A stretch of 64,000 nt of DNA from a bacterium. Lineage in GTDB: Bacteria; UBA8248. The notes below the pieces were generated by a model. The model worked only from the letters and a program-made list of their open reading frames with translations. It did no database searches and was not told the DNA's origin. The DNA lies in contig OZ253442.1 in assembly GCA_965261085.1 (NCBI GenBank), positions 2,848,001-2,912,000 on the forward strand, in the 5' to 3' direction. A program made the translations under genes and the position numbers. This document shows positions 1-64,000 of this stretch, one piece after another; within the stretch, counting starts at the first letter, position 1, and each line of letters starts with the position of its first letter.

Positions 1-588
1 AGAACACAGGAACAACCCGGGACGCCCCCTCCGGTGAAAACTTTTCCGCTTCAGGCCGATCTCACGCGCATGCAAAAAGTCGTGGCTGCGACGAAGCGAG
101 AGGCGGACGTTGTGATTATCGCCGGTCATTGGGGGCTGGCAAGCCGCTACGACCTGGCGGAATACCAGACGTGTGTCGGCCGCGCGCTCGTGGATGCGGG
201 CGCGGATGTGGTTCTGGGGCATCACTCCCACACGCTTCAGGCGGTCGAGATCTACAAAGGAAAGCCGATCCTCTACGGAGTAGGGAATTTCATCTTCCAC
301 GAACTGCCCGATGTCGGAAACTCCGAACTGTCCTACGGTGGCGTGATGACGCCGGAACTCATTAAAACGCGCATGCCACGGGAGACGGCTCTCTTTGAAC
401 TCACGGTCGAAAAGGATGGGGTAGCGGACTTAGGCTTCGTTCCGGTTTCGATTGACGATTCAGGCAATCCCGGCTTAGTCGAAGGCGAAAGAGCCGAAGG
501 GGTGATCGACCTCGTGGAGAGGCTCTCGTCGGAGTTCACTACCCGAATCACTCGGAAGGATGGCATGGGGAAATTCGTTCTGGGATAG
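1..588 (+). CDS. CapA/PGA_cap-family metallophosphatase-like protein, 5'-truncated by the window edge
   Basis: Frame is open from base 1 (RTQEQPGTPPPVKTF...). Motifs HWG..Y, DAGADVVLGHHSHTLQAVEIYKGKPILYGVGNFIF are typical of the CapA C-terminal half. Confidence 0.85.
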   Translation, partial: RTQEQPGTPPPVKTFPLQADLTRMQKVVAATKREADVVIIAGHWGLASRYDLAEYQTCVGRALVDAGADVVLGHHSHTLQAVEIYKGKPILYGVGNFIFHELPDVGNSELSYGGVMTPELIKTRMPRETALFELTVEKDGVADLGFVPVSIDDSGNPGLVEGERAEGVIDLVERLSSEFTTRITRKDGMGKFVLG

Positions 589-741
589 AAGGCTTTCCGG
601 GGTCTTCGCCGCATTGACCCCCACCCGGGGGAACGCACTCCAGGGGGCCGGCGGCGCATCGTCGACCCGGGCGCTTTCATCAAGAGTCGCCCTGCATCTT
701 CCATCAGAAGAAAACGATAGTTCATTCATGAGCGATGAGGA

Positions 742-1536
742 TTGGCAATGGACATGGACCTGGAGGGGAAGGTTGCTCTCGTCACCGGAGGGACAAGCGG
801 GATTGGAAAGGCGACGGTATTGGCCTTGGCGGACCAAGGCGCGAAGGTCGCCTTCTGCGGTCGGGATCAAGCCCGCCTGGACACCACCCTGAAGCTGGTC
901 GAGGAGCGGGGCGGTGTGGGTCTCCCTCTTCGCGCGGACATCAGCGTGGAGGAGCAAGCGTCGGAGCTCGCGTCTCGTGTGGTCGAGTCTTTTGGGCGGC
1001 TAGACATCCTCGTGAACAACGCCGGACGCGCGGCGCCGAGTTCGCTTCCCTCGCTGACGCCGGCGCAGATTCGAAAGACCGTGGACACGAAGATCGTCGG
1101 TTATCTCGTGATCACGCGCGAGGCGGCGCATTTCATGAAAAAGCAACATGGCGGACGGATCATCAACATGGTCGGAGGAACCGGAAAAGAACCCCTGCCC
1201 GGCGTTCTGGGAGGAAGCACAACGAACGCAGCGCTTTTGGGCCTGAGCAAAGGACTCTCCCAAGCCCTGGCCAAAGACCATATCCTGGTGAACACGATCT
1301 GTTTGGGACAGATCGATACGCCCATGCAGGACTGGATGACAGAGCAACTCGCCAAAGAACGAGGGATATCGATCGACGAAATGCGGCGGGCCCGTGAATC
1401 ACAAATTCCCCTCGGACGATTCGGCTCTGCCGAAGAAGTGGCGGGGCTGGCGGTGTTTCTGGCGTCGGTTCACGGGAGCTACATCACGGGAGCAACGATC
1501 AACGTCGACGGCGGAAAATTCCATTCGATCTTCTGA
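742..1536 (+). CDS. Short-chain dehydrogenase/reductase (SDR)
   Basis: TGGTSGIG Rossmann motif, NNAG, C-terminal GATINVDGG. The usual YxxxK is replaced by STTNA (atypical SDR). Confidence 0.9.
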   Translation: MAMDMDLEGKVALVTGGTSGIGKATVLALADQGAKVAFCGRDQARLDTTLKLVEERGGVGLPLRADISVEEQASELASRVVESFGRLDILVNNAGRAAPSSLPSLTPAQIRKTVDTKIVGYLVITREAAHFMKKQHGGRIINMVGGTGKEPLPGVLGGSTTNAALLGLSKGLSQALAKDHILVNTICLGQIDTPMQDWMTEQLAKERGISIDEMRRARESQIPLGRFGSAEEVAGLAVFLASVHGSYITGATINVDGGKFHSIF

Positions 1537-2112
1537 ACATTTGCGCGCTGTAGCCGGACAATAACTATTGCCGATAGCCTGGATAATCCCTCGAGTTTCC
1601 AGCCGTTTTTTGGCCGGAATATTTCGCCCGCATAGAGGTGGTGAGGTGTTTTTGCTAACCGTGGAATCTCGATATCCCGTTGATATCGTTGGGAAACATT
1701 CATTATTCTCATTCCCGGTCGGGGTTCGCTTTCCACAAAATGAAATTAAAACGAAAGCGGAGGGATTCAAACTCCCGCGTATCCCGGTGATCCCCTGTCG
1801 CACTGTCCTTTAAAGTCCGGCCCGCAACAGCTTGCTTCAGGCTATGCTCCGGAGCCCCGCAACATCATTCAGGAACTATCGGTCCATACCTCATGACTGC
1901 GCCCGGTTCGCGCTTACGGCGCAGTCGACCACAGCGACGATGATCTGCTGAGCTTGGCTTGCGGCCCGTGATCACCCAGGCATTGTCCTTGTTCGGCGAT
2001 AGAAGTAGCGTTCGTAATTTATTCCGCTGGAAGATAGCCGCCGGAGCCTACGTCACCCCGGCCCGCCGCACAGTAAGAAACGCCGGCCGGTATGGGGGAT
2101 AACGGCGCCGCT

Positions 2113-3474
2113 TCAGGCCGCCGGCTGCCGTGCTCCTCCGCCTCTCGCGGATCGACTGCGATGACGGTATTTACCGGGCCGGCCGGTCCTGGGTTCGGGC
2201 CTGTTACGGGGCTTCCGAGTTCCGCCATCGGGTCTGCGCCTGCCGGGCTGATCCGGTGAGGCCAGCTTGGGATCGGCCGGACCGGGTTCGTCACCAATCA
2301 CCGTCAGCCGGCACTTGATCAGCTTTTCGATATCGCTCAGATAGGCCCGCTCGCTCGGATCGCAAAAGGCAATCGCCGCACCGCCCGCACCGGCACGCGC
2401 TGTCCGCCCGATTCGATGGACATAATTTTCCGGCTCGTTGGGGAGTTCGTAATTGATGACATGGCTGACGGAATCCACATCGATGCCTCGGGCCACGATA
2501 TCGGTCGCCACCAGGACCCGCGCCTGGCCGTCGCGGAATCGTTTGAGGGCGCGCTGGCGGGCGCCCTGGGATTTGTTGCCGTGGATCGCCTCGGCTGCGA
2601 CGCCGCCCTTGCCGAGCTGTTCTGCGACACGGTTGGCATGGTGCTTGGTGCGCGCAAAGACAAGCACTCGCGACATGGCGGGATCCTTGAGGATGGTGTC
2701 GAGCAAAACCCGCTTTCCGGCGGTGGCGACGTGATAAATGCTCTGCTCGACACAATCGATCGGCGTTGCCTGGGGCGTCACCTCCACCCGCACCGGATCG
2801 GTCAGGATATCAGCCGACAGCCGGGAAATTTCGCTGGGCATGGTAGCGGAAAAAAGCAACGACTGGCGAGACTTGGGCATCGCCGCCATGATCTTGCGGA
2901 CATCGTGCACAAAACCCATATCGAGCATCCGGTCGGCTTCATCGAGGACCAGGAATTCGATCGCATCGAGCCGGACATGCCGCTGCTCCATGAGATCGAG
3001 CAGCCGCCCGGGCGTCGCAATCAGAATGTCGAGCCCACGAACCAGCGCAGTGACCTGCGGCTTCTGGCTGACACCACCGAAGATCACGGTCTGACGCAGC
3101 GCGAGGTGCTTGCCGTAGGCGCGGAATTCCTCACTGATTTGGATAGCAAGCTCACGGGTCGGCGCCAGGACCAGGGCGCGCGGTTTGCGGGCTGCCTTGT
3201 TGGCGCCGTTGTGATAGCGGTTTTTGACATTGTTGCGGTTGTTACGGGTGGCGCCCTCGTCGCCGCGTGGCCGCGACAACTGCTGAAGAATGGGCAGCGC
3301 AAAAGCCGCGGTTTTGCCGGTGCCTGTCTGGGCGATACCCAGCATATCACGCCCGGCGAGAAGCTCCGGGATGGCTCGCGCCTGGATTGGCGTTGGGGTT
3401 ACGTGGTCTCTGCCGGTCAACGCACGCAGTATCGGATCGGTCAAATCGAGTTCAGAGAATTTACGAATAGTCAC
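2113..3474 (-). CDS. rhlE: DEAD-box RNA helicase, RhlE-like
   Basis: Q motif TPIQ, AQTGTGKT, PTRELA, TPGRL, LDEADRMLDMGF, SAT, HRIGRTAR; basic C-terminal tail; GTG start with AAGGA upstream. Confidence 0.9.
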   Translation of the reverse strand: MTIRKFSELDLTDPILRALTGRDHVTPTPIQARAIPELLAGRDMLGIAQTGTGKTAAFALPILQQLSRPRGDEGATRNNRNNVKNRYHNGANKAARKPRALVLAPTRELAIQISEEFRAYGKHLALRQTVIFGGVSQKPQVTALVRGLDILIATPGRLLDLMEQRHVRLDAIEFLVLDEADRMLDMGFVHDVRKIMAAMPKSRQSLLFSATMPSEISRLSADILTDPVRVEVTPQATPIDCVEQSIYHVATAGKRVLLDTILKDPAMSRVLVFARTKHHANRVAEQLGKGGVAAEAIHGNKSQGARQRALKRFRDGQARVLVATDIVARGIDVDSVSHVINYELPNEPENYVHRIGRTARAGAGGAAIAFCDPSERAYLSDIEKLIKCRLTVIGDEPGPADPKLASPDQPGRRRPDGGTRKPRNRPEPRTGRPGKYRHRSRSARGGGARQPAA

Positions 3475-3489
3475 TCAGGTATCCTTAAT

Positions 3490-3616
3490 ATGCCATATGG
3501 CGCGGCATACGTCATAGACGCTGCCGATGCCTGGCATGTCGCCCTTACCGGGCGCGGCCAGTAGGAGAAGATTTTTTGATTATTGTTCCCGGGACGTGAT
3601 GCCGCCCGTGGGCGGC
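3490..3616 (-). promoter_or_regulatory. Structured 5' leader of the helicase mRNA (putative cis-regulatory RNA)
   Basis: Long irregular hairpin at 3490-3537 immediately upstream of the RBS, plus hairpins at ~3540-3555 and 3601-3616. Confidence 0.45.
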
Positions 3617-4168
3617 GCTTCGCGCGATCGCGAGACAATCTGCGGAGAGAATATGAACCCTGGGGCCGGAAAAGTCAAGCAAATCAATTGTTCAGGGTCC
3701 CGCAATGCGGCTAATCGCCGCGCGCCGACGAATTCTTTCAGCTGCGTGATTGCCTCCGCCGCGCAGCGGAGAGACGGGACGAATTGTGGGACCGTTTGCG
3801 ATCTGATCATTGCCTCGGACCCAACGGTATCCTGGCCGAGATAGCTGCAGAGGGAACAGACGAGCCTATCATTGCTATCGAGTCAACCGCACCAGCGGCA
3901 TTTGCCCGCATTTGCCGCTAACGCGTTTTCGGCGGGATGCGCGAGAATCCCCGCGCGGATCGGTGGTCCCGTCCTTGAGCGGATTGGTCGATCCGTCCCC
4001 GCTCCAGGGGATTCGGAATAAGTGAAAATGCCATAAAATACGATAAATTCACGAGGTTTTTCGATAAATTTCTGATCAGTTATCTATATGATTTTTAATA
4101 GGTTATGGATTTCAAGGGCCGATTTTCAGCATATTTCGGCGCATGGCCGAGCATGAGTTATGTGAAAT

Positions 4169-5323
4169 CTAGGCGGGGTATTTCTCCACCAGCCGCCTCG
4201 CGATGACCATGCGCTGAATGTCGTTGGTGCCCTCGCCCACCTGTAAGAGAATGGAGTCTCGGTAGTACCTCTCGATAGGCAACTCCTTGATATAGCCGTA
4301 TCCCCCGTGAATGTGCACGGCCGCCTCAGACGCTCTCTGGCAGGCGTCCGTGGCGAAGAGCTTCGCCATACCGGCTTCGAGGTCGCACCGCACGCCCTCG
4401 TCTTTCATGCGCGCCGCGCGGTAAGTGAGTTGGCGGGCCGCCTCCAGGGTGGTCGCCATGTCGGCAAGCTTTATCTGGATAGCCTGATGCTCGACGATGG
4501 GCTTGCCCATGCTCTTTCTCTGCTGCGCGTATTTGAGCGAATCCTCAAAACAAGCGGCATGAAGCCCCGCAGCCCTAGCAGCCACCTGAATGCGCCCCAA
4601 TTCCAGAGCCGCCATGAGCTGATGAAATCCCCTATTCTCTTCTCCTATCAAACAAGAGGTCGGAACCGGGCAGTCATCAAAAACCAGTTCTCCCGTTCGA
4701 AGGCCCTTATAGCCCATCTTGTCCAGATGTCGGCTTGCGCTGAAGCCGGGCAGATTCCTGTCCATGAGGATACAGCTAATCCCTCGGGTGGGTTTTTCCG
4801 CTTTGGGATTTGTGCGAACCATGATCGCAAAATGCGTCGCATTCTCACTGTTGGTGATGAACATTTTGGAACCGTTGATGATGTATTCCTGCCCTTCCCG
4901 GCGGGCGGAAGTCCTCAAAGCCGCGACGTCGGAGCCGCCATCCGCCTCTGTGATGCCGATGCCGAAACGCATTTCCCCTTCAGCCACCTGGGGGAGCCAC
5001 TCCTGGCGCTGCTCGTCGTTGCCGAATTCGTTGATCATCCATCCCACCATCGAATGACTACCAAGCACGCCCGTCAAGCTCATCCAGCCCCGCGCCAATT
5101 CTTCGGTCAAAACCGTAAAACTCATCGCATCCATCTCGCTGCCGCCATAGCACTCCGGCACAAGCGCGCCGAAATACCCCAGTTCTTTCATCCGATCGAC
5201 CAGGGGATGGGGGTATTCGTCTTTATGCTCATACTCGCTGGCGACGGGAATGACTTCCTGGTTCACAAATTGACGGACACTGCTTTGCAGCGCGGATTGA
5301 AACTCACTCAACTGAACATCCAT
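4169..5323 (-). CDS. Acyl-CoA dehydrogenase
   Basis: ITEADGGSD, INGSKMFITN, IHGGYGY, YRDSILLQVGEGTNDIQR motifs. Confidence 0.95.
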   Translation of the reverse strand: MDVQLSEFQSALQSSVRQFVNQEVIPVASEYEHKDEYPHPLVDRMKELGYFGALVPECYGGSEMDAMSFTVLTEELARGWMSLTGVLGSHSMVGWMINEFGNDEQRQEWLPQVAEGEMRFGIGITEADGGSDVAALRTSARREGQEYIINGSKMFITNSENATHFAIMVRTNPKAEKPTRGISCILMDRNLPGFSASRHLDKMGYKGLRTGELVFDDCPVPTSCLIGEENRGFHQLMAALELGRIQVAARAAGLHAACFEDSLKYAQQRKSMGKPIVEHQAIQIKLADMATTLEAARQLTYRAARMKDEGVRCDLEAGMAKLFATDACQRASEAAVHIHGGYGYIKELPIERYYRDSILLQVGEGTNDIQRMVIARRLVEKYPA

Positions 5324-5367
5324 TGCTTACTCCTAGAATCGCGTACGGTAATGATTCACATCCGTTA

Positions 5368-5709
5368 TCAACCAAACAACGAAAGCCCGCTCAGTCCCTC
5401 TGGTATCAAAAGCCGCTCCACGGGCTCGCCATTTTCCAAATGTTTTTCCACGATATCTTCAGCGTCCTCCGGCCTCACGCCACCATACCAGACATTATCG
5501 GGCATCACGCAAACAACCGCTCCGTTCTCGCAAACATCCATGCAACTTGTCGCGAGTATGCGCGCACGCCCTTTGAGGTTTTTCTCTTCCAAAAGGGATT
5601 TCATCCGCTCCCGGACCTCCAGGGAACCGCAGTTGGTGCAACTTCCCTTGGGGTGATCCGGCGCGCGCTCATTCGTGCATACCAATACATAGCGCTTTTG
5701 CCTGAACAT
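5368..5709 (-). CDS. Thioredoxin-like [2Fe-2S] ferredoxin
   Basis: VLVCTN...KGSC...SCMDVC..G...V.PDNVWYGGV pattern, as in Aquifex Fd4/Shethna-type ferredoxins. Confidence 0.9.
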   Translation of the reverse strand: MFRQKRYVLVCTNERAPDHPKGSCTNCGSLEVRERMKSLLEEKNLKGRARILATSCMDVCENGAVVCVMPDNVWYGGVRPEDAEDIVEKHLENGEPVERLLIPEGLSGLSLFG

Positions 5710-5927
5710 TTTCTCTACCCCGGGGACTGATGATGAAACGGATATCCAGCATTTCCCATAACGGTACGGGAGTTATCCGTTACTTTCTTTCGAACATCGT
5801 ATGGAAGCTAACATTTATGAAGCATCCCTTCAATCAGAATCTCCTTTTTCTTTGCTTGTATTGAAGCTGTGAAACAGCATAATATATTGTTGTTGGGCTA
5901 TACGTTCTCTTTAATGGGAAAGCGAAT

Positions 5928-6704
5928 ATGTCTCTCGAATCACCTGAAGATCGACCCAAGCGCGTCTTGTTCTTCGCCACGTGCCTGGTGGATCAGTTTT
6001 TCCCTGAAGCTGGCGAGGCGACCGTTCATTTACTCGAAAGCGCGGATATCGAGGTGATTTATCCTGAAGGGCTCACCTGTTGTGGACTTCCTCACTTCAA
6101 CAACGGCTTCAGGGCGGAAGCGAGAAAAACTCTCGAAACCCAATTGCATCTACTGGAGGGCGACATTCCGATTATCGCCCCCTCGGGCTCTTGCGGCTGG
6201 ATGCTCAAATGCGTTTTGCCCACATTGTTTACGGACGACCCGTGGGCGCGGGAAAAAGCCGCGCAAATCGCCGGGCGGGTAATCGAGTTATCCCAATTCC
6301 TGTGCAAGATAAAGATGAGTGATTTCGGTACTACGCTTCCCGGGAAGACTGTGTATCACGACTCGTGTCACCTTCTCCGCGGAATGGGAGAAAATCAAAC
6401 CCCCCGCCAATGTCTCGATCTCGTAGCGGAAAACCGGGAAGAATTGCCAAATTCCGATCGTTGCTGTGGGTTTGGCGGCTCGTTTTGCGTCAAATTTCCA
6501 GAAGTCTCGTGCGCGATGCTTGAAGACAAGATCAAGTCCGCCGAAACAATCGACGCGAATTGGCTCGTGGCAGCCGATGCCGGGTGCATGCTCCAAATAG
6601 CGGGCGGATTGTCCAGGCGCGACAGCAAAATCAAACTCCTTCATCTTGCCCAGGCCCTCGCCGGACCAAACAACCCGGGCTGGCCCGAGGAATATCGGCT
6701 TTGA
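5928..6704 (+). CDS. lutA: Lactate utilisation protein A (LutA/LldE/YkgE), two CCG domains
   Basis: FATCLVD, TCCG, PSGSC, YHDSCH, CCGFGGSF, DAGCMLQIAG. Confidence 0.9.
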   Translation: MSLESPEDRPKRVLFFATCLVDQFFPEAGEATVHLLESADIEVIYPEGLTCCGLPHFNNGFRAEARKTLETQLHLLEGDIPIIAPSGSCGWMLKCVLPTLFTDDPWAREKAAQIAGRVIELSQFLCKIKMSDFGTTLPGKTVYHDSCHLLRGMGENQTPRQCLDLVAENREELPNSDRCCGFGGSFCVKFPEVSCAMLEDKIKSAETIDANWLVAADAGCMLQIAGGLSRRDSKIKLLHLAQALAGPNNPGWPEEYRL

Positions 6705-8821
6705 ATACAACCTTTAATCAGCGCGCAAATTCCGCCTTGGTGAATATCCCTCTGCAGGAAGCTCTTCAAGCGGCTACGGGCAAATTCGCCAACCTGCGCG
6801 CTCAGGCATTCGAGTCGACCGCCGCTCCTCTCGCCTTGCGGGCGAAGGCGAGAGAAATTCGAAGGAAAACATTTGATGAGATCGATATACACCTGGAAAC
6901 CTTGTTCAAAAACCTGAAAAACCTCGGTGTGCACATCCATCCGGCAGACGATGCAGAATCCGCAAAGCGAATCGTTCTGGACATCGCCCGCAAACACGGA
7001 GTCAAGACAGTCGTCAAGAGCAAATCCATGGCGTCCGAGGAGATTCACCTGAATCAGGCGTTGGAGGCCGCCGGCATCACCCCATACGAGACGGACTTGG
7101 GCGAATGGATACTTCAACTGGCCAACGAAACGCCAAGCCACCTCGTAGCCCCGGCCATTCACAAGACATTAAAACAAGTCCAAGACCTTTTTCGCGAAAA
7201 AGTAGATCCCAACTCCGGCTCAGACCCACAGGAACTCACATCAATCGCCCGAGAGAAGCTCAGAACGGAATTCATGCGCGCGGGCATGGGAATCAGCGGC
7301 GTGAATTTCGCCGTGGCGGAAACCGGAACGCTTTGTCTCGTCACGAACGAGGGAAACGGGCGACTCGTCACCACCCTACCCAAAGTCCACGTCGCCATAA
7401 TGGGGTTCGAAAAAGTGGTGCCCACGCTACGAGACACGCTTACGCTCCTCTCCGTACTCCCCCGCAGCGCAACGGGTCAAAAACTCACCAGCTATTTCAC
7501 CATGCTCACCGGGCCGAGGAGAGAAAACGAGGCGGACGGACCCGATGAGGTTCACCTCGTGCTCCTTGATGGAGGACGCTCCAGGCATCTCGGCACGCCA
7601 TTTCAGGAAGCATTTCATTGTATCCGCTGCGGGGCTTGTCAAAACGCCTGCCCAGTCTTCCAGACGGTCGGCGGCCATACATACGACTCTGTATACGGCG
7701 GACCAATCGGCTCGATCTTGAGTCCCATGCTCCGCGGCCTCGAAGTCTCCGGAGAGCTCCCCGCGGCATCGAGTCTATGCGGCGCCTGTATGGACGCCTG
7801 TCCCGTTTTTGTTGACATTCCTCGCATGTTGCTGGAGATGAGAGAGGCGAGAACGGCCAAGAAAAATAACGCTTTTTTCGAGAGGTTCTCGTTTCGCTTG
7901 CTTGGCATGGCGATGCGCAAACCCTTCATCTGGGAGATGGGTTTCAAGACAGCCTCTATTTTTTCAAGATTCATGAATACACAAACAGCCGCTTGGCTGC
8001 CGGGACCTCTCGGCGCCTGGGCGCAGGGGCGCGAACTTCCCAAAATTGCGAAAAAAAGTTTCCGAGCGCGCTGGCGGGAGCAAAAACGAGGGGTCACCGG
8101 TTCGTCTGCAACGCTGTCTGACATTTCGCGAACGGACAGCCCGGATGCGATTGTCGAAAAAACACATCATGCCCTGGAGTCGGCCCACGGATTATCGCAC
8201 GGGAGCTTCGAAGCCCCCGAGGGCCCATTGCCGGAAATCACCGTCCCTGACACCGCCGCTCGTTTCTCCACGGAGTTTGAGGCAATAGCGAATCCCGTTC
8301 ATCACCCGAATTCCATGGAAGACGTTCGAGAATATGTCCTCAACCTGGCGGCCAAGTGGAAAAAATTTCCTGTCGCTGTCAGTGATGGCCTGCCGATTGA
8401 AGTAGCCGGCTGGCTTATGGATGAAGGTTTTGACGTGATTTCGCCAGCGAATGACGGGGATAACCGAGACGCCATCGCCCGGTGTGGAATCGGAATCACG
8501 GGCTGCGACTGGGCCATTGCAGAAACGGGCAGTATTGTCTTACGGAGCGGGCCGGGCCATCCGCGTCTTCATTCCCTGTTGCCGGAAACACACTTAGCCC
8601 TCATTCCCGAAAAGAGTATATTGCCTCATATTTCCTCGCTGGGGCCTGAACTCGAAAGAGTCCTTACGCCAGAAGAAGGCGCCTCTCCCAGTTGCGTCAA
8701 TATCATCACAGGGCCCAGTCGATCGGCCGACATCGCCCTGACGCTCATCAAAGGTGTGCATGGCCCGCGCGATGTTTTCGCCATTATCATTCCCGCTACT
8801 CTCAACGCAGAGAATCCCTAG
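6701..8821 (+). CDS. lutB: Fused LutB-LutC (LldF-LldG) Fe-S lactate-utilisation protein
   Basis: In-frame TTG at 6701 overlaps the lutA stop (TTGA). LutB motifs KSKSM.SEE, ETDLGE, NEGNGR, CIRCGACQNACP, LCGACMDACP. C-terminal LUD domain AIAETGSIV, SLLPETH, ITGPSRSADI, GVHGP is in the same frame. Confidence 0.85.
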   Translation: MNTTFNQRANSALVNIPLQEALQAATGKFANLRAQAFESTAAPLALRAKAREIRRKTFDEIDIHLETLFKNLKNLGVHIHPADDAESAKRIVLDIARKHGVKTVVKSKSMASEEIHLNQALEAAGITPYETDLGEWILQLANETPSHLVAPAIHKTLKQVQDLFREKVDPNSGSDPQELTSIAREKLRTEFMRAGMGISGVNFAVAETGTLCLVTNEGNGRLVTTLPKVHVAIMGFEKVVPTLRDTLTLLSVLPRSATGQKLTSYFTMLTGPRRENEADGPDEVHLVLLDGGRSRHLGTPFQEAFHCIRCGACQNACPVFQTVGGHTYDSVYGGPIGSILSPMLRGLEVSGELPAASSLCGACMDACPVFVDIPRMLLEMREARTAKKNNAFFERFSFRLLGMAMRKPFIWEMGFKTASIFSRFMNTQTAAWLPGPLGAWAQGRELPKIAKKSFRARWREQKRGVTGSSATLSDISRTDSPDAIVEKTHHALESAHGLSHGSFEAPEGPLPEITVPDTAARFSTEFEAIANPVHHPNSMEDVREYVLNLAAKWKKFPVAVSDGLPIEVAGWLMDEGFDVISPANDGDNRDAIARCGIGITGCDWAIAETGSIVLRSGPGHPRLHSLLPETHLALIPEKSILPHISSLGPELERVLTPEEGASPSCVNIITGPSRSADIALTLIKGVHGPRDVFAIIIPATLNAENP

Positions 8822-8926
8822 GGCGCATTTGTTCGAAGAGAAGGAACAATTGCGTTCCCCGGAAAATAAATTATTCATCTTCATACGAGCAAGAAACCGG
8901 TTTGTCAGATTCCGTACTACTCGAAT

Positions 8927-10339
8927 CTAGATGTCGTAATAGAGGGTAAATTCATGTGGGTGCGGACGCAGGCGAATCGCATCCACCTCCTCTATACGCT
9001 TGTATTCAATCCAGTTGTCGATGACATCCTTCGTAAACACATCGCCTTTCAACAAGAACTCGTTGTCCGCTTCAAGCGCATCCAATGCCTCGGGCAGGCT
9101 TCCGGGTGTTTGCGCCACACCACTTCGCTCCTCGGGTCCGAGATCGTAGAGGTTCTTGTCGATAGGTTCGGGCGGCATAATTTTATTTTGGATGCCGTCC
9201 AGGCCGGCCATCAACATCGCGGAGAAGGCCATATAGGGGTTGCATGAAGGATCCGGGCAGCGGAACTCGACTCTCTTGGCCTTCTCGCTCGAAGAATACA
9301 TCGGAATACGCACACATGCGCTTCTGTTGCGGCAGCTATACATCAGGTTGATGGGTGCCTCATAGCCCGGCACAAGACGACGATAGCTGTTCGTTGTCGG
9401 GTTGGTGAAAGCCAGTAATGCAGGCGCATGCTTCAACAAGCCACCGATGTAGTAAAGAGCATCCGGGCTCAGGTCGCCATAGGTTCCCGCTCTATACATG
9501 ATATTCGTATCGCCCTTCCAGATGCTCTGATGGACATGCATCCCGGTGCCGTTGTCAAGAAATACAGGTTTCGGCATGAAAGTCGCCGTTTTGCCATGTT
9601 TTCTGGCGACGTTCTTGACGATGTACTTATACTTCATCAGTTTATCCGCCGTGGTCAGCAAGGTATCGAATCTAATATCGATTTCACACTGCCCGGCGGA
9701 GGCCACTTCATGATGGTGCACTTCACACTCGACCCCACATGCCAGCATTTCCAGCATCATTTCCGAACGAACGTCCTGGAGCGTATCGTTGGGCGGCAAG
9801 GGGAAATAACCTTCTTTGTAGCGGTTCTTATGGCCGAGGTTGGGATCTTCATTGGCGCCCGTATTCCAGGCCGCCTCACATGAATCTACCTCGTAGAAGG
9901 CGTGATTTTCCGAGCCCGAGTAACGCACGTCGTCGAACACAAAAAACTCGGCTTCGGGGCCAAAATAGGCGACATCCCCGATGCCCGTAGATTTCATGTA
10001 TTGTTCCGCTTTAAGAGCGATGTAACGTGGGTCGCGTTCGTAGAGTTCGAGCGTAATAGGATCCTTGATGTCACAGATGAGAACCAGGGTCGGAATTTTC
10101 ATGAATGGATCCATGAACGCGGTCGTCGGATCCGGAATGAGAAGCATATCGCTCTGATCGATACTTTTAAATCCCCGGATGCTCGAACCGTCGAAACCGA
10201 CGCCTTCCTCGAAGGTATCCTCATCGAGCGTACTGATGTGTGCTGAGAAATGCTGCCACATACCAGGCATATCTATGAAACGATAGTCAACTATTTTAGC
10301 GCCACTTTCCTTAGCCAGCTTTATGACATCTGCAACCAT
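8927..10339 (-). CDS. glnA: Glutamine synthetase type I
   Basis: [47 protein letters not shown], adenylylation site NLYDL. Confidence 0.98.
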
Positions 10340-10421
10340 CTGTTACACCTCCATGCGGAATTGCGGTTTTGCGGGAAATGTTCGACACAAAACCAGGATT
10401 TGTTCAGCCCATTAGGCTTTG

Positions 10422-13163
10422 TTATGACACGATGGCACCTATCGGGCGCCCTTCTTCAAGAATTTCGCTCAGATGTGCGCACAACTCCTTAAGTCTCCTT
10501 GTATCCTCGATTTTTTCACCACTATCTTCCGTGATATAAAAAGCGTCTACTGCGCATTGGCCCTCCGTGGTGATTTTGGCCCGTGAGATAGATATCCCCT
10601 CATGCACAAAGAATTGCGCAATTTGAGCCAGCAGGCCGTGCCGGTCCGGTGCAACAACTTCTAGAACCGTCGCATCCTCACTCGCAGTCTGGTCGAATTC
10701 TACAAGTATCGGCAAATCGAACGACATCCGTTTTTTCAGCCGTAGATATTTTTTGCTCCTGCCGAGAAATTCCAATAATTCCAGTTCGCCTGATAGCAAC
10801 TGCTCCAAGGATTTTCGGAATTTTTTCCAAAGACCTTCATCGACGACGGCCTTTCCCTCGGAATCTACTACCTCGAACGTATCTATTACCAAACCATCTT
10901 CGCGTGTATATACTTTCGCGTCCAAAATGTTGAGTTCGTACACCGCAAACGCGCCGGCTACAAGTGCGAACAAACCCAGTTGATCCTTGCACAACAGCGT
11001 CAAGAGTGTATTTCCCCGTTTTCTGCGATGCGTGATATCGATCTCGCATATTGTTTCATCTGAAAGACGGACTCCAAGCTCGATATGACGCAGGATATCT
11101 TGTGGTGGAGTTCCCATACGATATCTATCCGGCATGGACTCCATATGTCTGGCGATTTCCTCGCGCCCTATACGGCTTCCTCCCGCCCTCGCTTCCAAAC
11201 TTACCTGCTCTACAATGTCTTCCCTGCGCTTTTTCCTGTACAAATCCTCTCCCGTTTCCATTACCCTGAGCACCCGCTTGTACAATTCGTATATCAAAGC
11301 GCTTCGCCATTCATTCCAGATGCCGGGAGCAACGGCGGATATATCTGCATATGTCAAGAGATAAAGCATTTGGAGTCTTTCCACCGTCCCCATTTTATCG
11401 GCGAAATTGCTGATCAAGACAGGATCGTCGATATCACGTCTTTCAGCCGTGATGCTCATTTCAATATGGCAAGCCACTAAAAATTCGATGATGCTCCCCT
11501 GATCCGCCGGCAGACCCATGCGCATAATGATATCGGGAAGCGCAGATGAACTCTTATGCACATGCCTCGGTCCTCTCGCTTTTCCAATATCGTGAAACAA
11601 AAGCGCAAGCCTCAATATATTCGTACGTTCCATCTCTCTATGGATATAGGCCACATGCTGCAAGGATACATCTTTCGTATATGTAAGCTCATCCAATGCA
11701 GCTAACGTCAACAAAGTATGCTCATCCGCTGTATACCGATGATAGTGATCGTACTGAACAAAACATGTCAGAGGTTCAAACTCGGGGATATAACACCCCA
11801 GCAAACCTAGGCCGTGCATTTCGTGCATAGTGGTCGTCACACCGGCTTTGCCATTCAATATCCGCAAGAAGCTGTCCCTTACGTCAGGCGAAGCGCGAAA
11901 ATTGTCATCGACAGTATCCAGGTGGGCTCGAACAAAGTTTCTCACATTCGGCGATAAGCGACACCCGAAACGATACTGACACTCGAATATTTTCATTAAG
12001 CCTGTAGGGGTTTCAAGTATTGCTCGAGAATTAGACTCATCCAGCACAAGCGTATGATAGTCCTGCAAAGCCAATCCATTTTTCAGGGGCTGGAGCTTCG
12101 GTTTTCTATTGACCCATCTTCTGCTCTTCAGATGGTCTTCAAGGGTTTCAAAAAAATCACGGCAAAAAATATGCAGGTCCCTGGCATGTAAGAAGTAGTC
12201 ACGCATCAAACATTCACTAGCCAATGCGCTTTCCTCATCTTCATAACCTAATGCAGGAGCGATCTCCGCTTGGGCTGGGAAGTTTAGCGTATCGTTTTTA
12301 GCTTTTGCGCGTACATGCAGTTGAGCACGTATCCGAAGAAGAAAATCATACGCTTTCATTGCTTTTTGGAACTCTGCTTGTGGCACCCAACCCTTACGCC
12401 ATATCTCATCCATTTCTTTAAGGCCGAAAGCCTTAGCCAACCAGCAAACAGCATGGAAATCCCGCAAGCCCCCGGCACTTTCTTTCACGTTGGGCTCAAG
12501 GACATAAACCGACGGATCCCATGAGCGATATCGCCTCATTCGTTCTTCAAGTCGATTTCGAAGGTGCGAACTTTTCGCAACACGCTGCAGGTAACCATCG
12601 AATTTCTTATTGAATTCTCGAAAAACTTCATCGCTGCCCGCCAATAATCGATTTTCCAACATGGCGGTTTCGCTTTGGTAATCTTCCTTGGCAATTTTCA
12701 GACAATTGGAAATGGTTCTGGCACTATGACCTATTGTAAGACCTGCATCCCACATGAGATACAAGACAGAGCGTATCAATTCGCTGATTTGCCCCTCATG
12801 CCCAGAAAACAAAAACAGTAGATCGATATCCGAACCAGGAGACAATTCCCCCCGTCCATATCCACCAATGGCAACTAAAGCACATGGAAACGCCTGATCG
12901 GTATTGCCGGACTTTCTTCTTTCTCCCTCTAAAGCGTAAGTATAGACCTGAAAAATATACACATCTATAAAATTTGCATGCGCTTCACATAACTCATATC
13001 CACCCGCACCCTCATGCTGCGCATTGCATATATACTCTCCGGCCTGCGCGTAAGCCTCTTTGATATAGCGGAGAAAAACGCTTCGCCCCCAGCCACCAGC
13101 AGCAAAAGTTGTTTCCCGAATATCGTTTTGAAGTTTTAATAGATTATTGAGAGATGGTGTCAT
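10422..13163 (-). CDS. glnD: [Protein-PII] uridylyltransferase/uridylyl-removing enzyme
   Basis: AIGGYGRGELSPGSDIDL nucleotidyltransferase motif, EPNVKESAGGLRD, HRYTADEH / HDIGKARG HD domain, two C-terminal ACT domains. Confidence 0.97.
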   Translation of the reverse strand: MTPSLNNLLKLQNDIRETTFAAGGWGRSVFLRYIKEAYAQAGEYICNAQHEGAGGYELCEAHANFIDVYIFQVYTYALEGERRKSGNTDQAFPCALVAIGGYGRGELSPGSDIDLLFLFSGHEGQISELIRSVLYLMWDAGLTIGHSARTISNCLKIAKEDYQSETAMLENRLLAGSDEVFREFNKKFDGYLQRVAKSSHLRNRLEERMRRYRSWDPSVYVLEPNVKESAGGLRDFHAVCWLAKAFGLKEMDEIWRKGWVPQAEFQKAMKAYDFLLRIRAQLHVRAKAKNDTLNFPAQAEIAPALGYEDEESALASECLMRDYFLHARDLHIFCRDFFETLEDHLKSRRWVNRKPKLQPLKNGLALQDYHTLVLDESNSRAILETPTGLMKIFECQYRFGCRLSPNVRNFVRAHLDTVDDNFRASPDVRDSFLRILNGKAGVTTTMHEMHGLGLLGCYIPEFEPLTCFVQYDHYHRYTADEHTLLTLAALDELTYTKDVSLQHVAYIHREMERTNILRLALLFHDIGKARGPRHVHKSSSALPDIIMRMGLPADQGSIIEFLVACHIEMSITAERRDIDDPVLISNFADKMGTVERLQMLYLLTYADISAVAPGIWNEWRSALIYELYKRVLRVMETGEDLYRKKRREDIVEQVSLEARAGGSRIGREEIARHMESMPDRYRMGTPPQDILRHIELGVRLSDETICEIDITHRRKRGNTLLTLLCKDQLGLFALVAGAFAVYELNILDAKVYTREDGLVIDTFEVVDSEGKAVVDEGLWKKFRKSLEQLLSGELELLEFLGRSKKYLRLKKRMSFDLPILVEFDQTASEDATVLEVVAPDRHGLLAQIAQFFVHEGISISRAKITTEGQCAVDAFYITEDSGEKIEDTRRLKELCAHLSEILEEGRPIGAIVS

Positions 13164-13175
13164 CGGAAGATATCG

Positions 13176-13532
<357 letters not shown>

Positions 13533-13566
13533 TCAAGTGAAAGTTCTAATGGGATGATTTCCACCG

Positions 13567-13594
13567 ACTATAACACGCCGCGTTTGGTCGTCAA
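13567..13594 (-). promoter_or_regulatory. Putative sigma70 promoter of glnB-glnD(-glnA)
   Basis: Minus strand reads TTGACG-N16-TATAGT with an extended -10 TG, about 50 nt upstream of glnB. Confidence 0.55.
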
Positions 13595-13851
13595 TCAATA
13601 AACCGCATGAATGACAGCTCCCTACTCTCTAAAACGCTGTTTTTACACCAACTATGTTTCCGTGGTGTTACATAGAGAGCATGAACGATTTCAGATGTTT
13701 GGCAAATCTCCGGAATTTCCTCGGTCCGCAACACAGAGCGGTTGCATCGTGCATGGCTTTTCCATACAATTCTTTTGCTTTTTTGAGAACTGACTATATG
13801 CGAGTTGATTTAAAGACCTTTTATTCGTTTTCAATGAGGATAGGCTAAGTA

Positions 13852-14172
13852 ATGGAATGTACTCTTTTAGAAGCAACTATAGAATGTCATTTTGCATCGA
13901 AAGGCCCCAATGGCCAAAATAAATGCTCATATAATGGGAGTTCCTGCTTACCCATCGTGGAGGAATGCCTTTCGGGTGATGATGAGAAAGCATGCGAGCA
14001 TATCTTGGAACTTCCAAAAGGAAAATTTTGCGCTAAATTCCCTAATCCGGAAAATCGCTGGGAGCGTGGCAGATGCCCCCTGGCAACGCATATCAAATTA
14101 GACTTTGAAGCCCCTCTAGAGAAGAAACTTAACCCACTGAAAGCTTCGAAACGAGCTGCAAGAGGTAATTAA
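13852..14172 (+). CDS. PxxKW-family small cysteine-rich protein
   Basis: CSYNGSSCLPIVEEC...FC..FPNP..RW..G.CPLATH...KKLNPLKASKR, the pattern I recognise from deltaproteobacterial PxxKW proteins. Confidence 0.8.
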   Translation: MECTLLEATIECHFASKGPNGQNKCSYNGSSCLPIVEECLSGDDEKACEHILELPKGKFCAKFPNPENRWERGRCPLATHIKLDFEAPLEKKLNPLKASKRAARGN

Positions 14173-14209
14173 CGAACAAATATCAAGAAATCGGCTCTGC
14201 TCCCCCTGT

Positions 14210-14262
14210 TCCTCAAAAAAACCACGCGCGCTCAAAGAGAGCGCGCGTGGTTTTTTTGAGGA
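14210..14262. terminator. Bidirectional intrinsic terminator
   Basis: Perfect 24-bp arms TCCTCAAAAAAACCACGCGCGCTC / GAGCGCGCGTGGTTTTTTTGAGGA with a 5-nt loop, between convergent genes. Confidence 0.9.
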
Positions 14263-14273
14263 GCGCACGAACG

Positions 14274-15992
14274 CTACGCAACCAAAAGAGCTAAAACCCC
14301 AGCAATTATAAATATCTGATCAGTCACCGCTTCCATGAGTCCACTATGTCCCAAGATCTTTTGTGTATACCAGTATAGACATGCACCTGCATAAATAACC
14401 GGAATGAGCATGGAATAACCAAACAATGGAGCCACCCATTCATTAATGGAAGCACTTATAAGAACGACGGCTAATGCTGCACAAATCACTCCTAAAAGCG
14501 CTTCTGTCTGTCCCTTTCCTAGAACAATCGGTAAGGTCCTTTTACCCACGATTCGATCGCCTTGAATATCTCTCAATTCCATCAGGCCGGTTCGGAAAAA
14601 AATCAAACCGAAGGCGACAAATATGGATATTACCCAACCAGCGGAAATCAACTGAGAATTCGCTAATGCAGGCAAAATCGCCATGCTAAAGGCCCAGCCC
14701 GATGTAAGAACCAAGATTTTCAAGGCCGGAAAATTCATTACCCTTCCCACAAGTGCCCGGGGTTCGAGCTTTAGACTACAGAAAATGGCCCAAATTAATC
14801 CCGCGACCATAATGCCCCCAGTCAAATAAGAGACACTGATACCGAACAAGATAGAGACAAAAGCAGCGATGCCACCCAAGGACAATAATTTGCTTTTGTG
14901 TTTTTCGTAAAATTGAGCTCGATTAGGCTCGTTGTACCTATCCGCCTCATAGCTAACACAACGATTGATAGTATGAGCGGCGAAAAGGTAAAGACCTGCC
15001 GTTATGGCAAGTTTTATCGAGAGGGGAAACCCACCTAATATCGTGATGGCGATACTACCTAATAATGCCGACAAGAAAAGAAGCACATTTGCTCTCGACA
15101 AAACTTTGATGATATCAAAAATCTTATCTCCAATATTTGGATTTGGATCGGGAATCGCCTCAATTCGATTCACGACACGCCTGATCATCCAATCGGGTGT
15201 GGAGGCACCCGCTGTAACAGCAATGTTTTTATATTTCTGTAAAAATTTCTCATCAATCTCATCTTCAGTTTCAATGAGAATAGAATCCGCGCCCCCTTCC
15301 TTCGCCACTTCCACCAAGCGGTTTGTGTTGCCGCTGTTGCGACCTCCGACGACGACCATCAGGTCAATATCGGGCGCGAGTTTCTTTACCTCTTCCTGAC
15401 GAACCTCCGTTGCATCACAAATCGTATTAAACATTTGGGCTTGGGGGTATTTCCGTAAAATCGCTTCTTCCACATCTTTCCATTCACGCATGTTAATAGT
15501 CGTCTGCGCGACCACCACGACGGGGCGATCACCAATGTCCGGAAACCCGGACACATCTTCCATGCAGGTTATCAAGTGGCTGCCGGCCTCCGCATAGCCT
15601 CTATGACCCTCCACCTCCGGGTGGCTTTCTTCGCCGATGATCACCGTGAATGCGCCCATGCGAGAATGTTTTCTGATGACCCCGTGCACCTTGGCGACCA
15701 GAGGACATGTTGCGTCCCTAATCCCGGCGCCCGAACTTCTTAAACGATCACGAACTTGCGGCGAGATGCCATGCGCCCTAATGACGACCAGGCTCGTACT
15801 ACTTGGCGTCTCCTGAGGATCAGACACAAAAACACTTTTCTCTTCCAACAATTCCACAGTTTGCGGGTTATGAATTAGCGGCCCATGCGTGAGAACTTCG
15901 CGGGATGTGTCATTGGCCGTATCCAAGACGATATCGAGCGCTCTTTCCACTCCCCAGCAGAAACCAGCCGTCTTAGCTAGCTTGACTCTCAA
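14274..15992 (-). CDS. ispH: IspH (HMBPP reductase) fused to a UbiA-like membrane prenyltransferase domain
   Basis: N-terminal ~280 aa: AGFCWGV, LIHN, IRAHG, DATCPLV, HPEV, QTT, NTICDAT, SGNT, AGASTP. C-terminal ~290 aa is multi-TM with DRYNEP.R and ELRDIQGDRIVG..TLP. TTG start with AGGAGG. Confidence 0.9.
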   Translation of the reverse strand: MRVKLAKTAGFCWGVERALDIVLDTANDTSREVLTHGPLIHNPQTVELLEEKSVFVSDPQETPSSTSLVVIRAHGISPQVRDRLRSSGAGIRDATCPLVAKVHGVIRKHSRMGAFTVIIGEESHPEVEGHRGYAEAGSHLITCMEDVSGFPDIGDRPVVVVAQTTINMREWKDVEEAILRKYPQAQMFNTICDATEVRQEEVKKLAPDIDLMVVVGGRNSGNTNRLVEVAKEGGADSILIETEDEIDEKFLQKYKNIAVTAGASTPDWMIRRVVNRIEAIPDPNPNIGDKIFDIIKVLSRANVLLFLSALLGSIAITILGGFPLSIKLAITAGLYLFAAHTINRCVSYEADRYNEPNRAQFYEKHKSKLLSLGGIAAFVSILFGISVSYLTGGIMVAGLIWAIFCSLKLEPRALVGRVMNFPALKILVLTSGWAFSMAILPALANSQLISAGWVISIFVAFGLIFFRTGLMELRDIQGDRIVGKRTLPIVLGKGQTEALLGVICAALAVVLISASINEWVAPLFGYSMLIPVIYAGACLYWYTQKILGHSGLMEAVTDQIFIIAGVLALLVA

Positions 15993-16095
15993 TTACACTC
16001 CTCCTGAGCGAAATGTAAAATCTAATATGCCTATTCCCAAATTCACGCTCACACACTATAGTCCTACTTTCGAATGATATGCAATAAATATTAAA

Positions 16096-16641
16096 TCAGC
16101 TTTCATCCGGAAAGTGAGGTCGTTCAAACCGAAATTCAATGATCGGCGGCGCATTTTTTATGCGGGCTAACTCGGAGATTCGAAACCAACCTCCGGAATT
16201 ATCCAGAATCACCTCTCCAACAGTCCTAGGGAGATCAAATCTCCTCGGACCGCAGCTACCGGGGTTAAAAAATACGGTCTTATCTATCATTCGGCAAAGC
16301 GGCTGATGAGTATGACCGAAAACCACCAAATCCATCGCTTCATGTTTAAGAAGCACTTGTATTTCTCGAGATGGGCCTCCCCTGTGCCAAACAATATGCT
16401 GAATCATAATGCGCCAACCTGCTATAACGGTTTTCGAATTCATTGGTGCCAAACCAGATCCATCCATGTTCCCCGAAACACAGATGACTGGTGCGATGCT
16501 CTCGAGTTCCGGCAAGATAAAATCAGAACACACATCGCCAGCATGAAGGATATGGTCTACATCCTGACAATATTCGAGCACTTCTTGTGGAAGTCGACCA
16601 TGTGTATCCGACAACACGCATAATCTGACACTCGAAGTCAT
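16096..16641 (-). CDS. YfcE/MJ0936-family metallophosphoesterase
   Basis: SDTH, HAGD, GNMD, FGHTH, NPGS motifs. Confidence 0.9.
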   Translation of the reverse strand: MTSSVRLCVLSDTHGRLPQEVLEYCQDVDHILHAGDVCSDFILPELESIAPVICVSGNMDGSGLAPMNSKTVIAGWRIMIQHIVWHRGGPSREIQVLLKHEAMDLVVFGHTHQPLCRMIDKTVFFNPGSCGPRRFDLPRTVGEVILDNSGGWFRISELARIKNAPPIIEFRFERPHFPDES

Positions 16642-16838
16642 TGCCTATCGCCCCGCATGCCTCTTCAACGCAAGATGTTAAATAGAACTCTTGCTTCCTC
16701 AAGATGAATTAAAGGTGTATATCCCTCAAGCAGAAGAATCACAATTTGCATGTTTACGCACAAAGCCCTCGAAAATTAAATATCCTACCCCACTATTTGG
16801 GAAGGCAACCAAGACATTTCCAAAACACAAAAAAAAAG

Positions 16839-17699
16839 TTAACTCTTCGATCTTCCTCCCAATACGATACCCATCAATATGATAGAACAAGCGAAAAGCC
16901 GACTGGATGCAGGAATTTCATGAAGCAACCACCAAGCCAATCCTGTAGCTACTAATGGCTCTCCCACAACTGCAAGCGCCACTTTTCCCGGGTGTAAATG
17001 TCCCAACGCATAGTTGATAGAGGTATGCCCGATCAATGTCGGGCCAAGTATCATGGCGAATAAGAGAAACCAAGTATTGCTGGAATATCCGCTGAGAGGT
17101 TGTTCCAGAATTAAGGCAGCACCGAAAAGCAAAATCCCACTGAATCCATAACACCCCGTCACATATGTCGCCACGGGAATTTTTATTCTCAGTTTTCGGC
17201 CACATAGCATATAGGCAGAAGCCATCACGGCCGCAGACAACGCGAGAGAATTTCCCCAGAAGCTACCTCCCCAGCCTACAAAGTCAGAATATGCCAGAGT
17301 TGCACTGCCCCCAATCACCATCACTACGCCGAGCCAAAAATTCCGCCCCTCCTTTTCTCCTAAAAGAACGATTCCGCCAATGCCTGCAAATATGGGGTTG
17401 GTCGTAGCAAGCACAACGGAACTTGCCACAGACGTATGTGAAAGCGACTCGATCCAAAACGCAAAATGAAACGCCAAAAAAATACCGGATCCCACCCAAA
17501 TGATCTTCTCTTTACGAGACAAAGTGCCCCATAAATTCATGACGTTCTTTATTGTAAACGGCAACAACAATAATGCTCCGCCTCCCATGCGATATGCCGC
17601 TATCGCCAAAGGTTCGGCATCCGCCAATCTTATTAGAATAGCGGAAAAGCCAAGGGCGATGACCCCGACGAACAAATAGAAATACACGGGAATTTTCAT
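16839..17699 (-). CDS. DMT/EamA-family transporter
   Basis: About 10 TM helices in two EamA repeats; HFAFWIESL..TSVASSVVL, GHTSIN, EPL.A. Confidence 0.9.
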   Translation of the reverse strand: MKIPVYFYLFVGVIALGFSAILIRLADAEPLAIAAYRMGGGALLLLPFTIKNVMNLWGTLSRKEKIIWVGSGIFLAFHFAFWIESLSHTSVASSVVLATTNPIFAGIGGIVLLGEKEGRNFWLGVVMVIGGSATLAYSDFVGWGGSFWGNSLALSAAVMASAYMLCGRKLRIKIPVATYVTGCYGFSGILLFGAALILEQPLSGYSSNTWFLLFAMILGPTLIGHTSINYALGHLHPGKVALAVVGEPLVATGLAWWLLHEIPASSRLFACSIILMGIVLGGRSKS

Positions 17700-17750
17700 G
17701 CTTCTAAAAACCAGATATCGATAAAGTGATACTTTGGATTTGGAAGATTC

Positions 17751-18533
17751 CTAAAAATCATTCATGAACTGCGAGATCAAATCCCCGACTATCCCTGGTT
17801 GCTCCAGCATCACCATGTGTCCAGATTGCGGCACAATGGATAATTTCGCATTTGGAATCCTATCAGACATAAACTGCGAATATTTCGGAGGGGTTAAAAG
17901 ATCATCTTCTCCACATAAGATCAAAGTGGGCGTAGTAATAGATTCCAATTCGGAGAGAACGTCAAACCGATCGCACGCAATAAAATCACCGTGGAGTGTA
18001 CCCGCGTGACATTTTGACAAACTTCGAGTGCTCTCCCGGATAAGAGATGGGTCAGCTGTCGGGGAAAAAGCATAGCCAATAATTTCATCCACAGTTGCAT
18101 CAAAATCACTTTTGACACCCCCTAAAATTGAATCCTTCACTCTAAGTTTCGCGCCTGAGCCAATAAGAATGACACCTCTCAATAATTCAGCTTTCGACAT
18201 AACACTTGCCAGAACTACTGCACCACCCATGGAATGGCCAGCTAGATAAACTGACTTCAATTTCTTAGCTTCCAGGAATTCAAGAACAACTCGACTGTAT
18301 TCTTTGACATCCGAGATTTGGGCTACATCAGACTCGCCATGACCGGGCAATTCTAGGGCAAAGCAACCCACACCCCGTCCTGCTAAATTGTGCATTAAGC
18401 GAATCCAGCTATCCCGATCCCCCCCCGCACCATGAATGCACACGACAACACTGCCTGAATCCTGGGGACCAGCCTCGCAATAAGCAATTCTATAATCGGA
18501 TAAACTTAGAGTACCAGGACGTAACCAAGACAA
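17751..18533 (-). CDS. Alpha/beta hydrolase
   Basis: HGAGG, LPGHG.S, GHSMGG nucleophile elbow, GEDD..TP, SGHM. Confidence 0.9.
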   Translation of the reverse strand: MSWLRPGTLSLSDYRIAYCEAGPQDSGSVVVCIHGAGGDRDSWIRLMHNLAGRGVGCFALELPGHGESDVAQISDVKEYSRVVLEFLEAKKLKSVYLAGHSMGGAVVLASVMSKAELLRGVILIGSGAKLRVKDSILGGVKSDFDATVDEIIGYAFSPTADPSLIRESTRSLSKCHAGTLHGDFIACDRFDVLSELESITTPTLILCGEDDLLTPPKYSQFMSDRIPNAKLSIVPQSGHMVMLEQPGIVGDLISQFMNDF

Positions 18534-18562
18534 GAAGAGAGTTTCCCTAAGTTGTCGGCTAG

Positions 18563-18904
18563 CTATAGGTGAGAGACCTGAAGGGCACGATCAATGGCGG
18601 CCTTCAAATCGGCTTTGGATTTCACTCCTACGACCTGCTCTACAACCTCACCCCCCTTAAACAACATCAAGGTTGGAATGCCGCGGATTCCGAATCTCGT
18701 CGGAACAGATGGATTTTCATCAATATTCAACTTCCCGATGCGAACTTTTCCTGCGTATTCTTGGGCAAGCGCTTCAACCGTAGGCGCAATCATTTTGCAA
18801 GGAGCACACCATTCCGCCCAAAAATCGACTAATGTGGGCGTATCTGATCCGATCACGTCCGTCTCGAAATTCTGGTCCGTAAACTCGAAAACACCTTCCG
18901 CCAT
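18563..18904 (-). CDS. trxA: Thioredoxin
   Basis: VDFWAEWCAPCK, GIPTL; start placed at ATG 18904 after GGAGG. Confidence 0.95.
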   Translation of the reverse strand: MAEGVFEFTDQNFETDVIGSDTPTLVDFWAEWCAPCKMIAPTVEALAQEYAGKVRIGKLNIDENPSVPTRFGIRGIPTLMLFKGGEVVEQVVGVKSKADLKAAIDRALQVSHL

Positions 18905-19173
18905 TTCATTTCCTCCAGGATCAGAATCTACCGGGCCAAAAAAATCACTCAAGCAATCAATAAGTTTCTAGAAAAACCATGTCAACAATCTTAATCACAG
19001 ATAAACTTGACATCTTTTCAACCAGTGAACGTGGAGCATCATTCCTCATAGACTGATAGGCGTCAACTCCACTTTTCCAACTGCATAACCGGATTTTCTC
19101 TGATTCCAAAACCTACATCACTTACCATGTCTTTAAGGAAAAGATAACGAACAAAAAAGGGTATATCAAAAAT

Positions 19174-22158
19174 TCAAGACGTCTCTACCGACCCTTCATC
19201 TGGAATTTCACTCACTAAGACTTGTCTTCTCTTCACCCCATCCGCCGGGCCGATGATCCCCTCTTGCTCCATACGTTCAATCATGCGCGCCGCCCTATTA
19301 TACCCAATCCTCAAATGTCTCTGAATAAGAGAAATAGATGCTTCACGTGTCCTAGATACGAGTGCAATCGCATCATCATACCTCTCATCATATTCTTCAT
19401 CGCTATTTGATTCATTTTGAGATGTACTCTCATCTTCTACGAACCAATCCTCCCTGAATATTGCTTCTCCTTGGGATTTCCAGTGTGCAACTAATTGAGA
19501 AATCTCACTATCTGAAACATACGCCCCATGAATACGAACCGGAATACTAGACCCGGGCGGCACGAAGAGCATATCCCCTTTCCCCAATAAGCGTTCCGCC
19601 CCATTCGAATCCAAGATCGTTCGTGAGTCTGTACGCGTAGCGACTCGTAGAGCCATTCTGGACGGGAAATTCGCTTTGATGAGACCCGTGAGAACATCCA
19701 CAGAAGGACGTTGGGTCGCTACTAGCAAATGGATTCCAGAAGCGCGAGCCATCTGGGCCAAGCGCGTCATCGATTCTTCCACCTCACGTGGCGCGACCAT
19801 CATCAGATCCGCCAATTCATCAATCACCACAACGATATAAGGAAGAAAACCAAGGGAGGAATCGTTTTCGGACAGAGGTTCCTTACACCTTCTATTCGCC
19901 TCTCTCTCACCCAATTGCTGCACTACGGAGTCATTGTAGCTCTGGATGTTCCTCACCCCTGCCTCACTCATTATCTTATAGCGTCGTTCCATCTCCGCCA
20001 GAACACCCCTTAGGCCTGCCGAGGCTTTCTTGGGATCTGTCACCACAGGCACGAGTTGATGAGGGATGCCTTCATATATCGACAACTCCAGCATTTTGGG
20101 GTCGACCATCAAAAAACGAACCTCTCTTGGCGTACACCTAGTCAAAAGACTACAAATCATCATGTTCAGAGCAACGCTTTTCCCTGCGCCGGTCGTACCC
20201 GCAATTAATAGATGTGGAATTTTAGCCAAATCGGTAAACGCCGTTCTTCCTAAAATGTCTTTACCCAAGCCCATCGTGAGTTTATCTTCGGCCTGTCTGA
20301 ATTCCCTTGAGGAGAGCACTTCCTTCGCAAATACGGCGTCACGCTTGATGTTGGGAACCTCGATGCCTACAACCGATTTTCCAGGTATCGGGGCGACGAT
20401 GCGGACACTCAACGCGGACAAGGCCCGGGCGAGATCATCTGCAAGACCGGCTATTTTAGAAACCTTGATTCCCGGCGCAGGGTCATACTCGAAACTCGTA
20501 ATGACCGGACCTGTTTTTACCTCCCTGACTTTTCCGACGACGCCGAATTCTTTCAGCGTTTGTTCAAGGAGCAAGGATTTTTCGCGTATGTCCGCTTCGT
20601 CCACGATCAGTCCGCCGGAGGACGGTTCCGCAAAAATATCCAACGAGGGAAGAACGTACTCTCTCTTCGTTTCGGAGCTTCGTTGCTCCTTCCGCCGATT
20701 TTCCGTCTGCGCATTGGAGCGGACCAGAGAATGGTCCTGAATTTGGACGGCATCCGACTCACCGACAGTTCCGGCGTATCGGACTTTTACATCCGCTTGC
20801 GATTCTCCGCTTTCTGGTGAGTCTTCAACATTAGTTGAAGGTACATCGGGAAGCGCTTCAGGTAATTCCCCGCAATCGAGTACCTCTCCCAACGTTGCGG
20901 GCGATATGTCGCTATCGCCGTCAAGATTTTTTCTCCGCTTAATCCGCAGACCGCCGGTCACTGATTTTCTCTCAGCTTTCACCTGTTTTACTTCATCATC
21001 GATTTCCTCACCTGCCTTTGGCGGCTGCTCGTCCGTCACATTCGGAAGCAAGCCATTACGCGCTCCATCGCCAGCCGCTGGGAGGAAATCATCATCACTG
21101 TGGAGAAGTGTTTCCGCTAGCGAACCGGGCATTGTTTCATGAAAAAAACTCTTCGTATTTTCAGTGAGTTCCAATTCCTCCTCGCTGGCCGCCGGGCCGC
21201 GTAGCGCAGGCAACTCCAACTCTGGAAATTTCTCTCCTCCAAACAGCGAAGGGCCATTTTGCGGCGATAATCGAAAAACACGCCTGCCATTTTTTTGATT
21301 TGACGAGTAAGGCCTATTCGGTTCCAAAATCAATTCGCCCATATCTTTTTTCGAAGGGTTTAGCCGCGGTTCCTTGCCATCTGAGCTATCCTGCTCGAAA
21401 TATCTCGTCTCTGCGCCCTCACCATCGGCTATCGGCTCGGCATATCCGGCATATGATTCATTGGCATGTAGAGATGCAGGGAAACCTAAGACTGCAGAAA
21501 ACAGTTTTCGGGTCGCGAATACAGCACCCACGGCCGTTGCGAGCACCACCCTTTTGAAAACCGTAAAAATGCGCGATAAAAACCACCAATGCGCAATCGC
21601 CAATCCTGAAATCATTTTTTTGAAGGAAAAACCAGTCATGCCGACAAACGAGGCCAGAAATACGGAACCAAGCAAAACCCAACTGCCCGCACTGCCTAAA
21701 TAGGCGTCCAACAACATCACGACACTATAGCCGACAATTCCACCGGCTAACGTCGTCGCTCCAAAAAGAGGATCAACTTCAAATGCCTTGAAAAATAACC
21801 CCGAGGCGCTCAAAAGAAAGAACAAACCAACCAGTTCACGCCAGCCCGGCCGCCATGATCGCAAACCTGCAAATGCGGTTACCCCCCAAACAATGAATCC
21901 GATGGGCATAAAAATAGAGAATGCGCCGACCACTTGGACCATTACGCCGGTGACATATGCGCCTACGGCTCCCCCATAATTATGAATCCGCCATTTTTGA
22001 TTGACATGTGAACCCCAAGACGGATCGCCAGAATCAAAAGTCCACAGCGATATCGCCAGAAAAACCGCGAAACCAACCAAGGACAAACCTACGATCTCAT
22101 TGGTTCTTTGGGAAAACGGGGATGGCTTGGCCTGGATACCCGAGCGACGAGTAGGCAT
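19174..22158 (-). CDS. ftsK: DNA translocase FtsK
   Basis: N-terminal 4TM domain (D.GDPSW, NYGG.VGA), long linker, PHLLIAGTTGAGKS, DPKMLEL, VIDELADLM, ATQRPS, gamma domain QR.LRIGYNRAAR. Start uncertain (ORF open to 22257). Confidence 0.95.
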   Translation of the reverse strand: MPTRRSGIQAKPSPFSQRTNEIVGLSLVGFAVFLAISLWTFDSGDPSWGSHVNQKWRIHNYGGAVGAYVTGVMVQVVGAFSIFMPIGFIVWGVTAFAGLRSWRPGWRELVGLFFLLSASGLFFKAFEVDPLFGATTLAGGIVGYSVVMLLDAYLGSAGSWVLLGSVFLASFVGMTGFSFKKMISGLAIAHWWFLSRIFTVFKRVVLATAVGAVFATRKLFSAVLGFPASLHANESYAGYAEPIADGEGAETRYFEQDSSDGKEPRLNPSKKDMGELILEPNRPYSSNQKNGRRVFRLSPQNGPSLFGGEKFPELELPALRGPAASEEELELTENTKSFFHETMPGSLAETLLHSDDDFLPAAGDGARNGLLPNVTDEQPPKAGEEIDDEVKQVKAERKSVTGGLRIKRRKNLDGDSDISPATLGEVLDCGELPEALPDVPSTNVEDSPESGESQADVKVRYAGTVGESDAVQIQDHSLVRSNAQTENRRKEQRSSETKREYVLPSLDIFAEPSSGGLIVDEADIREKSLLLEQTLKEFGVVGKVREVKTGPVITSFEYDPAPGIKVSKIAGLADDLARALSALSVRIVAPIPGKSVVGIEVPNIKRDAVFAKEVLSSREFRQAEDKLTMGLGKDILGRTAFTDLAKIPHLLIAGTTGAGKSVALNMMICSLLTRCTPREVRFLMVDPKMLELSIYEGIPHQLVPVVTDPKKASAGLRGVLAEMERRYKIMSEAGVRNIQSYNDSVVQQLGEREANRRCKEPLSENDSSLGFLPYIVVVIDELADLMMVAPREVEESMTRLAQMARASGIHLLVATQRPSVDVLTGLIKANFPSRMALRVATRTDSRTILDSNGAERLLGKGDMLFVPPGSSIPVRIHGAYVSDSEISQLVAHWKSQGEAIFREDWFVEDESTSQNESNSDEEYDERYDDAIALVSRTREASISLIQRHLRIGYNRAARMIERMEQEGIIGPADGVKRRQVLVSEIPDEGSVETS

Positions 22159-22292
22159 ACATGGAATCCTATGATCCCACCCACACATAGAATGGGATAT
22201 GCGTCCTCGGGCAGAGGAAAACCTCGAAACGTTATCAAATTTAAGTGGGAAATGCAAGAAAAGTCTTAAGTTAATGAGTCGAGGTGCAGAAA

Positions 22293-23180
22293 TTAGTAAC
22301 CGAATTCTTTGTCTATCACATTTTTCAGCGGAAGTCCGTTGATGCGATTTTCATAATTTTCGACAAAAATACGACATACCCTTGGGATATAGTCTCGAAT
22401 CAAGCCTGCAATGTGAGGAGTGGTATTGATGTTTTTCGCCTGTCATAACCGACTGTCATCAGGCAAAGGTTATTGCGAAAAAACATCCAACGCAGCCCCT
22501 GCCAAATGACCGTTGCTTAATGCGCGAATCAAATCGTCCTCGACTATAACCTCACCCCGCGCCACGTTGACAAAATAAGCGCCTGGCTTCATAGCAGCTA
22601 TTACATTCTCATCTATCAAGTATTTCGTTTCTGCGGTATATGGGATGGTGACAACAATGTAATCAGCATATCGAAGAGCATCCTTCAGTCTATCTATAGT
22701 GAAGTGGGAATCCAAATCAACAACACTTACCTTGTTTGAACGGCTCACACCCAGCACACGCATTCCAGAGCGTTTGGACCGGCGCTTTACTTCGACCCCA
22801 ATTGCCCCCATCCCAATTTGACATAGCGTTTTTCCCTCCAAATCTCGCCAGCCCCATTGCTTCCATCTTTTTTCCCTTTGATTGACAATCATATGATTCA
22901 AACCCATCGACAAAGCGGTCATCATCATCATGACATAGCTGGCAATGGGATTAGCGTAGATACCATTTGTATCCACTTGAGTGTATGCCAACGCTCCAAA
23001 AACGCATTGTCCATCTTCCAGCTAAGGACAGTATCAAATGGCGATAAATCCGAAGGCGCACATTCCATACCACCGCACCCAACAACGAAAATACATGGTA
23101 CTTGCCGATTCAATTCTTCAGTGTATTTCTGATGGTAGGGACTTACTATCAGGACACCCTGTGTAAAAGGGAGGTTCTCC
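22293..23180 (-). pseudogene. Decayed D-2-hydroxyacid dehydrogenase
   Basis: The N-terminal part (..LKWIQ) is in one frame and the remainder (IGMGAIG, NVARG, AALDVF) in another. Reading past 22470 gives *PLPDDSRL*QAKNINTTPHIAG...NVIDKEFGY*, i.e. two in-frame stops where EPL and W are expected. Confidence 0.85.
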
Positions 23181-23189
23181 TCATCTAGA

Positions 23190-26100
23190 TTACTTGACGC
23201 CAAACAAACCACGGAGTCCTTTTTGTAAAGTTTTTTCGAGTTTTTTCCCTAACTGCTCAAGTTGGTTTCCTTTTCCATCAGGTTCTTTCCTAGTACCTTC
23301 GACAGGTGGCGCTCCACTGCTCTTCGGCGCCGGCACTATTTTTTGCACCCCCTCAATGGCGGTGCCGAGAATACCTGTTACGATATCCTTCAAATTGCCT
23401 CCCAAGTTCTGCGCCTGCTCAAACAAGCCTACAAACATCGGTTCCACAATAGCATCCAGAAAATGAAACTCAGGGTCATCCAAACGCCCCGTTACACGAA
23501 GGTTCAGTGAAATGGTATCGTCCGGTCTCTCGAAAAGACGGAACACTGACGCCCGGAGCAATTTCATCACAAGATCGGCCAGAGGAAACGTCTCGTCCGG
23601 CTCCAAGCGCAATCCGGCGATCTTCGCCTTCCCCTCCAATTCCAACTGGCTCTTTCTCAATGAATAAGTGGATTTGAAATCCAGCATACCCTTTTTGATC
23701 TCGGTTCCTCGCATTAACAAAGCGCTTGCACTCTCTCCCTGGATATCGCGGACATAAGGAGATATTTTGCGCAGGTCAAAACGCGAGAGATTGAAAAACC
23801 CATCTACATCCGGAGGCGCCAAGCCGGGGTTCAAGTTCGCCTTTGCCAGGAGCGAGGGAGATTCTCCGAGCGTCCTGAACTCCAAGCGCGTTTCCCGTAG
23901 GTTTGGAGCCATAAGCGTATCTAAATTCGTTATCGAAAGCCTGGCGTCCGGAACCTTCAAAACAACCGGAGGTTTATTTGCCGCAATAAAATCTTGAAAA
24001 TGAAATCCCAATCTAGCCACTTCGAATTTCGCGATTTTGATCGCCGGGAAAAGATGTCCATTATCCTTTTTTCCGGCCATTCGAGGTTTCCTGGATGTTG
24101 TCCTTGTATCTGTCGGCGCCGTTTTATCTCGGCTTCTCATTCGCCAGGTCTGTTTCTCCTCTGCCTTCGCCGCCTTGAACAAAGATCCAAAATTCGTTTT
24201 TCCCTTTTCATGACGCACATATCGAACGTTCAACTTATTAATCCGAACGCTCGGCGAGCGTATCTCTCCCCGCAAGATTGACGAGCGATTCAGCGATGCG
24301 CTTAAATCTCGAAGAATAACGTCAGGCTCTGAATTCGGTTTGCTAAAATTGATTGTCTTCAGCGTCGGAATCCTAATGTTAATCGCATCGTCATCCCCTT
24401 GCCCCAAAACACTTCCCGTTAAATTCAAATTCGGGTAAGCAACATGAGCGAGCGCTGACAGATTCGCCGCGAACGACCATTTGGTGGAAATCGAATGCGT
24501 TTTCTTTCTGCTTCTCGAAATTTCCACCAAACCATCGGCGCCGCCAGCCACTAAGAACTTCGATGCCGGGTCTCCCAAAATACTTCTAGCCAATCGAGCC
24601 GCATCTTCAAGACTCGATACCGTCCATTGGAATCTGATCGAATCCATTCCGTTCACATTCCAATCAACAGACCTCGGTATTAGAATATGCCCAAATGCCA
24701 TGTTTAGCTTCAGACTTCGCAACCTTCCAGATTGATTTTGCAAGTCATACGAACCCACGGTTTCAATGCGGAACTTGCCCGTACGCATCGGCCTCCATTT
24801 TTGACTCATCAGAGCAAGGAATTCTCCGCCCAAATCTTCACTCGTGAGATTGAGAACCCAGCCTATCTTTTTCCCCGGCATGTATAGGAACTCTATTTTC
24901 CCGGCGATCTCTCCGGCTAAATTACGAAAAGCAGGAGAAATATTCAGAAATTTCACCCAAGGAGATATATGCACAGGATCAAAGACCGCAGACCCCTTAT
25001 AAGTAAAACCAAGTTCATCTCTTCTATTTCTCGTCCCGGAGAGTAAAATTTTTAGTTTTTTCTTCTTTGGTCCCCACTTAATAGAATGCTCCATCAATCT
25101 ACCTAGCCAGACTTCGGCAACACTCAAGTCCATTACCTCAAGCGTCAACGAAAATTCATCCTTACCTATTTGATTCCATAAAGCCGTGCGATTCAGATAT
25201 GCCCTCGCAAAAGGAAGCCTCAAGTTTAATGTTTGTATTTCCGAAGAACCTTTCGAGGCGAGATAGAAACCGTTCGATTGAAGTCCCATAGATTCCAAGG
25301 AAATTTCACGCCACTTTTCATTTGAAATGGCCTTGACCCCTAGATTGACTTTCTTTCCCGCAATATCCGCATTCCACCTAACAACCCCATTCGGGGCTGA
25401 AGACACCTGCAATTTGCCGCTTACCCGGCCAGTGACTGTTTGCACATAACCAGGCAAGGGGAGCAAATCCACAATTGGCGCAATCGGCAAAGAGTCGAAA
25501 TGCGCTTTCGTATCTATCCTGAAGGCCGGGGAGGTTTTCCGGTTTCGCGACACTGTGGCATTAAAAAGGATTTTCGCATTCATGGAAACGTCTCCGTGCG
25601 ATACGAACCCGAGCCGCTCCAGCAAATCAGTTGCAGAAGAAAAATCATTCACATCAAGAGAAAATGCGGCTTCATCATTGCCATTTACATTCCATTTCGC
25701 GGGCCTTTCGAGTTTCGCCGTGGCAAATGGCAACTTGATTTTCAGGGCGTTTATACGCGCGGATTCATTCTTCATGTCGAAGTTTCCTCTCGAATGAAGA
25801 ATAGCTCTCCCTAATTCGAGGACTTCCCATCGTTTTTTCTGCTCCATCCTCACGCTCGCGCCAAAATCTTGGGCTTCCAGAGCCACATCCCACTCCACTC
25901 GATCGCCGGAAATAAAAACCACGCGCGCTTTTCCACTTACGTTTCCTTTGATTTTCGAAAGATTATCAACGGGAGGAATGAACGCGCTGAATCGAGCCAA
26001 GTCCACTGGATCGAAACGAGATTTGATTTCTACATGAACAAAATCATCTTGTATTTTGCGAATTCGTTTGGCCGATACAAGAATTTGGGCCGTCGCGCCC

Positions 26101-27347
26101 TCTTTTAGCTCTGGAAGAGGAATATCTGTGATTCGAGAAACCCAGCTACCCATCTCACCCATATCGCGGATATTCGCTTCCACATGCACTTCATCTTTCG
26201 CCGAGGCATTCCAGAATATAGGTTTGGTCAATTTTGCATTCAGAAAAGGGGTTTCGACGAAGAAGGTTTCTATGCGGGCGGAACTTTCGAGAAGATCGAA
26301 TTGGCCTTTCGTCTTCAGTTTCAAGCCAGGTAATATCAATCTCTGCCATACTGCCTTTCTATTCATTTGAAAATCCGCGTGAATGGTTTGTCCATTCAAA
26401 TCAAGATCCCAAGTAACCGGTTTTCCAGCCACATAACTAAATCCCAATTTACCCGCGAAAATTCCTTTCCTTAAACGATAACCTCCCACTATCGGTGCTA
26501 CTGTAGCCAGGACAGATGAATCAAACAGAGGTATTGCGAACGATGCACGATAGTTCCGCCCTTTCGTATTGATGTGCGCATCACCCATTAGCTGGATGAG
26601 TTGTTGCCCACCAGAGTTCTGACATTTCCCATCGAGAAAAACATCCAATGGCTCATCCGACTTTATTTCGTCGACTTCAATGTGAGCAAAAGAACATAAG
26701 CTCTCGAAAGCCGGCGTGGTATCACTGGCATCAAATCGTAACTCGGTTTTTACGTTATGGAGGTCGAGCTCATGAATCGTGAGATTAAACCCTGATTCGA
26801 CGCTTTGCTTGCTGCTCTCTGCCGCTTCGGCGGCTCTTATGAATGGAAAAAGCATTCTGGTATTTTTTGCACCGGCCGAAGCCGTTTTTTTTGTCCATCG
26901 GTTCAAATTGTCGATGATGTCCTGGAAACTGAACCTGCCGTCTGCATCCCGATGCACGCGGGCGGAGGCGCTTTTGATTGTGAGTTGGAGAATGCTGATA
27001 CGCTTGTAAATCAGGGTCGATGGATTCAGCAGTATTTCAACATCGTCGAATCGAACAAAGGGTGTATTGCTCTGTGCCTCGCCTTTTTCTGTTTGCCCGT
27101 CGATGACGATTCCACTCGCCTCGATCTTGAATAGTCCCAGTTCCAGCCGCTTGATGGATACTTTACGGCCCAGGATTTTTTGCCCTTCTCTCTCCGCGAT
27201 TCTGATTATTTCATCGGGGGAAAGAAAAATTTGTACGGCGACGATCGCAACAATGATGAAAACGAAAAATATACCGGCAATCCAAACTAACCATCTCAGG
27301 AATCGATACATAGGGGACTCATATCGGAACACTGGAAAGCGGCTCAC
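23190..27347 (-). CDS. Large AsmA-like / DUF748 envelope protein with four internal ~172-aa repeats
   Basis: N-terminal TM anchor, then LGRKVSI..L.L and R.ADGRFSFQDI (AsmA/DUF748 N-terminus); beta-rich body; C-terminal V.GRLDDPEF plus amphipathic tail ending LRGLFG. Confidence 0.75.
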   Translation of the reverse strand: MSRFPVFRYESPMYRFLRWLVWIAGIFFVFIIVAIVAVQIFLSPDEIIRIAEREGQKILGRKVSIKRLELGLFKIEASGIVIDGQTEKGEAQSNTPFVRFDDVEILLNPSTLIYKRISILQLTIKSASARVHRDADGRFSFQDIIDNLNRWTKKTASAGAKNTRMLFPFIRAAEAAESSKQSVESGFNLTIHELDLHNVKTELRFDASDTTPAFESLCSFAHIEVDEIKSDEPLDVFLDGKCQNSGGQQLIQLMGDAHINTKGRNYRASFAIPLFDSSVLATVAPIVGGYRLRKGIFAGKLGFSYVAGKPVTWDLDLNGQTIHADFQMNRKAVWQRLILPGLKLKTKGQFDLLESSARIETFFVETPFLNAKLTKPIFWNASAKDEVHVEANIRDMGEMGSWVSRITDIPLPELKEGATAQILVSAKRIRKIQDDFVHVEIKSRFDPVDLARFSAFIPPVDNLSKIKGNVSGKARVVFISGDRVEWDVALEAQDFGASVRMEQKKRWEVLELGRAILHSRGNFDMKNESARINALKIKLPFATAKLERPAKWNVNGNDEAAFSLDVNDFSSATDLLERLGFVSHGDVSMNAKILFNATVSRNRKTSPAFRIDTKAHFDSLPIAPIVDLLPLPGYVQTVTGRVSGKLQVSSAPNGVVRWNADIAGKKVNLGVKAISNEKWREISLESMGLQSNGFYLASKGSSEIQTLNLRLPFARAYLNRTALWNQIGKDEFSLTLEVMDLSVAEVWLGRLMEHSIKWGPKKKKLKILLSGTRNRRDELGFTYKGSAVFDPVHISPWVKFLNISPAFRNLAGEIAGKIEFLYMPGKKIGWVLNLTSEDLGGEFLALMSQKWRPMRTGKFRIETVGSYDLQNQSGRLRSLKLNMAFGHILIPRSVDWNVNGMDSIRFQWTVSSLEDAARLARSILGDPASKFLVAGGADGLVEISRSRKKTHSISTKWSFAANLSALAHVAYPNLNLTGSVLGQGDDDAINIRIPTLKTINFSKPNSEPDVILRDLSASLNRSSILRGEIRSPSVRINKLNVRYVRHEKGKTNFGSLFKAAKAEEKQTWRMRSRDKTAPTDTRTTSRKPRMAGKKDNGHLFPAIKIAKFEVARLGFHFQDFIAANKPPVVLKVPDARLSITNLDTLMAPNLRETRLEFRTLGESPSLLAKANLNPGLAPPDVDGFFNLSRFDLRKISPYVRDIQGESASALLMRGTEIKKGMLDFKSTYSLRKSQLELEGKAKIAGLRLEPDETFPLADLVMKLLRASVFRLFERPDDTISLNLRVTGRLDDPEFHFLDAIVEPMFVGLFEQAQNLGGNLKDIVTGILGTAIEGVQKIVPAPKSSGAPPVEGTRKEPDGKGNQLEQLGKKLEKTLQKGLRGLFGVK

Positions 27348-27469
27348 GGATCATAAAATAACTCAGATTTCACACCACTACCTGATATTATATAGTAGCA
27401 AGATACAGAAATTTTTGCTTCTTCTGATGTTTGCTGCAGATTCATTCTCCATTCGAATAAAGTGCCTAT

Positions 27470-28765
27470 ATGAAGAAAAATCACGATCACCCTAATGTAA
27501 ATTCTAACCGTCTGAAACCAAATCAAGGCCGAGAAGTTTTCTCCTGGTGCATGTACGACTTCGCAAACTCCGCTTTTCCAACACTAATCGTTACAGTTGC
27601 GTATAGCGTCTATTTCAAGAAAATCGTAGCCGGCGGCGGTGGGAATGGAGACTTCCTATGGGGGTTATCACTCTCTATAGCCATGATTTTAAGCGTGACC
27701 ATCACTCTGCCTTTAAGCGCTATTGCCGACAGGCGAAGCGCCCGCAAACATTTCTTAATCCTTTACGCCTATATTTGCGTATTGGCCACCGCCCTGCTCG
27801 CAAATGTAACCACTGGCATGATCTTCGCCGGTATGGCCCTTTTCATAATCGCCACCGCTGCATTCGAAAGCTCTCTCATCTTTTACAACTCTTTTCTGCC
27901 CGACGTCTCTACACCGAAAACTGTCGGGAAAATTAGTGGCTGGGGCTGGGGACTTGGTTATGTCGGCGGATTGCTTTGTCTTTTTTTAGTCAAACCTTTG
28001 TTGGCTGGAGGGTTCTCGCCAGATAATCTTCCCTTGTTCCGAATGAGTTTCGTTGCGGTCGCCGGGTTTTATGGCCTGTTCACGCTTCCGTTAATTTTTT
28101 GGCTTCGCGAGACCAAAACCAAACCCATAAAGACTAATCAAAATGGCGCTTTCGCCGAATTATGGATAACACTGCAGGAAACGAGAAAAACTCCGGGCGC
28201 ACTCAGATTCTTGTTGGCCTTTTTCCTCTATAACGACGGGATTGTCACCGTCATCTCCTTCAGTTCGATCTATGCAGTCTCTACACTGAACTTCACCATG
28301 GGCGAAGTATTAAGCCTATTTATAACGGTGCAAGTCTCGGCCGGTGTCGGTGCGTTTGCATTTGGGTATCTGACAGACGCATGGGGACCACGAAAAACGA
28401 TTCTGCTAACCCTAGCGAATTGGTGCTTGGTCGTCATTGTGGCTTATTTCACCGACACGAAATATGTCTTCCTGGGTGTCTCACTGTTGGCGGGGCTTTC
28501 CCTTGGTTCCAGCCAATCAGCAAGCCGAGCTCTGATGGCAAGCTATATTCCTAAAAAAAGAGCTGCACAATCATTTTCGTTTTATGGTATTTGCGGCAAA
28601 ATGAGTTCGGTTCTCGGCCCACTTGTTTTCGGGGGCGTCTCTGCGATTACGGGAGAACAAAGGTCGGCGATCTTATCCATACTCGTTTTTTTTCTGGCAG
28701 GAGGCGTCTTGCTATGGCGAACAGTTGAACCCGGAAAATCAGACTCATCAAGTCAGAAGACATGA
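27470..28765 (+). CDS. MFS transporter, UMF1/Atg22-like family
   Basis: SWCMYDFANSAF, FYNSFLP, SGWGWGLGYVGG, AFFLYNDG, QSASRA. Confidence 0.9.
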   Translation: MKKNHDHPNVNSNRLKPNQGREVFSWCMYDFANSAFPTLIVTVAYSVYFKKIVAGGGGNGDFLWGLSLSIAMILSVTITLPLSAIADRRSARKHFLILYAYICVLATALLANVTTGMIFAGMALFIIATAAFESSLIFYNSFLPDVSTPKTVGKISGWGWGLGYVGGLLCLFLVKPLLAGGFSPDNLPLFRMSFVAVAGFYGLFTLPLIFWLRETKTKPIKTNQNGAFAELWITLQETRKTPGALRFLLAFFLYNDGIVTVISFSSIYAVSTLNFTMGEVLSLFITVQVSAGVGAFAFGYLTDAWGPRKTILLTLANWCLVVIVAYFTDTKYVFLGVSLLAGLSLGSSQSASRALMASYIPKKRAAQSFSFYGICGKMSSVLGPLVFGGVSAITGEQRSAILSILVFFLAGGVLLWRTVEPGKSDSSSQKT

Positions 28766-28838
28766 TACATTCGCTCGCTCTAAGCGAAAGTATCACTTGT
28801 TGATTCTACGCTTGTCATAGCCTTCTCGCGGAGTTGAC

Positions 28839-29204
28839 ATGGATTTTCGTGAACAGATTTACCAAAGACTAATGTTTCATCTTGGTGAAATTGATGTTTC
28901 GAGAGAAACCATTGACGCCTTCACGTCAGACATCGTTCACATTCTAGACAGGATTACGCAAGACAGAATATACGAGGCGAGTTTGCGCCAAATTCTTCAG
29001 CGTTACGCTGATGAGTGGGCGGAGCAATCTTCTCGTAGAATTCTAGACTCCCAAAATGATGAGGCAACGGAAATTGTCTACGAAATGATTGACCGCCAAG
29101 CCAGAAACCGCGCGATACGCGCACTCAGGAAAATTTTGCTCGACACGCTGCAAAATCAGAAAAAACCATTGGATGATCTAGATTTTTTTAATGAAATCGA
29201 ATAA
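28839..29204 (+). CDS. Hypothetical helical protein
   Basis: 121-aa ORF with GGAG RBS, co-oriented in an operon-like arrangement; no recognisable motif. Confidence 0.65.
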   Translation: MDFREQIYQRLMFHLGEIDVSRETIDAFTSDIVHILDRITQDRIYEASLRQILQRYADEWAEQSSRRILDSQNDEATEIVYEMIDRQARNRAIRALRKILLDTLQNQKKPLDDLDFFNEIE

Positions 29205-29225
29205 TTCTGAAGATAGAGGTTCACG

Positions 29226-29621
29226 ATGCCAGAAAAAAATTTAGCAGAAGAAATCGCAAAACGCAGAGGGCGTAGATACCCAGCCCATGAATTTATTGCC
29301 GAAAAATTTCCCGATTACATGGAAGCGCTTTTACATCTCGATGAGATCATTCGTGCGAAAGAAAGAAGATTCGATGAAGCTATGCATGAACTCTTTCATA
29401 TTATAGCCCTCGCCGTTGAGGGTTCGAACCCCCATAACCAACCACACCTTAAACAGCATCTGAAAAAAGGTCTCAAACTAGGTTTACACCCTGAGGAAAT
29501 CGCAGAGGCACTTATGGTCTGCGTAAATCCGGCGGGCTCCAAGGTGCTCACTTATGGCGTAACCTGCATGCTCGAAGCAATGGATGAACTCAAAGCCGAG
29601 GGTTGGACCTGTCCCGACTGA
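29226..29621 (+). CDS. Carboxymuconolactone decarboxylase/AhpD-like protein
   Basis: ELFHIIALA...HLKKGLKLG..PEEIAEAL..C..PAG pattern. Confidence 0.75.
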   Translation: MPEKNLAEEIAKRRGRRYPAHEFIAEKFPDYMEALLHLDEIIRAKERRFDEAMHELFHIIALAVEGSNPHNQPHLKQHLKKGLKLGLHPEEIAEALMVCVNPAGSKVLTYGVTCMLEAMDELKAEGWTCPD

Positions 29622-29655
29622 GAAAAGACTCGCCAAGACTTTACGCTAGCAGTAC

Positions 29656-29985
29656 TTACGCTTCTGCTCGAATCGCCTCCTCACGCAAAGGAGAATATAT
29701 TCCGATATACGTGATGGGTGTTGGCGCATCCAGCCGATGCGGCACTCCCTTGGGTATATGGACCACCTGACCTGCTTTGACTTTGCGCGTTTCACCAGCA
29801 ACTGTGAATGTAGCTTCGCCTTTCATGAGATATACGAGTTGCTCTACATCATGACTATGGTCCTGTTCCGTTCCTCCTTCTCTTTCGATATACAACATCA
29901 TGACTTTCTCACCGACAACGAGTCTGCGCTCTCTTCCCGGCATCTTTTGCGGTTCAATTTCCGCCAGATCGTAAAAATACTGCAT
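29656..29985 (-). CDS. Cupin domain protein
   Basis: HSHDVEQ..Y..KG and IPKGVPH cupin motifs, SPLRE; ATG 29985 with AGGAG. Confidence 0.85.
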   Translation of the reverse strand: MQYFYDLAEIEPQKMPGRERRLVVGEKVMMLYIEREGGTEQDHSHDVEQLVYLMKGEATFTVAGETRKVKAGQVVHIPKGVPHRLDAPTPITYIGIYSPLREEAIRAEA

Positions 29986-30154
29986 CTGTCTGCTCCTTTT
30001 GGTTTTCGTTTCAAATTGATTTTCCGATTGTTGACTTTTCAAGTATCGATCGCAAGGTCATCACAAGATCTGTCTTGCAATCACACACCCATGATCCCTA
30101 GAATCCTCCCCTATTGTGTCCAACCATCCATAGTTTGATAAGGATAAACTCTTG

Positions 30155-31567
30155 ATGAACGCTGACATCCGAGTTCGCTTTGCTCCATCCAACACAGGCC
30201 ACCTCCATATCGGCGGTGCGCGCACCGCGTTATTTAATTGGTTCTTTGCGAAACATCACGCAGGCACAGCTATTTTGAGAATCGAAGATACCGACCAACA
30301 ACGCTCTACAGAAGAATATTACGACGCAATCCTGGAAGCCTTCGATTGGCTGGGTCTCGAATGGGACGAAGGCCCATATCGTCAATCTCAGCGGATGGAT
30401 TTGTACCAAGAAGCAGCTAACAAACTCCTGTCTTCCGGCGCCGCCTATCGGTGTACGTGCACGCCCGATGAAGTTAACGCCATGCGTGAACAGGCTCGCG
30501 CGGAGGGGAAAACACCGAAATACGACGGCACCTGTCGCGGTCGGTATGACAAAGACCCGAATGCTCCATTTTGTCTCCGTCTCCGAGTTCCTGATATGGC
30601 AGAGACGACTGTCGCCGACCTTCTTGCCGGAGATGTCGTTTTTGACAATTCGCAGTTGGACGACATGGTCATTGTTCGCACCGACGGGACACCCACATAT
30701 AATTTTTGCGTGACTATCGATGACATCGACATGAAGATTAGCCATGTTATACGAGGCAACGACCACCTATCCAACACCCCCAGACAAGTTCTCGTCTATC
30801 AAGCTCTAAATGAAGAGACACCAAAATTTGCACACATATCGATGATATTAGGACCCGATAAAAAAAGACTATCAAAGCGCCATGGCGCAGATTCGGTACT
30901 TGAATATAATAATCAAGGTTATCTTCCTGAAGCGTTGATCAACTATCTCGTTCGGCTCGGGTGGAGCCATGGCGATCAAGAGATTTTCTCCAGAGAGGAA
31001 ATTATCGCAAATTTTTCTTTGGAAAATTTGAACAGGTCCGCCGCGATCTTCAATCCGGAAAAATTATTATGGCTGAATCAGGAGTATATCAAATCGGCTG
31101 ATAGTGATTTCCTCGTCGAATCGCTCGATACAGGCCTTCAAGAACGAGGCTTATCACCAGATCTACTGACACACCAAACACGCAAAGGCATTGTGGATGA
31201 ACTCAGAACGCGCTCGAGAACTTTAACGGACATAACTGAGGGCGCTCGTTTTTTCTTTGAAAATGAAGTCGAGTTGGACGAGAAGGCCGCTTCGAAATTC
31301 TTGAATCCAGAGAACTTGGGTTTAATACTGAAAATGCGGGATGAATTAACGAAAATCGATACGTTTTCAACCGAGAACGTCAAATCAGCTTTTCATCACG
31401 TTATGGAAGAAGAGGTTGTAAAGCTCGGCAAACTGGCTCAACCGGTGCGCGTCGCTATTACGGGCGGAACCATCAGCCCTGGTATTTTTGAAACGCTCAG
31501 TCTTCTCGGAAAAGAGAGAACCATTCATCGACTAAATGCTGCATTAGCCAAAATCAATGAAAAATGA
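30155..31567 (+). CDS. gltX: Glutamate--tRNA ligase
   Basis: RFAPSNTG.LHIGG, LRIEDTD, zinc motif CTC...C, RGNDHLSNT, LSKRHG, C-terminal anticodon-binding domain. Confidence 0.97.
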   Translation: MNADIRVRFAPSNTGHLHIGGARTALFNWFFAKHHAGTAILRIEDTDQQRSTEEYYDAILEAFDWLGLEWDEGPYRQSQRMDLYQEAANKLLSSGAAYRCTCTPDEVNAMREQARAEGKTPKYDGTCRGRYDKDPNAPFCLRLRVPDMAETTVADLLAGDVVFDNSQLDDMVIVRTDGTPTYNFCVTIDDIDMKISHVIRGNDHLSNTPRQVLVYQALNEETPKFAHISMILGPDKKRLSKRHGADSVLEYNNQGYLPEALINYLVRLGWSHGDQEIFSREEIIANFSLENLNRSAAIFNPEKLLWLNQEYIKSADSDFLVESLDTGLQERGLSPDLLTHQTRKGIVDELRTRSRTLTDITEGARFFFENEVELDEKAASKFLNPENLGLILKMRDELTKIDTFSTENVKSAFHHVMEEEVVKLGKLAQPVRVAITGGTISPGIFETLSLLGKERTIHRLNAALAKINEK

Positions 31568-31581
31568 TTTCTCTATCGTCC

Positions 31582-31610
31582 TTGACGAAAAAAGATCTCA
31601 TACATATAAA
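31582..31610 (+). promoter_or_regulatory. Putative sigma70 promoter of tRNA-Gln
   Basis: TTGACG-N17-TATAAA, 14 nt upstream of the tRNA 5' end. Confidence 0.65.
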
Positions 31611-31624
31611 CATCTAGGTCTTTT

Positions 31625-31698
31625 TGGGGGATCGTCTAGCGGCAGGACACCAGACTCTGGATCTGGGTACGGAGGTTCGAATCCTCCTCCCCCAGCCA
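31625..31698 (+). tRNA. tRNA-Gln(CTG)
   Basis: Acceptor stem TGGGGGA/TCCCCCA + G + encoded CCA; anticodon arm CCAGA-CT-CTG-GA-TCTGG; T arm GGAGG-TTCGAAT-CCTCC. Confidence 0.97.
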
Positions 31699-31773
31699 CT
31701 TCATTATTACGAGTTCACATCCAGCACACGGGAATTCGTAGTTTTCTCTAATTCTTTATGCAGGGAGATGAGA

Positions 31774-32430
31774 ATGGCTTTAAGAATCAATGATGAAGCT
31801 CCGGATTTTTCTGCGGACACAACCCAAGGCCCCGTCAATTTTCATGAATGGATTGGCGAGGGTTGGGCTATCATGTTTTCACACCCGAAGGACTTTACAC
31901 CAGTCTGCACCACTGAACTCGGGACCATGGCCGGACTCAAGTCAGAATTCGACAAAAGAAATTGCAAGGTGATCGGCATCAGCGTCGATGGTGTTTCCGA
32001 TCATGAAAAATGGTCCAAAGATATCGAAAGTTCTCAAGGCCATGCCGTGAATTACCCCCTGATTGGCGATCCCACACTTGAAATCGTAAAAGCCTATGAC
32101 ATGCTGCCGGCTGATGCGGGTGACACGTCAGAAGGCCGGACGGCTACTCACAACGCGACAGCTCGTTCGGTGTTCGTTATCGGGCCGGACAAGAAAATCA
32201 AGGCGACGCTCACGTATCCGATGAGCACCGGCCGGAATTTCAGCGAAATCCTGAGGTTGCTGGACTCCTGCCAACTGACAGCAAGTGAACAAGTAGCGAC
32301 TCCGGCGAATTGGCAACAAGGTGAAAATGTGATTATCCTGCCCGCTGTTTCAGATGAGGATGCGAAAAAGAAATATCCAGACGGTTGGGAGTCACCGCTT
32401 CCATATATTCGAGTCGTAAAACAACCATAA
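31774..32430 (+). CDS. 1-Cys peroxiredoxin (Prx6 class)
   Basis: FSHPKDFTPVCTTE, YPMSTGRNF.EILR, ATPANW; start at ATG 31774 after GGGAG. Confidence 0.95.
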   Translation: MALRINDEAPDFSADTTQGPVNFHEWIGEGWAIMFSHPKDFTPVCTTELGTMAGLKSEFDKRNCKVIGISVDGVSDHEKWSKDIESSQGHAVNYPLIGDPTLEIVKAYDMLPADAGDTSEGRTATHNATARSVFVIGPDKKIKATLTYPMSTGRNFSEILRLLDSCQLTASEQVATPANWQQGENVIILPAVSDEDAKKKYPDGWESPLPYIRVVKQP

Positions 32431-32498
32431 ATATAGACTTCGCATCTGCCGATGGTTACTACCAAAAAGGTACCCTACTGGCTTCTACTGAGAGAAAG

Positions 32499-32532
32499 AA
32501 AGAGCCGCGGCTAGTGTTAGCCGCGGCTCTTT
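32499..32532. terminator. Bidirectional intrinsic terminator
   Basis: AAAGAGCCGCGGCTA-GTGT-TAGCCGCGGCTCTTT between convergent genes. Confidence 0.85.
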
Positions 32533-32551
32533 ATGCTTTTCGATGAAAGGG

Positions 32552-33547
32552 TTAGTTTTTCCAACCCTCGGCTGCGATGGCCTCTTTCACCATGCTTAGA
32601 TCCATGCCTTCCTTGCGAAGATCGACCACGCGCTTCGCTTTGCGTTTTTCCAGAAGAACCTTGCCCATGTGATCAAACCATTTGTAATCCGCCTCTGATG
32701 GGAGAAGGCCAAAAGTCAGATCGTTCACAGATGCTTTCACTATTTTAAGCTTGATCTTCGAGCCTTTCGATTGCAAGTGGTTCAGGTATACACGCGCAAA
32801 CTTATCGCGATTATCTCTGTGCAATTTCATACCACGAATAAACCCTCTCAAAAATTTCGTATACACATCTCTGTTTTTCTTCAGGGTTTTTCCATTGGCC
32901 ATTAAAATCCACAGGTTGTTTGCATATTTGCAAAAAGTTTCCACTATGCGGGCATATCCCCTGTCGATGGCAATGGCGGCTTGCGGGTTATTCAAAGCTA
33001 TCATATCCACCGTCCGGGATTTGAGCGCCGCCATGCGGGTATCATTGTTCATGTTCACGGTTGTGAAGTCTTTCTCGGCTAAGCCATATTTCGGCAGGAT
33101 GAAGGTTGTCAGCGTGAAATATGTACCCGTAGCTTTACCTACTCCAAGTCTTTTGCCCTTCAAGTCATGCAAGGTTTTAACAGGTGAATTTGGAGACGTT
33201 AGAATTTTATTTGCTTTGCACCAATAATTTCCATTTCCGATTCCAGGAGCATTCGCTCTTTTTGCTATAGCTGAATAAAAAGCACGGTCGGCAGCACCAC
33301 CAATATCAAGAGATTTCGCCAGAATCGCCTGGCGCATCAATTTACCCTGCGGGAATTGCTTAATGGTATATTTTCCCTTGCCGATGGTCTGATTATAGTA
33401 GCCCATCTTATGAGCAACGATGGTGACCGCTCCCATAACAGAGCGATGGTGGCCGATGCGGAACGGCGCTGCACTGGCAGAAAATGCAGTCAACACAACT
33501 CCTGTAATGGCCATGGCGACAACAAAACACATACCTCTTCGATTCAT
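32552..33547 (-). CDS. ABC substrate-binding protein, NMT1/SsuA/TauA-like (no permease adjacent)
   Basis: Signal peptide ending SASA; SPVKTLHDLKGKRLGV..ATG, ALKSRTVD; start MNRRG at 33547 after AAGGAGG. Confidence 0.8.
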   Translation of the reverse strand: MNRRGMCFVVAMAITGVVLTAFSASAAPFRIGHHRSVMGAVTIVAHKMGYYNQTIGKGKYTIKQFPQGKLMRQAILAKSLDIGGAADRAFYSAIAKRANAPGIGNGNYWCKANKILTSPNSPVKTLHDLKGKRLGVGKATGTYFTLTTFILPKYGLAEKDFTTVNMNNDTRMAALKSRTVDMIALNNPQAAIAIDRGYARIVETFCKYANNLWILMANGKTLKKNRDVYTKFLRGFIRGMKLHRDNRDKFARVYLNHLQSKGSKIKLKIVKASVNDLTFGLLPSEADYKWFDHMGKVLLEKRKAKRVVDLRKEGMDLSMVKEAIAAEGWKN

Positions 33548-33771
33548 TAGAAAATCCTCCTTGAGATTCATAAGCCCTAAGGCATCTACAGATAACAGAG
33601 CGGGGAACCCACTATATGGAGACAAATCTCAAAAGTAAAATTCTCCATAATTTTCCATGTATGAGTAGACGTTATCATACTTTGAAATACCTTTGCACCC
33701 TATTTCATTTCGTTCGGAATATTCGCTGATTCATGTTGAACACAGAAAACTTATTCATGTCCCTCAACCTC

Positions 33772-34995
33772 TCAATGAGAGGCAATGGGTTCAGGCTCAT
33801 GTTCAGGTGCTTGTCTTTGCAACGACAAAGCCAAAACGAAACCCACCATCAAAACAATCGGAATCACCCAAAAAGCATTCAGCATCCCGATTCTCTCACC
33901 AAGCAAAGAAATGGGAATTGCCGTTAATCCGGCCAATATCCATCCCCCACCGAGCATCAATGAACTTGCGAACCCCCGGTGATCCGGCAAATAATCTTGA
34001 GCCAAGGCAACGGATACACCCATCGGCACGAAAACCCCTGCACCAATGATTGCAAGAGATATATAGGACCACTCCAAAGGCGAGAATTGAAACGCCAACA
34101 TACCGACCAAAGCACATCCGACACCGATAGTAATCACCTTGGGCTTCCCATGCCTATCACCCATAATGCCCCCGAGCATTACGCCGATGGCTCCCGAGAA
34201 AAAAATGACCGAGTTGGCGATGCCACCTTGCCAAAGCCCTAAACCTTTTTCAACGAAAATCGTGGGCAAAAACCCCCCTAAATTCGCCAAGGTTGTTCCC
34301 CGTACAACGGCGATGCCGAAAAGGAGAAGAATGGGCCCACGGACATGTCTAAGCGCCGTTATCAAGCCCTCTGGCTCAGGTCCTTTTTCATCTTTTTTCT
34401 TTCTCTGGGGAGGGGCAGGCATGCCCAGCTTCACCCCCGCCATGGCAACCAGCGCCACGATTATAAATACCCACAAATGCTCCATACCCATGGTTTCTGC
34501 TATAAAAATGGCAATTAACGGACCAATGGCAAACCCCAGTCTTCCTCCCGTCACGAATAAGCTGACAATAAAACCGGCATGCTCAGAACTCAGCCTGCCC
34601 GCACGCGCAGCCATATCCGGATGACACAACCCGAATAGAATTCCACCCAGGATTAGTGCGGCGGCCAAGCCATAGACGCTCGTCACCCATCCAATTGCCG
34701 TAAAGGCAACGGAACTTCCAATCAGGCCTACGGCGAGCCATGGCAGCCAAGGGCACCTATCGATGACGACGCCTGTAATGGGTTGTGTGATTGAGCCGCT
34801 TATCGCCTGACACGAAATTAATAAACCAATTGTCGAGATGCTCAGGCCCAATTTTTCTTTTAATAATGGAACAAGGGGGGCAAAAAAATTCGCTTGGCTA
34901 TCGACCACAAAATGCGTAAAGAAAATGAGGCCTGTCCCGGCCCAGGGCATAGTATGAAAGGATGGCTTTTTCGTATTCTCAGATTTTTTACTCAT
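33772..34995 (-). CDS. MFS transporter, Fsr-like
   Basis: THFVVD, QPITG...D, HP...A, F.TGG.LGFA.GP, AQDYLP...GFAS. Confidence 0.85.
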   Translation of the reverse strand: MSKKSENTKKPSFHTMPWAGTGLIFFTHFVVDSQANFFAPLVPLLKEKLGLSISTIGLLISCQAISGSITQPITGVVIDRCPWLPWLAVGLIGSSVAFTAIGWVTSVYGLAAALILGGILFGLCHPDMAARAGRLSSEHAGFIVSLFVTGGRLGFAIGPLIAIFIAETMGMEHLWVFIIVALVAMAGVKLGMPAPPQRKKKDEKGPEPEGLITALRHVRGPILLLFGIAVVRGTTLANLGGFLPTIFVEKGLGLWQGGIANSVIFFSGAIGVMLGGIMGDRHGKPKVITIGVGCALVGMLAFQFSPLEWSYISLAIIGAGVFVPMGVSVALAQDYLPDHRGFASSLMLGGGWILAGLTAIPISLLGERIGMLNAFWVIPIVLMVGFVLALSLQRQAPEHEPEPIASH

Positions 34996-34997
34996 AT

Positions 34998-35996
34998 CTA
35001 CCTTGGGGCTAGGGCCTTTAGTGTGCGCTCGACTGCTTCCTGATAACTTTCACCTGCCAATACGGGATCTATCATCAAAGCGGGCATATCCACGCCCGCA
35101 TCCCGGAATGCGGACATACGATCTTTGCACCTCTCCGGCGGACCGACAAGGCAGAATTCATCAATAATGGCGTCGGTAATACCATCTCTCAAACCCTTCT
35201 GATCACTGTTCTCGAAGGCTATTTTTATACATTCCGCCTCTTGCTCATAACCACTTTCCCGAATCGAATTGTTGTATGCGGGAAGCCCTAGCCAATATGT
35301 CAAGGTTTTACGAGCGGCTTCTCTGGCTAAAATGAGATCGTCACACAAAAAAGTGTGTATCCCAAAGTCAATCTCGATGTCCCGAGGATTTCTACCCGCT
35401 CGTTTCGCGCCTGCGTCTCTCGCTTCCAAATAAGCGTCCATTCTTGATAGGGGAACCATGTACGGCAACAATCCATCAGCGATTTCTCCACCAAGTGCTG
35501 TCATCTTGGGCCCAACAGCCGCGATGTATATTCGAACCGGGTGCTTTGAACGTCTGAATTTCAACTCTTCTCCCTGATAAGTCTGGACAGGCAGGGGATA
35601 TACAGACTCGCCTTCCAATACACCCTTAACTTCCCCGACATATTTACGCATATCTTCGAGAGGATTTCCTGGCTCTATCCCCATCGCCCTGATCCGGGGC
35701 GGGTGACCAAGCCCGAGACCCAAAACATAACGGCCGCCAGAAATTTCGTTGATCGCGACCGCGCCTTGAGCAGCCATGGAGGCATGACGCAAATAAATGA
35801 TGGCGACAGAACTGCCGATCTCGATCCTGGATGTATACGTCGCCATCAGTTGATTGATGGCCAGGGTGTCCGTCAAAGATTCTGTCGTATAGACTCGATC
35901 ATACCCCAATTCTTCACCAAGCCTTGAAACCTCTCCCAGTCCCTCAAGAGAAATATCCGCAAAAGTGAGAAGCCAAAACCCGAGGCGATGTGTCAT
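34998..35996 (-). CDS. LLM-class flavin/F420-dependent oxidoreductase
   Basis: EELGYD.V...E, SGGRYVLGLG.G, IYIAAVGPKM..L.GEIADG, GPPE.C. Confidence 0.85.
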   Translation of the reverse strand: MTHRLGFWLLTFADISLEGLGEVSRLGEELGYDRVYTTESLTDTLAINQLMATYTSRIEIGSSVAIIYLRHASMAAQGAVAINEISGGRYVLGLGLGHPPRIRAMGIEPGNPLEDMRKYVGEVKGVLEGESVYPLPVQTYQGEELKFRRSKHPVRIYIAAVGPKMTALGGEIADGLLPYMVPLSRMDAYLEARDAGAKRAGRNPRDIEIDFGIHTFLCDDLILAREAARKTLTYWLGLPAYNNSIRESGYEQEAECIKIAFENSDQKGLRDGITDAIIDEFCLVGPPERCKDRMSAFRDAGVDMPALMIDPVLAGESYQEAVERTLKALAPR

Positions 35997-36033
35997 ATAG
36001 ACCCATTCTCCAACACCCAGTTCTCCATCATGC

Positions 36034-36789
36034 TCATTGGCACAATCTTCCCCCATCAATCAGAATGACTGCCCCATTCATATATGATGCTTGATCAGAT
36101 GCCGTAAAAACAGCGCAATCGGCGATTTCCTCTGGAGTTGCAAAACGCCCCAATGGTATATTACTCATCAGCTTCTCTCGTCTACCCGCTTCGGTTTCCA
36201 CACGATGCTTCGTCCCCTCACTCAAAGTCGTCCCCGGAGCTATGGCATTAACGCGAATACCTTTAGGCCCAAGTTCGGCCGCATGCGCCTTCGTCATTAG
36301 ATGCATGGCCCCTTTCGTCGCGCAATAGAGAGAATTGTTAGGTACTCCTGCCTCTCCGGATGTCGAACCGATGTTGATAATCTGACCACCTGACTTGGAA
36401 ATCATGTGTTTGGCAGCCAACCCGCTTAGAATAAACGTTGCCATCGCATTGACCTGAAAGAGTGCAACCACCTCCTCTTGCGTAACCTCCTCCACAGGCT
36501 TGTTACAACGGATTCCAGCGCAGTTCACCAAAATATCGAGATGACCCAAATGCCTAAGTGCACGACTCATCAAAGGAGCGATATCCGCCAAGTTCGACAA
36601 GTCAATCGCCTCGCCAGCTGCCGATATTTCTTGGGCCTTACAATGCTCGATTGTCGCCTCCAAAGCACCCACATTTCTGCCACCCGCCAGATATAGAGAA
36701 CATCCCTCCTCGGCAAAACGCCTCGCAATGGCGGAGCCAATTCCTACCGAAGCTCCCGTGATAAATGCCGTCTTTCCTTTCAGCCGCAT
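36034..36789 (-). CDS. SDR oxidoreductase
   Basis: TGASVGIG, NCAG, YCATK, VNAIAPG, IDGG. ORF also open to GTG 36807. Confidence 0.9.
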   Translation of the reverse strand: MRLKGKTAFITGASVGIGSAIARRFAEEGCSLYLAGGRNVGALEATIEHCKAQEISAAGEAIDLSNLADIAPLMSRALRHLGHLDILVNCAGIRCNKPVEEVTQEEVVALFQVNAMATFILSGLAAKHMISKSGGQIINIGSTSGEAGVPNNSLYCATKGAMHLMTKAHAAELGPKGIRVNAIAPGTTLSEGTKHRVETEAGRREKLMSNIPLGRFATPEEIADCAVFTASDQASYMNGAVILIDGGRLCQ

Positions 36790-36803
36790 ATCGAATTGTT
36801 CCT

Positions 36804-37352
36804 TCACTTTAACGGAGGCTCTACGCCTTCTGGCACTTGTAGCTCAAATGCGTTGAGCGTCATGGAAACTGTCGTGTAATGTCCGATGAGACCGATTAAC
36901 TCCACCAACCCACGTTCCCCGAAATGCTCAAACCCATTTTGATAGATTTCATCACTCACAAAATGATTTTCGTGCAGTGCAGTGCAAAAATCATAGATTG
37001 CTTCCTCATCGGCGGCCATTTCGGCGGGTCGCCTGTTCTCCTGAACCGCCTTGATGACCTCGGGAGATAATCCCCCCTTCCTGGCCAGAGGCTCATGGGC
37101 GTACCATTCGTATTGCGAACCCCAGAACCGGGCGGTAATCAAAATCGCAAACTCGCTCAGCCTGGGCTCAAAGAGGGTGTCATAGCGCAAGTAGCGCCCT
37201 GTTGCTTCCAGCTTTTCGAGATAGGCCGGGCTTTTGAGCCACGCCAGAAACGGGCCACGGACGCCTCCTCTGGGACCGGAGGCGATTTTCTCATGGAGTT
37301 TTCTTTGCTCATCTGTCATCTGCTCTATCGGTGTTTCGAACAAACGGGTCAT
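36804..37352 (-). CDS. Carboxymuconolactone decarboxylase-family protein
   Basis: GPRGGVRGPF..WL.SP, E.AILITAR.W.SQYEWYAH, GLVELIGLIGHY. Confidence 0.85.
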   Translation of the reverse strand: MTRLFETPIEQMTDEQRKLHEKIASGPRGGVRGPFLAWLKSPAYLEKLEATGRYLRYDTLFEPRLSEFAILITARFWGSQYEWYAHEPLARKGGLSPEVIKAVQENRRPAEMAADEEAIYDFCTALHENHFVSDEIYQNGFEHFGERGLVELIGLIGHYTTVSMTLNAFELQVPEGVEPPLK

Positions 37353-37571
37353 TAGCGTCAATTCTCCTCTTGACTTGAGATGTGCACGAACGGTGAAATT
37401 CACCTGCTACAGAAGAATTTCACAGGTTGCAAGGCGATGCTTAGTTTGATAAGCAATTATTAAGGCTGCGGCCGGCGCGGCCAACTTCAGTTTTCTGGAA
37501 ATGTACTTGGAGTGAAAGGCCCTCACCTGATTCATCTCTACCCATTTCCAAAATTTGCAGGAGATGCGCAA

Positions 37572-37787
37572 GTGCCAGAAGGAACAGTGAAGTGGTTCAA
37601 TGACGCGAAGGGCTATGGTTTCATTTCGCAAACGGATGGTGACGATGTCTTCGTTCACTTCTCCGCCATCCAGGGAGACGGCTTCAAAACCCTGGAGGAA
37701 GGACAAAACGTGAACTTCGAAATTGTTCAGGGCCCGAAAGGGCTCCAAGCGGCCAACGTAACAAAAGGGGGTGACTCCGGAGAATAA
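37572..37787 (+). CDS. cspA: Cold-shock protein
   Basis: GTG start after GGAG; [34 protein letters not shown]. Confidence 0.95.
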
Positions 37788-37807
37788 CCCTCATCCAGAG
37801 AAAACCC

Positions 37808-37840
37808 AAAACGACGGCTCACCCGGGCCGTCGTTTTTTT
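37808..37840 (+). terminator. Intrinsic terminator after the cold-shock gene
   Basis: AAAACGACGGC-TCACCCGG-GCCGTCGTTTTTTT. Confidence 0.85.
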
Positions 37841-37943
37841 GTCTGCCGATATACCTCTCCCCTGCTTGCGGGGGGGTCGAACCCCCATGTTATAACCCCA
37901 TCAGTAGCGAATCCAATAGATCGACAATACAGAAAGGCATTTC

Positions 37944-39047
37944 ATGCGCGACGTTATCATCGTCGGTGGCGGCATCATGGGACTCCTGACAGCGAGAGAA
38001 CTCCGCAAAGCGGGCAGGAGCGTCACCATCATCGAAAAAGGCCGGCCCGGCGCAGGCGCCACCTGGGCTTCCGCGGGCATCATCTCCGCCCACGGGACGA
38101 GCGGCTCCGCCGATATTGCCGGTCTGCCGGGTCTCAGGCTCCGGACCGCCTCTTACGATGAATGGCCTCATCTCGCGCAAGCCATTGCCGAGGAAAGCGG
38201 AACGGACCTCGAATACCGCCTCACGGGCGTTTTGCTCATTGCCCTGGATAAAGAGGAAGCGGAATCCATTCAGGAAAAGGCCCGCGCGCGCGAATGGGGC
38301 GAGGCCAAGTGGATGCCGCCAGGCGTGCTGAGAAACGAAGAACCTTGCCTTTCGGATGAATTGGCGGGAGCGCTGCTCGTCACGGGCGGGAACCTGGAAG
38401 TCAGAAAACTGGGGCCCGCGCTCGAGATCGCCTGCAGGCGGCTTGGGGTGGAGATCCTCACCGGTTGCGCGGTGGAGGAGATACTGAGCCAGGGAGGAAA
38501 GGTCACCGGCGTCCGCACGGATGCCGGAGTTCACGAGGCGTCCGCCGTCTTCATCTGCGCAGGGATAGGCAGCCGCAGCGTGCCCGGCTCCGCTCCGCGA
38601 GCGCCCATCACCCCCCAGCGCGGGCAGATGCTCTCCATGGACGCACGCGCGCTGGGCCTTAAGCGCGTGGTGCTGACCGCGAACGACCCCTACCTCGTGC
38701 CCCGCGCCGATGGCCGCGTTCTGCTGGGCGCGACGAGGGAATACGCCGGCGAGGACCCGAGGCTCACCGTGGGCGGGCTCTCCTGGCTGCTGAGCGAGGG
38801 AATCCGCATCTCCCCTGAACTCGCCGCCTGCGCCATCGAGGAGACCTGGAGCGGCTTCAGGCCCACCTCCTCGGACTACCTGCCCCTCATCGGCCAGGGC
38901 GCGCTGGAAGGCCTCTACTTCTGCACCGGGCACGGGCCTTCGGGCATCGGGCCTGCGCCGGCGAGCGTGAGCCTGGCGACGGCGCTCTATCTGGGCGACG
39001 CCCCCTCGATCGACCCGGCGCCGTATGACCCCATGCGCTTCGCGTAG
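37944..39047 (+). CDS. thiO: Glycine oxidase ThiO / DAO-family FAD oxidoreductase
   Basis: VGGGIMG, ATWASAGI, P.RGQ, YLVPR.DGR.L.GAT, WSGFRP, TGH. No other thi genes are nearby. Confidence 0.75.
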   Translation: MRDVIIVGGGIMGLLTARELRKAGRSVTIIEKGRPGAGATWASAGIISAHGTSGSADIAGLPGLRLRTASYDEWPHLAQAIAEESGTDLEYRLTGVLLIALDKEEAESIQEKARAREWGEAKWMPPGVLRNEEPCLSDELAGALLVTGGNLEVRKLGPALEIACRRLGVEILTGCAVEEILSQGGKVTGVRTDAGVHEASAVFICAGIGSRSVPGSAPRAPITPQRGQMLSMDARALGLKRVVLTANDPYLVPRADGRVLLGATREYAGEDPRLTVGGLSWLLSEGIRISPELAACAIEETWSGFRPTSSDYLPLIGQGALEGLYFCTGHGPSGIGPAPASVSLATALYLGDAPSIDPAPYDPMRFA

Positions 39048-39377
39048 AAATTGCGGGGAAATGCGGGGTTCAGAAAAAGTTTTTATTTTCGATAAATTTC
39101 GATAAAATATTGATATTCTACTTTAATATATTCTGATAACTTACTAAATTAGATGGAAATATACTGTTAATACGACCCTCAAACCTTTCCATCAATTTAT
39201 CGATATTTATCGTATTTTTCAGTAATTCAAATTTCAGGGCCATCGCCGCGATCCCGGCGGGTTTCAGCGCTCCAGCGTCTCCGGCCATATCAAACTCCAT
39301 GTGCGAACCCATGTAGCCACCCCACGGTTCTTGAAGCTCCCCTACTCGTTCATCCATCCGCTTAAACCGCATCGAGT

Positions 39378-39687
39378 GGCTCCGAAAAACTTGATGATTC
39401 ACTATGTTCGCCCGTATGAAAGCGGCTGCAAGAGATGTAATCGTTCACCATGTTCGCCCTCATGAAACGGCTGCGAAAGACCTGATGATTCACCGGGTTC
39501 GCCCCTATGAACGGGCTGCGAGAGAGTCGATGCCTCCACCGGGCCCGCCCGTATGAAAAAGCTGCTTATCCTACTTCCCTGCCCCTATGAACAGGCTGCG
39601 AGGGACTCGATTTCTCCACCGGGCCCGCCCATATGAAAGAGGCTGCGAGAGAGTCGGCGCCTCCACCGGACTCGCCCATATGAAACC
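39378..39687 (+). repeat. Degenerate tandem array, 7 units of mostly 45-47 bp (one 34 bp)
   Basis: Core GCCCNYATGAA with its ATG at 39416, 39462, 39507, 39553, 39587, 39633 and 39680; usually followed by GCTGC..GA. Confidence 0.85.
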
Positions 39688-39776
39688 CTTCTCGTGGGGG
39701 ATTCTGGCGCATAAGGAAGATGGAGCGATAACGGGAATTGCGCGGAAATGCGTGATTCACGCTCGGTTGCCTCGCC

Positions 39777-39870
39777 GTCATTCCGGTGTCATTTCCGACT
39801 GAGGAGGGAGGAAATGCGGAATCTAGAACTAAAGTCGCTGGATCCCGGATTAGAGCACTCCGGGATGACA
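39777..39870. repeat. dRS3/NTS-like palindrome pair, first copy interrupted by the hairpin micro-element
   Basis: GTCATTCCGG[insert 39788-39816]CGGAATCTAG ... GGATCCCGGATTAGAGCACTCCGGGATGAC. Confidence 0.65.
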
Positions 39871-40113
39871 AGCAAACAGGTTCTTATTACTCCCCCCTTG
39901 AGGGTCAATTCCGACTGAAGAATGAATGATTGTTCCGACTGAAAAAGAAGAAATTCTCGCAATTGAAGAATGAGCAATTGTTTCGACTTATGAAGGAGGA
40001 ATTGCGTGCCGGTGTTTTTCCCATCCTCTGAAAACCCTCCCTTATCGGGGCTGTTGAAAAAGTCCCCCAAAAACAGGGGATGAATTTCTCAATCGACATA
40101 TGCTTATGAAATG

Positions 40114-40263
40114 ACTCCCCCCTTGAGGGGGAGTCGGCAAGGAGAGGACGGAGTCCGAAGCCGCGCCGGTGGGGGGAGCTTTTGTTTTGTGGAACCATAC
40201 CCCCCACGCATCAGCCTTCGCACAAACCGCTCGGCTTCTGCTACTCCCCCTCAAGGGGGGAGT
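40114..40263. mobile_element. REPIN/MITE-like element, copy A
   Basis: Terminal inverted repeats ACTCCCCCCTTGAGGGGGAGT / ACTCCCCCTCAAGGGGGGAGT, inner GTGGGGGG/CCCCCCAC. Confidence 0.8.
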
Positions 40264-40309
40264 AATTCCCTGAGGTGAAACCCGCCCGTATCCCGCTACA
40301 ACAGAACCC

Positions 40310-41473
40310 CTACCGGACAGGCCTGATCCTGTAGACCGCGCCTCTCTCCTCGGACAGAAACCAGAGCGCGCCGTCGGGCGCTTCGCGAACGTCGCGGACG
40401 CGGCCTGTCTCGGGGAAGGCCAAACGCTCCACTTCCCTGAAACCGCCTTTGGGGTCCAAGCGCGAGATATGGTCGAATTTGAGCGACCCGACGAAGAAAT
40501 GCCCGCACCAGGACGGCCAAAGCCGCCCCGAATAGATGGCCATTCCCGAGGGCGCGATAGAGGGGTCCCAATAGAAATCCGGCTGTTCCATGCCCTTTTT
40601 CGCGACGCCCACGCCAATTTTGGCCCCCGAATAGTGGCGGCCATAAGAGATGACCGGCCATCCGTAGTTCCGGCCCTTCCTGACCCGGTTTATCTCGTCT
40701 CCGCCCCGCGCGCCATGCTCGACGGCCCAGAGCGCACCCGCCGCGTCGAGCGCGGCGCCTTGGGGGTTCCTGTGGCCCCAGGACCAGATTTCAGGCCGCG
40801 CCCCCGCCCGCCCAACGAAGGGATTATCCGGGGGGACGCTCCCGTCGCGCCGTATACGGATAATCTTGCCGTTGTGGAGGGAGAGGTCCTGCGCCGTATC
40901 GGGGTCTCCCCTCTCGCCGAGCGTCAGAAAGAGTGTCCCATCCGGCGCCTCCACGACCCGCGAGCCGAAATGCCGGCCGCCTCGGGAGGGAGACGCCATC
41001 TCGAAAATAACGCGCAGGTTCTCTAATTTAAGGTTGTCGGATGAAAGGGCGGCAACGGCGAGCGCAGTACCTCCGCCGCGAAGGTAGCGTTTCGAAAAAG
41101 TGAGGAAAATCTCGCGGGTTAATGGAAAATCCCGCGCGGCGGTGACGTCCATAAGCCCGCCCTGCCCCCACGCATAGACTTTCGGGACGCCCGAGACTTT
41201 AATCCTTCGTCCCTTGATATCGAAGTGGTACAGCGCCCCGTCGCGCTCTGTGACCAGAAACGCTCCACCCGGAAGGAACGCCAGCCCCCAGGGCGTATCG
41301 AGACCCCTCGCCACCGCCTCGACCGAAACCGGGCCGCTCATTGTCCGCCGCGTCGCCGCCCAACCCGGCGTGGCGGAAAGCGTCAGGAGCAGTAAAACGA
41401 GGAGACACGGCAGGACGCCGCGACGGTTACTCGCCCTCGGATCAGGCGCTTTGTTTTTCCATGAAATTTTCAT
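40310..41473 (-). CDS. PQQ-dependent sugar dehydrogenase (GSDH/YliI family)
   Basis: PWGLAFLP, GQGGLMD, HFGSR, GHRNPQG, EHGARGGDEIN, NYGWP, SIAPSG, GRVRDV; signal peptide. Confidence 0.92.
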   Translation of the reverse strand: MKISWKNKAPDPRASNRRGVLPCLLVLLLLTLSATPGWAATRRTMSGPVSVEAVARGLDTPWGLAFLPGGAFLVTERDGALYHFDIKGRRIKVSGVPKVYAWGQGGLMDVTAARDFPLTREIFLTFSKRYLRGGGTALAVAALSSDNLKLENLRVIFEMASPSRGGRHFGSRVVEAPDGTLFLTLGERGDPDTAQDLSLHNGKIIRIRRDGSVPPDNPFVGRAGARPEIWSWGHRNPQGAALDAAGALWAVEHGARGGDEINRVRKGRNYGWPVISYGRHYSGAKIGVGVAKKGMEQPDFYWDPSIAPSGMAIYSGRLWPSWCGHFFVGSLKFDHISRLDPKGGFREVERLAFPETGRVRDVREAPDGALWFLSEERGAVYRIRPVR

Positions 41474-41588
41474 GATCTCCCTCCCGGCGGCCTTGGGCCG
41501 ATTCTATCGTGAGAGAAAGGCCGGGTGCTAGTGATCTTCCGAGCAAGGAGCGAGGAATTGCCGACCGATGAGTGGGGGGTGCGCTTTC

Positions 41589-41774
41589 GTAGGGACAGGC
41601 CCCTGTGCCTGTCCTGACTTGTCGACCAACAAAAAGGACAACCACGGAGGCAGACATATATCTCTGACCCTACGGAATTCCTGCAACCGTAATGGAACCG
41701 TAGGGACAGGTCGCGACCTGTCCTTACGCCTTTGCTCGTCATTCCGGCGCATGCCGGAATCCAGGCGGACGGGA
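41589..41774. repeat. Cluster of GTAG-type REPs plus a dRS3/NTS-like palindrome
   Basis: GTAGGGACAGGCCCCTGTGCCTGTCCT (41589), GTAGGGACAGGTCGCGACCTGTCCTTAC (41700), GTCATTCCGGCGCATGCCGGAATCCAGG (41738). Confidence 0.8.
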
Positions 41775-41799
41775 ATTGAAGTAATGTCGTCTGGAAAAT

Positions 41800-41978
41800 A
41801 CTCCCCCCTTGAGGGGGAGTCGGCAAGATGAGGACAAAGTCCGAAGTCGCGCCGGTGGGGGGTCAGCCCCGACTGAGGAAGGAGGGGCTGTTGAGCAAAG
41901 AATAAGGAATCGACCCCCCACCGATTCATCCTTCGCACAAAACGCTCGGCTTCAACGACTCCCCCTCAAGGGGGGAGT
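41800..41978. mobile_element. REPIN/MITE-like element, copy B
   Basis: Same terminal repeats and arms as copy A; carries the hairpin micro-element at 41862-41890. Confidence 0.8.
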
Positions 41979-42160
41979 AATTTCCTAACCAAAAAAGGAT
42001 GGTTCCATCGATTGGGCGGACCTGTGTGTCCGCCCAATCGACTTACGAACCCACTATGATTTGACGAAATCTCTCGTCGCCGATATACCATCGCATGTGT
42101 TCGTCGCCCGCCCTGAAGGATACCCGTTTCCATTTTGACACCGATTGAAGGAGCGAACCA

Positions 42161-43465
42161 TTGCTTGGTGTACTCTCCAAACCCAAGGACGAGATCGACA
42201 TCGCCGACATCCAGCATCTCATCGACTCTGAAGTTCCCGAGGTTGAGCAGATAGAATTCAAGAGTTCCCTGCCAGCAAAGGGAGATGGTTCTCCCGATCC
42301 TTGGATATCCGGCCAAGGGTCGATTGGAGACCGAGCGAAAAACGAAATACTGAAAGAAGCCGTCGCCTTCGCAAACGCACATGGCGGCGCTTTGCTGTTG
42401 GGTATCAAGGAGTCAGAGAGCAAGCCACCCATCGCCACAGAAATCTCGCCCATCCCGCGATGCGCGGAGTTGGCTGAACGCCTGAAGCTGATATTCCGAG
42501 ATCGCGTAGAGCCGCCGCTTCCCGTGCTTGATGTTTTCGCCGTTCCGGCAGAAGGCGAAGCGGGCGTCGTCGTCATCCGTGTCGGGCGCTCGCGGAACGC
42601 CCCCCACCGCGTTACAAAAACGCTCGTTTGCCCGGTTCGGCGAGCCGATAGATGCGAGGAGATGAGCATGCGGGAAATTCAGGATATGACATTGAACGTA
42701 TCGCGGGGTCTTGAGCGGTTGGATAAACGGCTTGCCGAACGTTCCGAACACTTCAGCGATGAATTTAAGCACCTTGAAACTCCTGAGGATGCCTTCGGCT
42801 TCCGTATGACTGCTGCTCCAGTGGGAGATGAAATTCGATTTGATCGTGTTTTTAGTCAGGGAAGAATCACGAAGGAATATGATACCCCGTGGTATACGGT
42901 TGAGCAGGAAAGCAACGGCAACAAACGAGTGTTTGATTATCCGATTGATTGGCCCCCTCAATCTTGGAGACCAATTCTGCGCGGTGCACGAGCGGAACTC
43001 GGCACTGCTTTTCCGGGAGAACTTTACAACTGTTACAGGGAGCTACATGGCGATGGGCTTGTCGAGATTGGGTTCTTCTCAGGCAGTTCGATTATCCGTG
43101 AATCGCCTTTGCCGCCGGACTGGTTTATCGTAATGTTTACGAACCTCTCTGTTTGGGCTGATCACATTCGAAAGCAAACTGATTCCCCAACAACGGAATA
43201 TGCGCTTGAGGTAGAGACACGTACTTTTGGGAACCCAGTGCTCATAGGAAATAACACTGTTTTTTTTAATGCGATGCGTTCAGGAGTAAGCGGCTTAGAG
43301 GGCCATTTCCCGAAACTATTAGATTTGAATTTCCCCAGATATTCCCTAGGCAGTAGCGATGAGATACCCAAACTCCTCGCTTTGTTTCATCGCGATTTCT
43401 GGAATGCTCTAGGTATAGATGCCGGGCAAGAAGAAAATAATTTAATAATAACGGAGGTGGCTTAA
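42161..43465 (+). CDS. Schlafen/AlbA_2 domain protein with an unassigned C-terminal domain
   Basis: EVEQIEFK, KEAVAFANAHGGALLLGIKE, V.RS..APH, R...M...EI; TTG start with GAAGGAG. Confidence 0.85.
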   Translation: MLGVLSKPKDEIDIADIQHLIDSEVPEVEQIEFKSSLPAKGDGSPDPWISGQGSIGDRAKNEILKEAVAFANAHGGALLLGIKESESKPPIATEISPIPRCAELAERLKLIFRDRVEPPLPVLDVFAVPAEGEAGVVVIRVGRSRNAPHRVTKTLVCPVRRADRCEEMSMREIQDMTLNVSRGLERLDKRLAERSEHFSDEFKHLETPEDAFGFRMTAAPVGDEIRFDRVFSQGRITKEYDTPWYTVEQESNGNKRVFDYPIDWPPQSWRPILRGARAELGTAFPGELYNCYRELHGDGLVEIGFFSGSSIIRESPLPPDWFIVMFTNLSVWADHIRKQTDSPTTEYALEVETRTFGNPVLIGNNTVFFNAMRSGVSGLEGHFPKLLDLNFPRYSLGSSDEIPKLLALFHRDFWNALGIDAGQEENNLIITEVA

Positions 43466-43483
43466 TCAGGCGGTTCGCGAATT

Positions 43484-43661
43484 GTGGGGCAACCCCGAGG
43501 AGGGGTTCGCCCCTACCCCACTCTATAACGCTACTCAACAAACAGGGCAGACACACAGGTCTGCCCCTACAAAGCAATTGCCCTTTTCTTCATCCAATAA
43601 CGCGACGCGGGGTAATCCGAACCGCAAGGTGGCTTCAAGGGACGCATATATGCGTCCCCTA
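43484..43661. repeat. Cluster of three GTAG/CTAC-type REP palindromes
   Basis: GTGGGGCAACCCC...GGGGTTCGCCCCTAC, AGGGCAGACACACAGGTCTGCCCCTAC, AGGGACGCATATATGCGTCCCTAC. Confidence 0.75.
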
Positions 43662-43722
43662 CACCTCCATATCAAACGGCTACGCGAAACCCCCTCCCCC
43701 ACAATCCCCGCCAGCATGAAAC

Positions 43723-44034
43723 CTACGCCGTGGCTTCCTCGCGCAGGGGTTTCGTAAACGCGATGGCGGCCACGTCGAAGTACTCGAGGCTCGCGTTGTT
43801 CGCCCGGCGGAAGCTGCGCTGTTTCTCGGAGTTGAACCAGGCGTCGGCGGTGGCCTTGTCCTCGAAGTGATAGACGGACGCCATGCGGCCCGCCTCCTCG
43901 TTCATGCCCCACGTCTTGTCGATGAGGCCGGGCACTTCGTTCTCGAAAAAGGCTGCGGATTTCTCCTTGTCCTCACGAACCTCGGCGAGCGTGGGCGCAA
44001 CGGCGGGATAGTGTAGAATGACCATCATCATCAT
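43723..44034 (-). CDS. YdhR-like dimeric alpha-beta barrel protein (putative monooxygenase)
   Basis: VPGLIDKTW..NEE.G....VY.FED...A.AW; AGGAGG upstream of the ATG run. Confidence 0.65.
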   Translation of the reverse strand: MMMMVILHYPAVAPTLAEVREDKEKSAAFFENEVPGLIDKTWGMNEEAGRMASVYHFEDKATADAWFNSEKQRSFRRANNASLEYFDVAAIAFTKPLREEATA

Positions 44035-44200
44035 AAAGTCCTCCTGGGTGTCTGGATTGGCTTTGGTTGTCATCGTCCTTTTGATGTTCTGCGGGCAATG
44101 ATAGCCCAGGGGAGCGAATCCGCCAAACGCTGTAAGGGCGCGCAGTAGCCGGAAATTTAAGCAAGCAAGAAAACTTCAAGCGAAAAAGGAGTGCGAACAG

Positions 44201-45148
44201 ATGAGTGAGGCGGCGTATCAGGAGATATACGAACGGGCGCAAGCGAACCTGGAAAAATCAGGCGCGGAAAACCCCTACGACATCCTGGGGCCCGACCTGC
44301 CCGGCACCGAGACGGCGCTGGCGGGGTATGAGCGATTCGGCTTGAGAATGCGCCTGATGCTGACGGATAAGGCGGATACCGGGTTCGACTTCATGGGCAA
44401 GAAGCTCAGATGCCCCGTCATGACGGGTTCGATGAGCGCGAACACCCTGGCGGCCCACTGGGCGGATGGTTTCTTGCAAGTCGCCGAGGGCGCGGCGCGT
44501 TTCGGAACGCAATACTGGATAGGCGACTGTGAGGATGATACCTGGCGCGAGGCCGCAGCCTCCTACCCATCCGCCATCCGGGTCGTGAAGCCCTGGCGGG
44601 ACAAGCAGCGCACCTTGGCCTCGCTCAAACTCGCGGAAGACACAGGCGCGTTCGCCGTAGGCATGGATTTCGAATCGGGCTTTTACAACCCCGAATGCGA
44701 ACCGCAAAGAGCGGATGCGCTCGAGGGCTACGTGAAGGCCACGGGTCTTCCCTTCGTATTCAAGGCGGTGGGCTCGGTCGAGACCGCGCGCATCGCCCGC
44801 GACGCCGGGGCTGCGGCAATCATCGTCACCACGCACGGCGGAGCTCACGGGCCTTCGTGGGGCCACCCCGTGGAAATTCTCCCTGAGATCGTGGACGCGG
44901 TGGGGGACGACGTGCTCGTGCTGGCGGAAAGCGGCGTCCGTAGAGGAGACGACGTTTTGAAACTCCTGGCCCGTGGGGCCAAGGGGGTGACTTCGGGCCG
45001 GGGCCTCGTGCTCGGGCTGTTCGCAGGCGGACCGGCAGGCGTGGTCGAGATGCTGGAACTTTTGGAAGAAGAACTCAAAAAATCCATGGTCATGGCGGGT
45101 TGCAAGGATTTGGCCTCGATTTCCGGGGATATCCTGATCCCGAGGTAG
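44201..45148 (+). CDS. Divergent FMN-dependent alpha-hydroxy-acid oxidase-family protein
   Basis: LPFVFK, HGG, ESGVRRGDDVLK.LA.GA..V..GR, EELKKSM..AGC. Confidence 0.8.
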   Translation: MSEAAYQEIYERAQANLEKSGAENPYDILGPDLPGTETALAGYERFGLRMRLMLTDKADTGFDFMGKKLRCPVMTGSMSANTLAAHWADGFLQVAEGAARFGTQYWIGDCEDDTWREAAASYPSAIRVVKPWRDKQRTLASLKLAEDTGAFAVGMDFESGFYNPECEPQRADALEGYVKATGLPFVFKAVGSVETARIARDAGAAAIIVTTHGGAHGPSWGHPVEILPEIVDAVGDDVLVLAESGVRRGDDVLKLLARGAKGVTSGRGLVLGLFAGGPAGVVEMLELLEEELKKSMVMAGCKDLASISGDILIPR

Positions 45149-45249
45149 GTCGAACCCGACAGAGGAGGGAGGGTTCGCCGACTGAAGAAGGAGCGATTGC
45201 GGTTTCCCGACCGAAGAGGTTTGCACTTCTCCTTATGACCTTCAATATC

Positions 45250-45427
45250 ACTCCCCCCTTGAGGGGGAGTCGGTGAGGTAAGGGCGCAAGCCCTCAAGCG
45301 AACCGGTGGGGGGTCAACCTTGACTGAGGAAGGCGAGGCTGCCAAGCGAGGAACGAGGAATTCACCCCCCACCAGCGCGACTTCGGGCTTCGCCCTCGTC
45401 TTGCTGACTCCCCCTCAAGGGGGGAGT
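45250..45427. mobile_element. REPIN/MITE-like element, copy C
   Basis: Same terminal repeats. Its right arm is the reverse complement of the left arm of copies A/B; micro-element at 45313-45341. A GTAG REP follows at 45463-45489. Confidence 0.8.
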
Positions 45428-45505
45428 AATGGCTCGATGACAGCAATCTTCGGTTCGAAATTGTAGGGGCGGGCCCCTGTGCCCGCCCTCGTATGTTGGT
45501 TGCCA

Positions 45506-46597
45506 TCACACCGCATCGGGCAAAAGCGGCAAAAGGTATTTCCCGAAATTGCGGGCTTCCTCATCATGCGGCCAGCCGGAGAGGATGAACGTGGTCGCGC
45601 CCACCTCGATGTACTCGCGCATGGCGTCGGCCACCACCTCGGGGCTTCCCACGAGCATGGTGCCCGCCCCCTGGCGCACGAGGTTGATGCCGGAGAAAAG
45701 CGCAGGGCCGTGCCAGAGTTTTCCCTCCGCCGTCATGGCGTTCATGCGCTGCTGGGAGACGGATTCCACCTGTCCTGCGATCTCTCCAGTGACGGATGAA
45801 CTCTCCCCGTAAGAGGCCGTGCCCGCGATGATGGCCTCGGCCTCTTCCCTGGCCTGCGCGTCGTCCTCGCGCACCAGAATATGGAAGCGCACGCCGAGCT
45901 TGAGATCGCGGCCATGCTCCTCGCGCGCCATTTTCTTCACCTCCTCAAATTCCTCGGCTATCTGCCAGGGGGGTTCCCCCCATTTGAGGAAAACGTCGGC
46001 GTGTTTGGCGATGACTTTTTTCGCCGCGGGCGAGCTTCCCCCGAAATAAAGGGGAGGCCCTCCCCTGCGCGCGGGGCCGGGGAAGACGAAGCCGTCCTCC
46101 ACCTGGTAGTGCGCGCCCTCGTAGTTGACCCTGGCATCCTCATCCGCCCAGAACGCGCGCACGATGTCCAGAAACTCGTCTGCCCGCTCATAGCGCCCGT
46201 CATGATCCGCCCAGTCCCCGTAGCGGCGCGCATCCACGGATGATCCGCCGGGCACGACGTTCACCGTGAGCCTCCCGCCCGAGATGAGATCGAGCGTATT
46301 CGCCTGCTGCACGGCGAAGGTCGGCGTGGTGAGGCCGGGCCTTATGGCGACGCAGAATTTTATACTCCTGGTTTCACGCGCAATCGCCGAGGCGAGGAGC
46401 CAGCCGTCAGAACACGAGGTGTTGCACGGAATGAGCATGTTCGTAAGGCCGCTCACCTCCGCCGTTTTAGCCACGTGGACGAGATAGTCGATTTCGGGGG
46501 GAATCTCGACCTCGCCGGTGCCGAGCCTGGTGGCGTCGCCCCTTTTGTTCGAGGGCAGATACCAGGCGTATTCGATGGGTTGTTTCTTGGTGGTCAT
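45506..46597 (-). CDS. LLM-class flavin monooxygenase, SsuD/SfnG-like
   Basis: WYLP..GD, VAIRPG..PT, SGGRL.VNVV.G, DHDGRYERADEFL, PPLYFGGSS.AA, WGEP, LVGSPE.VA, FILSG.PH. Confidence 0.85.
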   Translation of the reverse strand: MTTKKQPIEYAWYLPSNKRGDATRLGTGEVEIPPEIDYLVHVAKTAEVSGLTNMLIPCNTSCSDGWLLASAIARETRSIKFCVAIRPGLTTPTFAVQQANTLDLISGGRLTVNVVPGGSSVDARRYGDWADHDGRYERADEFLDIVRAFWADEDARVNYEGAHYQVEDGFVFPGPARRGGPPLYFGGSSPAAKKVIAKHADVFLKWGEPPWQIAEEFEEVKKMAREEHGRDLKLGVRFHILVREDDAQAREEAEAIIAGTASYGESSSVTGEIAGQVESVSQQRMNAMTAEGKLWHGPALFSGINLVRQGAGTMLVGSPEVVADAMREYIEVGATTFILSGWPHDEEARNFGKYLLPLLPDAV

Positions 46598-46772
46598 TGC
46601 GTGTGCGTCCTTTAATGCTGTGTTTCATTAAATAAAAATTCGCGTCGTGCCGCCCGGCCCGTAAGTTTGCGAATAAAAACACCCCGCCCGCAAGGGGGCG
46701 AGACATTTAATATGAGCGCCTGCAGATAGCGCGTGGCGGCGGATGCGACGCGCCTCAGGACGCGGTGAGGAC

Positions 46773-48698
46773 TCAGCCGATCATGCCGCCGTCGTCGCGC
46801 GTGATGGCGACCACGGACGAGCGGGGCGTGGTGTCGCCGCCGTCGGGGAAATGGCTGTCTCCCTTTTTCTCGCCGGGGTGCTGGATGCCCACGAACATGG
46901 TCTTCCCGTCCGCGCTCCACTCGATGCCCGTGACCTCGCATTGTCTGGGACCCACCATGAAGCGGCGGATCTCGCCCGTCACCGGGTCGCCCACGAGCAT
47001 CTGGTTGTTGCCCTGCCCGGCGAAGCCCTTGGTGTTCGTGTATTTCCCGTCGGTCTGAATCCACAACATGCCGTTTTTGTCGAACGCGAGGCCGTCGGGC
47101 GAGTTGAACATGTTATAGGGCGTGACGTTTTTGGAACCCGCGTTCGCGCCCTTGTGGACGGCGGGGTTGCCCGCGACCACGTAGAGGTCCCACGAGAAGG
47201 CCGTCGAGAGATGATCGCCTCCGTCCGGCGCCCAGCGCACGATCTGCCCGTAGCGGTTGTTCGCCCGGGGGTTCGGCCCGCCGACGGGAGTGGCGTCGCC
47301 GCCCTTGTTGGGCTTCTTGCCCCGGTTCTTGTTGTTGGTGAGACAGCAGAAGACTTCCGCTTTCTTGGGGTTCGCAGCCACCCACTCGGCGCGGTCCATG
47401 GTGGTGGCTGCAACAGCGGAGGCCGCGATGCGCGTGTCGATGCATATCTCCGCCTGAGAGGCCATTCCCGTGGTTTTGGGCGTAAGCTCCACCCACTCGC
47501 CCCGGCCGTTTTCGTCGAACTTCGCCGCGAAGAGTTTTCCGGTTTCTAAGAGATTCGAGTTGTCCCCGCTCTCGGCGTAGCGCCCATCGCTCACGAACTT
47601 GTAGATGAACTCGCCGCGCTCGTCATCGCCCATGTAGACGACCACCCGGCCGCCTGCGGCGAGCACGACTTCTCCGTTCTCGTGCTTGAAGCGCCCGAGC
47701 GCGGTGCGCTTTTTGGGCGTGGACTTGGGGTCGAGCGGGTCGATCTCGACGATGTAGCCCGCGCGGTTCGGCTCGTTGGGGTGTTTTGCGATGTCGAAAC
47801 GCTCATCCGTCGTCTCCCAGCGATATCCCCAGCCCTTGGCGCCTACGCCGTAACGCTTGAACGCGGGCCCAATCTCGATGTCGGGGTCGCTCGATGAGAA
47901 GTAGCCGTGAAAATTCTCCTCACACGTGAGATACGTGCCCCAGGGCGTCGCGCCGTTTCCGCAGTTGTTCCAGGTGCCGAGCGAGCGCACACCTTGAGGA
48001 TCCGCGGCCGTCTTCATGAGCGCATGGCCCCGGGCGGGTCCGGTGATGTCCATCGGCGTGTCGGGCGTGATCTTGCGGTTATAAGGCGAGTCTTTGACGA
48101 TCGACCATCTACCGTTCTTCCGGGCAATCTCCATGACGGACACCCCGTGGGCCGCTTTGCTCTTTCTCACGTCGTCTGCGGTCGCTGGCTTTCCCCCGCC
48201 CACCCCGCCGTGGATGATGTCCACGTTCACGTATTCGTTGTTGACGGCGAGGACGTTCTTGCCCCCGGCTTGGAAGAGCGACATGCCGTCGTTGTTGTCG
48301 CCGAAGGCGAGTTCCTGGCTCGCGCCCGTGCCGCGCGTCGCGTGGTCAAACTCGGGTCCTCGCGTCCACATGGGGTCTCCCCACCTTGCGACGACGTGCC
48401 AGTTGTAGCCCTTGGGCACGGTGATCGTATCGAGCGTATTGGCGGGCACGGCCTCGAAGCCGAAGCGGTTCGAACCGGCAAAGGCGGAGAGCGGGTCGAC
48501 CCCTCCCGCGCTCATGACGAACGCCGTCGCGGCGAAGGCCGCCCCCCGGCTCAGGAAGCCCCGCCGGGAGATCATCTTGTCCACCAGCTTTTCGAAATCA
48601 GTCGCTTGCGGCCGCGGATAGTGGATTTCGTCGAACTCATCCGGCGAGCATTCCTCATGCGCGGCGAGCTGCGCGTCGCGCGTTCGGTCTTCGTGCAT
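46773..48698 (-). CDS. phoX: PhoX-family alkaline phosphatase (Tat-exported)
   Basis: Tat motif SRRGFL, GDNNDG, NNCGNG.TPWGTYLTCEEN, LGRFKHE, MDRAEW, SPDGL, CEVTG, IQHPG. Confidence 0.92.
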   Translation of the reverse strand: MHEDRTRDAQLAAHEECSPDEFDEIHYPRPQATDFEKLVDKMISRRGFLSRGAAFAATAFVMSAGGVDPLSAFAGSNRFGFEAVPANTLDTITVPKGYNWHVVARWGDPMWTRGPEFDHATRGTGASQELAFGDNNDGMSLFQAGGKNVLAVNNEYVNVDIIHGGVGGGKPATADDVRKSKAAHGVSVMEIARKNGRWSIVKDSPYNRKITPDTPMDITGPARGHALMKTAADPQGVRSLGTWNNCGNGATPWGTYLTCEENFHGYFSSSDPDIEIGPAFKRYGVGAKGWGYRWETTDERFDIAKHPNEPNRAGYIVEIDPLDPKSTPKKRTALGRFKHENGEVVLAAGGRVVVYMGDDERGEFIYKFVSDGRYAESGDNSNLLETGKLFAAKFDENGRGEWVELTPKTTGMASQAEICIDTRIAASAVAATTMDRAEWVAANPKKAEVFCCLTNNKNRGKKPNKGGDATPVGGPNPRANNRYGQIVRWAPDGGDHLSTAFSWDLYVVAGNPAVHKGANAGSKNVTPYNMFNSPDGLAFDKNGMLWIQTDGKYTNTKGFAGQGNNQMLVGDPVTGEIRRFMVGPRQCEVTGIEWSADGKTMFVGIQHPGEKKGDSHFPDGGDTTPRSSVVAITRDDGGMIG

Positions 48699-48773
48699 TT
48701 CCGCTTCCCCCACGTTGTGAGATTCGGGCCAATTCTCGGCGCTTGGGCGCGCCCGCATCAGTCATCTGCGCGG

Positions 48774-48829
48774 ATTATAGCGGCCTCTCATCTCACGCGC
48801 GTTACAAAATGGTGGAAAGTTCATGAAAA
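48774..48829 (-). promoter_or_regulatory. Putative Pho-box promoter of phoX
   Basis: Minus strand has heptamers at 11-bp period, TTTTCAT / TTTCCAC / TTGTAAC / (GTGAGAT), then 10 nt, then a perfect TATAAT. Confidence 0.55.
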
Positions 48830-48928
48830 ACGGGCGATGGCGGTCAACCCCGAACAAGGAGGGGTTGTTGAAAAACCCGGTTTCGAGAGCGGGCGCGTTC
48901 CTCTCGTCTTGCATGGCCACCATATCGA

Positions 48929-49071
48929 CCTCACCCTGAGTAGCCGCCGAAGGTCAAGCGCGACTGAGAAAGGAGCGTTTGTATCGAAGGGCGCTCCCCT
49001 TCGATGCGCTCCCGATGCGCCCCGGCTCTCCCTCGATACGGCGCGCGAGCGCGCCTACTCGGGATGAGGGT
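48929..49071. repeat. Inverted repeat pair of the CTCACCCTGAG...TCGAAGGG type, left copy carrying the micro-element
   Basis: CCTCACCCTGAGTAG...GTATCGAAGGG versus CCCTCGATAC...CTACTCGGGATGAGG. Confidence 0.6.
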
Positions 49072-49124
49072 GGAGTGACGTCGCGGGTAAAACGCGAGTG
49101 ATGAATGTCAAATCCGAGTGAGGA

Positions 49125-49316
49125 GGGGTTGTTGAAAAAGACCCCTTTTTAGAGAGTAGAGGGGACACCCCTTTCGACTGGTAAAAGCAACCCCCCTGTC
49201 CCCCCTTGTCAGGGGGGCTTTTCTTCCACCCCCTCGTCGGGGGGCATCGCCTTTACCCCCCTGACAAGGGGGGACAGGGGGGTTGCTCCCTTGACAAAGG
49301 CTTTTTCAACAGCCCC
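49125..49316. mobile_element. 192-bp MITE with 16-bp TIRs and a 5-bp target-site duplication
   Basis: GGGGTTGTTGAAAAAG / CTTTTTCAACAGCCCC (15/16 match), flanked by GAGGA at 49120-49124 and 49317-49321; empty-site copy at ~49339-49384. Confidence 0.85.
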
Positions 49317-49576
49317 GAGGAGCGAGGATTTGTTTGCCGCGAGTGATGAATGTCAAACCGAGTGAGGAGCGAGGATTTGTTTGCAGACCGACGAGGAGGT
49401 ATTACGCGCATGGGCGGCGAATGCGCCGCAGGCATTTCCCTTGAGGGACTTTTTCAACTCCCCCTCAAGGTGGGAGTGAATATATGACTACTCACCTTTT
49501 GTGACGTAGGGATAGGACGAGACCTATTCGGGTCCTTCCCCTCCCCGGTCGCGATTAATCGCCGCGCCGGAACGGC

Positions 49577-50614
49577 TCAAGCCGATTCGAGCGCCGCTTC
49601 GACCTTGCGCGCCACGTCGGCCGGAACCCAGTTCTTCCAGACCTTGTTGGTCTTCAAGAAATGGATCGCGGTGGCCGCGGCGTCGCCGCCGGCTTTTTTT
49701 TCGAGATAGGAGAGCATCTTCGAGACGAGCTCGGACGAGAGGACGTACTTCTCGATGAAGGCGACGGCCTCGGGGTTTTCGGCCGCGAACTTCGCCGTGA
49801 CCGACTTCAGAAGCGCCATCGTCCGGTAGGCGGTCGCCTTCTTGGGATTCCCCATCGCCTCCACCCCGCCCTTCTTGAGCGCGTTCGCGTGTTTCATCAT
49901 CTCGTCCCAGTCGGCCTCGCTCCACGCAGGCTCCTCGAGCTGGACGAGGTCGAGTTGTCCCAGGAGCGGCGTCGGCGCCCAGTAATAGGCCAGGATCGGC
50001 TTTTTCTTGAGATACGCACCCTTGATGGCCGCCGCGAGCGCGCCGCCCGAGCCGGGCCGGAAATTGGTGAAGTGTTTTTCCAGCCCGTAGGCGCGCAGCT
50101 TCACCGTGTTGATGACCTCGCACGCCCAACCGGGTATGCAGTTCACGAACCGGCCCTTGGAGGGTTCTTCAGGGTCCTTGAAGAGGCGCTTGTACTTCGC
50201 CAGATCGTAAACCGATTTAAGGCCCGGGTTCGCCTTCTGGACGTAGCGCGGTATGAACCAGCCCTGAATGCTGTCGGGCGTGTTGACGCCCAGCATCTTG
50301 ACCTTGCCGCTCTTCATGGCGAGGTCGTACTGATCCTTCGTGCTGTCGTACCAAAGCTCCATGATCAGGTCGTTCTTCCCCTCGTAGTGGGCCGCCATGG
50401 TCGGCAGCGTGCCGCCGTAGATGAGCCGCACCCGGCAGCCGTAACCGTGCTTCAGGATGAAGGCCACCACCTGATCGTGAAAATTGGCGCTGTCCCAGTT
50501 CAGGTCGCCGATACGAACACTGCAGGCGGCGTCCGCTCTGCCGGGGCCGGAGACGAGAAGCGCCGGCCCGATGATGACGATGAAAACGACGATAATCAAA
50601 AACTTGAGCTTCAT
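49577..50614 (-). CDS. Glycine betaine/histidine-type ABC substrate-binding protein (OpuAC/ProX family)
   Basis: LNWDSA, ILKHGYGC, ELW, FKDPEEPSKGRF.NC.PGW.C, PGSG.AL, YYWAPT; start MKLKF at 50614 after GGAGG. Confidence 0.88.
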   Translation of the reverse strand: MKLKFLIIVVFIVIIGPALLVSGPGRADAACSVRIGDLNWDSANFHDQVVAFILKHGYGCRVRLIYGGTLPTMAAHYEGKNDLIMELWYDSTKDQYDLAMKSGKVKMLGVNTPDSIQGWFIPRYVQKANPGLKSVYDLAKYKRLFKDPEEPSKGRFVNCIPGWACEVINTVKLRAYGLEKHFTNFRPGSGGALAAAIKGAYLKKKPILAYYWAPTPLLGQLDLVQLEEPAWSEADWDEMMKHANALKKGGVEAMGNPKKATAYRTMALLKSVTAKFAAENPEAVAFIEKYVLSSELVSKMLSYLEKKAGGDAAATAIHFLKTNKVWKNWVPADVARKVEAALESA

Positions 50615-50768
50615 GACCGGCCTCCGATGTGTAGGCATTCCGGACGGGATGCCCTCCACTTGTGCATGCGGGTTTTTGGAAGATGAAAATATAGGACGCA
50701 GACCCTGCAAGTCAAACCTGTGGAAATTAGGCTTTGAGTGTAGGGTGTGTGATGAGAGATTGGGAATC

Positions 50769-50937
50769 ACTCCCCCCTTGAGGGTCAAACCCGATTGAGG
50801 AATGAGGGATTGTCGGTGAGGTAAGGGCGTAAGCCCGTAAGCGAACCGGTGGGGGGAGTTTTATTTGAGAATCGCCCCCCACCGCATCAGCCTCGTCCAA
50901 GGACTCGGCTTCTGCGACTCCCCCTCAAGGGGGGAGT
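50769..50937. mobile_element. REPIN/MITE-like element, copy D
   Basis: Same ends, with the left palindrome interrupted by the micro-element at 50784-50812; left arm as in copy C, right arm as in A/B. Confidence 0.8.
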
Positions 50938-51144
50938 GATTCCGAATACCTAGTTTTTTCTACTTGCCGACGAACTCCCCATTTCGGAGAAGCCCGATCC
51001 CTAAAGGGGGGAATAATTCCCAACTTTGCGTCACGCCCCCCTCCCCCGCCCGCGCTTCCCAAAGGCGCGCGCAGCCTGTAGATTAAAAGCCGTCAATTTT
51101 AGGCCCACAACACCCTGAGAACGCCTCATCGCCCCGAGAACCGG

Positions 51145-52029
51145 ATGAACCCCCAGCTCATCGCCGCATCCTACGCCATGTCCACCGCGGTGGTTTTCGC
51201 CACCTTCAGCGTGTTCATCAGAAAGGGCAGCGAGCACGCCAACGCGCTCACGGGCGTTTTCATCGGCATGTTCAGCTCCCTGCCCGTGATGATCGCCATC
51301 ACCTGGTATTACTGGGAGCCGGAATGGTGGAATCTCCCTGCGTTTTTCTACTTCACGCTGGCGGGGCTCACGGGGCCGGCCATGTCGCGCGTGTTCCTTT
51401 ACCTGAGCATCTCCTATCTGGGCGTCGCGCGCGCCATGCCGTTCGTCTCGCTGACTCCTTTGTTCTCCACCTCGCTCGCCATCATGTTCATCGGCGAAAG
51501 TCCGGGCGTGCTCATCCTGGCGGGCACCATCTCCATCGTGCTGGGCAGCATCACGCTCAGCTACAAGAAGCCCGAGGACACCTCCTGGCAGCGAAAACAC
51601 CTCTGGCTCGCGTTTGGGAGCGCCGTCACCGCAGCCCTCTCGTTTCTCTTTAGAAAACTCGCCTTCGCCTACGTCGCGGCCCCCATCATGGGCGCCACGC
51701 TTTCTACGCTGACGGGGTTCATCTTTCTCGTCACCTTCATCCCGTTTTTCCCGAAAGATCAAAAACCAAACCAGTTCCACGTCCCCAGGGCATGGCTCAT
51801 CTACGGCTGGTGCGGGCTGCTGAACGCATTAGGGTTTTTCCTGCATTTCACCGCCATCAGCATGGGCGATCTCTCGGTCGTGGCGCCCCTCACCTCGACG
51901 GCCCCCATCTTCAGCCTCACCATGAGCTTCTTCCTGCTCAGGCGCATGGAGCGCATCACGCCCACCATCATCATCGGCACGGCCTGCATGGTGATCGGCG
52001 CCGCCCTCATCGGCTGGCGCATCCGCTGA
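51145..52029 (+). CDS. DMT/EamA-family transporter
   Basis: About 10 TM helices, GVARA.P, GE.P, GDLSVVAPL.ST.P.F. Confidence 0.88.
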   Translation: MNPQLIAASYAMSTAVVFATFSVFIRKGSEHANALTGVFIGMFSSLPVMIAITWYYWEPEWWNLPAFFYFTLAGLTGPAMSRVFLYLSISYLGVARAMPFVSLTPLFSTSLAIMFIGESPGVLILAGTISIVLGSITLSYKKPEDTSWQRKHLWLAFGSAVTAALSFLFRKLAFAYVAAPIMGATLSTLTGFIFLVTFIPFFPKDQKPNQFHVPRAWLIYGWCGLLNALGFFLHFTAISMGDLSVVAPLTSTAPIFSLTMSFFLLRRMERITPTIIIGTACMVIGAALIGWRIR

Positions 52030-52062
52030 GAAAGCGCAACGTTGAGGAAGTTATTGAAAACG

Positions 52063-52416
52063 TAGTGGCAGCCTCTCCTTGGGGCTGCCCCACAGGCCCC
52101 TGTGCCTGTCCGCGTGTTTTCTTTCTCATCGGAGCGTACCTCACCCGTAGGGGCGGTTCGCGAACCGCCCCTACCCACACAAAAAAGCGCGAACCCTTCC
52201 ACTCCGGGCAGGCTTGCCCCCAAAAGTCGTCATTCCGGCGAATGCCGGAATCTAGAACCGATGAATTTCCCGTCCGCTTGGATTCCGGCATTCGCCGGAA
52301 TGACGGTAATCTTGGATTTAGAGATCGTAGTAACAGGCTCTTTTGCCCCTCCGCATCGAACACACTGGCGAAGGACAACCACGGGGGGCAGAACAACCCA
52401 GAAGGGTTGTCCCTAC
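52063..52416. repeat. REP cluster: GTAG palindromes and an inverted dRS3/NTS-like pair
   Basis: Perfect GTAGGGGCGGTTCGCGAACCGCCCCTAC (52147-52174); GTCATTCCGGCGAATGCCGGAATCTAG (52229) and GGATTCCGGCATTCGCCGGAATGAC (ends 52304). Confidence 0.8.
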
Positions 52417-52639
52417 GAAAATCCAGGACATCTGGAACCACGGGCTCATCTGCACCCCCGCTGACTGCGCCTCCCTGCGCAGACGGTGAAAAACATCGCC
52501 CAATCGCTGAAATTTCCGCTACAATGACTCGCGCGCACCGTGGGGGAGAAGGTGCGCGCGCGCGAAGGTCACCTCTCGTTCCACCCCCCTTGCGCGAATG
52601 ACGGGCGGGAGCGAAATTCAGGGAAGGAGGGGCCATTAT

Positions 52640-53869
52640 ATGCTGTTTCGATTCTCTCTATACGGCTTCCTCAAGAACCAGACCTATTTCGAGCCCTTCC
52701 TCATCCTCGCTTTTTTGGAAAAAGACCTCTCCTTCTTCCAGATAGGCATCCTCATCGGCTTCCGCGAGGTGTGCATCAATATTTTTGAGATCCCCAGCGG
52801 CGCGGTGGCCGATCTGTACGGCAGAAGACGCTCGATGATCTTCTCGTTTCTCGCCTACATCGCCTCGTTCCTCGTCTTTGGCTATTCGACTTCCTTCGCA
52901 GCCCTGTTCCTCGCCATGTTCGCCTTCGCTCTCGGCGATTCGTTCCGCACCGGGACGCACAAGGCGATGATCTTCGAGTGGCTCAGGATTCAGGGCCGCG
53001 AAAGCGAGCGCACCCAGGTCTACGGGTTCACGCGCTCGTGGTCGAAGATGGGCTCGGCCGTCTCGGTCGTGGTCGCGAGCGCGTTCATTTTCACCGGCGC
53101 GCGCTATAGCGACATCTTCCTGCTCGCCGTCATCCCCTACGCGCTAAACATCGTGAACTTCATGGGCTACCCCAAAGAACTCGAAGGCATACGCGCGGCG
53201 GATACGAAAATCCCCAGCGTCTGGGCGCATCTGAAGGACTCCATGCGCATGGCCTTTACCGACAAGCCGCTGCGCGGCATCCTGGTCGAATCGATGAGCT
53301 ATGAGGGCACCTACAAGGTCGCCAAGGACTACATCCAGCCCGTCATCAAGCAGGCCGCCCTCGGCCTGGCCCTGCTCGCCACCTGGCACCAGCAACAGCG
53401 CGTGGCCATTCTCGTGGGAGCGGTCTACTTCGTCCTGCACCTGCTCTCGAGCTTCGCCTCGCGCGGAGGCCACCGCCTCGTCGCCGCCACGGGATCCGAG
53501 GAAGCCGCCGCGAAAACGCTCTGGGGCGCCACCGCCCTCATCTACGCCACCCTCGCCTGGGGGCTCTGGACGGGTTGGGAATCGGTGGTCATCGCGGGCT
53601 TCGTCGCCCTGGCCGTCCTGCAGAATTTCTGGCGCCCCGTGCTCATCAGCCGCATCGACGCCCACAGCACGCCCGAGGCCGGCGCGACGATACTCTCCGT
53701 GGAAGCGCAGAGCAAATCTGTCCTCGCCATGGGTCTCGCCCCTCTCATCGGCCTTTGCGTGGACTTGTTCGGCCTCGTGGGGATGGGCGTCGTCGCCATG
53801 CTGCTCACGCTGCCCTTCGCCCTCACGAGCCTCGGCGGTACGCGAGAGAGAGCGGTTCACCAGCCCTAG
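52640..53869 (+). CDS. MFS transporter
   Basis: FSLYGFLKN..YFEPF, EIPSGAVADLYGRR, FRTGTHKAMI; about 12 TM helices. Confidence 0.88.
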   Translation: MLFRFSLYGFLKNQTYFEPFLILAFLEKDLSFFQIGILIGFREVCINIFEIPSGAVADLYGRRRSMIFSFLAYIASFLVFGYSTSFAALFLAMFAFALGDSFRTGTHKAMIFEWLRIQGRESERTQVYGFTRSWSKMGSAVSVVVASAFIFTGARYSDIFLLAVIPYALNIVNFMGYPKELEGIRAADTKIPSVWAHLKDSMRMAFTDKPLRGILVESMSYEGTYKVAKDYIQPVIKQAALGLALLATWHQQQRVAILVGAVYFVLHLLSSFASRGGHRLVAATGSEEAAAKTLWGATALIYATLAWGLWTGWESVVIAGFVALAVLQNFWRPVLISRIDAHSTPEAGATILSVEAQSKSVLAMGLAPLIGLCVDLFGLVGMGVVAMLLTLPFALTSLGGTRERAVHQP

Positions 53870-54010
53870 TCGAACAAATCCACACAAATACATGGATTCA
53901 CCCGTAATGGAATGATAGAGTCGACGCAATTTCTTGAGTGGTTCGGCTCAAAACCACCGTTTGTGGGCAGAAGGCGAGTGAACGAAGGTGCGGCCCGCAA
54001 GGAGCACGTC

Positions 54011-55168
54011 GTGAGCGATGCCGAGAATCGAGAAGATTTGCAGATAACCCTCGGGGTGGAGGAGGAGTTCTTTCTCGTCGATCCCGACTCCCGCGACCTC
54101 ATCGCCGATCCCGACCCGGCCATCTTCGAAGCCTGCGAGGCCGGCATCGGGCCGCACAAGGTCACCCGGGAGGTGCTCCGCCCCCAGATCGAGACCAACA
54201 CACGGGTATGCGCTTCGGTGGCCGAGGCGCGCGAGGCGCTGCGCGAGACCCGGCGAATCGTCATCGAGGCGGCGGAGGCGCACGGAGCCGCGGTGCTCGG
54301 CTCCTCCACCCATCCCTTCGCGCAGTGGCGCGATCTGACGGTCACGCCCAAGGAGCGCTACACGCGCTTCCTGATGACGTTCCAGGAAACCATGCGCCGC
54401 ATGGTCATCGGCGGAATGCACATTCACGCGGGCTTCGGCGACCCGGAATCGCGCATCCGGATCATGACGGCCATCCGCCGTTATCTGCCCGCGATACACG
54501 CGCTCTCAACCTCCTCACCCTTCAACAGCGGACGCGACACGGGGTACAAGTCCTATCGCCTGAATCTCATCGGCAACCTTCCGCGCACCAATCTGCCACC
54601 CCCGCTGCGCTCCCGGACGGAGTACGAGGAAATCGTCTCCGAATACCAGCGAATGAATTTCATCGAAACCGGCAGCGAAATCTGGTGGGACGTCCGCCCC
54701 GCCTACGCTTTCCCGACGCTGGAGCTTCGCATCTGCGACATCTGCCCCAGGATGGAGGACGCCATCTCCATCACGGCGCTTTACGCCTCACTCCTGCGGT
54801 GGCTCATGCGACAGGACGAGGCGGGCGCGCTTCCGCCCGAACCGCTCACCGAGATCATTGCGGAAAACCGCTGGGTCGCCCATCGCTACGGCACGCTTTC
54901 TTTCTTCGGCGATGCGGCCAGCGAGAGCGGGCGGGTGGACATCGACGACTTCATGCACGAACTCGTCGAGAAACTCACGCCCGACGCCCGCGCGCTGGAA
55001 TGCGAGATGGAGCTGCGCCACACGCTCACCATCATCCGCGAGGGCAGCGGCGCGGACCGCCAGGCCGACCTCTACCGCCTCAGGCGCCTGGAGGGCGACA
55101 CGGAAGAAGAGGCGCTGCGCTGCGTGGTGGACCTGGTGCTCGCCGAAACCAAAGAGGGGGTGTTCTGA
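54011..55168 (+). CDS. Carboxylate-amine ligase (YbdK/GCS2 family)
   Basis: TLGVEEEFFLVD, QIE..T, THPF, GMHIH, SSPF..G.DTG..SYR, WWDVRP, TLELRICD; GTG start after AAGGAG. Confidence 0.92.
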   Translation: MSDAENREDLQITLGVEEEFFLVDPDSRDLIADPDPAIFEACEAGIGPHKVTREVLRPQIETNTRVCASVAEAREALRETRRIVIEAAEAHGAAVLGSSTHPFAQWRDLTVTPKERYTRFLMTFQETMRRMVIGGMHIHAGFGDPESRIRIMTAIRRYLPAIHALSTSSPFNSGRDTGYKSYRLNLIGNLPRTNLPPPLRSRTEYEEIVSEYQRMNFIETGSEIWWDVRPAYAFPTLELRICDICPRMEDAISITALYASLLRWLMRQDEAGALPPEPLTEIIAENRWVAHRYGTLSFFGDAASESGRVDIDDFMHELVEKLTPDARALECEMELRHTLTIIREGSGADRQADLYRLRRLEGDTEEEALRCVVDLVLAETKEGVF

Positions 55169-55296
55169 GCTTCAGCCGGGAGGAGATACACTCTTTCGAC
55201 CCGGTCGCATCCCTCACCCTAGAAACCCCGCTCGGTTTGACCATCCGAGTCAAAACAAACTAGACTGCGCTCATCCAACATTTAAGAGCGGGAGCG

Positions 55297-55827
55297 TTGC
55301 CTGTCTCCCCGCGCAAGACGGGAAAGCCAATCGTGCGAAACATCGAACGAAATCTCTCATGGCTGCTTCTGCTCGCGCTCACTTTGATGCTCACGGCCCA
55401 GATCATCGCGCGCTACGTTTTCTACACCTCCATCAACTGGATTGAAGAGTTTTCGCGCATCGTCTTCGTCTGGTTCATCTATCTTTCGATCAGTTGGATC
55501 ATAATTCAGGGCCGGCACATTCGCGTCACTGCGCTCGACATGATCCTGCCGGATTTATGGAAGTCGTCGTTCTCCATCTTCGCCGACCTCCTTTGGCTCT
55601 GCTTCAATATCATCATGACCTACTACGGCGCTCTTTTCGTCTGGAGTGAAATCGAGCATTATTCGGAAACCGACGTTCTCGAAATTCCGGAAGCGATCGT
55701 TCACGGCATCATCCCCGTCGGCTTCGCTCTCATGACGATTCGCCTCGCCTTACACATGTATCGGGTCTACGTCCTGGGCGGACCCGAGGTGCTCTACCAA
55801 ACAGAAAAGCTGGATGAAGAAGTATGA
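55297..55827 (+). CDS. TRAP transporter small permease (DctQ)
   Basis: QIIARY.F...I.W.EE..R..FVW, HIRV; 4 TM helices; start may be GTG 55333. Confidence 0.9.
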   Translation: MPVSPRKTGKPIVRNIERNLSWLLLLALTLMLTAQIIARYVFYTSINWIEEFSRIVFVWFIYLSISWIIIQGRHIRVTALDMILPDLWKSSFSIFADLLWLCFNIIMTYYGALFVWSEIEHYSETDVLEIPEAIVHGIIPVGFALMTIRLALHMYRVYVLGGPEVLYQTEKLDEEV

Positions 55828-57110
55828 ATATACCCCTCATCCTGCTCGGTTCGCTGGCCGTATTCCTGGCGTTGCGCGTACCCATCGGCATCGCCCTCGG
55901 CGCCGCGTCGGTCCTCACCTATTGGCTGACGGATTTGCCGTTGGAGAGTCTCGCCCTCTCCTACTACGACGGGCTGGATAAATTTCCATTCATCGCCGTG
56001 CCCATGTTCCTCCTGGCGGGCGCGCTCATGGAAAAAGGCGGCATCAGCAAGAGGCTGATCTCGGTGGCCGACTGCCTGGTGGGAAACGTCCGGGGCGGCC
56101 TCGCCCACGTCACCATACTCGCGTGCATGCTCTTTTCCGCCATCTCGGGCTCCGGCCCGGCCACGACGGCCGCCGTGGGGGGCATCATGATCCCCACCAT
56201 GCTCCGCCGCCATTATGACAGAAATTACTCGGGGGCAGTATCGGCATGCGGCGGCACGCTGGGAATCCTGATTCCTCCGAGCGGAGCCCTCATCGTATAC
56301 GGTGTGAGCGCGGACGAGTCCGTCACGCGCTTGTTCGTTGCGGGTTTTCTGCCCGGCATCTTGCTGGGCTGCATGCTGATGATCTGCGCGTCCTTCATGG
56401 CGCGCCACAAAACGCCGAACGAGCCGGGCGAGCCGTTCGACCTCGCTCGGACACTGCGCACGGTATGGGACTCCCGCTGGGCGCTGATGGCGCCGGTCGT
56501 GATTCTCGGCGGCATCTACGGCGGCTTTGTGACGCCGACGGAGAGCGCCGTCATCGCCGTGCTATATGGCTACGGGATCGGTGCTTTCGTGTACAAGGAA
56601 CTGAACTGGAAGACGACGCTGGACTGCTTGGAGATCGCTTCGCTCATCACCGGAACCATCGCCATCATCTGGGGGGCGTCGCTGGCTTATGGGGAGTTGA
56701 TCACCATCCACCAGATCCCCCAGATGGTCACCGCGTTCATCAAAAGCCTGACGACGTCGCCCTTCCTCATCCTCATCTTGATCAGCCTCTTTCTCACTTT
56801 CGTGGGGATGTGGCTCAACACGATGGCGCAGATCATCATCCTGACGCCGCTGTTCCTCCCCGTCGTCAAGTCCGTGGGGATAGACCCCATCCACTTCGGC
56901 ATCGTTTTCGTGGTGAATTGCGAGATCGGCTATCTTACGCCGCCATTGGGGACGAGTCTGTTCGTCGCCCTGGGCATCGCGGACACGACGCTGGGCGCCA
57001 TCGCCAAGGCCGTCCTGCCCTTCATCGCGACGATGTTCTTAGCCGTTCTCATTTTCTCGTACTTCCCCAGCATCTCCCTCATCCTGCCGAATCTGCTCTT
57101 CGGCAGATGA
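55824..57110 (+). CDS. TRAP transporter large permease (DctM)
   Basis: AVPMFLLAG.LM..GG, AISGSG.AT, LIPPS, TPTE.A, IDPIHFG, TPP.G..LFV; ATGA overlap with dctQ. Confidence 0.95.
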   Translation: MNIPLILLGSLAVFLALRVPIGIALGAASVLTYWLTDLPLESLALSYYDGLDKFPFIAVPMFLLAGALMEKGGISKRLISVADCLVGNVRGGLAHVTILACMLFSAISGSGPATTAAVGGIMIPTMLRRHYDRNYSGAVSACGGTLGILIPPSGALIVYGVSADESVTRLFVAGFLPGILLGCMLMICASFMARHKTPNEPGEPFDLARTLRTVWDSRWALMAPVVILGGIYGGFVTPTESAVIAVLYGYGIGAFVYKELNWKTTLDCLEIASLITGTIAIIWGASLAYGELITIHQIPQMVTAFIKSLTTSPFLILILISLFLTFVGMWLNTMAQIIILTPLFLPVVKSVGIDPIHFGIVFVVNCEIGYLTPPLGTSLFVALGIADTTLGAIAKAVLPFIATMFLAVLIFSYFPSISLILPNLLFGR

Positions 57111-57135
57111 GGAGCAAACCCAAAGGAGGCAAGAC

Positions 57136-58146
57136 ATGCGACATCTGAAAAAAGGTTTCACCATGATCATGGGCGTCATTCTCATCGCGGGTCTGGTCGG
57201 CATCGCCGCTCCCCGGGCAGAGGCCGCCAAGCATGTGATGAAGTTCGCCCACAACAGCCCCCCGAAACCCGACATGCTCTACACGGCAGCCGCCACGACC
57301 TTTCAGAACTACCTGCGCATCTACACCGCTGGGGAAGCCGACGTCCAGATATTCCCCTCCTCCCAACTCGGGAAGGACAGCATCGCCGCGAAGAAGGTCC
57401 AACTCGGATCGGTGCAGATGCAGACGGTCGTGACGAACAATATCTCCCGTTTCGACCGCCGGATAGACGTCTACACGCTTCCCTTCCTCTTCAAGAGCTT
57501 CAGGAGCGCCGCCAAGGTGTTGAACAGCGACATCGGCAAGACAATCGCCGAGAACTACAGGAAGAAATCCGGCATCCGCATCCTGAGTTCCTGGCCGTGC
57601 TCATTCCGAAAAATGGCGAACAGCAAGCACCCCATCCTGAAGCCGTCCGACCTGGGCGACCTCCGCATGCGCATCGCCAAGAACCCGGTCATGGTCGAGA
57701 CCTACAAGTCATTCGGCGGGAGCACCATCGGTATGGCGCCGACCGAGGTCTTCAGCGCCCTCGCCCAGAAGGTCGTCGACGGCCAGGACGGCGGGACGAC
57801 CTGGCAGTGGTCGATGAAGTTCTACGAGGTGCAGAAGTACATGTCGGTCACCAACCATCAATTGACGGTGTGCGTGATCATCATCAACGACAAGTACTTC
57901 AACGGACTCCCCAAGGATATCCAGAAAGGCGTCCAGAAGGCTGCGACCGACAGCACGGATTGGCTGACCGGCTATTCCGAGACTCTCGATAAAGAGCTGG
58001 TCGGCAAGTTCGAAGCCAAGGGCCTCAAAATCGATCGTCCCGACCTCAAGCCCTTCGTAGATGCCGTGAAGCCGGTCTACAAGAAATTCGGCAAGAAGCT
58101 CGGCGGCATGACCCTCATCAACAAGATCCTCGACATGCAAAAATAG
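57136..58146 (+). CDS. TRAP substrate-binding protein (DctP)
   Basis: Signal peptide, FPSSQLG, LPFLF, DL..LRMR, EVFSAL.Q.VVDGQD, FYEVQKY. Confidence 0.92.
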   Translation: MRHLKKGFTMIMGVILIAGLVGIAAPRAEAAKHVMKFAHNSPPKPDMLYTAAATTFQNYLRIYTAGEADVQIFPSSQLGKDSIAAKKVQLGSVQMQTVVTNNISRFDRRIDVYTLPFLFKSFRSAAKVLNSDIGKTIAENYRKKSGIRILSSWPCSFRKMANSKHPILKPSDLGDLRMRIAKNPVMVETYKSFGGSTIGMAPTEVFSALAQKVVDGQDGGTTWQWSMKFYEVQKYMSVTNHQLTVCVIIINDKYFNGLPKDIQKGVQKAATDSTDWLTGYSETLDKELVGKFEAKGLKIDRPDLKPFVDAVKPVYKKFGKKLGGMTLINKILDMQK

Positions 58147-58160
58147 CGGGAACCCCTGCG

Positions 58161-58195
58161 GCGCGCGGCGGCCCCGAGTCGCCGCGCGCTTTTTT
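58161..58195 (+). terminator. Intrinsic terminator after dctP
   Basis: GCGCGCGGCGGC-CCCGA-GTCGCCGCGCGC-TTTTTT. Confidence 0.75.
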
Positions 58196-58216
58196 CTCAA
58201 GAAAAGGATAAGCGCA

Positions 58217-58972
58217 ATGAGCGGTTTTGAGGGACAAAGCGCCATCGTCACGGGCGCGGCAACGGGCATCGGCGAATCCACGGCGAGAATCCTGGCCCAA
58301 AAGGGGGCTGCGGTTACCGTCATGGATTTCGACGCGGAGGGTGCTGCGGCAGTCACCGAATCCATCAACGAAAGCGGAGGTGCTGCTCACTGCGCCGTGG
58401 TCGATCTCACCGACTGGGAGGCGACCCGTACCTCAGTGAACGAGGTTTACAACCGAGCAGGCAGTATTGACGTTCTCGTACACAGCGCGGGCGGCTTTCC
58501 CCAATACGTGGGCCTGCTCGAGTGTCCCGTAGAGGCCTGGGACGGCGTGGTGAACTCGAACCTGAAATCGATGTTCTATCTCCTGAAAGCCGTCGCACCC
58601 CTCATGGTGGCGGCCAAGTACGGGCGATTTGTGACGCTTTCGAGCATGGCCGCGCGCAGCGGCGTGAACCCCAATCCGCCGCACTACACAGCCGCCAAGG
58701 CGGGGGTGCTCGGCCTCACCCGTCAGGCGGCGCGCGAACTGGGGCCGCACGGCGTCACCGTGAACGCCGTGGCCCCGGCCAACGTGCAAACGCCGAGAGG
58801 GCTCAAAATCAGAACGCCCGAGCGCATCGCGCACATCGAGAAATCATCGCCCGTGGGCAGACTCTCAGAACCCCACGAGATTGCGGAAGCCGTCGTCTTT
58901 CTTTGCAGCAAGGAGGCAAGCTACATCACCGGCGTCACGCTGGACGTGAACGGCGGCGCGACGATGGTGTGA
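58217..58972 (+). CDS. SDR oxidoreductase
   Basis: TGAATGIG, YTAAK, VNAVAP, ITG.TLDVNGG. Confidence 0.92.
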   Translation: MSGFEGQSAIVTGAATGIGESTARILAQKGAAVTVMDFDAEGAAAVTESINESGGAAHCAVVDLTDWEATRTSVNEVYNRAGSIDVLVHSAGGFPQYVGLLECPVEAWDGVVNSNLKSMFYLLKAVAPLMVAAKYGRFVTLSSMAARSGVNPNPPHYTAAKAGVLGLTRQAARELGPHGVTVNAVAPANVQTPRGLKIRTPERIAHIEKSSPVGRLSEPHEIAEAVVFLCSKEASYITGVTLDVNGGATMV

Positions 58973-58990
58973 GGAAGGCTCATAGCGGCA

Positions 58991-59707
58991 TCATGGGACT
59001 GTGTAGAAACCGCACCCGCGCCACGGCTTCCCCGGCGGCGTATAGCAAGACATGTCGTCAATAGGAATACGTGTCTTATTCACCTTGCTTCGTAAGCGAA
59101 TGAGCTTCCCTGCTCTTTTCGCCCTGGTGGATGCTTCTCTTCTCCTTTGATTCCCCTTGATATCGTCTAACTGAATCTCGATTCTTCCTAGCCTTGCGGA
59201 TATTTTCCTCTCAAATTTCTCTTGGTCTTCTTTGTGTTCCCTCACGGCCTCAATCAATTTCAGACTCTTCTTGAGCACATTCTCCAGGTTGTTTTCTATC
59301 TCCGCCTTTGCTCGATCGATTTCAGCCGAATGGCAAAGTTTCCGGCGGAGTTCCGGATGGATACGCGAAAGGAGCATCGACCCCTGAGCGTCGTACATAG
59401 AGCTCCCTCCAAATGGATATTTCCCTTTTGCCGAATAAATTGGCTTCAACCCATTTGGAGTCGCGATTTCGGGGCATCCATCATTCAGCCATTTGGAAAG
59501 CACGGGAACGGTTTGCTTGTCCAGGGATTTTTCGTATTTCCTGTTCATTTTAGAGGTTCCTGACATTCCAGCTAAATTCCCCCAAACAGGATCGCCGATT
59601 GACTTCTCCCTTTCAGAAGTCCAGGTGAGCCCATCCCCAACCAAGCCAAAAGCGACGCCGAACACGAACACACCCAGAATGACCGAGAGCTTGAGCATAT
59701 GCCGCAT
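58991..59707 (-). CDS. Hypothetical exported/membrane-anchored protein with a C-terminal coiled coil
   Basis: GAGGAGG RBS, hydrophobic N-terminus, heptad-like segment EIDRAKAEIENNLE...LDDIK; lower GC than its neighbours. Confidence 0.6.
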   Translation of the reverse strand: MRHMLKLSVILGVFVFGVAFGLVGDGLTWTSEREKSIGDPVWGNLAGMSGTSKMNRKYEKSLDKQTVPVLSKWLNDGCPEIATPNGLKPIYSAKGKYPFGGSSMYDAQGSMLLSRIHPELRRKLCHSAEIDRAKAEIENNLENVLKKSLKLIEAVREHKEDQEKFERKISARLGRIEIQLDDIKGNQRRREASTRAKRAGKLIRLRSKVNKTRIPIDDMSCYTPPGKPWRGCGFYTVP

Positions 59708-59886
59708 GATATTTCCTCCTCATTTTGAGCAAATTCCCATTATATTTCCCGACATTTGCCCTCACACAAAGCGGCAAACGCAACGGAATCAAGTCTCAGC
59801 CCTATCTATTTGTACGACGTCTGCAAGTTCCATGTGAGGAGGAAAACGCCCCACCTGCGACTGGATTGGGCTTCGGGAATGCTTCT

Positions 59887-60786
59887 CTAGGCGTTCTGGA
59901 GGGCTTGTTTCACGAGTGGCACGATTTGCGAGAATCGCTCGGCCACGAGGACGCCGGCTTCTTTCAGGAGTCTTTTCTTACCAGAAGGCGCGCCGCGGCC
60001 CCGCTCGATGAGCGCGCCGGTGTGGCTCACGCTCGCGGGCGTGGGCGAGGTCTCCCAGAATTCGCCGGGAATCATCGCCACCACGGGTTTGGTGAATCCG
60101 CCAGACGCGATGAAGCGCGCAGCCTCCTCTTCCCTGTCCGTGCCGGGTTCCCCGAACATGACGACGGCGCGCGTCTCTGGGTCTTGCTCGAACAAGGCGA
60201 GCATTTCCACGAACGCGGAGCCGATTAACAGGTCTCCGCCCAAGGCCACGTAGGTGCTCTGGCCGATACCCGCCCGCGTAAGAAACAGGCATATCTCCGC
60301 CCCCATGCCCCCGCTTCTGCTTACCACGCCCACGGGGCCGGGACGGAACATGAGGTCGGGCACCTCGCCCCCCGTGCCGCCGAGCTTCGCCTTGCCCGGA
60401 CTCACCATGCCCTGGCTGTTGGGGCCGATGACGAAGGTTCCCCGCTGCGCCGCGCGCGTGAGCAGTGCGCACGCATCGTGATGCGGCACGCCCTCAGCGA
60501 GAACGTGCACGGTGGGCACCCCCGCCTCTATGGCTTCCAGGGCAGCTTCTCGCACGAAACGCGCGGGCACGAAGAGCACGGAGAGGTCCACTTCATGGTC
60601 CTTTAAGGCGTCGGCCACGGCGCCGTATACCGGCACACCGCCGACCGACTCCCCCCCTTTTCCCGGAGACACGCCCGCGACCACGCGGGTGCCGTAGTCC
60701 GTCATGGTGGGCAGTAGACGCCTCGCCTCGCCCCCCGTGGCGCCCTGCACGAGCACCCGGGTTTCTGAGTCCAGCAGAATGCTCAA
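59887..60786 (-). CDS. ADP-forming acyl-CoA ligase alpha subunit (SucD/citryl-CoA synthetase-like)
   Basis: VLVQGATG, YGT.VVAGV.PGKGG, IGPN, SRSGG, FGEPG..EE, phospho-His motif SHTGA. Confidence 0.88.
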   Translation of the reverse strand: MSILLDSETRVLVQGATGGEARRLLPTMTDYGTRVVAGVSPGKGGESVGGVPVYGAVADALKDHEVDLSVLFVPARFVREAALEAIEAGVPTVHVLAEGVPHHDACALLTRAAQRGTFVIGPNSQGMVSPGKAKLGGTGGEVPDLMFRPGPVGVVSRSGGMGAEICLFLTRAGIGQSTYVALGGDLLIGSAFVEMLALFEQDPETRAVVMFGEPGTDREEEAARFIASGGFTKPVVAMIPGEFWETSPTPASVSHTGALIERGRGAPSGKKRLLKEAGVLVAERFSQIVPLVKQALQNA

Positions 60787-61997
60787 CTTTTATCGCTCCC
60801 GTAGCTGCGCGCCACGATTCGCTTGGCCAGGTCTTCTATCGACGCCTCATCCTCGTGCCATTCCACTCCCGGAACCTCGGCGATGAGTTTCCTGGCTTCC
60901 TCCACCCCCGGACCCGCGTAGCGGATGATGACGGGGAACTTTTCGAAATCAAGCTCCGCTTCCTTGAGCGCGCGCACCACCCCGGCCACTTTTATATCCA
61001 CCCTCGTGAAATTGCTCACGTTCCCCGCAAGTAATAGTCCTTTGATGCCGGGCTTTGAGAGCACCGCCTTTACCGCCCGGCGCATCTTTTCCTCGTAGCG
61101 TCCGGGCGTGATGTCGAACGTGGTGGCGGGCTTGCCCCCTGAATCCAGAAGCGCCTCCAGGCTCGAAAGCCCGTAGCCGCCGCCGGTGACCATGAAGCCG
61201 ATGTCGCCGTCCATTTCGCTGAAGCGAATCGCGCCCACGTGGGGGTCGATGGCGTCGATCTCGCGCATCCGCATCTCGAGTTCGGTGAAGGGCCGCCAGC
61301 CGTTCCCGCCCTCCACACCCAGTTTGGCCACTAGGTCGGGATGGCGAAAAAGAGCCTGCGCGTCGAGTTGCACCACGCCCGCCGCCGCCACCACGCGGCC
61401 ATCGGCCAGTTCCGCCAGCGGGTTCACCTCTATCATCTCGCAGTCATGGGCGCAGAAAACCGCATACATCGCGCACACCGCGCGGGCGACCTGTCCCGCG
61501 AGATCGCCCGAGAGACCCGCGAACCGGGCCAGTTCCAGGGCGTCTTCTATTTTCAGCCCTTCCAAGATGTTCACGGGCCATTCGAGCAGTTTATCGGGGT
61601 GATGCTCGCTCAACTCTTCGATGTCCACGCCGCCCTCGGCGCTGAAGAGAATGAGCGGGCATTTTCTGGGCGCATCGAAGGAGATGGAACAGAAGATTTC
61701 GCGCTTGATGTCGAGTGCTTCCATCACGATGAGTTTTCTGACCGGAAAGCGCCGCACTTCCATGCCGAGAATAGCCGCCGCGTGCGCGCGGGCCTCAGCC
61801 GCCTGCGCGGCGAATTTCACCGCCCCCGCCTTGCCCCGTTTGCCGACAGGCACGAGCGCCTTGATGACGGCGCGTCCGCCCAGGCGCTCCAGGGCGCCTG
61901 CGGCTGCCTCCGCGTCAGTGCAAACCTCGAAACGAGGAACGGGGACGCCGCCTTCGCTCAGCAGCGTCAGGGAATCGTTTTCCAGAAGGCGGGACAA
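60783..61997 (-). CDS. ADP-forming acyl-CoA ligase beta subunit (SucC/citryl-CoA synthetase-like)
   Basis: ATP-grasp VIKA.V..G.RGKAGAV, EGGVDIEE, EVNPL, A.FRH; overlaps the alpha gene by 4 nt. Confidence 0.88.
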   Translation of the reverse strand: MSRLLENDSLTLLSEGGVPVPRFEVCTDAEAAAGALERLGGRAVIKALVPVGKRGKAGAVKFAAQAAEARAHAAAILGMEVRRFPVRKLIVMEALDIKREIFCSISFDAPRKCPLILFSAEGGVDIEELSEHHPDKLLEWPVNILEGLKIEDALELARFAGLSGDLAGQVARAVCAMYAVFCAHDCEMIEVNPLAELADGRVVAAAGVVQLDAQALFRHPDLVAKLGVEGGNGWRPFTELEMRMREIDAIDPHVGAIRFSEMDGDIGFMVTGGGYGLSSLEALLDSGGKPATTFDITPGRYEEKMRRAVKAVLSKPGIKGLLLAGNVSNFTRVDIKVAGVVRALKEAELDFEKFPVIIRYAGPGVEEARKLIAEVPGVEWHEDEASIEDLAKRIVARSYGSDKS

Positions 61998-62218
61998 GTG
62001 CGACCTCCATCAAGGAGCAATGCGCTCGCTCATTTTCGCGAGAAAACCTGAAAGATGCGCACTAGCTGGCATTCAGGGCTTTCAGCGTCAAGATTCTTAA
62101 GCCAAGCGCGCCATCACCTTGCGTGAGGATTCGAGCGCGCGCCCCGCTTCCCCACCGGCCACCGGCGCAAACAAGAAAACGGCGGGCAAGGCAGGAGCGC
62201 AGAGTTTCCGCCGGCGCC

Positions 62219-63241
62219 TCAGCCGCATTTCATCGCGGGGCGAACCACCTGATGGAGCGTGCTGCCGCTGCTGCCGCCCATCCGGGTGCCTCCGCCGGGC
62301 AGGTGGATCCAGCCATTCAGGTAAACCAGCCCGGTGACGCCGTGCACGGGAATGGGCATATCGGGCAAACGCGTCCAGCGGTCAGCTTTTGGATCATAAA
62401 CCTCGTAATGGGGGAACACGCCCGACGGACTCGCCGTCGGATGTTCGCCGCCGAAGGTATGGAAACAGCCGTTCACCGCAATACCGTTGTTTCCGCTGCG
62501 CGCCTCGGACATCGGCCGCTTGGCGCTCCACTTGTTGCTTGCCGGATCGTACATCTCGAGCACCGCGGTGATCTCGCTCCGAAAGCCGCCGCCGAAGCGC
62601 CCTCCGGCAACATAGAGTTTGCCGTCGATCGCCGCCGCCGCCATGTGATTTCGGGGCGTCGGCAAATCGGGCAGGACCGTCCATTTGTCGGCCTTCGGGT
62701 CGTAGACGGCGAAATCGCGCCCGCGCGGCGGACGGCCGCCGGCGACGTAAATCTTACCGTCGATGACGTCGTGCGCCATCGCACTGCGCGCCGTCGGCAT
62801 CGGCGAGCGCGGCGTCCACTTCTTCGTCCTGGGATCGAAGGCGTAGACGGCCGACGTGTACAGGGACTTCTTCCTCCGGCCGCCGGCATTGGTCTGCCCG
62901 CCGATCACATAGAGAATCCCGTCGAAACCGACTGCCGAGGCATGGTTGATCGTGGTCGGATAGGGGGTCGTCAGGCGCCAGGTGTCGGACTTGGTGTCAT
63001 AGATCTGGACGGTGTCCACGCTGACCCGCGTCGAGGGGTATCCCCCGACAACGTAGATTTTCCCGTCAAGATACGCGACCGCCATTTCCGAATTAGGCTC
63101 GATGAGCGCTGCGCGCTTGCCCCATTCCGGCGTTTGAATCGTCTGGGCCGACGACTCTGATCCGTAGAGCCACATGGCCACCAGACCCAGGATGAGAACA
63201 GCTATGGCGTCTTTGCGAACGCCCCGACCCGTCATCGCCAT
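62219..63241 (-). CDS. Secreted Kelch-repeat beta-propeller protein
   Basis: About six repeats of DGKIYV.GG...YDP....W....P; N-terminal signal peptide; start approximate. Confidence 0.88.
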   Translation of the reverse strand: MAMTGRGVRKDAIAVLILGLVAMWLYGSESSAQTIQTPEWGKRAALIEPNSEMAVAYLDGKIYVVGGYPSTRVSVDTVQIYDTKSDTWRLTTPYPTTINHASAVGFDGILYVIGGQTNAGGRRKKSLYTSAVYAFDPRTKKWTPRSPMPTARSAMAHDVIDGKIYVAGGRPPRGRDFAVYDPKADKWTVLPDLPTPRNHMAAAAIDGKLYVAGGRFGGGFRSEITAVLEMYDPASNKWSAKRPMSEARSGNNGIAVNGCFHTFGGEHPTASPSGVFPHYEVYDPKADRWTRLPDMPIPVHGVTGLVYLNGWIHLPGGGTRMGGSSGSTLHQVVRPAMKCG

Positions 63242-63744
63242 CTCCCCTTCCCTCCCCCTCGTAAAACCCGTGCGCAAACACCCAGGCGGGCAAAAGATCC
63301 GCTTGACTCGCCCGTTGCGATGATCCGCCATTCATCTCCGATCGTTCCGCGAATTTACCATGAGCCCGCTCACGCCACCAACCTTCGAGGAGGCCCCCGC
63401 GTGGCCTGGCGTTTTAGGCGATCACGCGCCCACCTCGGTCCGGCAAGGAACACTCGCGATGCGCTTTCAGCGTGTCGCCGCAGAGGGAGCGGGCCGAATC
63501 CTCCCCGCAAGCGCCGCCCAGGCGATCGGCGAAGCTCTTTATCCTTATCCCCCGGACGCCGTGAAATTCATCGAACAGGCGCCGCCGCCGGCGAAGGAGA
63601 CGGGATTCAGAATGGTTGATATTTTTCTCTTTTCCGAAAATAGCACCAAACTGTTGCAAACGCCGCTTGCGAAAGTATCCTGATCCGCTAGAATCACCCT
63701 ATAGGAAAAACTTGTTTCTCTGTCATCTCAACGGAGGGGGTTTT

Positions 63745-64000
63745 ATGCGTACACACAAAAGATTGATCGTAGCAACTGCCGTTTTCGCCGTGGCCGGTTT
63801 CGTCGCCTCTTTGGCGAGCGCCGCCACCACCAACATCACCATCGTCGGCGCGGGCAAGGGAGCGGGAGCGTTCCGCATGGCGGCGGGTTTCGCCGAGGCG
63901 GTGAACAAGACGAGCAAGACCGTCAACGTCACCAACCGCGAGTCCAAGGGCTTCGTCGCCAACACCCGCCTCGTCGCCAACGGCCGCTCCGAGATCGGGA
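63745..64000 (+). CDS. TAXI-family TRAP solute-binding subunit, 3'-truncated by the window edge (not in the ORF track)
   Basis: GGAGG RBS, then MRTHKRLIVATAVFAVAGFVASLASAATTNITIVGAGKGAGAFRMAAGFAEAVNK...ESKGFVANTRLV; signal peptide plus a TAXI-like G...N motif. Confidence 0.75.
   Translation, partial: MRTHKRLIVATAVFAVAGFVASLASAATTNITIVGAGKGAGAFRMAAGFAEAVNKTSKTVNVTNRESKGFVANTRLVANGRSEIG

What the first reader, a model, noticed from the sequence alone, without database searches (positions are those of the whole stretch)
39788..50812. Strand-polar ~29-bp hairpin micro-element with a fixed purine loop and a co-varying stem, nested inside other repeats
Seen: the layout GT + 7-nt arm + 13-nt loop (consensus GACTGAGGA(A/G)GGA) + 7-nt arm recurs with different arms that still pair. 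Perfect stems: CATTTCC/GGAAATG (39790-39816), CAGCCCC/GGGGCTG (41864-41890), CGAACCC/GGGTTCG (45151-45177). Near-perfect: CAAGCGC/GCGTTTG (48955-48981, one G-T), CAAACCC/GGGATTG (50786-50812, one mismatch), CAACCTT/GAGGCTG (45315-45341), CAAATCC/GGATTTG (from 49109, split by a MITE). Degenerate copies lie at ~39904, ~41533, ~45178, ~48843 and ~49352. Every copy I found is on the + strand. Several sit inside three unrelated palindrome families: at 50784 the element replaces the GGGAG that copy C has at the same place, and the same insertion point is used at 39904. Established: REP/dRS3-type hairpins are acted on as ssDNA by RAYT HUH enzymes and Ssn GIY-YIG nucleases, and those repeats usually conserve stem sequence. 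Inference: this family is recognised through loop plus structure and is spread by a trans-acting enzyme with replication-strand bias. The right arm sometimes resembles the displaced target (GGGATTG vs GGGAG), hinting that the stem is templated from the target. This is my best candidate for an undescribed system here.
Basis: partly seen in the sequence, partly recalled or inferred. Interest (0 to 1): 0.8.

Follow-up and report, generated by a model that had tools for sequence, protein, structure and literature searches.

The report
Tiny dispersed DNA hairpin repeat family
A 27-base DNA hairpin with a fixed purine-rich tip and freely changing but always pairing stem is scattered about 150 times through this uncultured marine bacterium and its sister species, sits inside other repeats, and is the favourite landing site of a jumping gene, which makes it a rare second example of a very small hairpin repeat that seems to move.

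Summary
The hairpins are real at the stated coordinates, but they are not strand-polar. Genome-wide there are 101 to 145 copies, half on each strand, with no significant replichore bias and no bias relative to neighbouring genes. They are mostly intergenic. The family occurs in 21 of 22 sister species, usually at over 100 copies.

The "13-nt loop" is structured: 7-bp variable stem, tandem G.A pairs, 2 covarying pairs, then a GANRA pentaloop. A conserved RRGGT tag precedes the stem.

Copies fill two fixed sites in a ~190-nt palindromic host repeat (93 empty versus about 45 filled), nest in each other's tips, and replace a few target bases without any duplication. Orthologous intergenic regions differ in content between species.

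An IS1182-family insertion sequence sits in the pentaloop, duplicating exactly those 5 bases, in 14 of 22 full copies and 11 of 44 MITEs. This is strong indirect evidence that the DNA hairpin forms in vivo.

No RAYT gene is present, and the IS110 copies are unrelated. The host repeat is a gene-less derivative of a small DUF559-nuclease element.

Best reading: a REP/SDR-like small dispersed hairpin repeat acting at the DNA level, with its mobilising enzyme unidentified. It is a new variant of a known kind.

The parts
39788..39816 (+). Intact micro-hairpin: GT + CATTTCC + GACTGAGGAGGGA + GGAAATG
   Evidence: model hit
39904..40004 (+). Site-A insertion in a host palindrome (ACTCCCCCCTTGAGG^GT CAATTCC GACTGAAGAATGA ATGATTG), followed by a 4-unit array of tips with 24-nt period
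   Evidence: (array listed at genome 2887913)
41862..41890 (+). Intact micro-hairpin (CAGCCCC/GGGGCTG) at site B, the centre of a ~190-nt host repeat, just after GGTGGGGGG
45149..45177 (+). Intact micro-hairpin (CGAACCC/GGGTTCG) directly after the stop codon of gene 44201-45148
45178..45199 (+). Older unit (tip GACTGAAGAAGGA + right arm GCGATTG) whose left arm was replaced by the preceding copy. The orthologous intact copy is in species G019.
   Evidence: L039 versus L031
45313..45341 (+). Micro-hairpin (CAACCTT/GAGGCTG, 6 of 7 pairs) at site B of a host repeat
48843..48860 (+). Left half of a micro-hairpin (GGT CAACCCC GAAC AAGGA) abutting an IS1182-type terminal inverted repeat that starts at 48861
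48953..48981 (+). Intact micro-hairpin (CAAGCGC/GCGTTTG, one G.T)
49107..49124 (+). Left half of a split micro-hairpin: GT CAAATCC GAGT + GAGGA (pentaloop, first copy of the 5-bp duplication)
49125..49316 (.). 192-bp MITE derived from the IS1182-family element (ends GGGGTTGTTGAAAAAG ... CTTTTTCAACAGCCCC), inserted in the pentaloop
49317..49332 (+). Right half of the split micro-hairpin: GAGGA (second copy of the duplication) + GCGA + GGATTTG, complementary to 49109-49115
49352..49379 (+). Neighbouring unsplit copy of the same variant (left arm one base short)
50784..50812 (+). Site-A insertion (CAAACCC/GGGATTG, one mismatch) replacing GGGAG of the host palindrome
41534..41560 (+). Degenerate copy (tip GAGCAAGGAGCGA, right arm GGAATTG)
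   Evidence: read directly; below the model threshold

Best explanation
This is a genus-wide family of very small, non-coding, dispersed DNA hairpin repeats, comparable to REPs and to cyanobacterial SDRs.

Anatomy: a 5' tag RRGGT, a 7-bp stem of free sequence (mostly CA.....C paired with G.....TG), and a conserved structured tip. The tip consists of tandem G.A/A.G pairs, two covarying Watson-Crick pairs and a GANRA pentaloop.

Shown:
- The hairpin is conserved as a structure while the stem sequence drifts by compensatory change.
- Copies lie on both strands, mostly between genes.
- Copies occupy defined points in other hairpin repeats in a filled-or-empty fashion, nest in each other's tips, replace a few target bases, and leave no target duplication.
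- Copies turn over between species.
- An IS1182-family insertion sequence and its MITEs integrate exactly into the pentaloop and duplicate exactly those 5 bases. This is indirect evidence that the DNA folds into a hairpin or cruciform in vivo.

Inferred: the element spreads at the DNA level through a structure-dependent, hairpin-to-hairpin transaction that swaps an arm of a target hairpin for a new hairpin. A trans-acting enzyme would recognise tip plus structure. The likeliest candidates are the hairpin-targeting IS1182-family transposase, or repair of breaks made by the DUF559 nuclease that belongs to the host repeat. Neither link is demonstrated.
For: Structure:
- 69 of 224 loop hits have 7 of 7 pairs, against 7.3 expected.
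- There are 30 distinct fully pairing stem pairs, and 8 of 9 pairs show changes on both sides.
- The upper pair 4/10 reads T-A 35, C-G 30 among 71 distinct sequences.
- ViennaRNA folds recover the extended helix.
- Single mismatches in stems are G.T 14 versus A.C 4.

Distribution:
- 140 model hits in this genome. This is a lower bound, because only 150 of about 2350 candidates were scored.
- 21 of 22 sister species have hits, 16 of them with 71-153 hits. Outside the genus hits are nearly absent.
- 89 of 101 copies are intergenic, with 35 in convergent spacers.

Filled and empty sites:
- Of 166 instances of CTCCCCCCTTGAGG, 93 continue GGGAGT and 45 continue GT + hairpin + TCG.
- The mirror form CTCCCCCTCAAGG (111 instances) is filled at most once.
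- One identical variant sits in three different host-repeat subfamilies.
- 37 of 260 GGTGGGGG sites were flagged as filled by a loose tip match (up to 2 substitutions, arms not required to pair); about 30 look like genuine hairpins by eye and some are IS/MITE junctions.
- 48 copies in other contexts still carry RRGGT.

Nesting: nested copies and arrays with a 20-24 nt period.

Turnover:
- The orthologous spacer in 11 species is 68-465 nt with different repeat content. Only G019 shares a copy, and G000 has a further copy replacing its left arm.
- The G006 orthologue of the 50.8-kb host repeat has the opposite occupancy at sites A and B.

IS targeting:
- 14 of 22 full IS copies and 11 of 44 MITEs have a 5-bp duplication equal to tip positions 5-9, flanked by complementary arm halves.
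- The transposase matches NF033551 (IS1182 family) at 356 bits.
- Related IS copies in other species sit in 5-nt loops of other palindromes.
- Wan et al. 2017 (PMC5678879; abstract, section 22 and passages read) describe stem-loop targeting, and both loop-duplicating and stem-loop-replacing outcomes, for an IS1182-family member.
Against: - No enzyme is tied to the element. The 9 genes flanked by copies on both sides are ordinary metabolic genes.
- The micro-hairpin ends do not resemble the IS ends in the orientation a MITE would need.
- The IS was not found in 3 of 16 copy-rich species. Those three are assemblies of 190-470 contigs.
- DUF559 orthologues occur in only 5 to 7 of 22 sister species.
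- No same-locus filled/empty pair within one species could be obtained; the read-laying attempt was uninformative.
- 53 of 101 copies lie inside the host repeat, so part of the copy number comes from the host's own spread.
- The G.T excess would also fit an RNA-level role.
Confidence: 0.6

Rival explanations
1. Passive passenger. The hairpin has no mobility of its own. Copies multiplied because they ride in the ~190-nt host repeat and in MITEs, and by local slippage. Pairing is kept because cruciform-forming modules are favoured or simply hitch-hike.
For: 53 of 101 copies lie at site A or B of the host repeat. Six identical copies lie in one 200-nt MITE family. Tandem arrays with a 20-24 nt period exist. 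Host units are 95-100% identical across species, so the host repeat itself is active or constrained.
Against: 48 of 101 copies lie elsewhere, with a conserved RRGGT flank. 93 empty and about 45 filled host sites coexist, and at least 10 stem variants occur at one site. One variant occurs in three host subfamilies that share only about 15 nt on one side and 3-4 nt on the other. Copies nest inside other copies, and arms are replaced between species.
Confidence: 0.17
2. RNA-level element. The hairpin is a transcribed protein-binding or stabilising stem-loop, with GGA-rich tips as for CsrA-type sites or a GNRA-like pentaloop as in boxB. Covariation would then reflect RNA structure.
For: The RNA fold is strong: -17.8 kcal/mol, z -3.05 for 41859-41895. 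G.T exceeds A.C in single-mismatch stems, 14 versus 4. The tip is purine-rich, with GGA and Shine-Dalgarno-like strings.
Against: In co-directional spacers 22 copies are sense and 20 antisense. Copies are not conserved at orthologous genes. Copies are nested in other repeats and in each other. There is no Rfam match at any copy at E up to 1. The IS duplication of exactly the pentaloop points to a DNA hairpin.
Confidence: 0.13
3. One reading: a REP-like repeat mobilised as single-stranded DNA by a RAYT/HUH or GIY-YIG enzyme, with replication-strand polarity and a stem copied from the target.
For: The architecture (conserved unpaired 5' tag plus hairpin) resembles tagged REPs (Di Nocera 2013 abstract). 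All window copies are on one strand.
Against: PF01797 is absent from this one-contig genome, and its control search rang in 6 of 14 genomes. It matches in 11 of 23 genomes of the genus, unrelated to copy number. Strand counts are 72+/73-, and leading versus lagging is 82 versus 63. The only GIY-YIG match is in a 655-aa frame. Stems are not target-derived.
Confidence: 0.05

Closest known systems
Small dispersed repeats (SDR1-8) of Nostocaceae cyanobacteria (Elhai et al. 2008, Genome Res 18:1484)
   Same: Very small size (21-27 nt there, 27-29 nt here). Hairpin supported by compensatory changes. Insertion inside short palindromes, MITEs and copies of themselves. No known enzyme. These properties are recalled from the abstract, because the paper is not held. 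A passage in PMC5861425 confirms that SDR5 inserts in the HIP1 palindrome and that no SDR-like repeat was found outside Nostocaceae.
   Different: A different phylum (relatives' record titles read 'Nitrospinota bacterium'). Here the tip is conserved and the stem is free. An RNA intermediate was proposed there; here the evidence is at the DNA level (IS duplication of the loop). Sequence likeness to SDRs could not be tested.
REP / BIME palindromic units and tagged REPs (Di Nocera 2013, abstract read; Bertels and Rainey 2011, passages)
   Same: Short extragenic hairpins in high copy number. An unpaired conserved tag at one end. Enrichment between convergent genes. Mosaic arrangement with other repeats.
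   Different: The tag is RRGGT, not GTAG or CGTC. The stem varies and the tip is conserved, the reverse of REPs. No RAYT gene is present. Copies are mostly single rather than inverted doublets.
REPs as IS targets (Tobes and Pareja 2006, abstract read; IS1397 in palindromic units, seen only as a reference entry)
   Same: A transposase with high selectivity for a dispersed hairpin repeat.
   Different: Here the IS belongs to the IS1182 family, and the 5-bp duplication coincides exactly with the apical loop.
IS1272 / IS1182-family stem-loop-targeting transposition (Wan et al. 2017, PMC5678879)
   Same: An IS1182-family transposase that selects stem-loops by structure. Their model includes an outcome that duplicates only the loop, as seen here, and one that replaces the stem-loop.
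   Different: IS1272 replaced whole stem-loops without a duplication. Here the IS duplicates the loop. The arm-replacing behaviour belongs to the micro-hairpin itself, whose link to this transposase is only inferred.

Membership tests
REP (GTAG/CGTC-tagged) with RAYT | 20-40 bp extragenic palindrome in high copy number | tested here: met
   27-29 nt; 101-145 copies; 89 of 101 intergenic
REP (GTAG/CGTC-tagged) with RAYT | Unpaired GTAG or CGTC tag at one end (Di Nocera 2013 abstract) | tested here: not met
   The tag is RRGGT: GGT in 69 of 101 copies; RRGGT profile in 48 copies
REP (GTAG/CGTC-tagged) with RAYT | Cognate Y1/RAYT transposase gene in the genome | tested here: not met
   PF01797 gives 0 matches in G000, with a working control
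Cyanobacterial SDR | 21-27 nt dispersed repeat with a hairpin supported by compensatory changes | tested here: met
   (definition recalled; paper not held)
Cyanobacterial SDR | Nested in itself, in MITEs and in short palindromes | tested here: met
Cyanobacterial SDR | Sequence relationship to SDR1-8, and restriction to Nostocaceae | not testable with these tools
The host here is not a cyanobacterium.
MITE of a DDE transposon | Terminal inverted repeats matching an IS, plus a target-site duplication | tested here: not met
   No duplication; target bases are replaced instead. The arms resemble the IS tips only in the inverted order.
Rfam RNA families | Match to a curated covariance model | tested here: not met
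   No match at any copy at E up to 1 in window 38000-52000
CsrA-type RNA site | GGA in a hairpin loop of an mRNA, in sense orientation near genes | tested here: inconclusive
   GGA strings are present but mostly paired in the model. Orientation is 22 sense and 20 antisense. The presence of csrA was not tested.
Preferred target of an IS1182-family IS | IS flanked by the two halves of the hairpin, with the loop duplicated | tested here: met
   14 of 22 IS copies and 11 of 44 MITEs; one example in the window at 49107-49332

The most novel reading that the evidence does not exclude
The 27-nt hairpin is itself a minimal mobile DNA. A structure-specific enzyme resident in these genomes recognises the G.A-mismatched tip of the extruded hairpin and pastes the hairpin into other hairpins by swapping an arm, with no duplication. 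The enzyme would be either the hairpin-loop-targeting IS1182-family transposase or the Vsr-like DUF559 nuclease carried by the host repeat. That would make it the smallest DNA transposon-like unit known outside cyanobacteria, with a defined candidate enzyme and a substrate that can be tested with oligonucleotides.
Probability: 0.25. Interest if true: 0.85.

Novelty: new variant of a known kind. Interest (0 to 1): 0.6.

Why it matters
Very small dispersed hairpins that appear to move have been described in one cyanobacterial lineage only, and their mechanism has stayed open since 2008.

This is a second, unrelated lineage with three advantages:
- A cleanly defined structure.
- Clear filled and empty sites.
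- Co-resident candidate enzymes, one being a transposase family already suspected of reading stem-loops.

The exact match between the IS duplication and the predicted pentaloop is indirect in vivo evidence that such repeats extrude as DNA hairpins. It also gives a simple oligonucleotide-level assay for structure-specific transposition.

Separately, the host repeat turns out to be the gene-less form of a ~0.5-kb unit that carries a DUF559 nuclease. That suggests a function for a widespread domain of unknown function.

Tried and rejected
1. Read laying. Four public runs were laid on window 39300-51000. All are short assembled contigs that break at the repeats, so no contig bridged a hairpin in a way that could show a filled or empty allele. 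Nothing can be concluded from this.

2. Group II intron reverse transcriptase as mobiliser.
- The purine tract before its start codon resembles the tip. It ties for rank 6-9, with 5 regions scoring higher, of about 3,530 upstream regions scored.
- It does not fold alike, and the model gives only 5.2 bits, E 3.1.
- Homologues are missing from copy-rich G008 and G015.
- The second reverse transcriptase (RT-RNase H) is unique to G000.
- Rejected.

3. IS110. Four copies exist, none in or beside a hairpin.

4. RAYT: rejected. For Y2/IS91 transposase there was no match, but the control rang nowhere, so this is uninformative.

5. Genes flanked by hairpins on both sides. There are 9, all metabolic or transport genes.

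6. Six identical copies suspected to mark an IS end turned out to lie in a 200-nt MITE.

7. TnpB-like fragment: not near any copy, and not pursued.

Elhai et al. 2008 is not held, so comparison with SDRs rests on recall and on one citing passage. Supplementary files were not consulted.

9. Literature searches found no description of this repeat, nor of a repeat associated with DUF559. The searches were: Nitrospinota/sponge/repeat (listing only); DUF559 with repeat and hairpin (listing only); DUF559 alone (25 papers, 20 listed, titles and abstract starts only).

Full report
**What is at the coordinates.** The 13-base core with up to two mismatches occurs 13 times in the window against 2.75 expected, and 0 of 100 shuffles reach 13. 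Twelve of the 13 are on the + strand. The copy at 49107 is indeed split: a 192-bp MITE (49125-49316) lies between its two halves, whose arms CAAATCC and GGATTTG pair perfectly.

**Genome-wide census.** The window lies at 2,848,001-2,912,000 of a one-contig genome of 4,267,820 bp with 58.7% G+C.
- A loop expression GAYYGRNNAR[GTC]GA finds 224 sites.
- 69 of these have 7 of 7 arm pairs and 101 have at least 6 of 7. When arms are shuffled among the same hits, 7.3 and 31.6 are expected.
- Allowing one substitution in the tip gives 145 copies with at least 6 pairs.
- A covariance model built from 30 copies with distinct, fully pairing stems finds 140 matches at E up to 0.01. Only 150 of about 2350 candidates were scored, so this is a lower bound.
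- No Rfam family matches any copy at E up to 1.

**Structure.** The stem truly covaries. On the 30 distinct stems, 8 of 9 pairs show changes on both sides and there are 22 additional pair types. These rows were chosen for pairing, so the 98% paired figure is by construction; the diversity of pair types is not.

The "13-nt loop" is not a loop:
- Positions 1-2 (GA) face positions 12-13 (GA) as tandem G.A pairs.
- Position 3 pairs with 11: C-G 58, T.T 9, T.G 3, C.C 1.
- Position 4 pairs with 10: T-A 35, C-G 30, T.G 4, C.A 2, among 71 distinct sequences.
- This leaves a 5-base apical loop, GANRA.

Minimum-energy folds with DNA and RNA parameters give this extended helix. Among stems with a single non-Watson-Crick position, G.T outnumbers A.C by 14 to 4, counting distinct arm pairs. 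With two such positions the counts are 9 and 8. This is a modest sign that the purine-rich strand is the one that folds. A 5' tag is conserved independently of context: in 48 copies outside the host repeat, positions -5 to -1 read R(37) R(42) G(31) G(37) T(38).

**Not strand-polar.**
- Copies are 50+/51- or 72+/73-.
- GC skew places the switch points near 0.5 and 2.63 Mb. The purine strand is the leading strand in 82 copies and the lagging strand in 63, which is not significant.
- The weak local clustering of orientation disappears once copies within 3 kb are merged.
- The window's 7 of 7 on + is therefore a local run.
- With a crude gene call (3533 genes), 89 of 101 copies are intergenic. 35 lie between convergent genes, which make up 20% of intergenic length, and 12 between divergent genes, which make up 22%. 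In co-directional spacers 22 are sense and 20 antisense.

**Context and junctions.** Many copies sit at two fixed points of a ~190-nt palindromic host repeat. This host repeat is made of two inverted ~65-nt units of the form ACTCCCCCCTTGAGGGGGAGT...GGTGGGGGG.

Site A:
- Of 166 instances of CTCCCCCCTTGAGG, 93 continue GGGAGT (empty) and 45 continue GT + hairpin + TCG.
- 8 carry a different hairpin that begins GTCGGG.
- The mirror-image arm (111 instances of CTCCCCCTCAAGG) is filled at most once. Insertion is therefore specific to one arm.
- The filled form lacks GGGAG and shows no duplication.
- At least ten stem variants occur at this one site. A single variant (CAATCCC-GATTGAAGAATGA-GGGATTG) sits in three different host subfamilies.

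Site B lies just after GGTGGGGGG. Of 260 such sites, 37 were flagged as filled by a loose tip match that did not require pairing arms; about 30 of these look like genuine hairpins by eye, and some are IS or MITE junctions.

Copies also nest in the tips of other copies, after TGARG, and they form arrays with a period of 20-24 nt in which only one arm survives per unit.

**Relatives and turnover.** The model finds the family in 21 of 22 other species of the genus.
- Six species, mostly those with the smallest genomes, have 0-18 hits.
- Outside the genus there is one marginal hit and three hits in one genome of another family, G030.
- Record titles of relatives read "MAG: Nitrospinota bacterium" or "MAG: bacterium".

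The spacer between genes 44201-45148 and 45506-46597 is syntenic in 11 species examined, but it ranges from 68 to 465 nt and holds unrelated repeat content. Only G019 has a hairpin directly after the stop codon. That copy corresponds to the armless second unit of G000, whose left arm has been replaced by a further hairpin of another stem type.

The closest species available (G008, with genes 87-94% identical) shares none of the window's copies in the two spacers examined. The G006 orthologue of the host repeat at 50.8 kb has the opposite occupancy of sites A and B.

The exact 29-mer of the commonest variant is shared only with G008, G006, G018 and G014, that is 4 of 22 species. Host units, by contrast, are 95-100% identical across species whose genes are 74-93% identical.

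**An insertion sequence reads the hairpin tip.** A 1522-bp element ends in GGGGYTGTTGAAAAA and encodes a 480-aa transposase. It matches NF033551 (IS1182 family) at 356 bits against a cut-off of 270, and also matches Pfam DUF772 and DDE_Tnp_1. There are 22 full copies and 44 MITE derivatives.
- In 14 of 22 full copies and 11 of 44 MITEs, the element is flanked by a 5-bp direct repeat that is exactly tip positions 5-9 (GAGGA, GATGA, GAGAA, GAAGA, GAAAA and others).
- The remaining tip bases and complementary arm halves lie on either side.
- Further copies show one recognisable half.

One locus was taken from each of 9 other genomes:
- In 4, the related IS sits in the TTGAG/CTTGA loop of the host palindrome with a 5-bp duplication.
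- In 1, it sits in the TTGTC loop of another palindrome.
- In 2, it is beside the host palindrome with unclear ends.
- 1 is elsewhere, and 1 is at a contig end.

This matches what Wan et al. 2017 propose for IS1272, which they place in the IS1182 family. They describe targets that are stem-loops of unrelated sequence, and outcomes that duplicate the loop, duplicate the whole stem-loop, or replace it (PMC5678879; abstract, section 22 and discussion passages read).

The agreement between the duplicated 5 bases and the predicted pentaloop is independent support for the structure inferred from covariation, and it indicates a DNA-level hairpin. The IS was found in 13 of the 16 copy-rich species; the three misses are assemblies of 190-470 contigs. 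It was found in 0 of the 6 copy-poor species, and also in G030 and G032 of another family. These species are related, so this is not an independent correlation.

**Search for a cognate enzyme.**
- PF01797 (RAYT/Y1) is absent from G000. In the genus it matches in 11 of 23 genomes, without relation to copy number.
- The IS110 copies lie elsewhere.
- The nine genes with hairpins on both sides are metabolic.
- The group II intron reverse transcriptase was considered and rejected.
- The single DUF559 gene (G000 1,673,587-1,673,976, minus strand; PF04480 E 1.4e-39) is embedded in host-repeat units.
- In G017, and in G032 of another family, its orthologue sits exactly in the centre of a host repeat. 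It lies between GGTGGGGGG and CCCCCCACC, which is the place that hairpins occupy at site B.
- The ~190-nt host repeat is therefore best read as the gene-less derivative of a ~0.5-kb unit that carries a Vsr-like nuclease.
- Orthologues at 72-80% identity occur in 4 sister species plus G032, and weaker relatives in 3 more.
- The host palindrome occurs in exactly the 16 copy-rich species, in none of the 6 copy-poor ones, 35 times in G032 and once in G030. G032 has the host repeat but no micro-hairpin, so the two are separable.

**Interpretation.**

Shown:
- A structurally conserved DNA hairpin repeat that is dispersed, orientation-neutral and extragenic.
- It is polymorphic at defined sites, nested, and rapidly turned over.
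- It is used as a landing pad by a hairpin-reading IS.

Inferred: it spreads by a structure-dependent DNA transaction that exchanges part of a target hairpin for a new hairpin. The target is an arm of the host palindrome, or an arm or tip of another copy.

The absence of a duplication and the loss of a few target bases fit the staggered attack on an extruded cruciform that Wan et al. propose. They also fit templated repair of nuclease breaks. I cannot tell these apart, and no enzyme is linked to the element by direct evidence. An RNA-level role and purely passive spread remain possible and are scored as rivals.

**Comparison with what is known.** The closest known things are:
- The cyanobacterial SDRs: same size class, compensatory hairpin, nesting, enzyme unknown. 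They are reported only from Nostocaceae.
- REP/BIME elements: a tag plus a hairpin, extragenic, and used as IS targets.

The element fails REP membership on the tag and on RAYT. It is not a MITE. I file it as a new variant of the small-dispersed-hairpin kind.

Noticed in passing
G000:C1:1673587-1673976 (locus L119 1285-1677, minus strand); L124 1411-1915 (G017); L125 1370-1925 (G032): A 120-130-aa DUF559 (Vsr-like PD-(D/E)XK) gene sits exactly in the centre of the ~190-nt palindromic host repeat, between GGTGGGGGG and CCCCCCACC. The host repeat therefore looks like the gene-less derivative of a ~0.5-kb nuclease-carrying unit. The 73%-identical copy in another family (G032), with identical 21-mers, suggests horizontal spread. 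No paper among the 20 of 25 listed for 'DUF559' describes this (titles and abstract starts only).
   Followed up: partly
window 49125-49316; 22 full copies in the genome, for example G000:C1:3287388-3288909: An IS1182-family IS and its MITEs insert in 5-nt apical loops of several unrelated hairpin repeats, duplicating the loop. Variants in different species prefer different hairpins.
   Followed up: yes
window 41589-41616, 41700-41727, 45464-45490; many in L032-L042: GTAG-type REP-like palindromes (GTAGGGACAGG...CCTGTCCCTAC, GTAGGGGTCGCATATATGCGACCCCTAC) fill the spacers of all the species examined, yet this genome has no PF01797/RAYT match.
   Followed up: no
genome-wide, for example G000:C1:2539092 and 4135675 (minus-strand index): A second, unrelated hairpin (GTCGGGCTTTCCGAGGGGAAAGTCCG, 8 copies beginning GTCGGG) occupies the same site A of the host palindrome with the same junctions. 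The site therefore accepts hairpins of different families.
   Followed up: no
L081, L084, L085, L088 (G007, G001): The copy-poor, small-genome species carry a sister family with the same CAATCCC/GGGATTG stem but a shorter tip, GACARGGCGGA.
   Followed up: no
window 39060-39230; also G000:C1:2933575-2933618 and 787632-787676: An AT-rich module (...TTTATCGATATTTATCGTATTTTTCA) is conserved between G000 and G008 downstream of gene 37944-39047. It recurs immediately 5' of micro-hairpins elsewhere.
   Followed up: no
window 39380-39720: About six tandem units of roughly 55 nt (…CTGCGAGAGA.TCGATG.CTCCACCGGGCCCGCCC.TATGAA…) lie in the long spacer. They are absent from the G008 orthologue.
   Followed up: no
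window 49577-50788: This 403-aa gene lies here in G000 and G006, but its G008 homologue (87% identical) is at a distant locus, and G008 has only about 395 nt in its place. The gene is bracketed by repeat clusters, which suggests a repeat-mediated rearrangement.
   Followed up: no
G000:C1:1149126-1151020 and 1694504-1696249: The first is a single group II intron (Rfam D1-D4 at 156 bits, with a reverse-transcriptase/maturase ORF). The second is a separate 582-aa protein with reverse transcriptase, maturase and RNase H domains that has no counterpart in 22 sister species.
   Followed up: partly
G000:C1:280395, 2516249, 3784818, 3790286: Four near-identical IS110-family copies. Three share a conserved left flank (TAATCAAAAC.AAAGCGGAT.CATT.AAAC), which is probably their specific target.
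   Followed up: no
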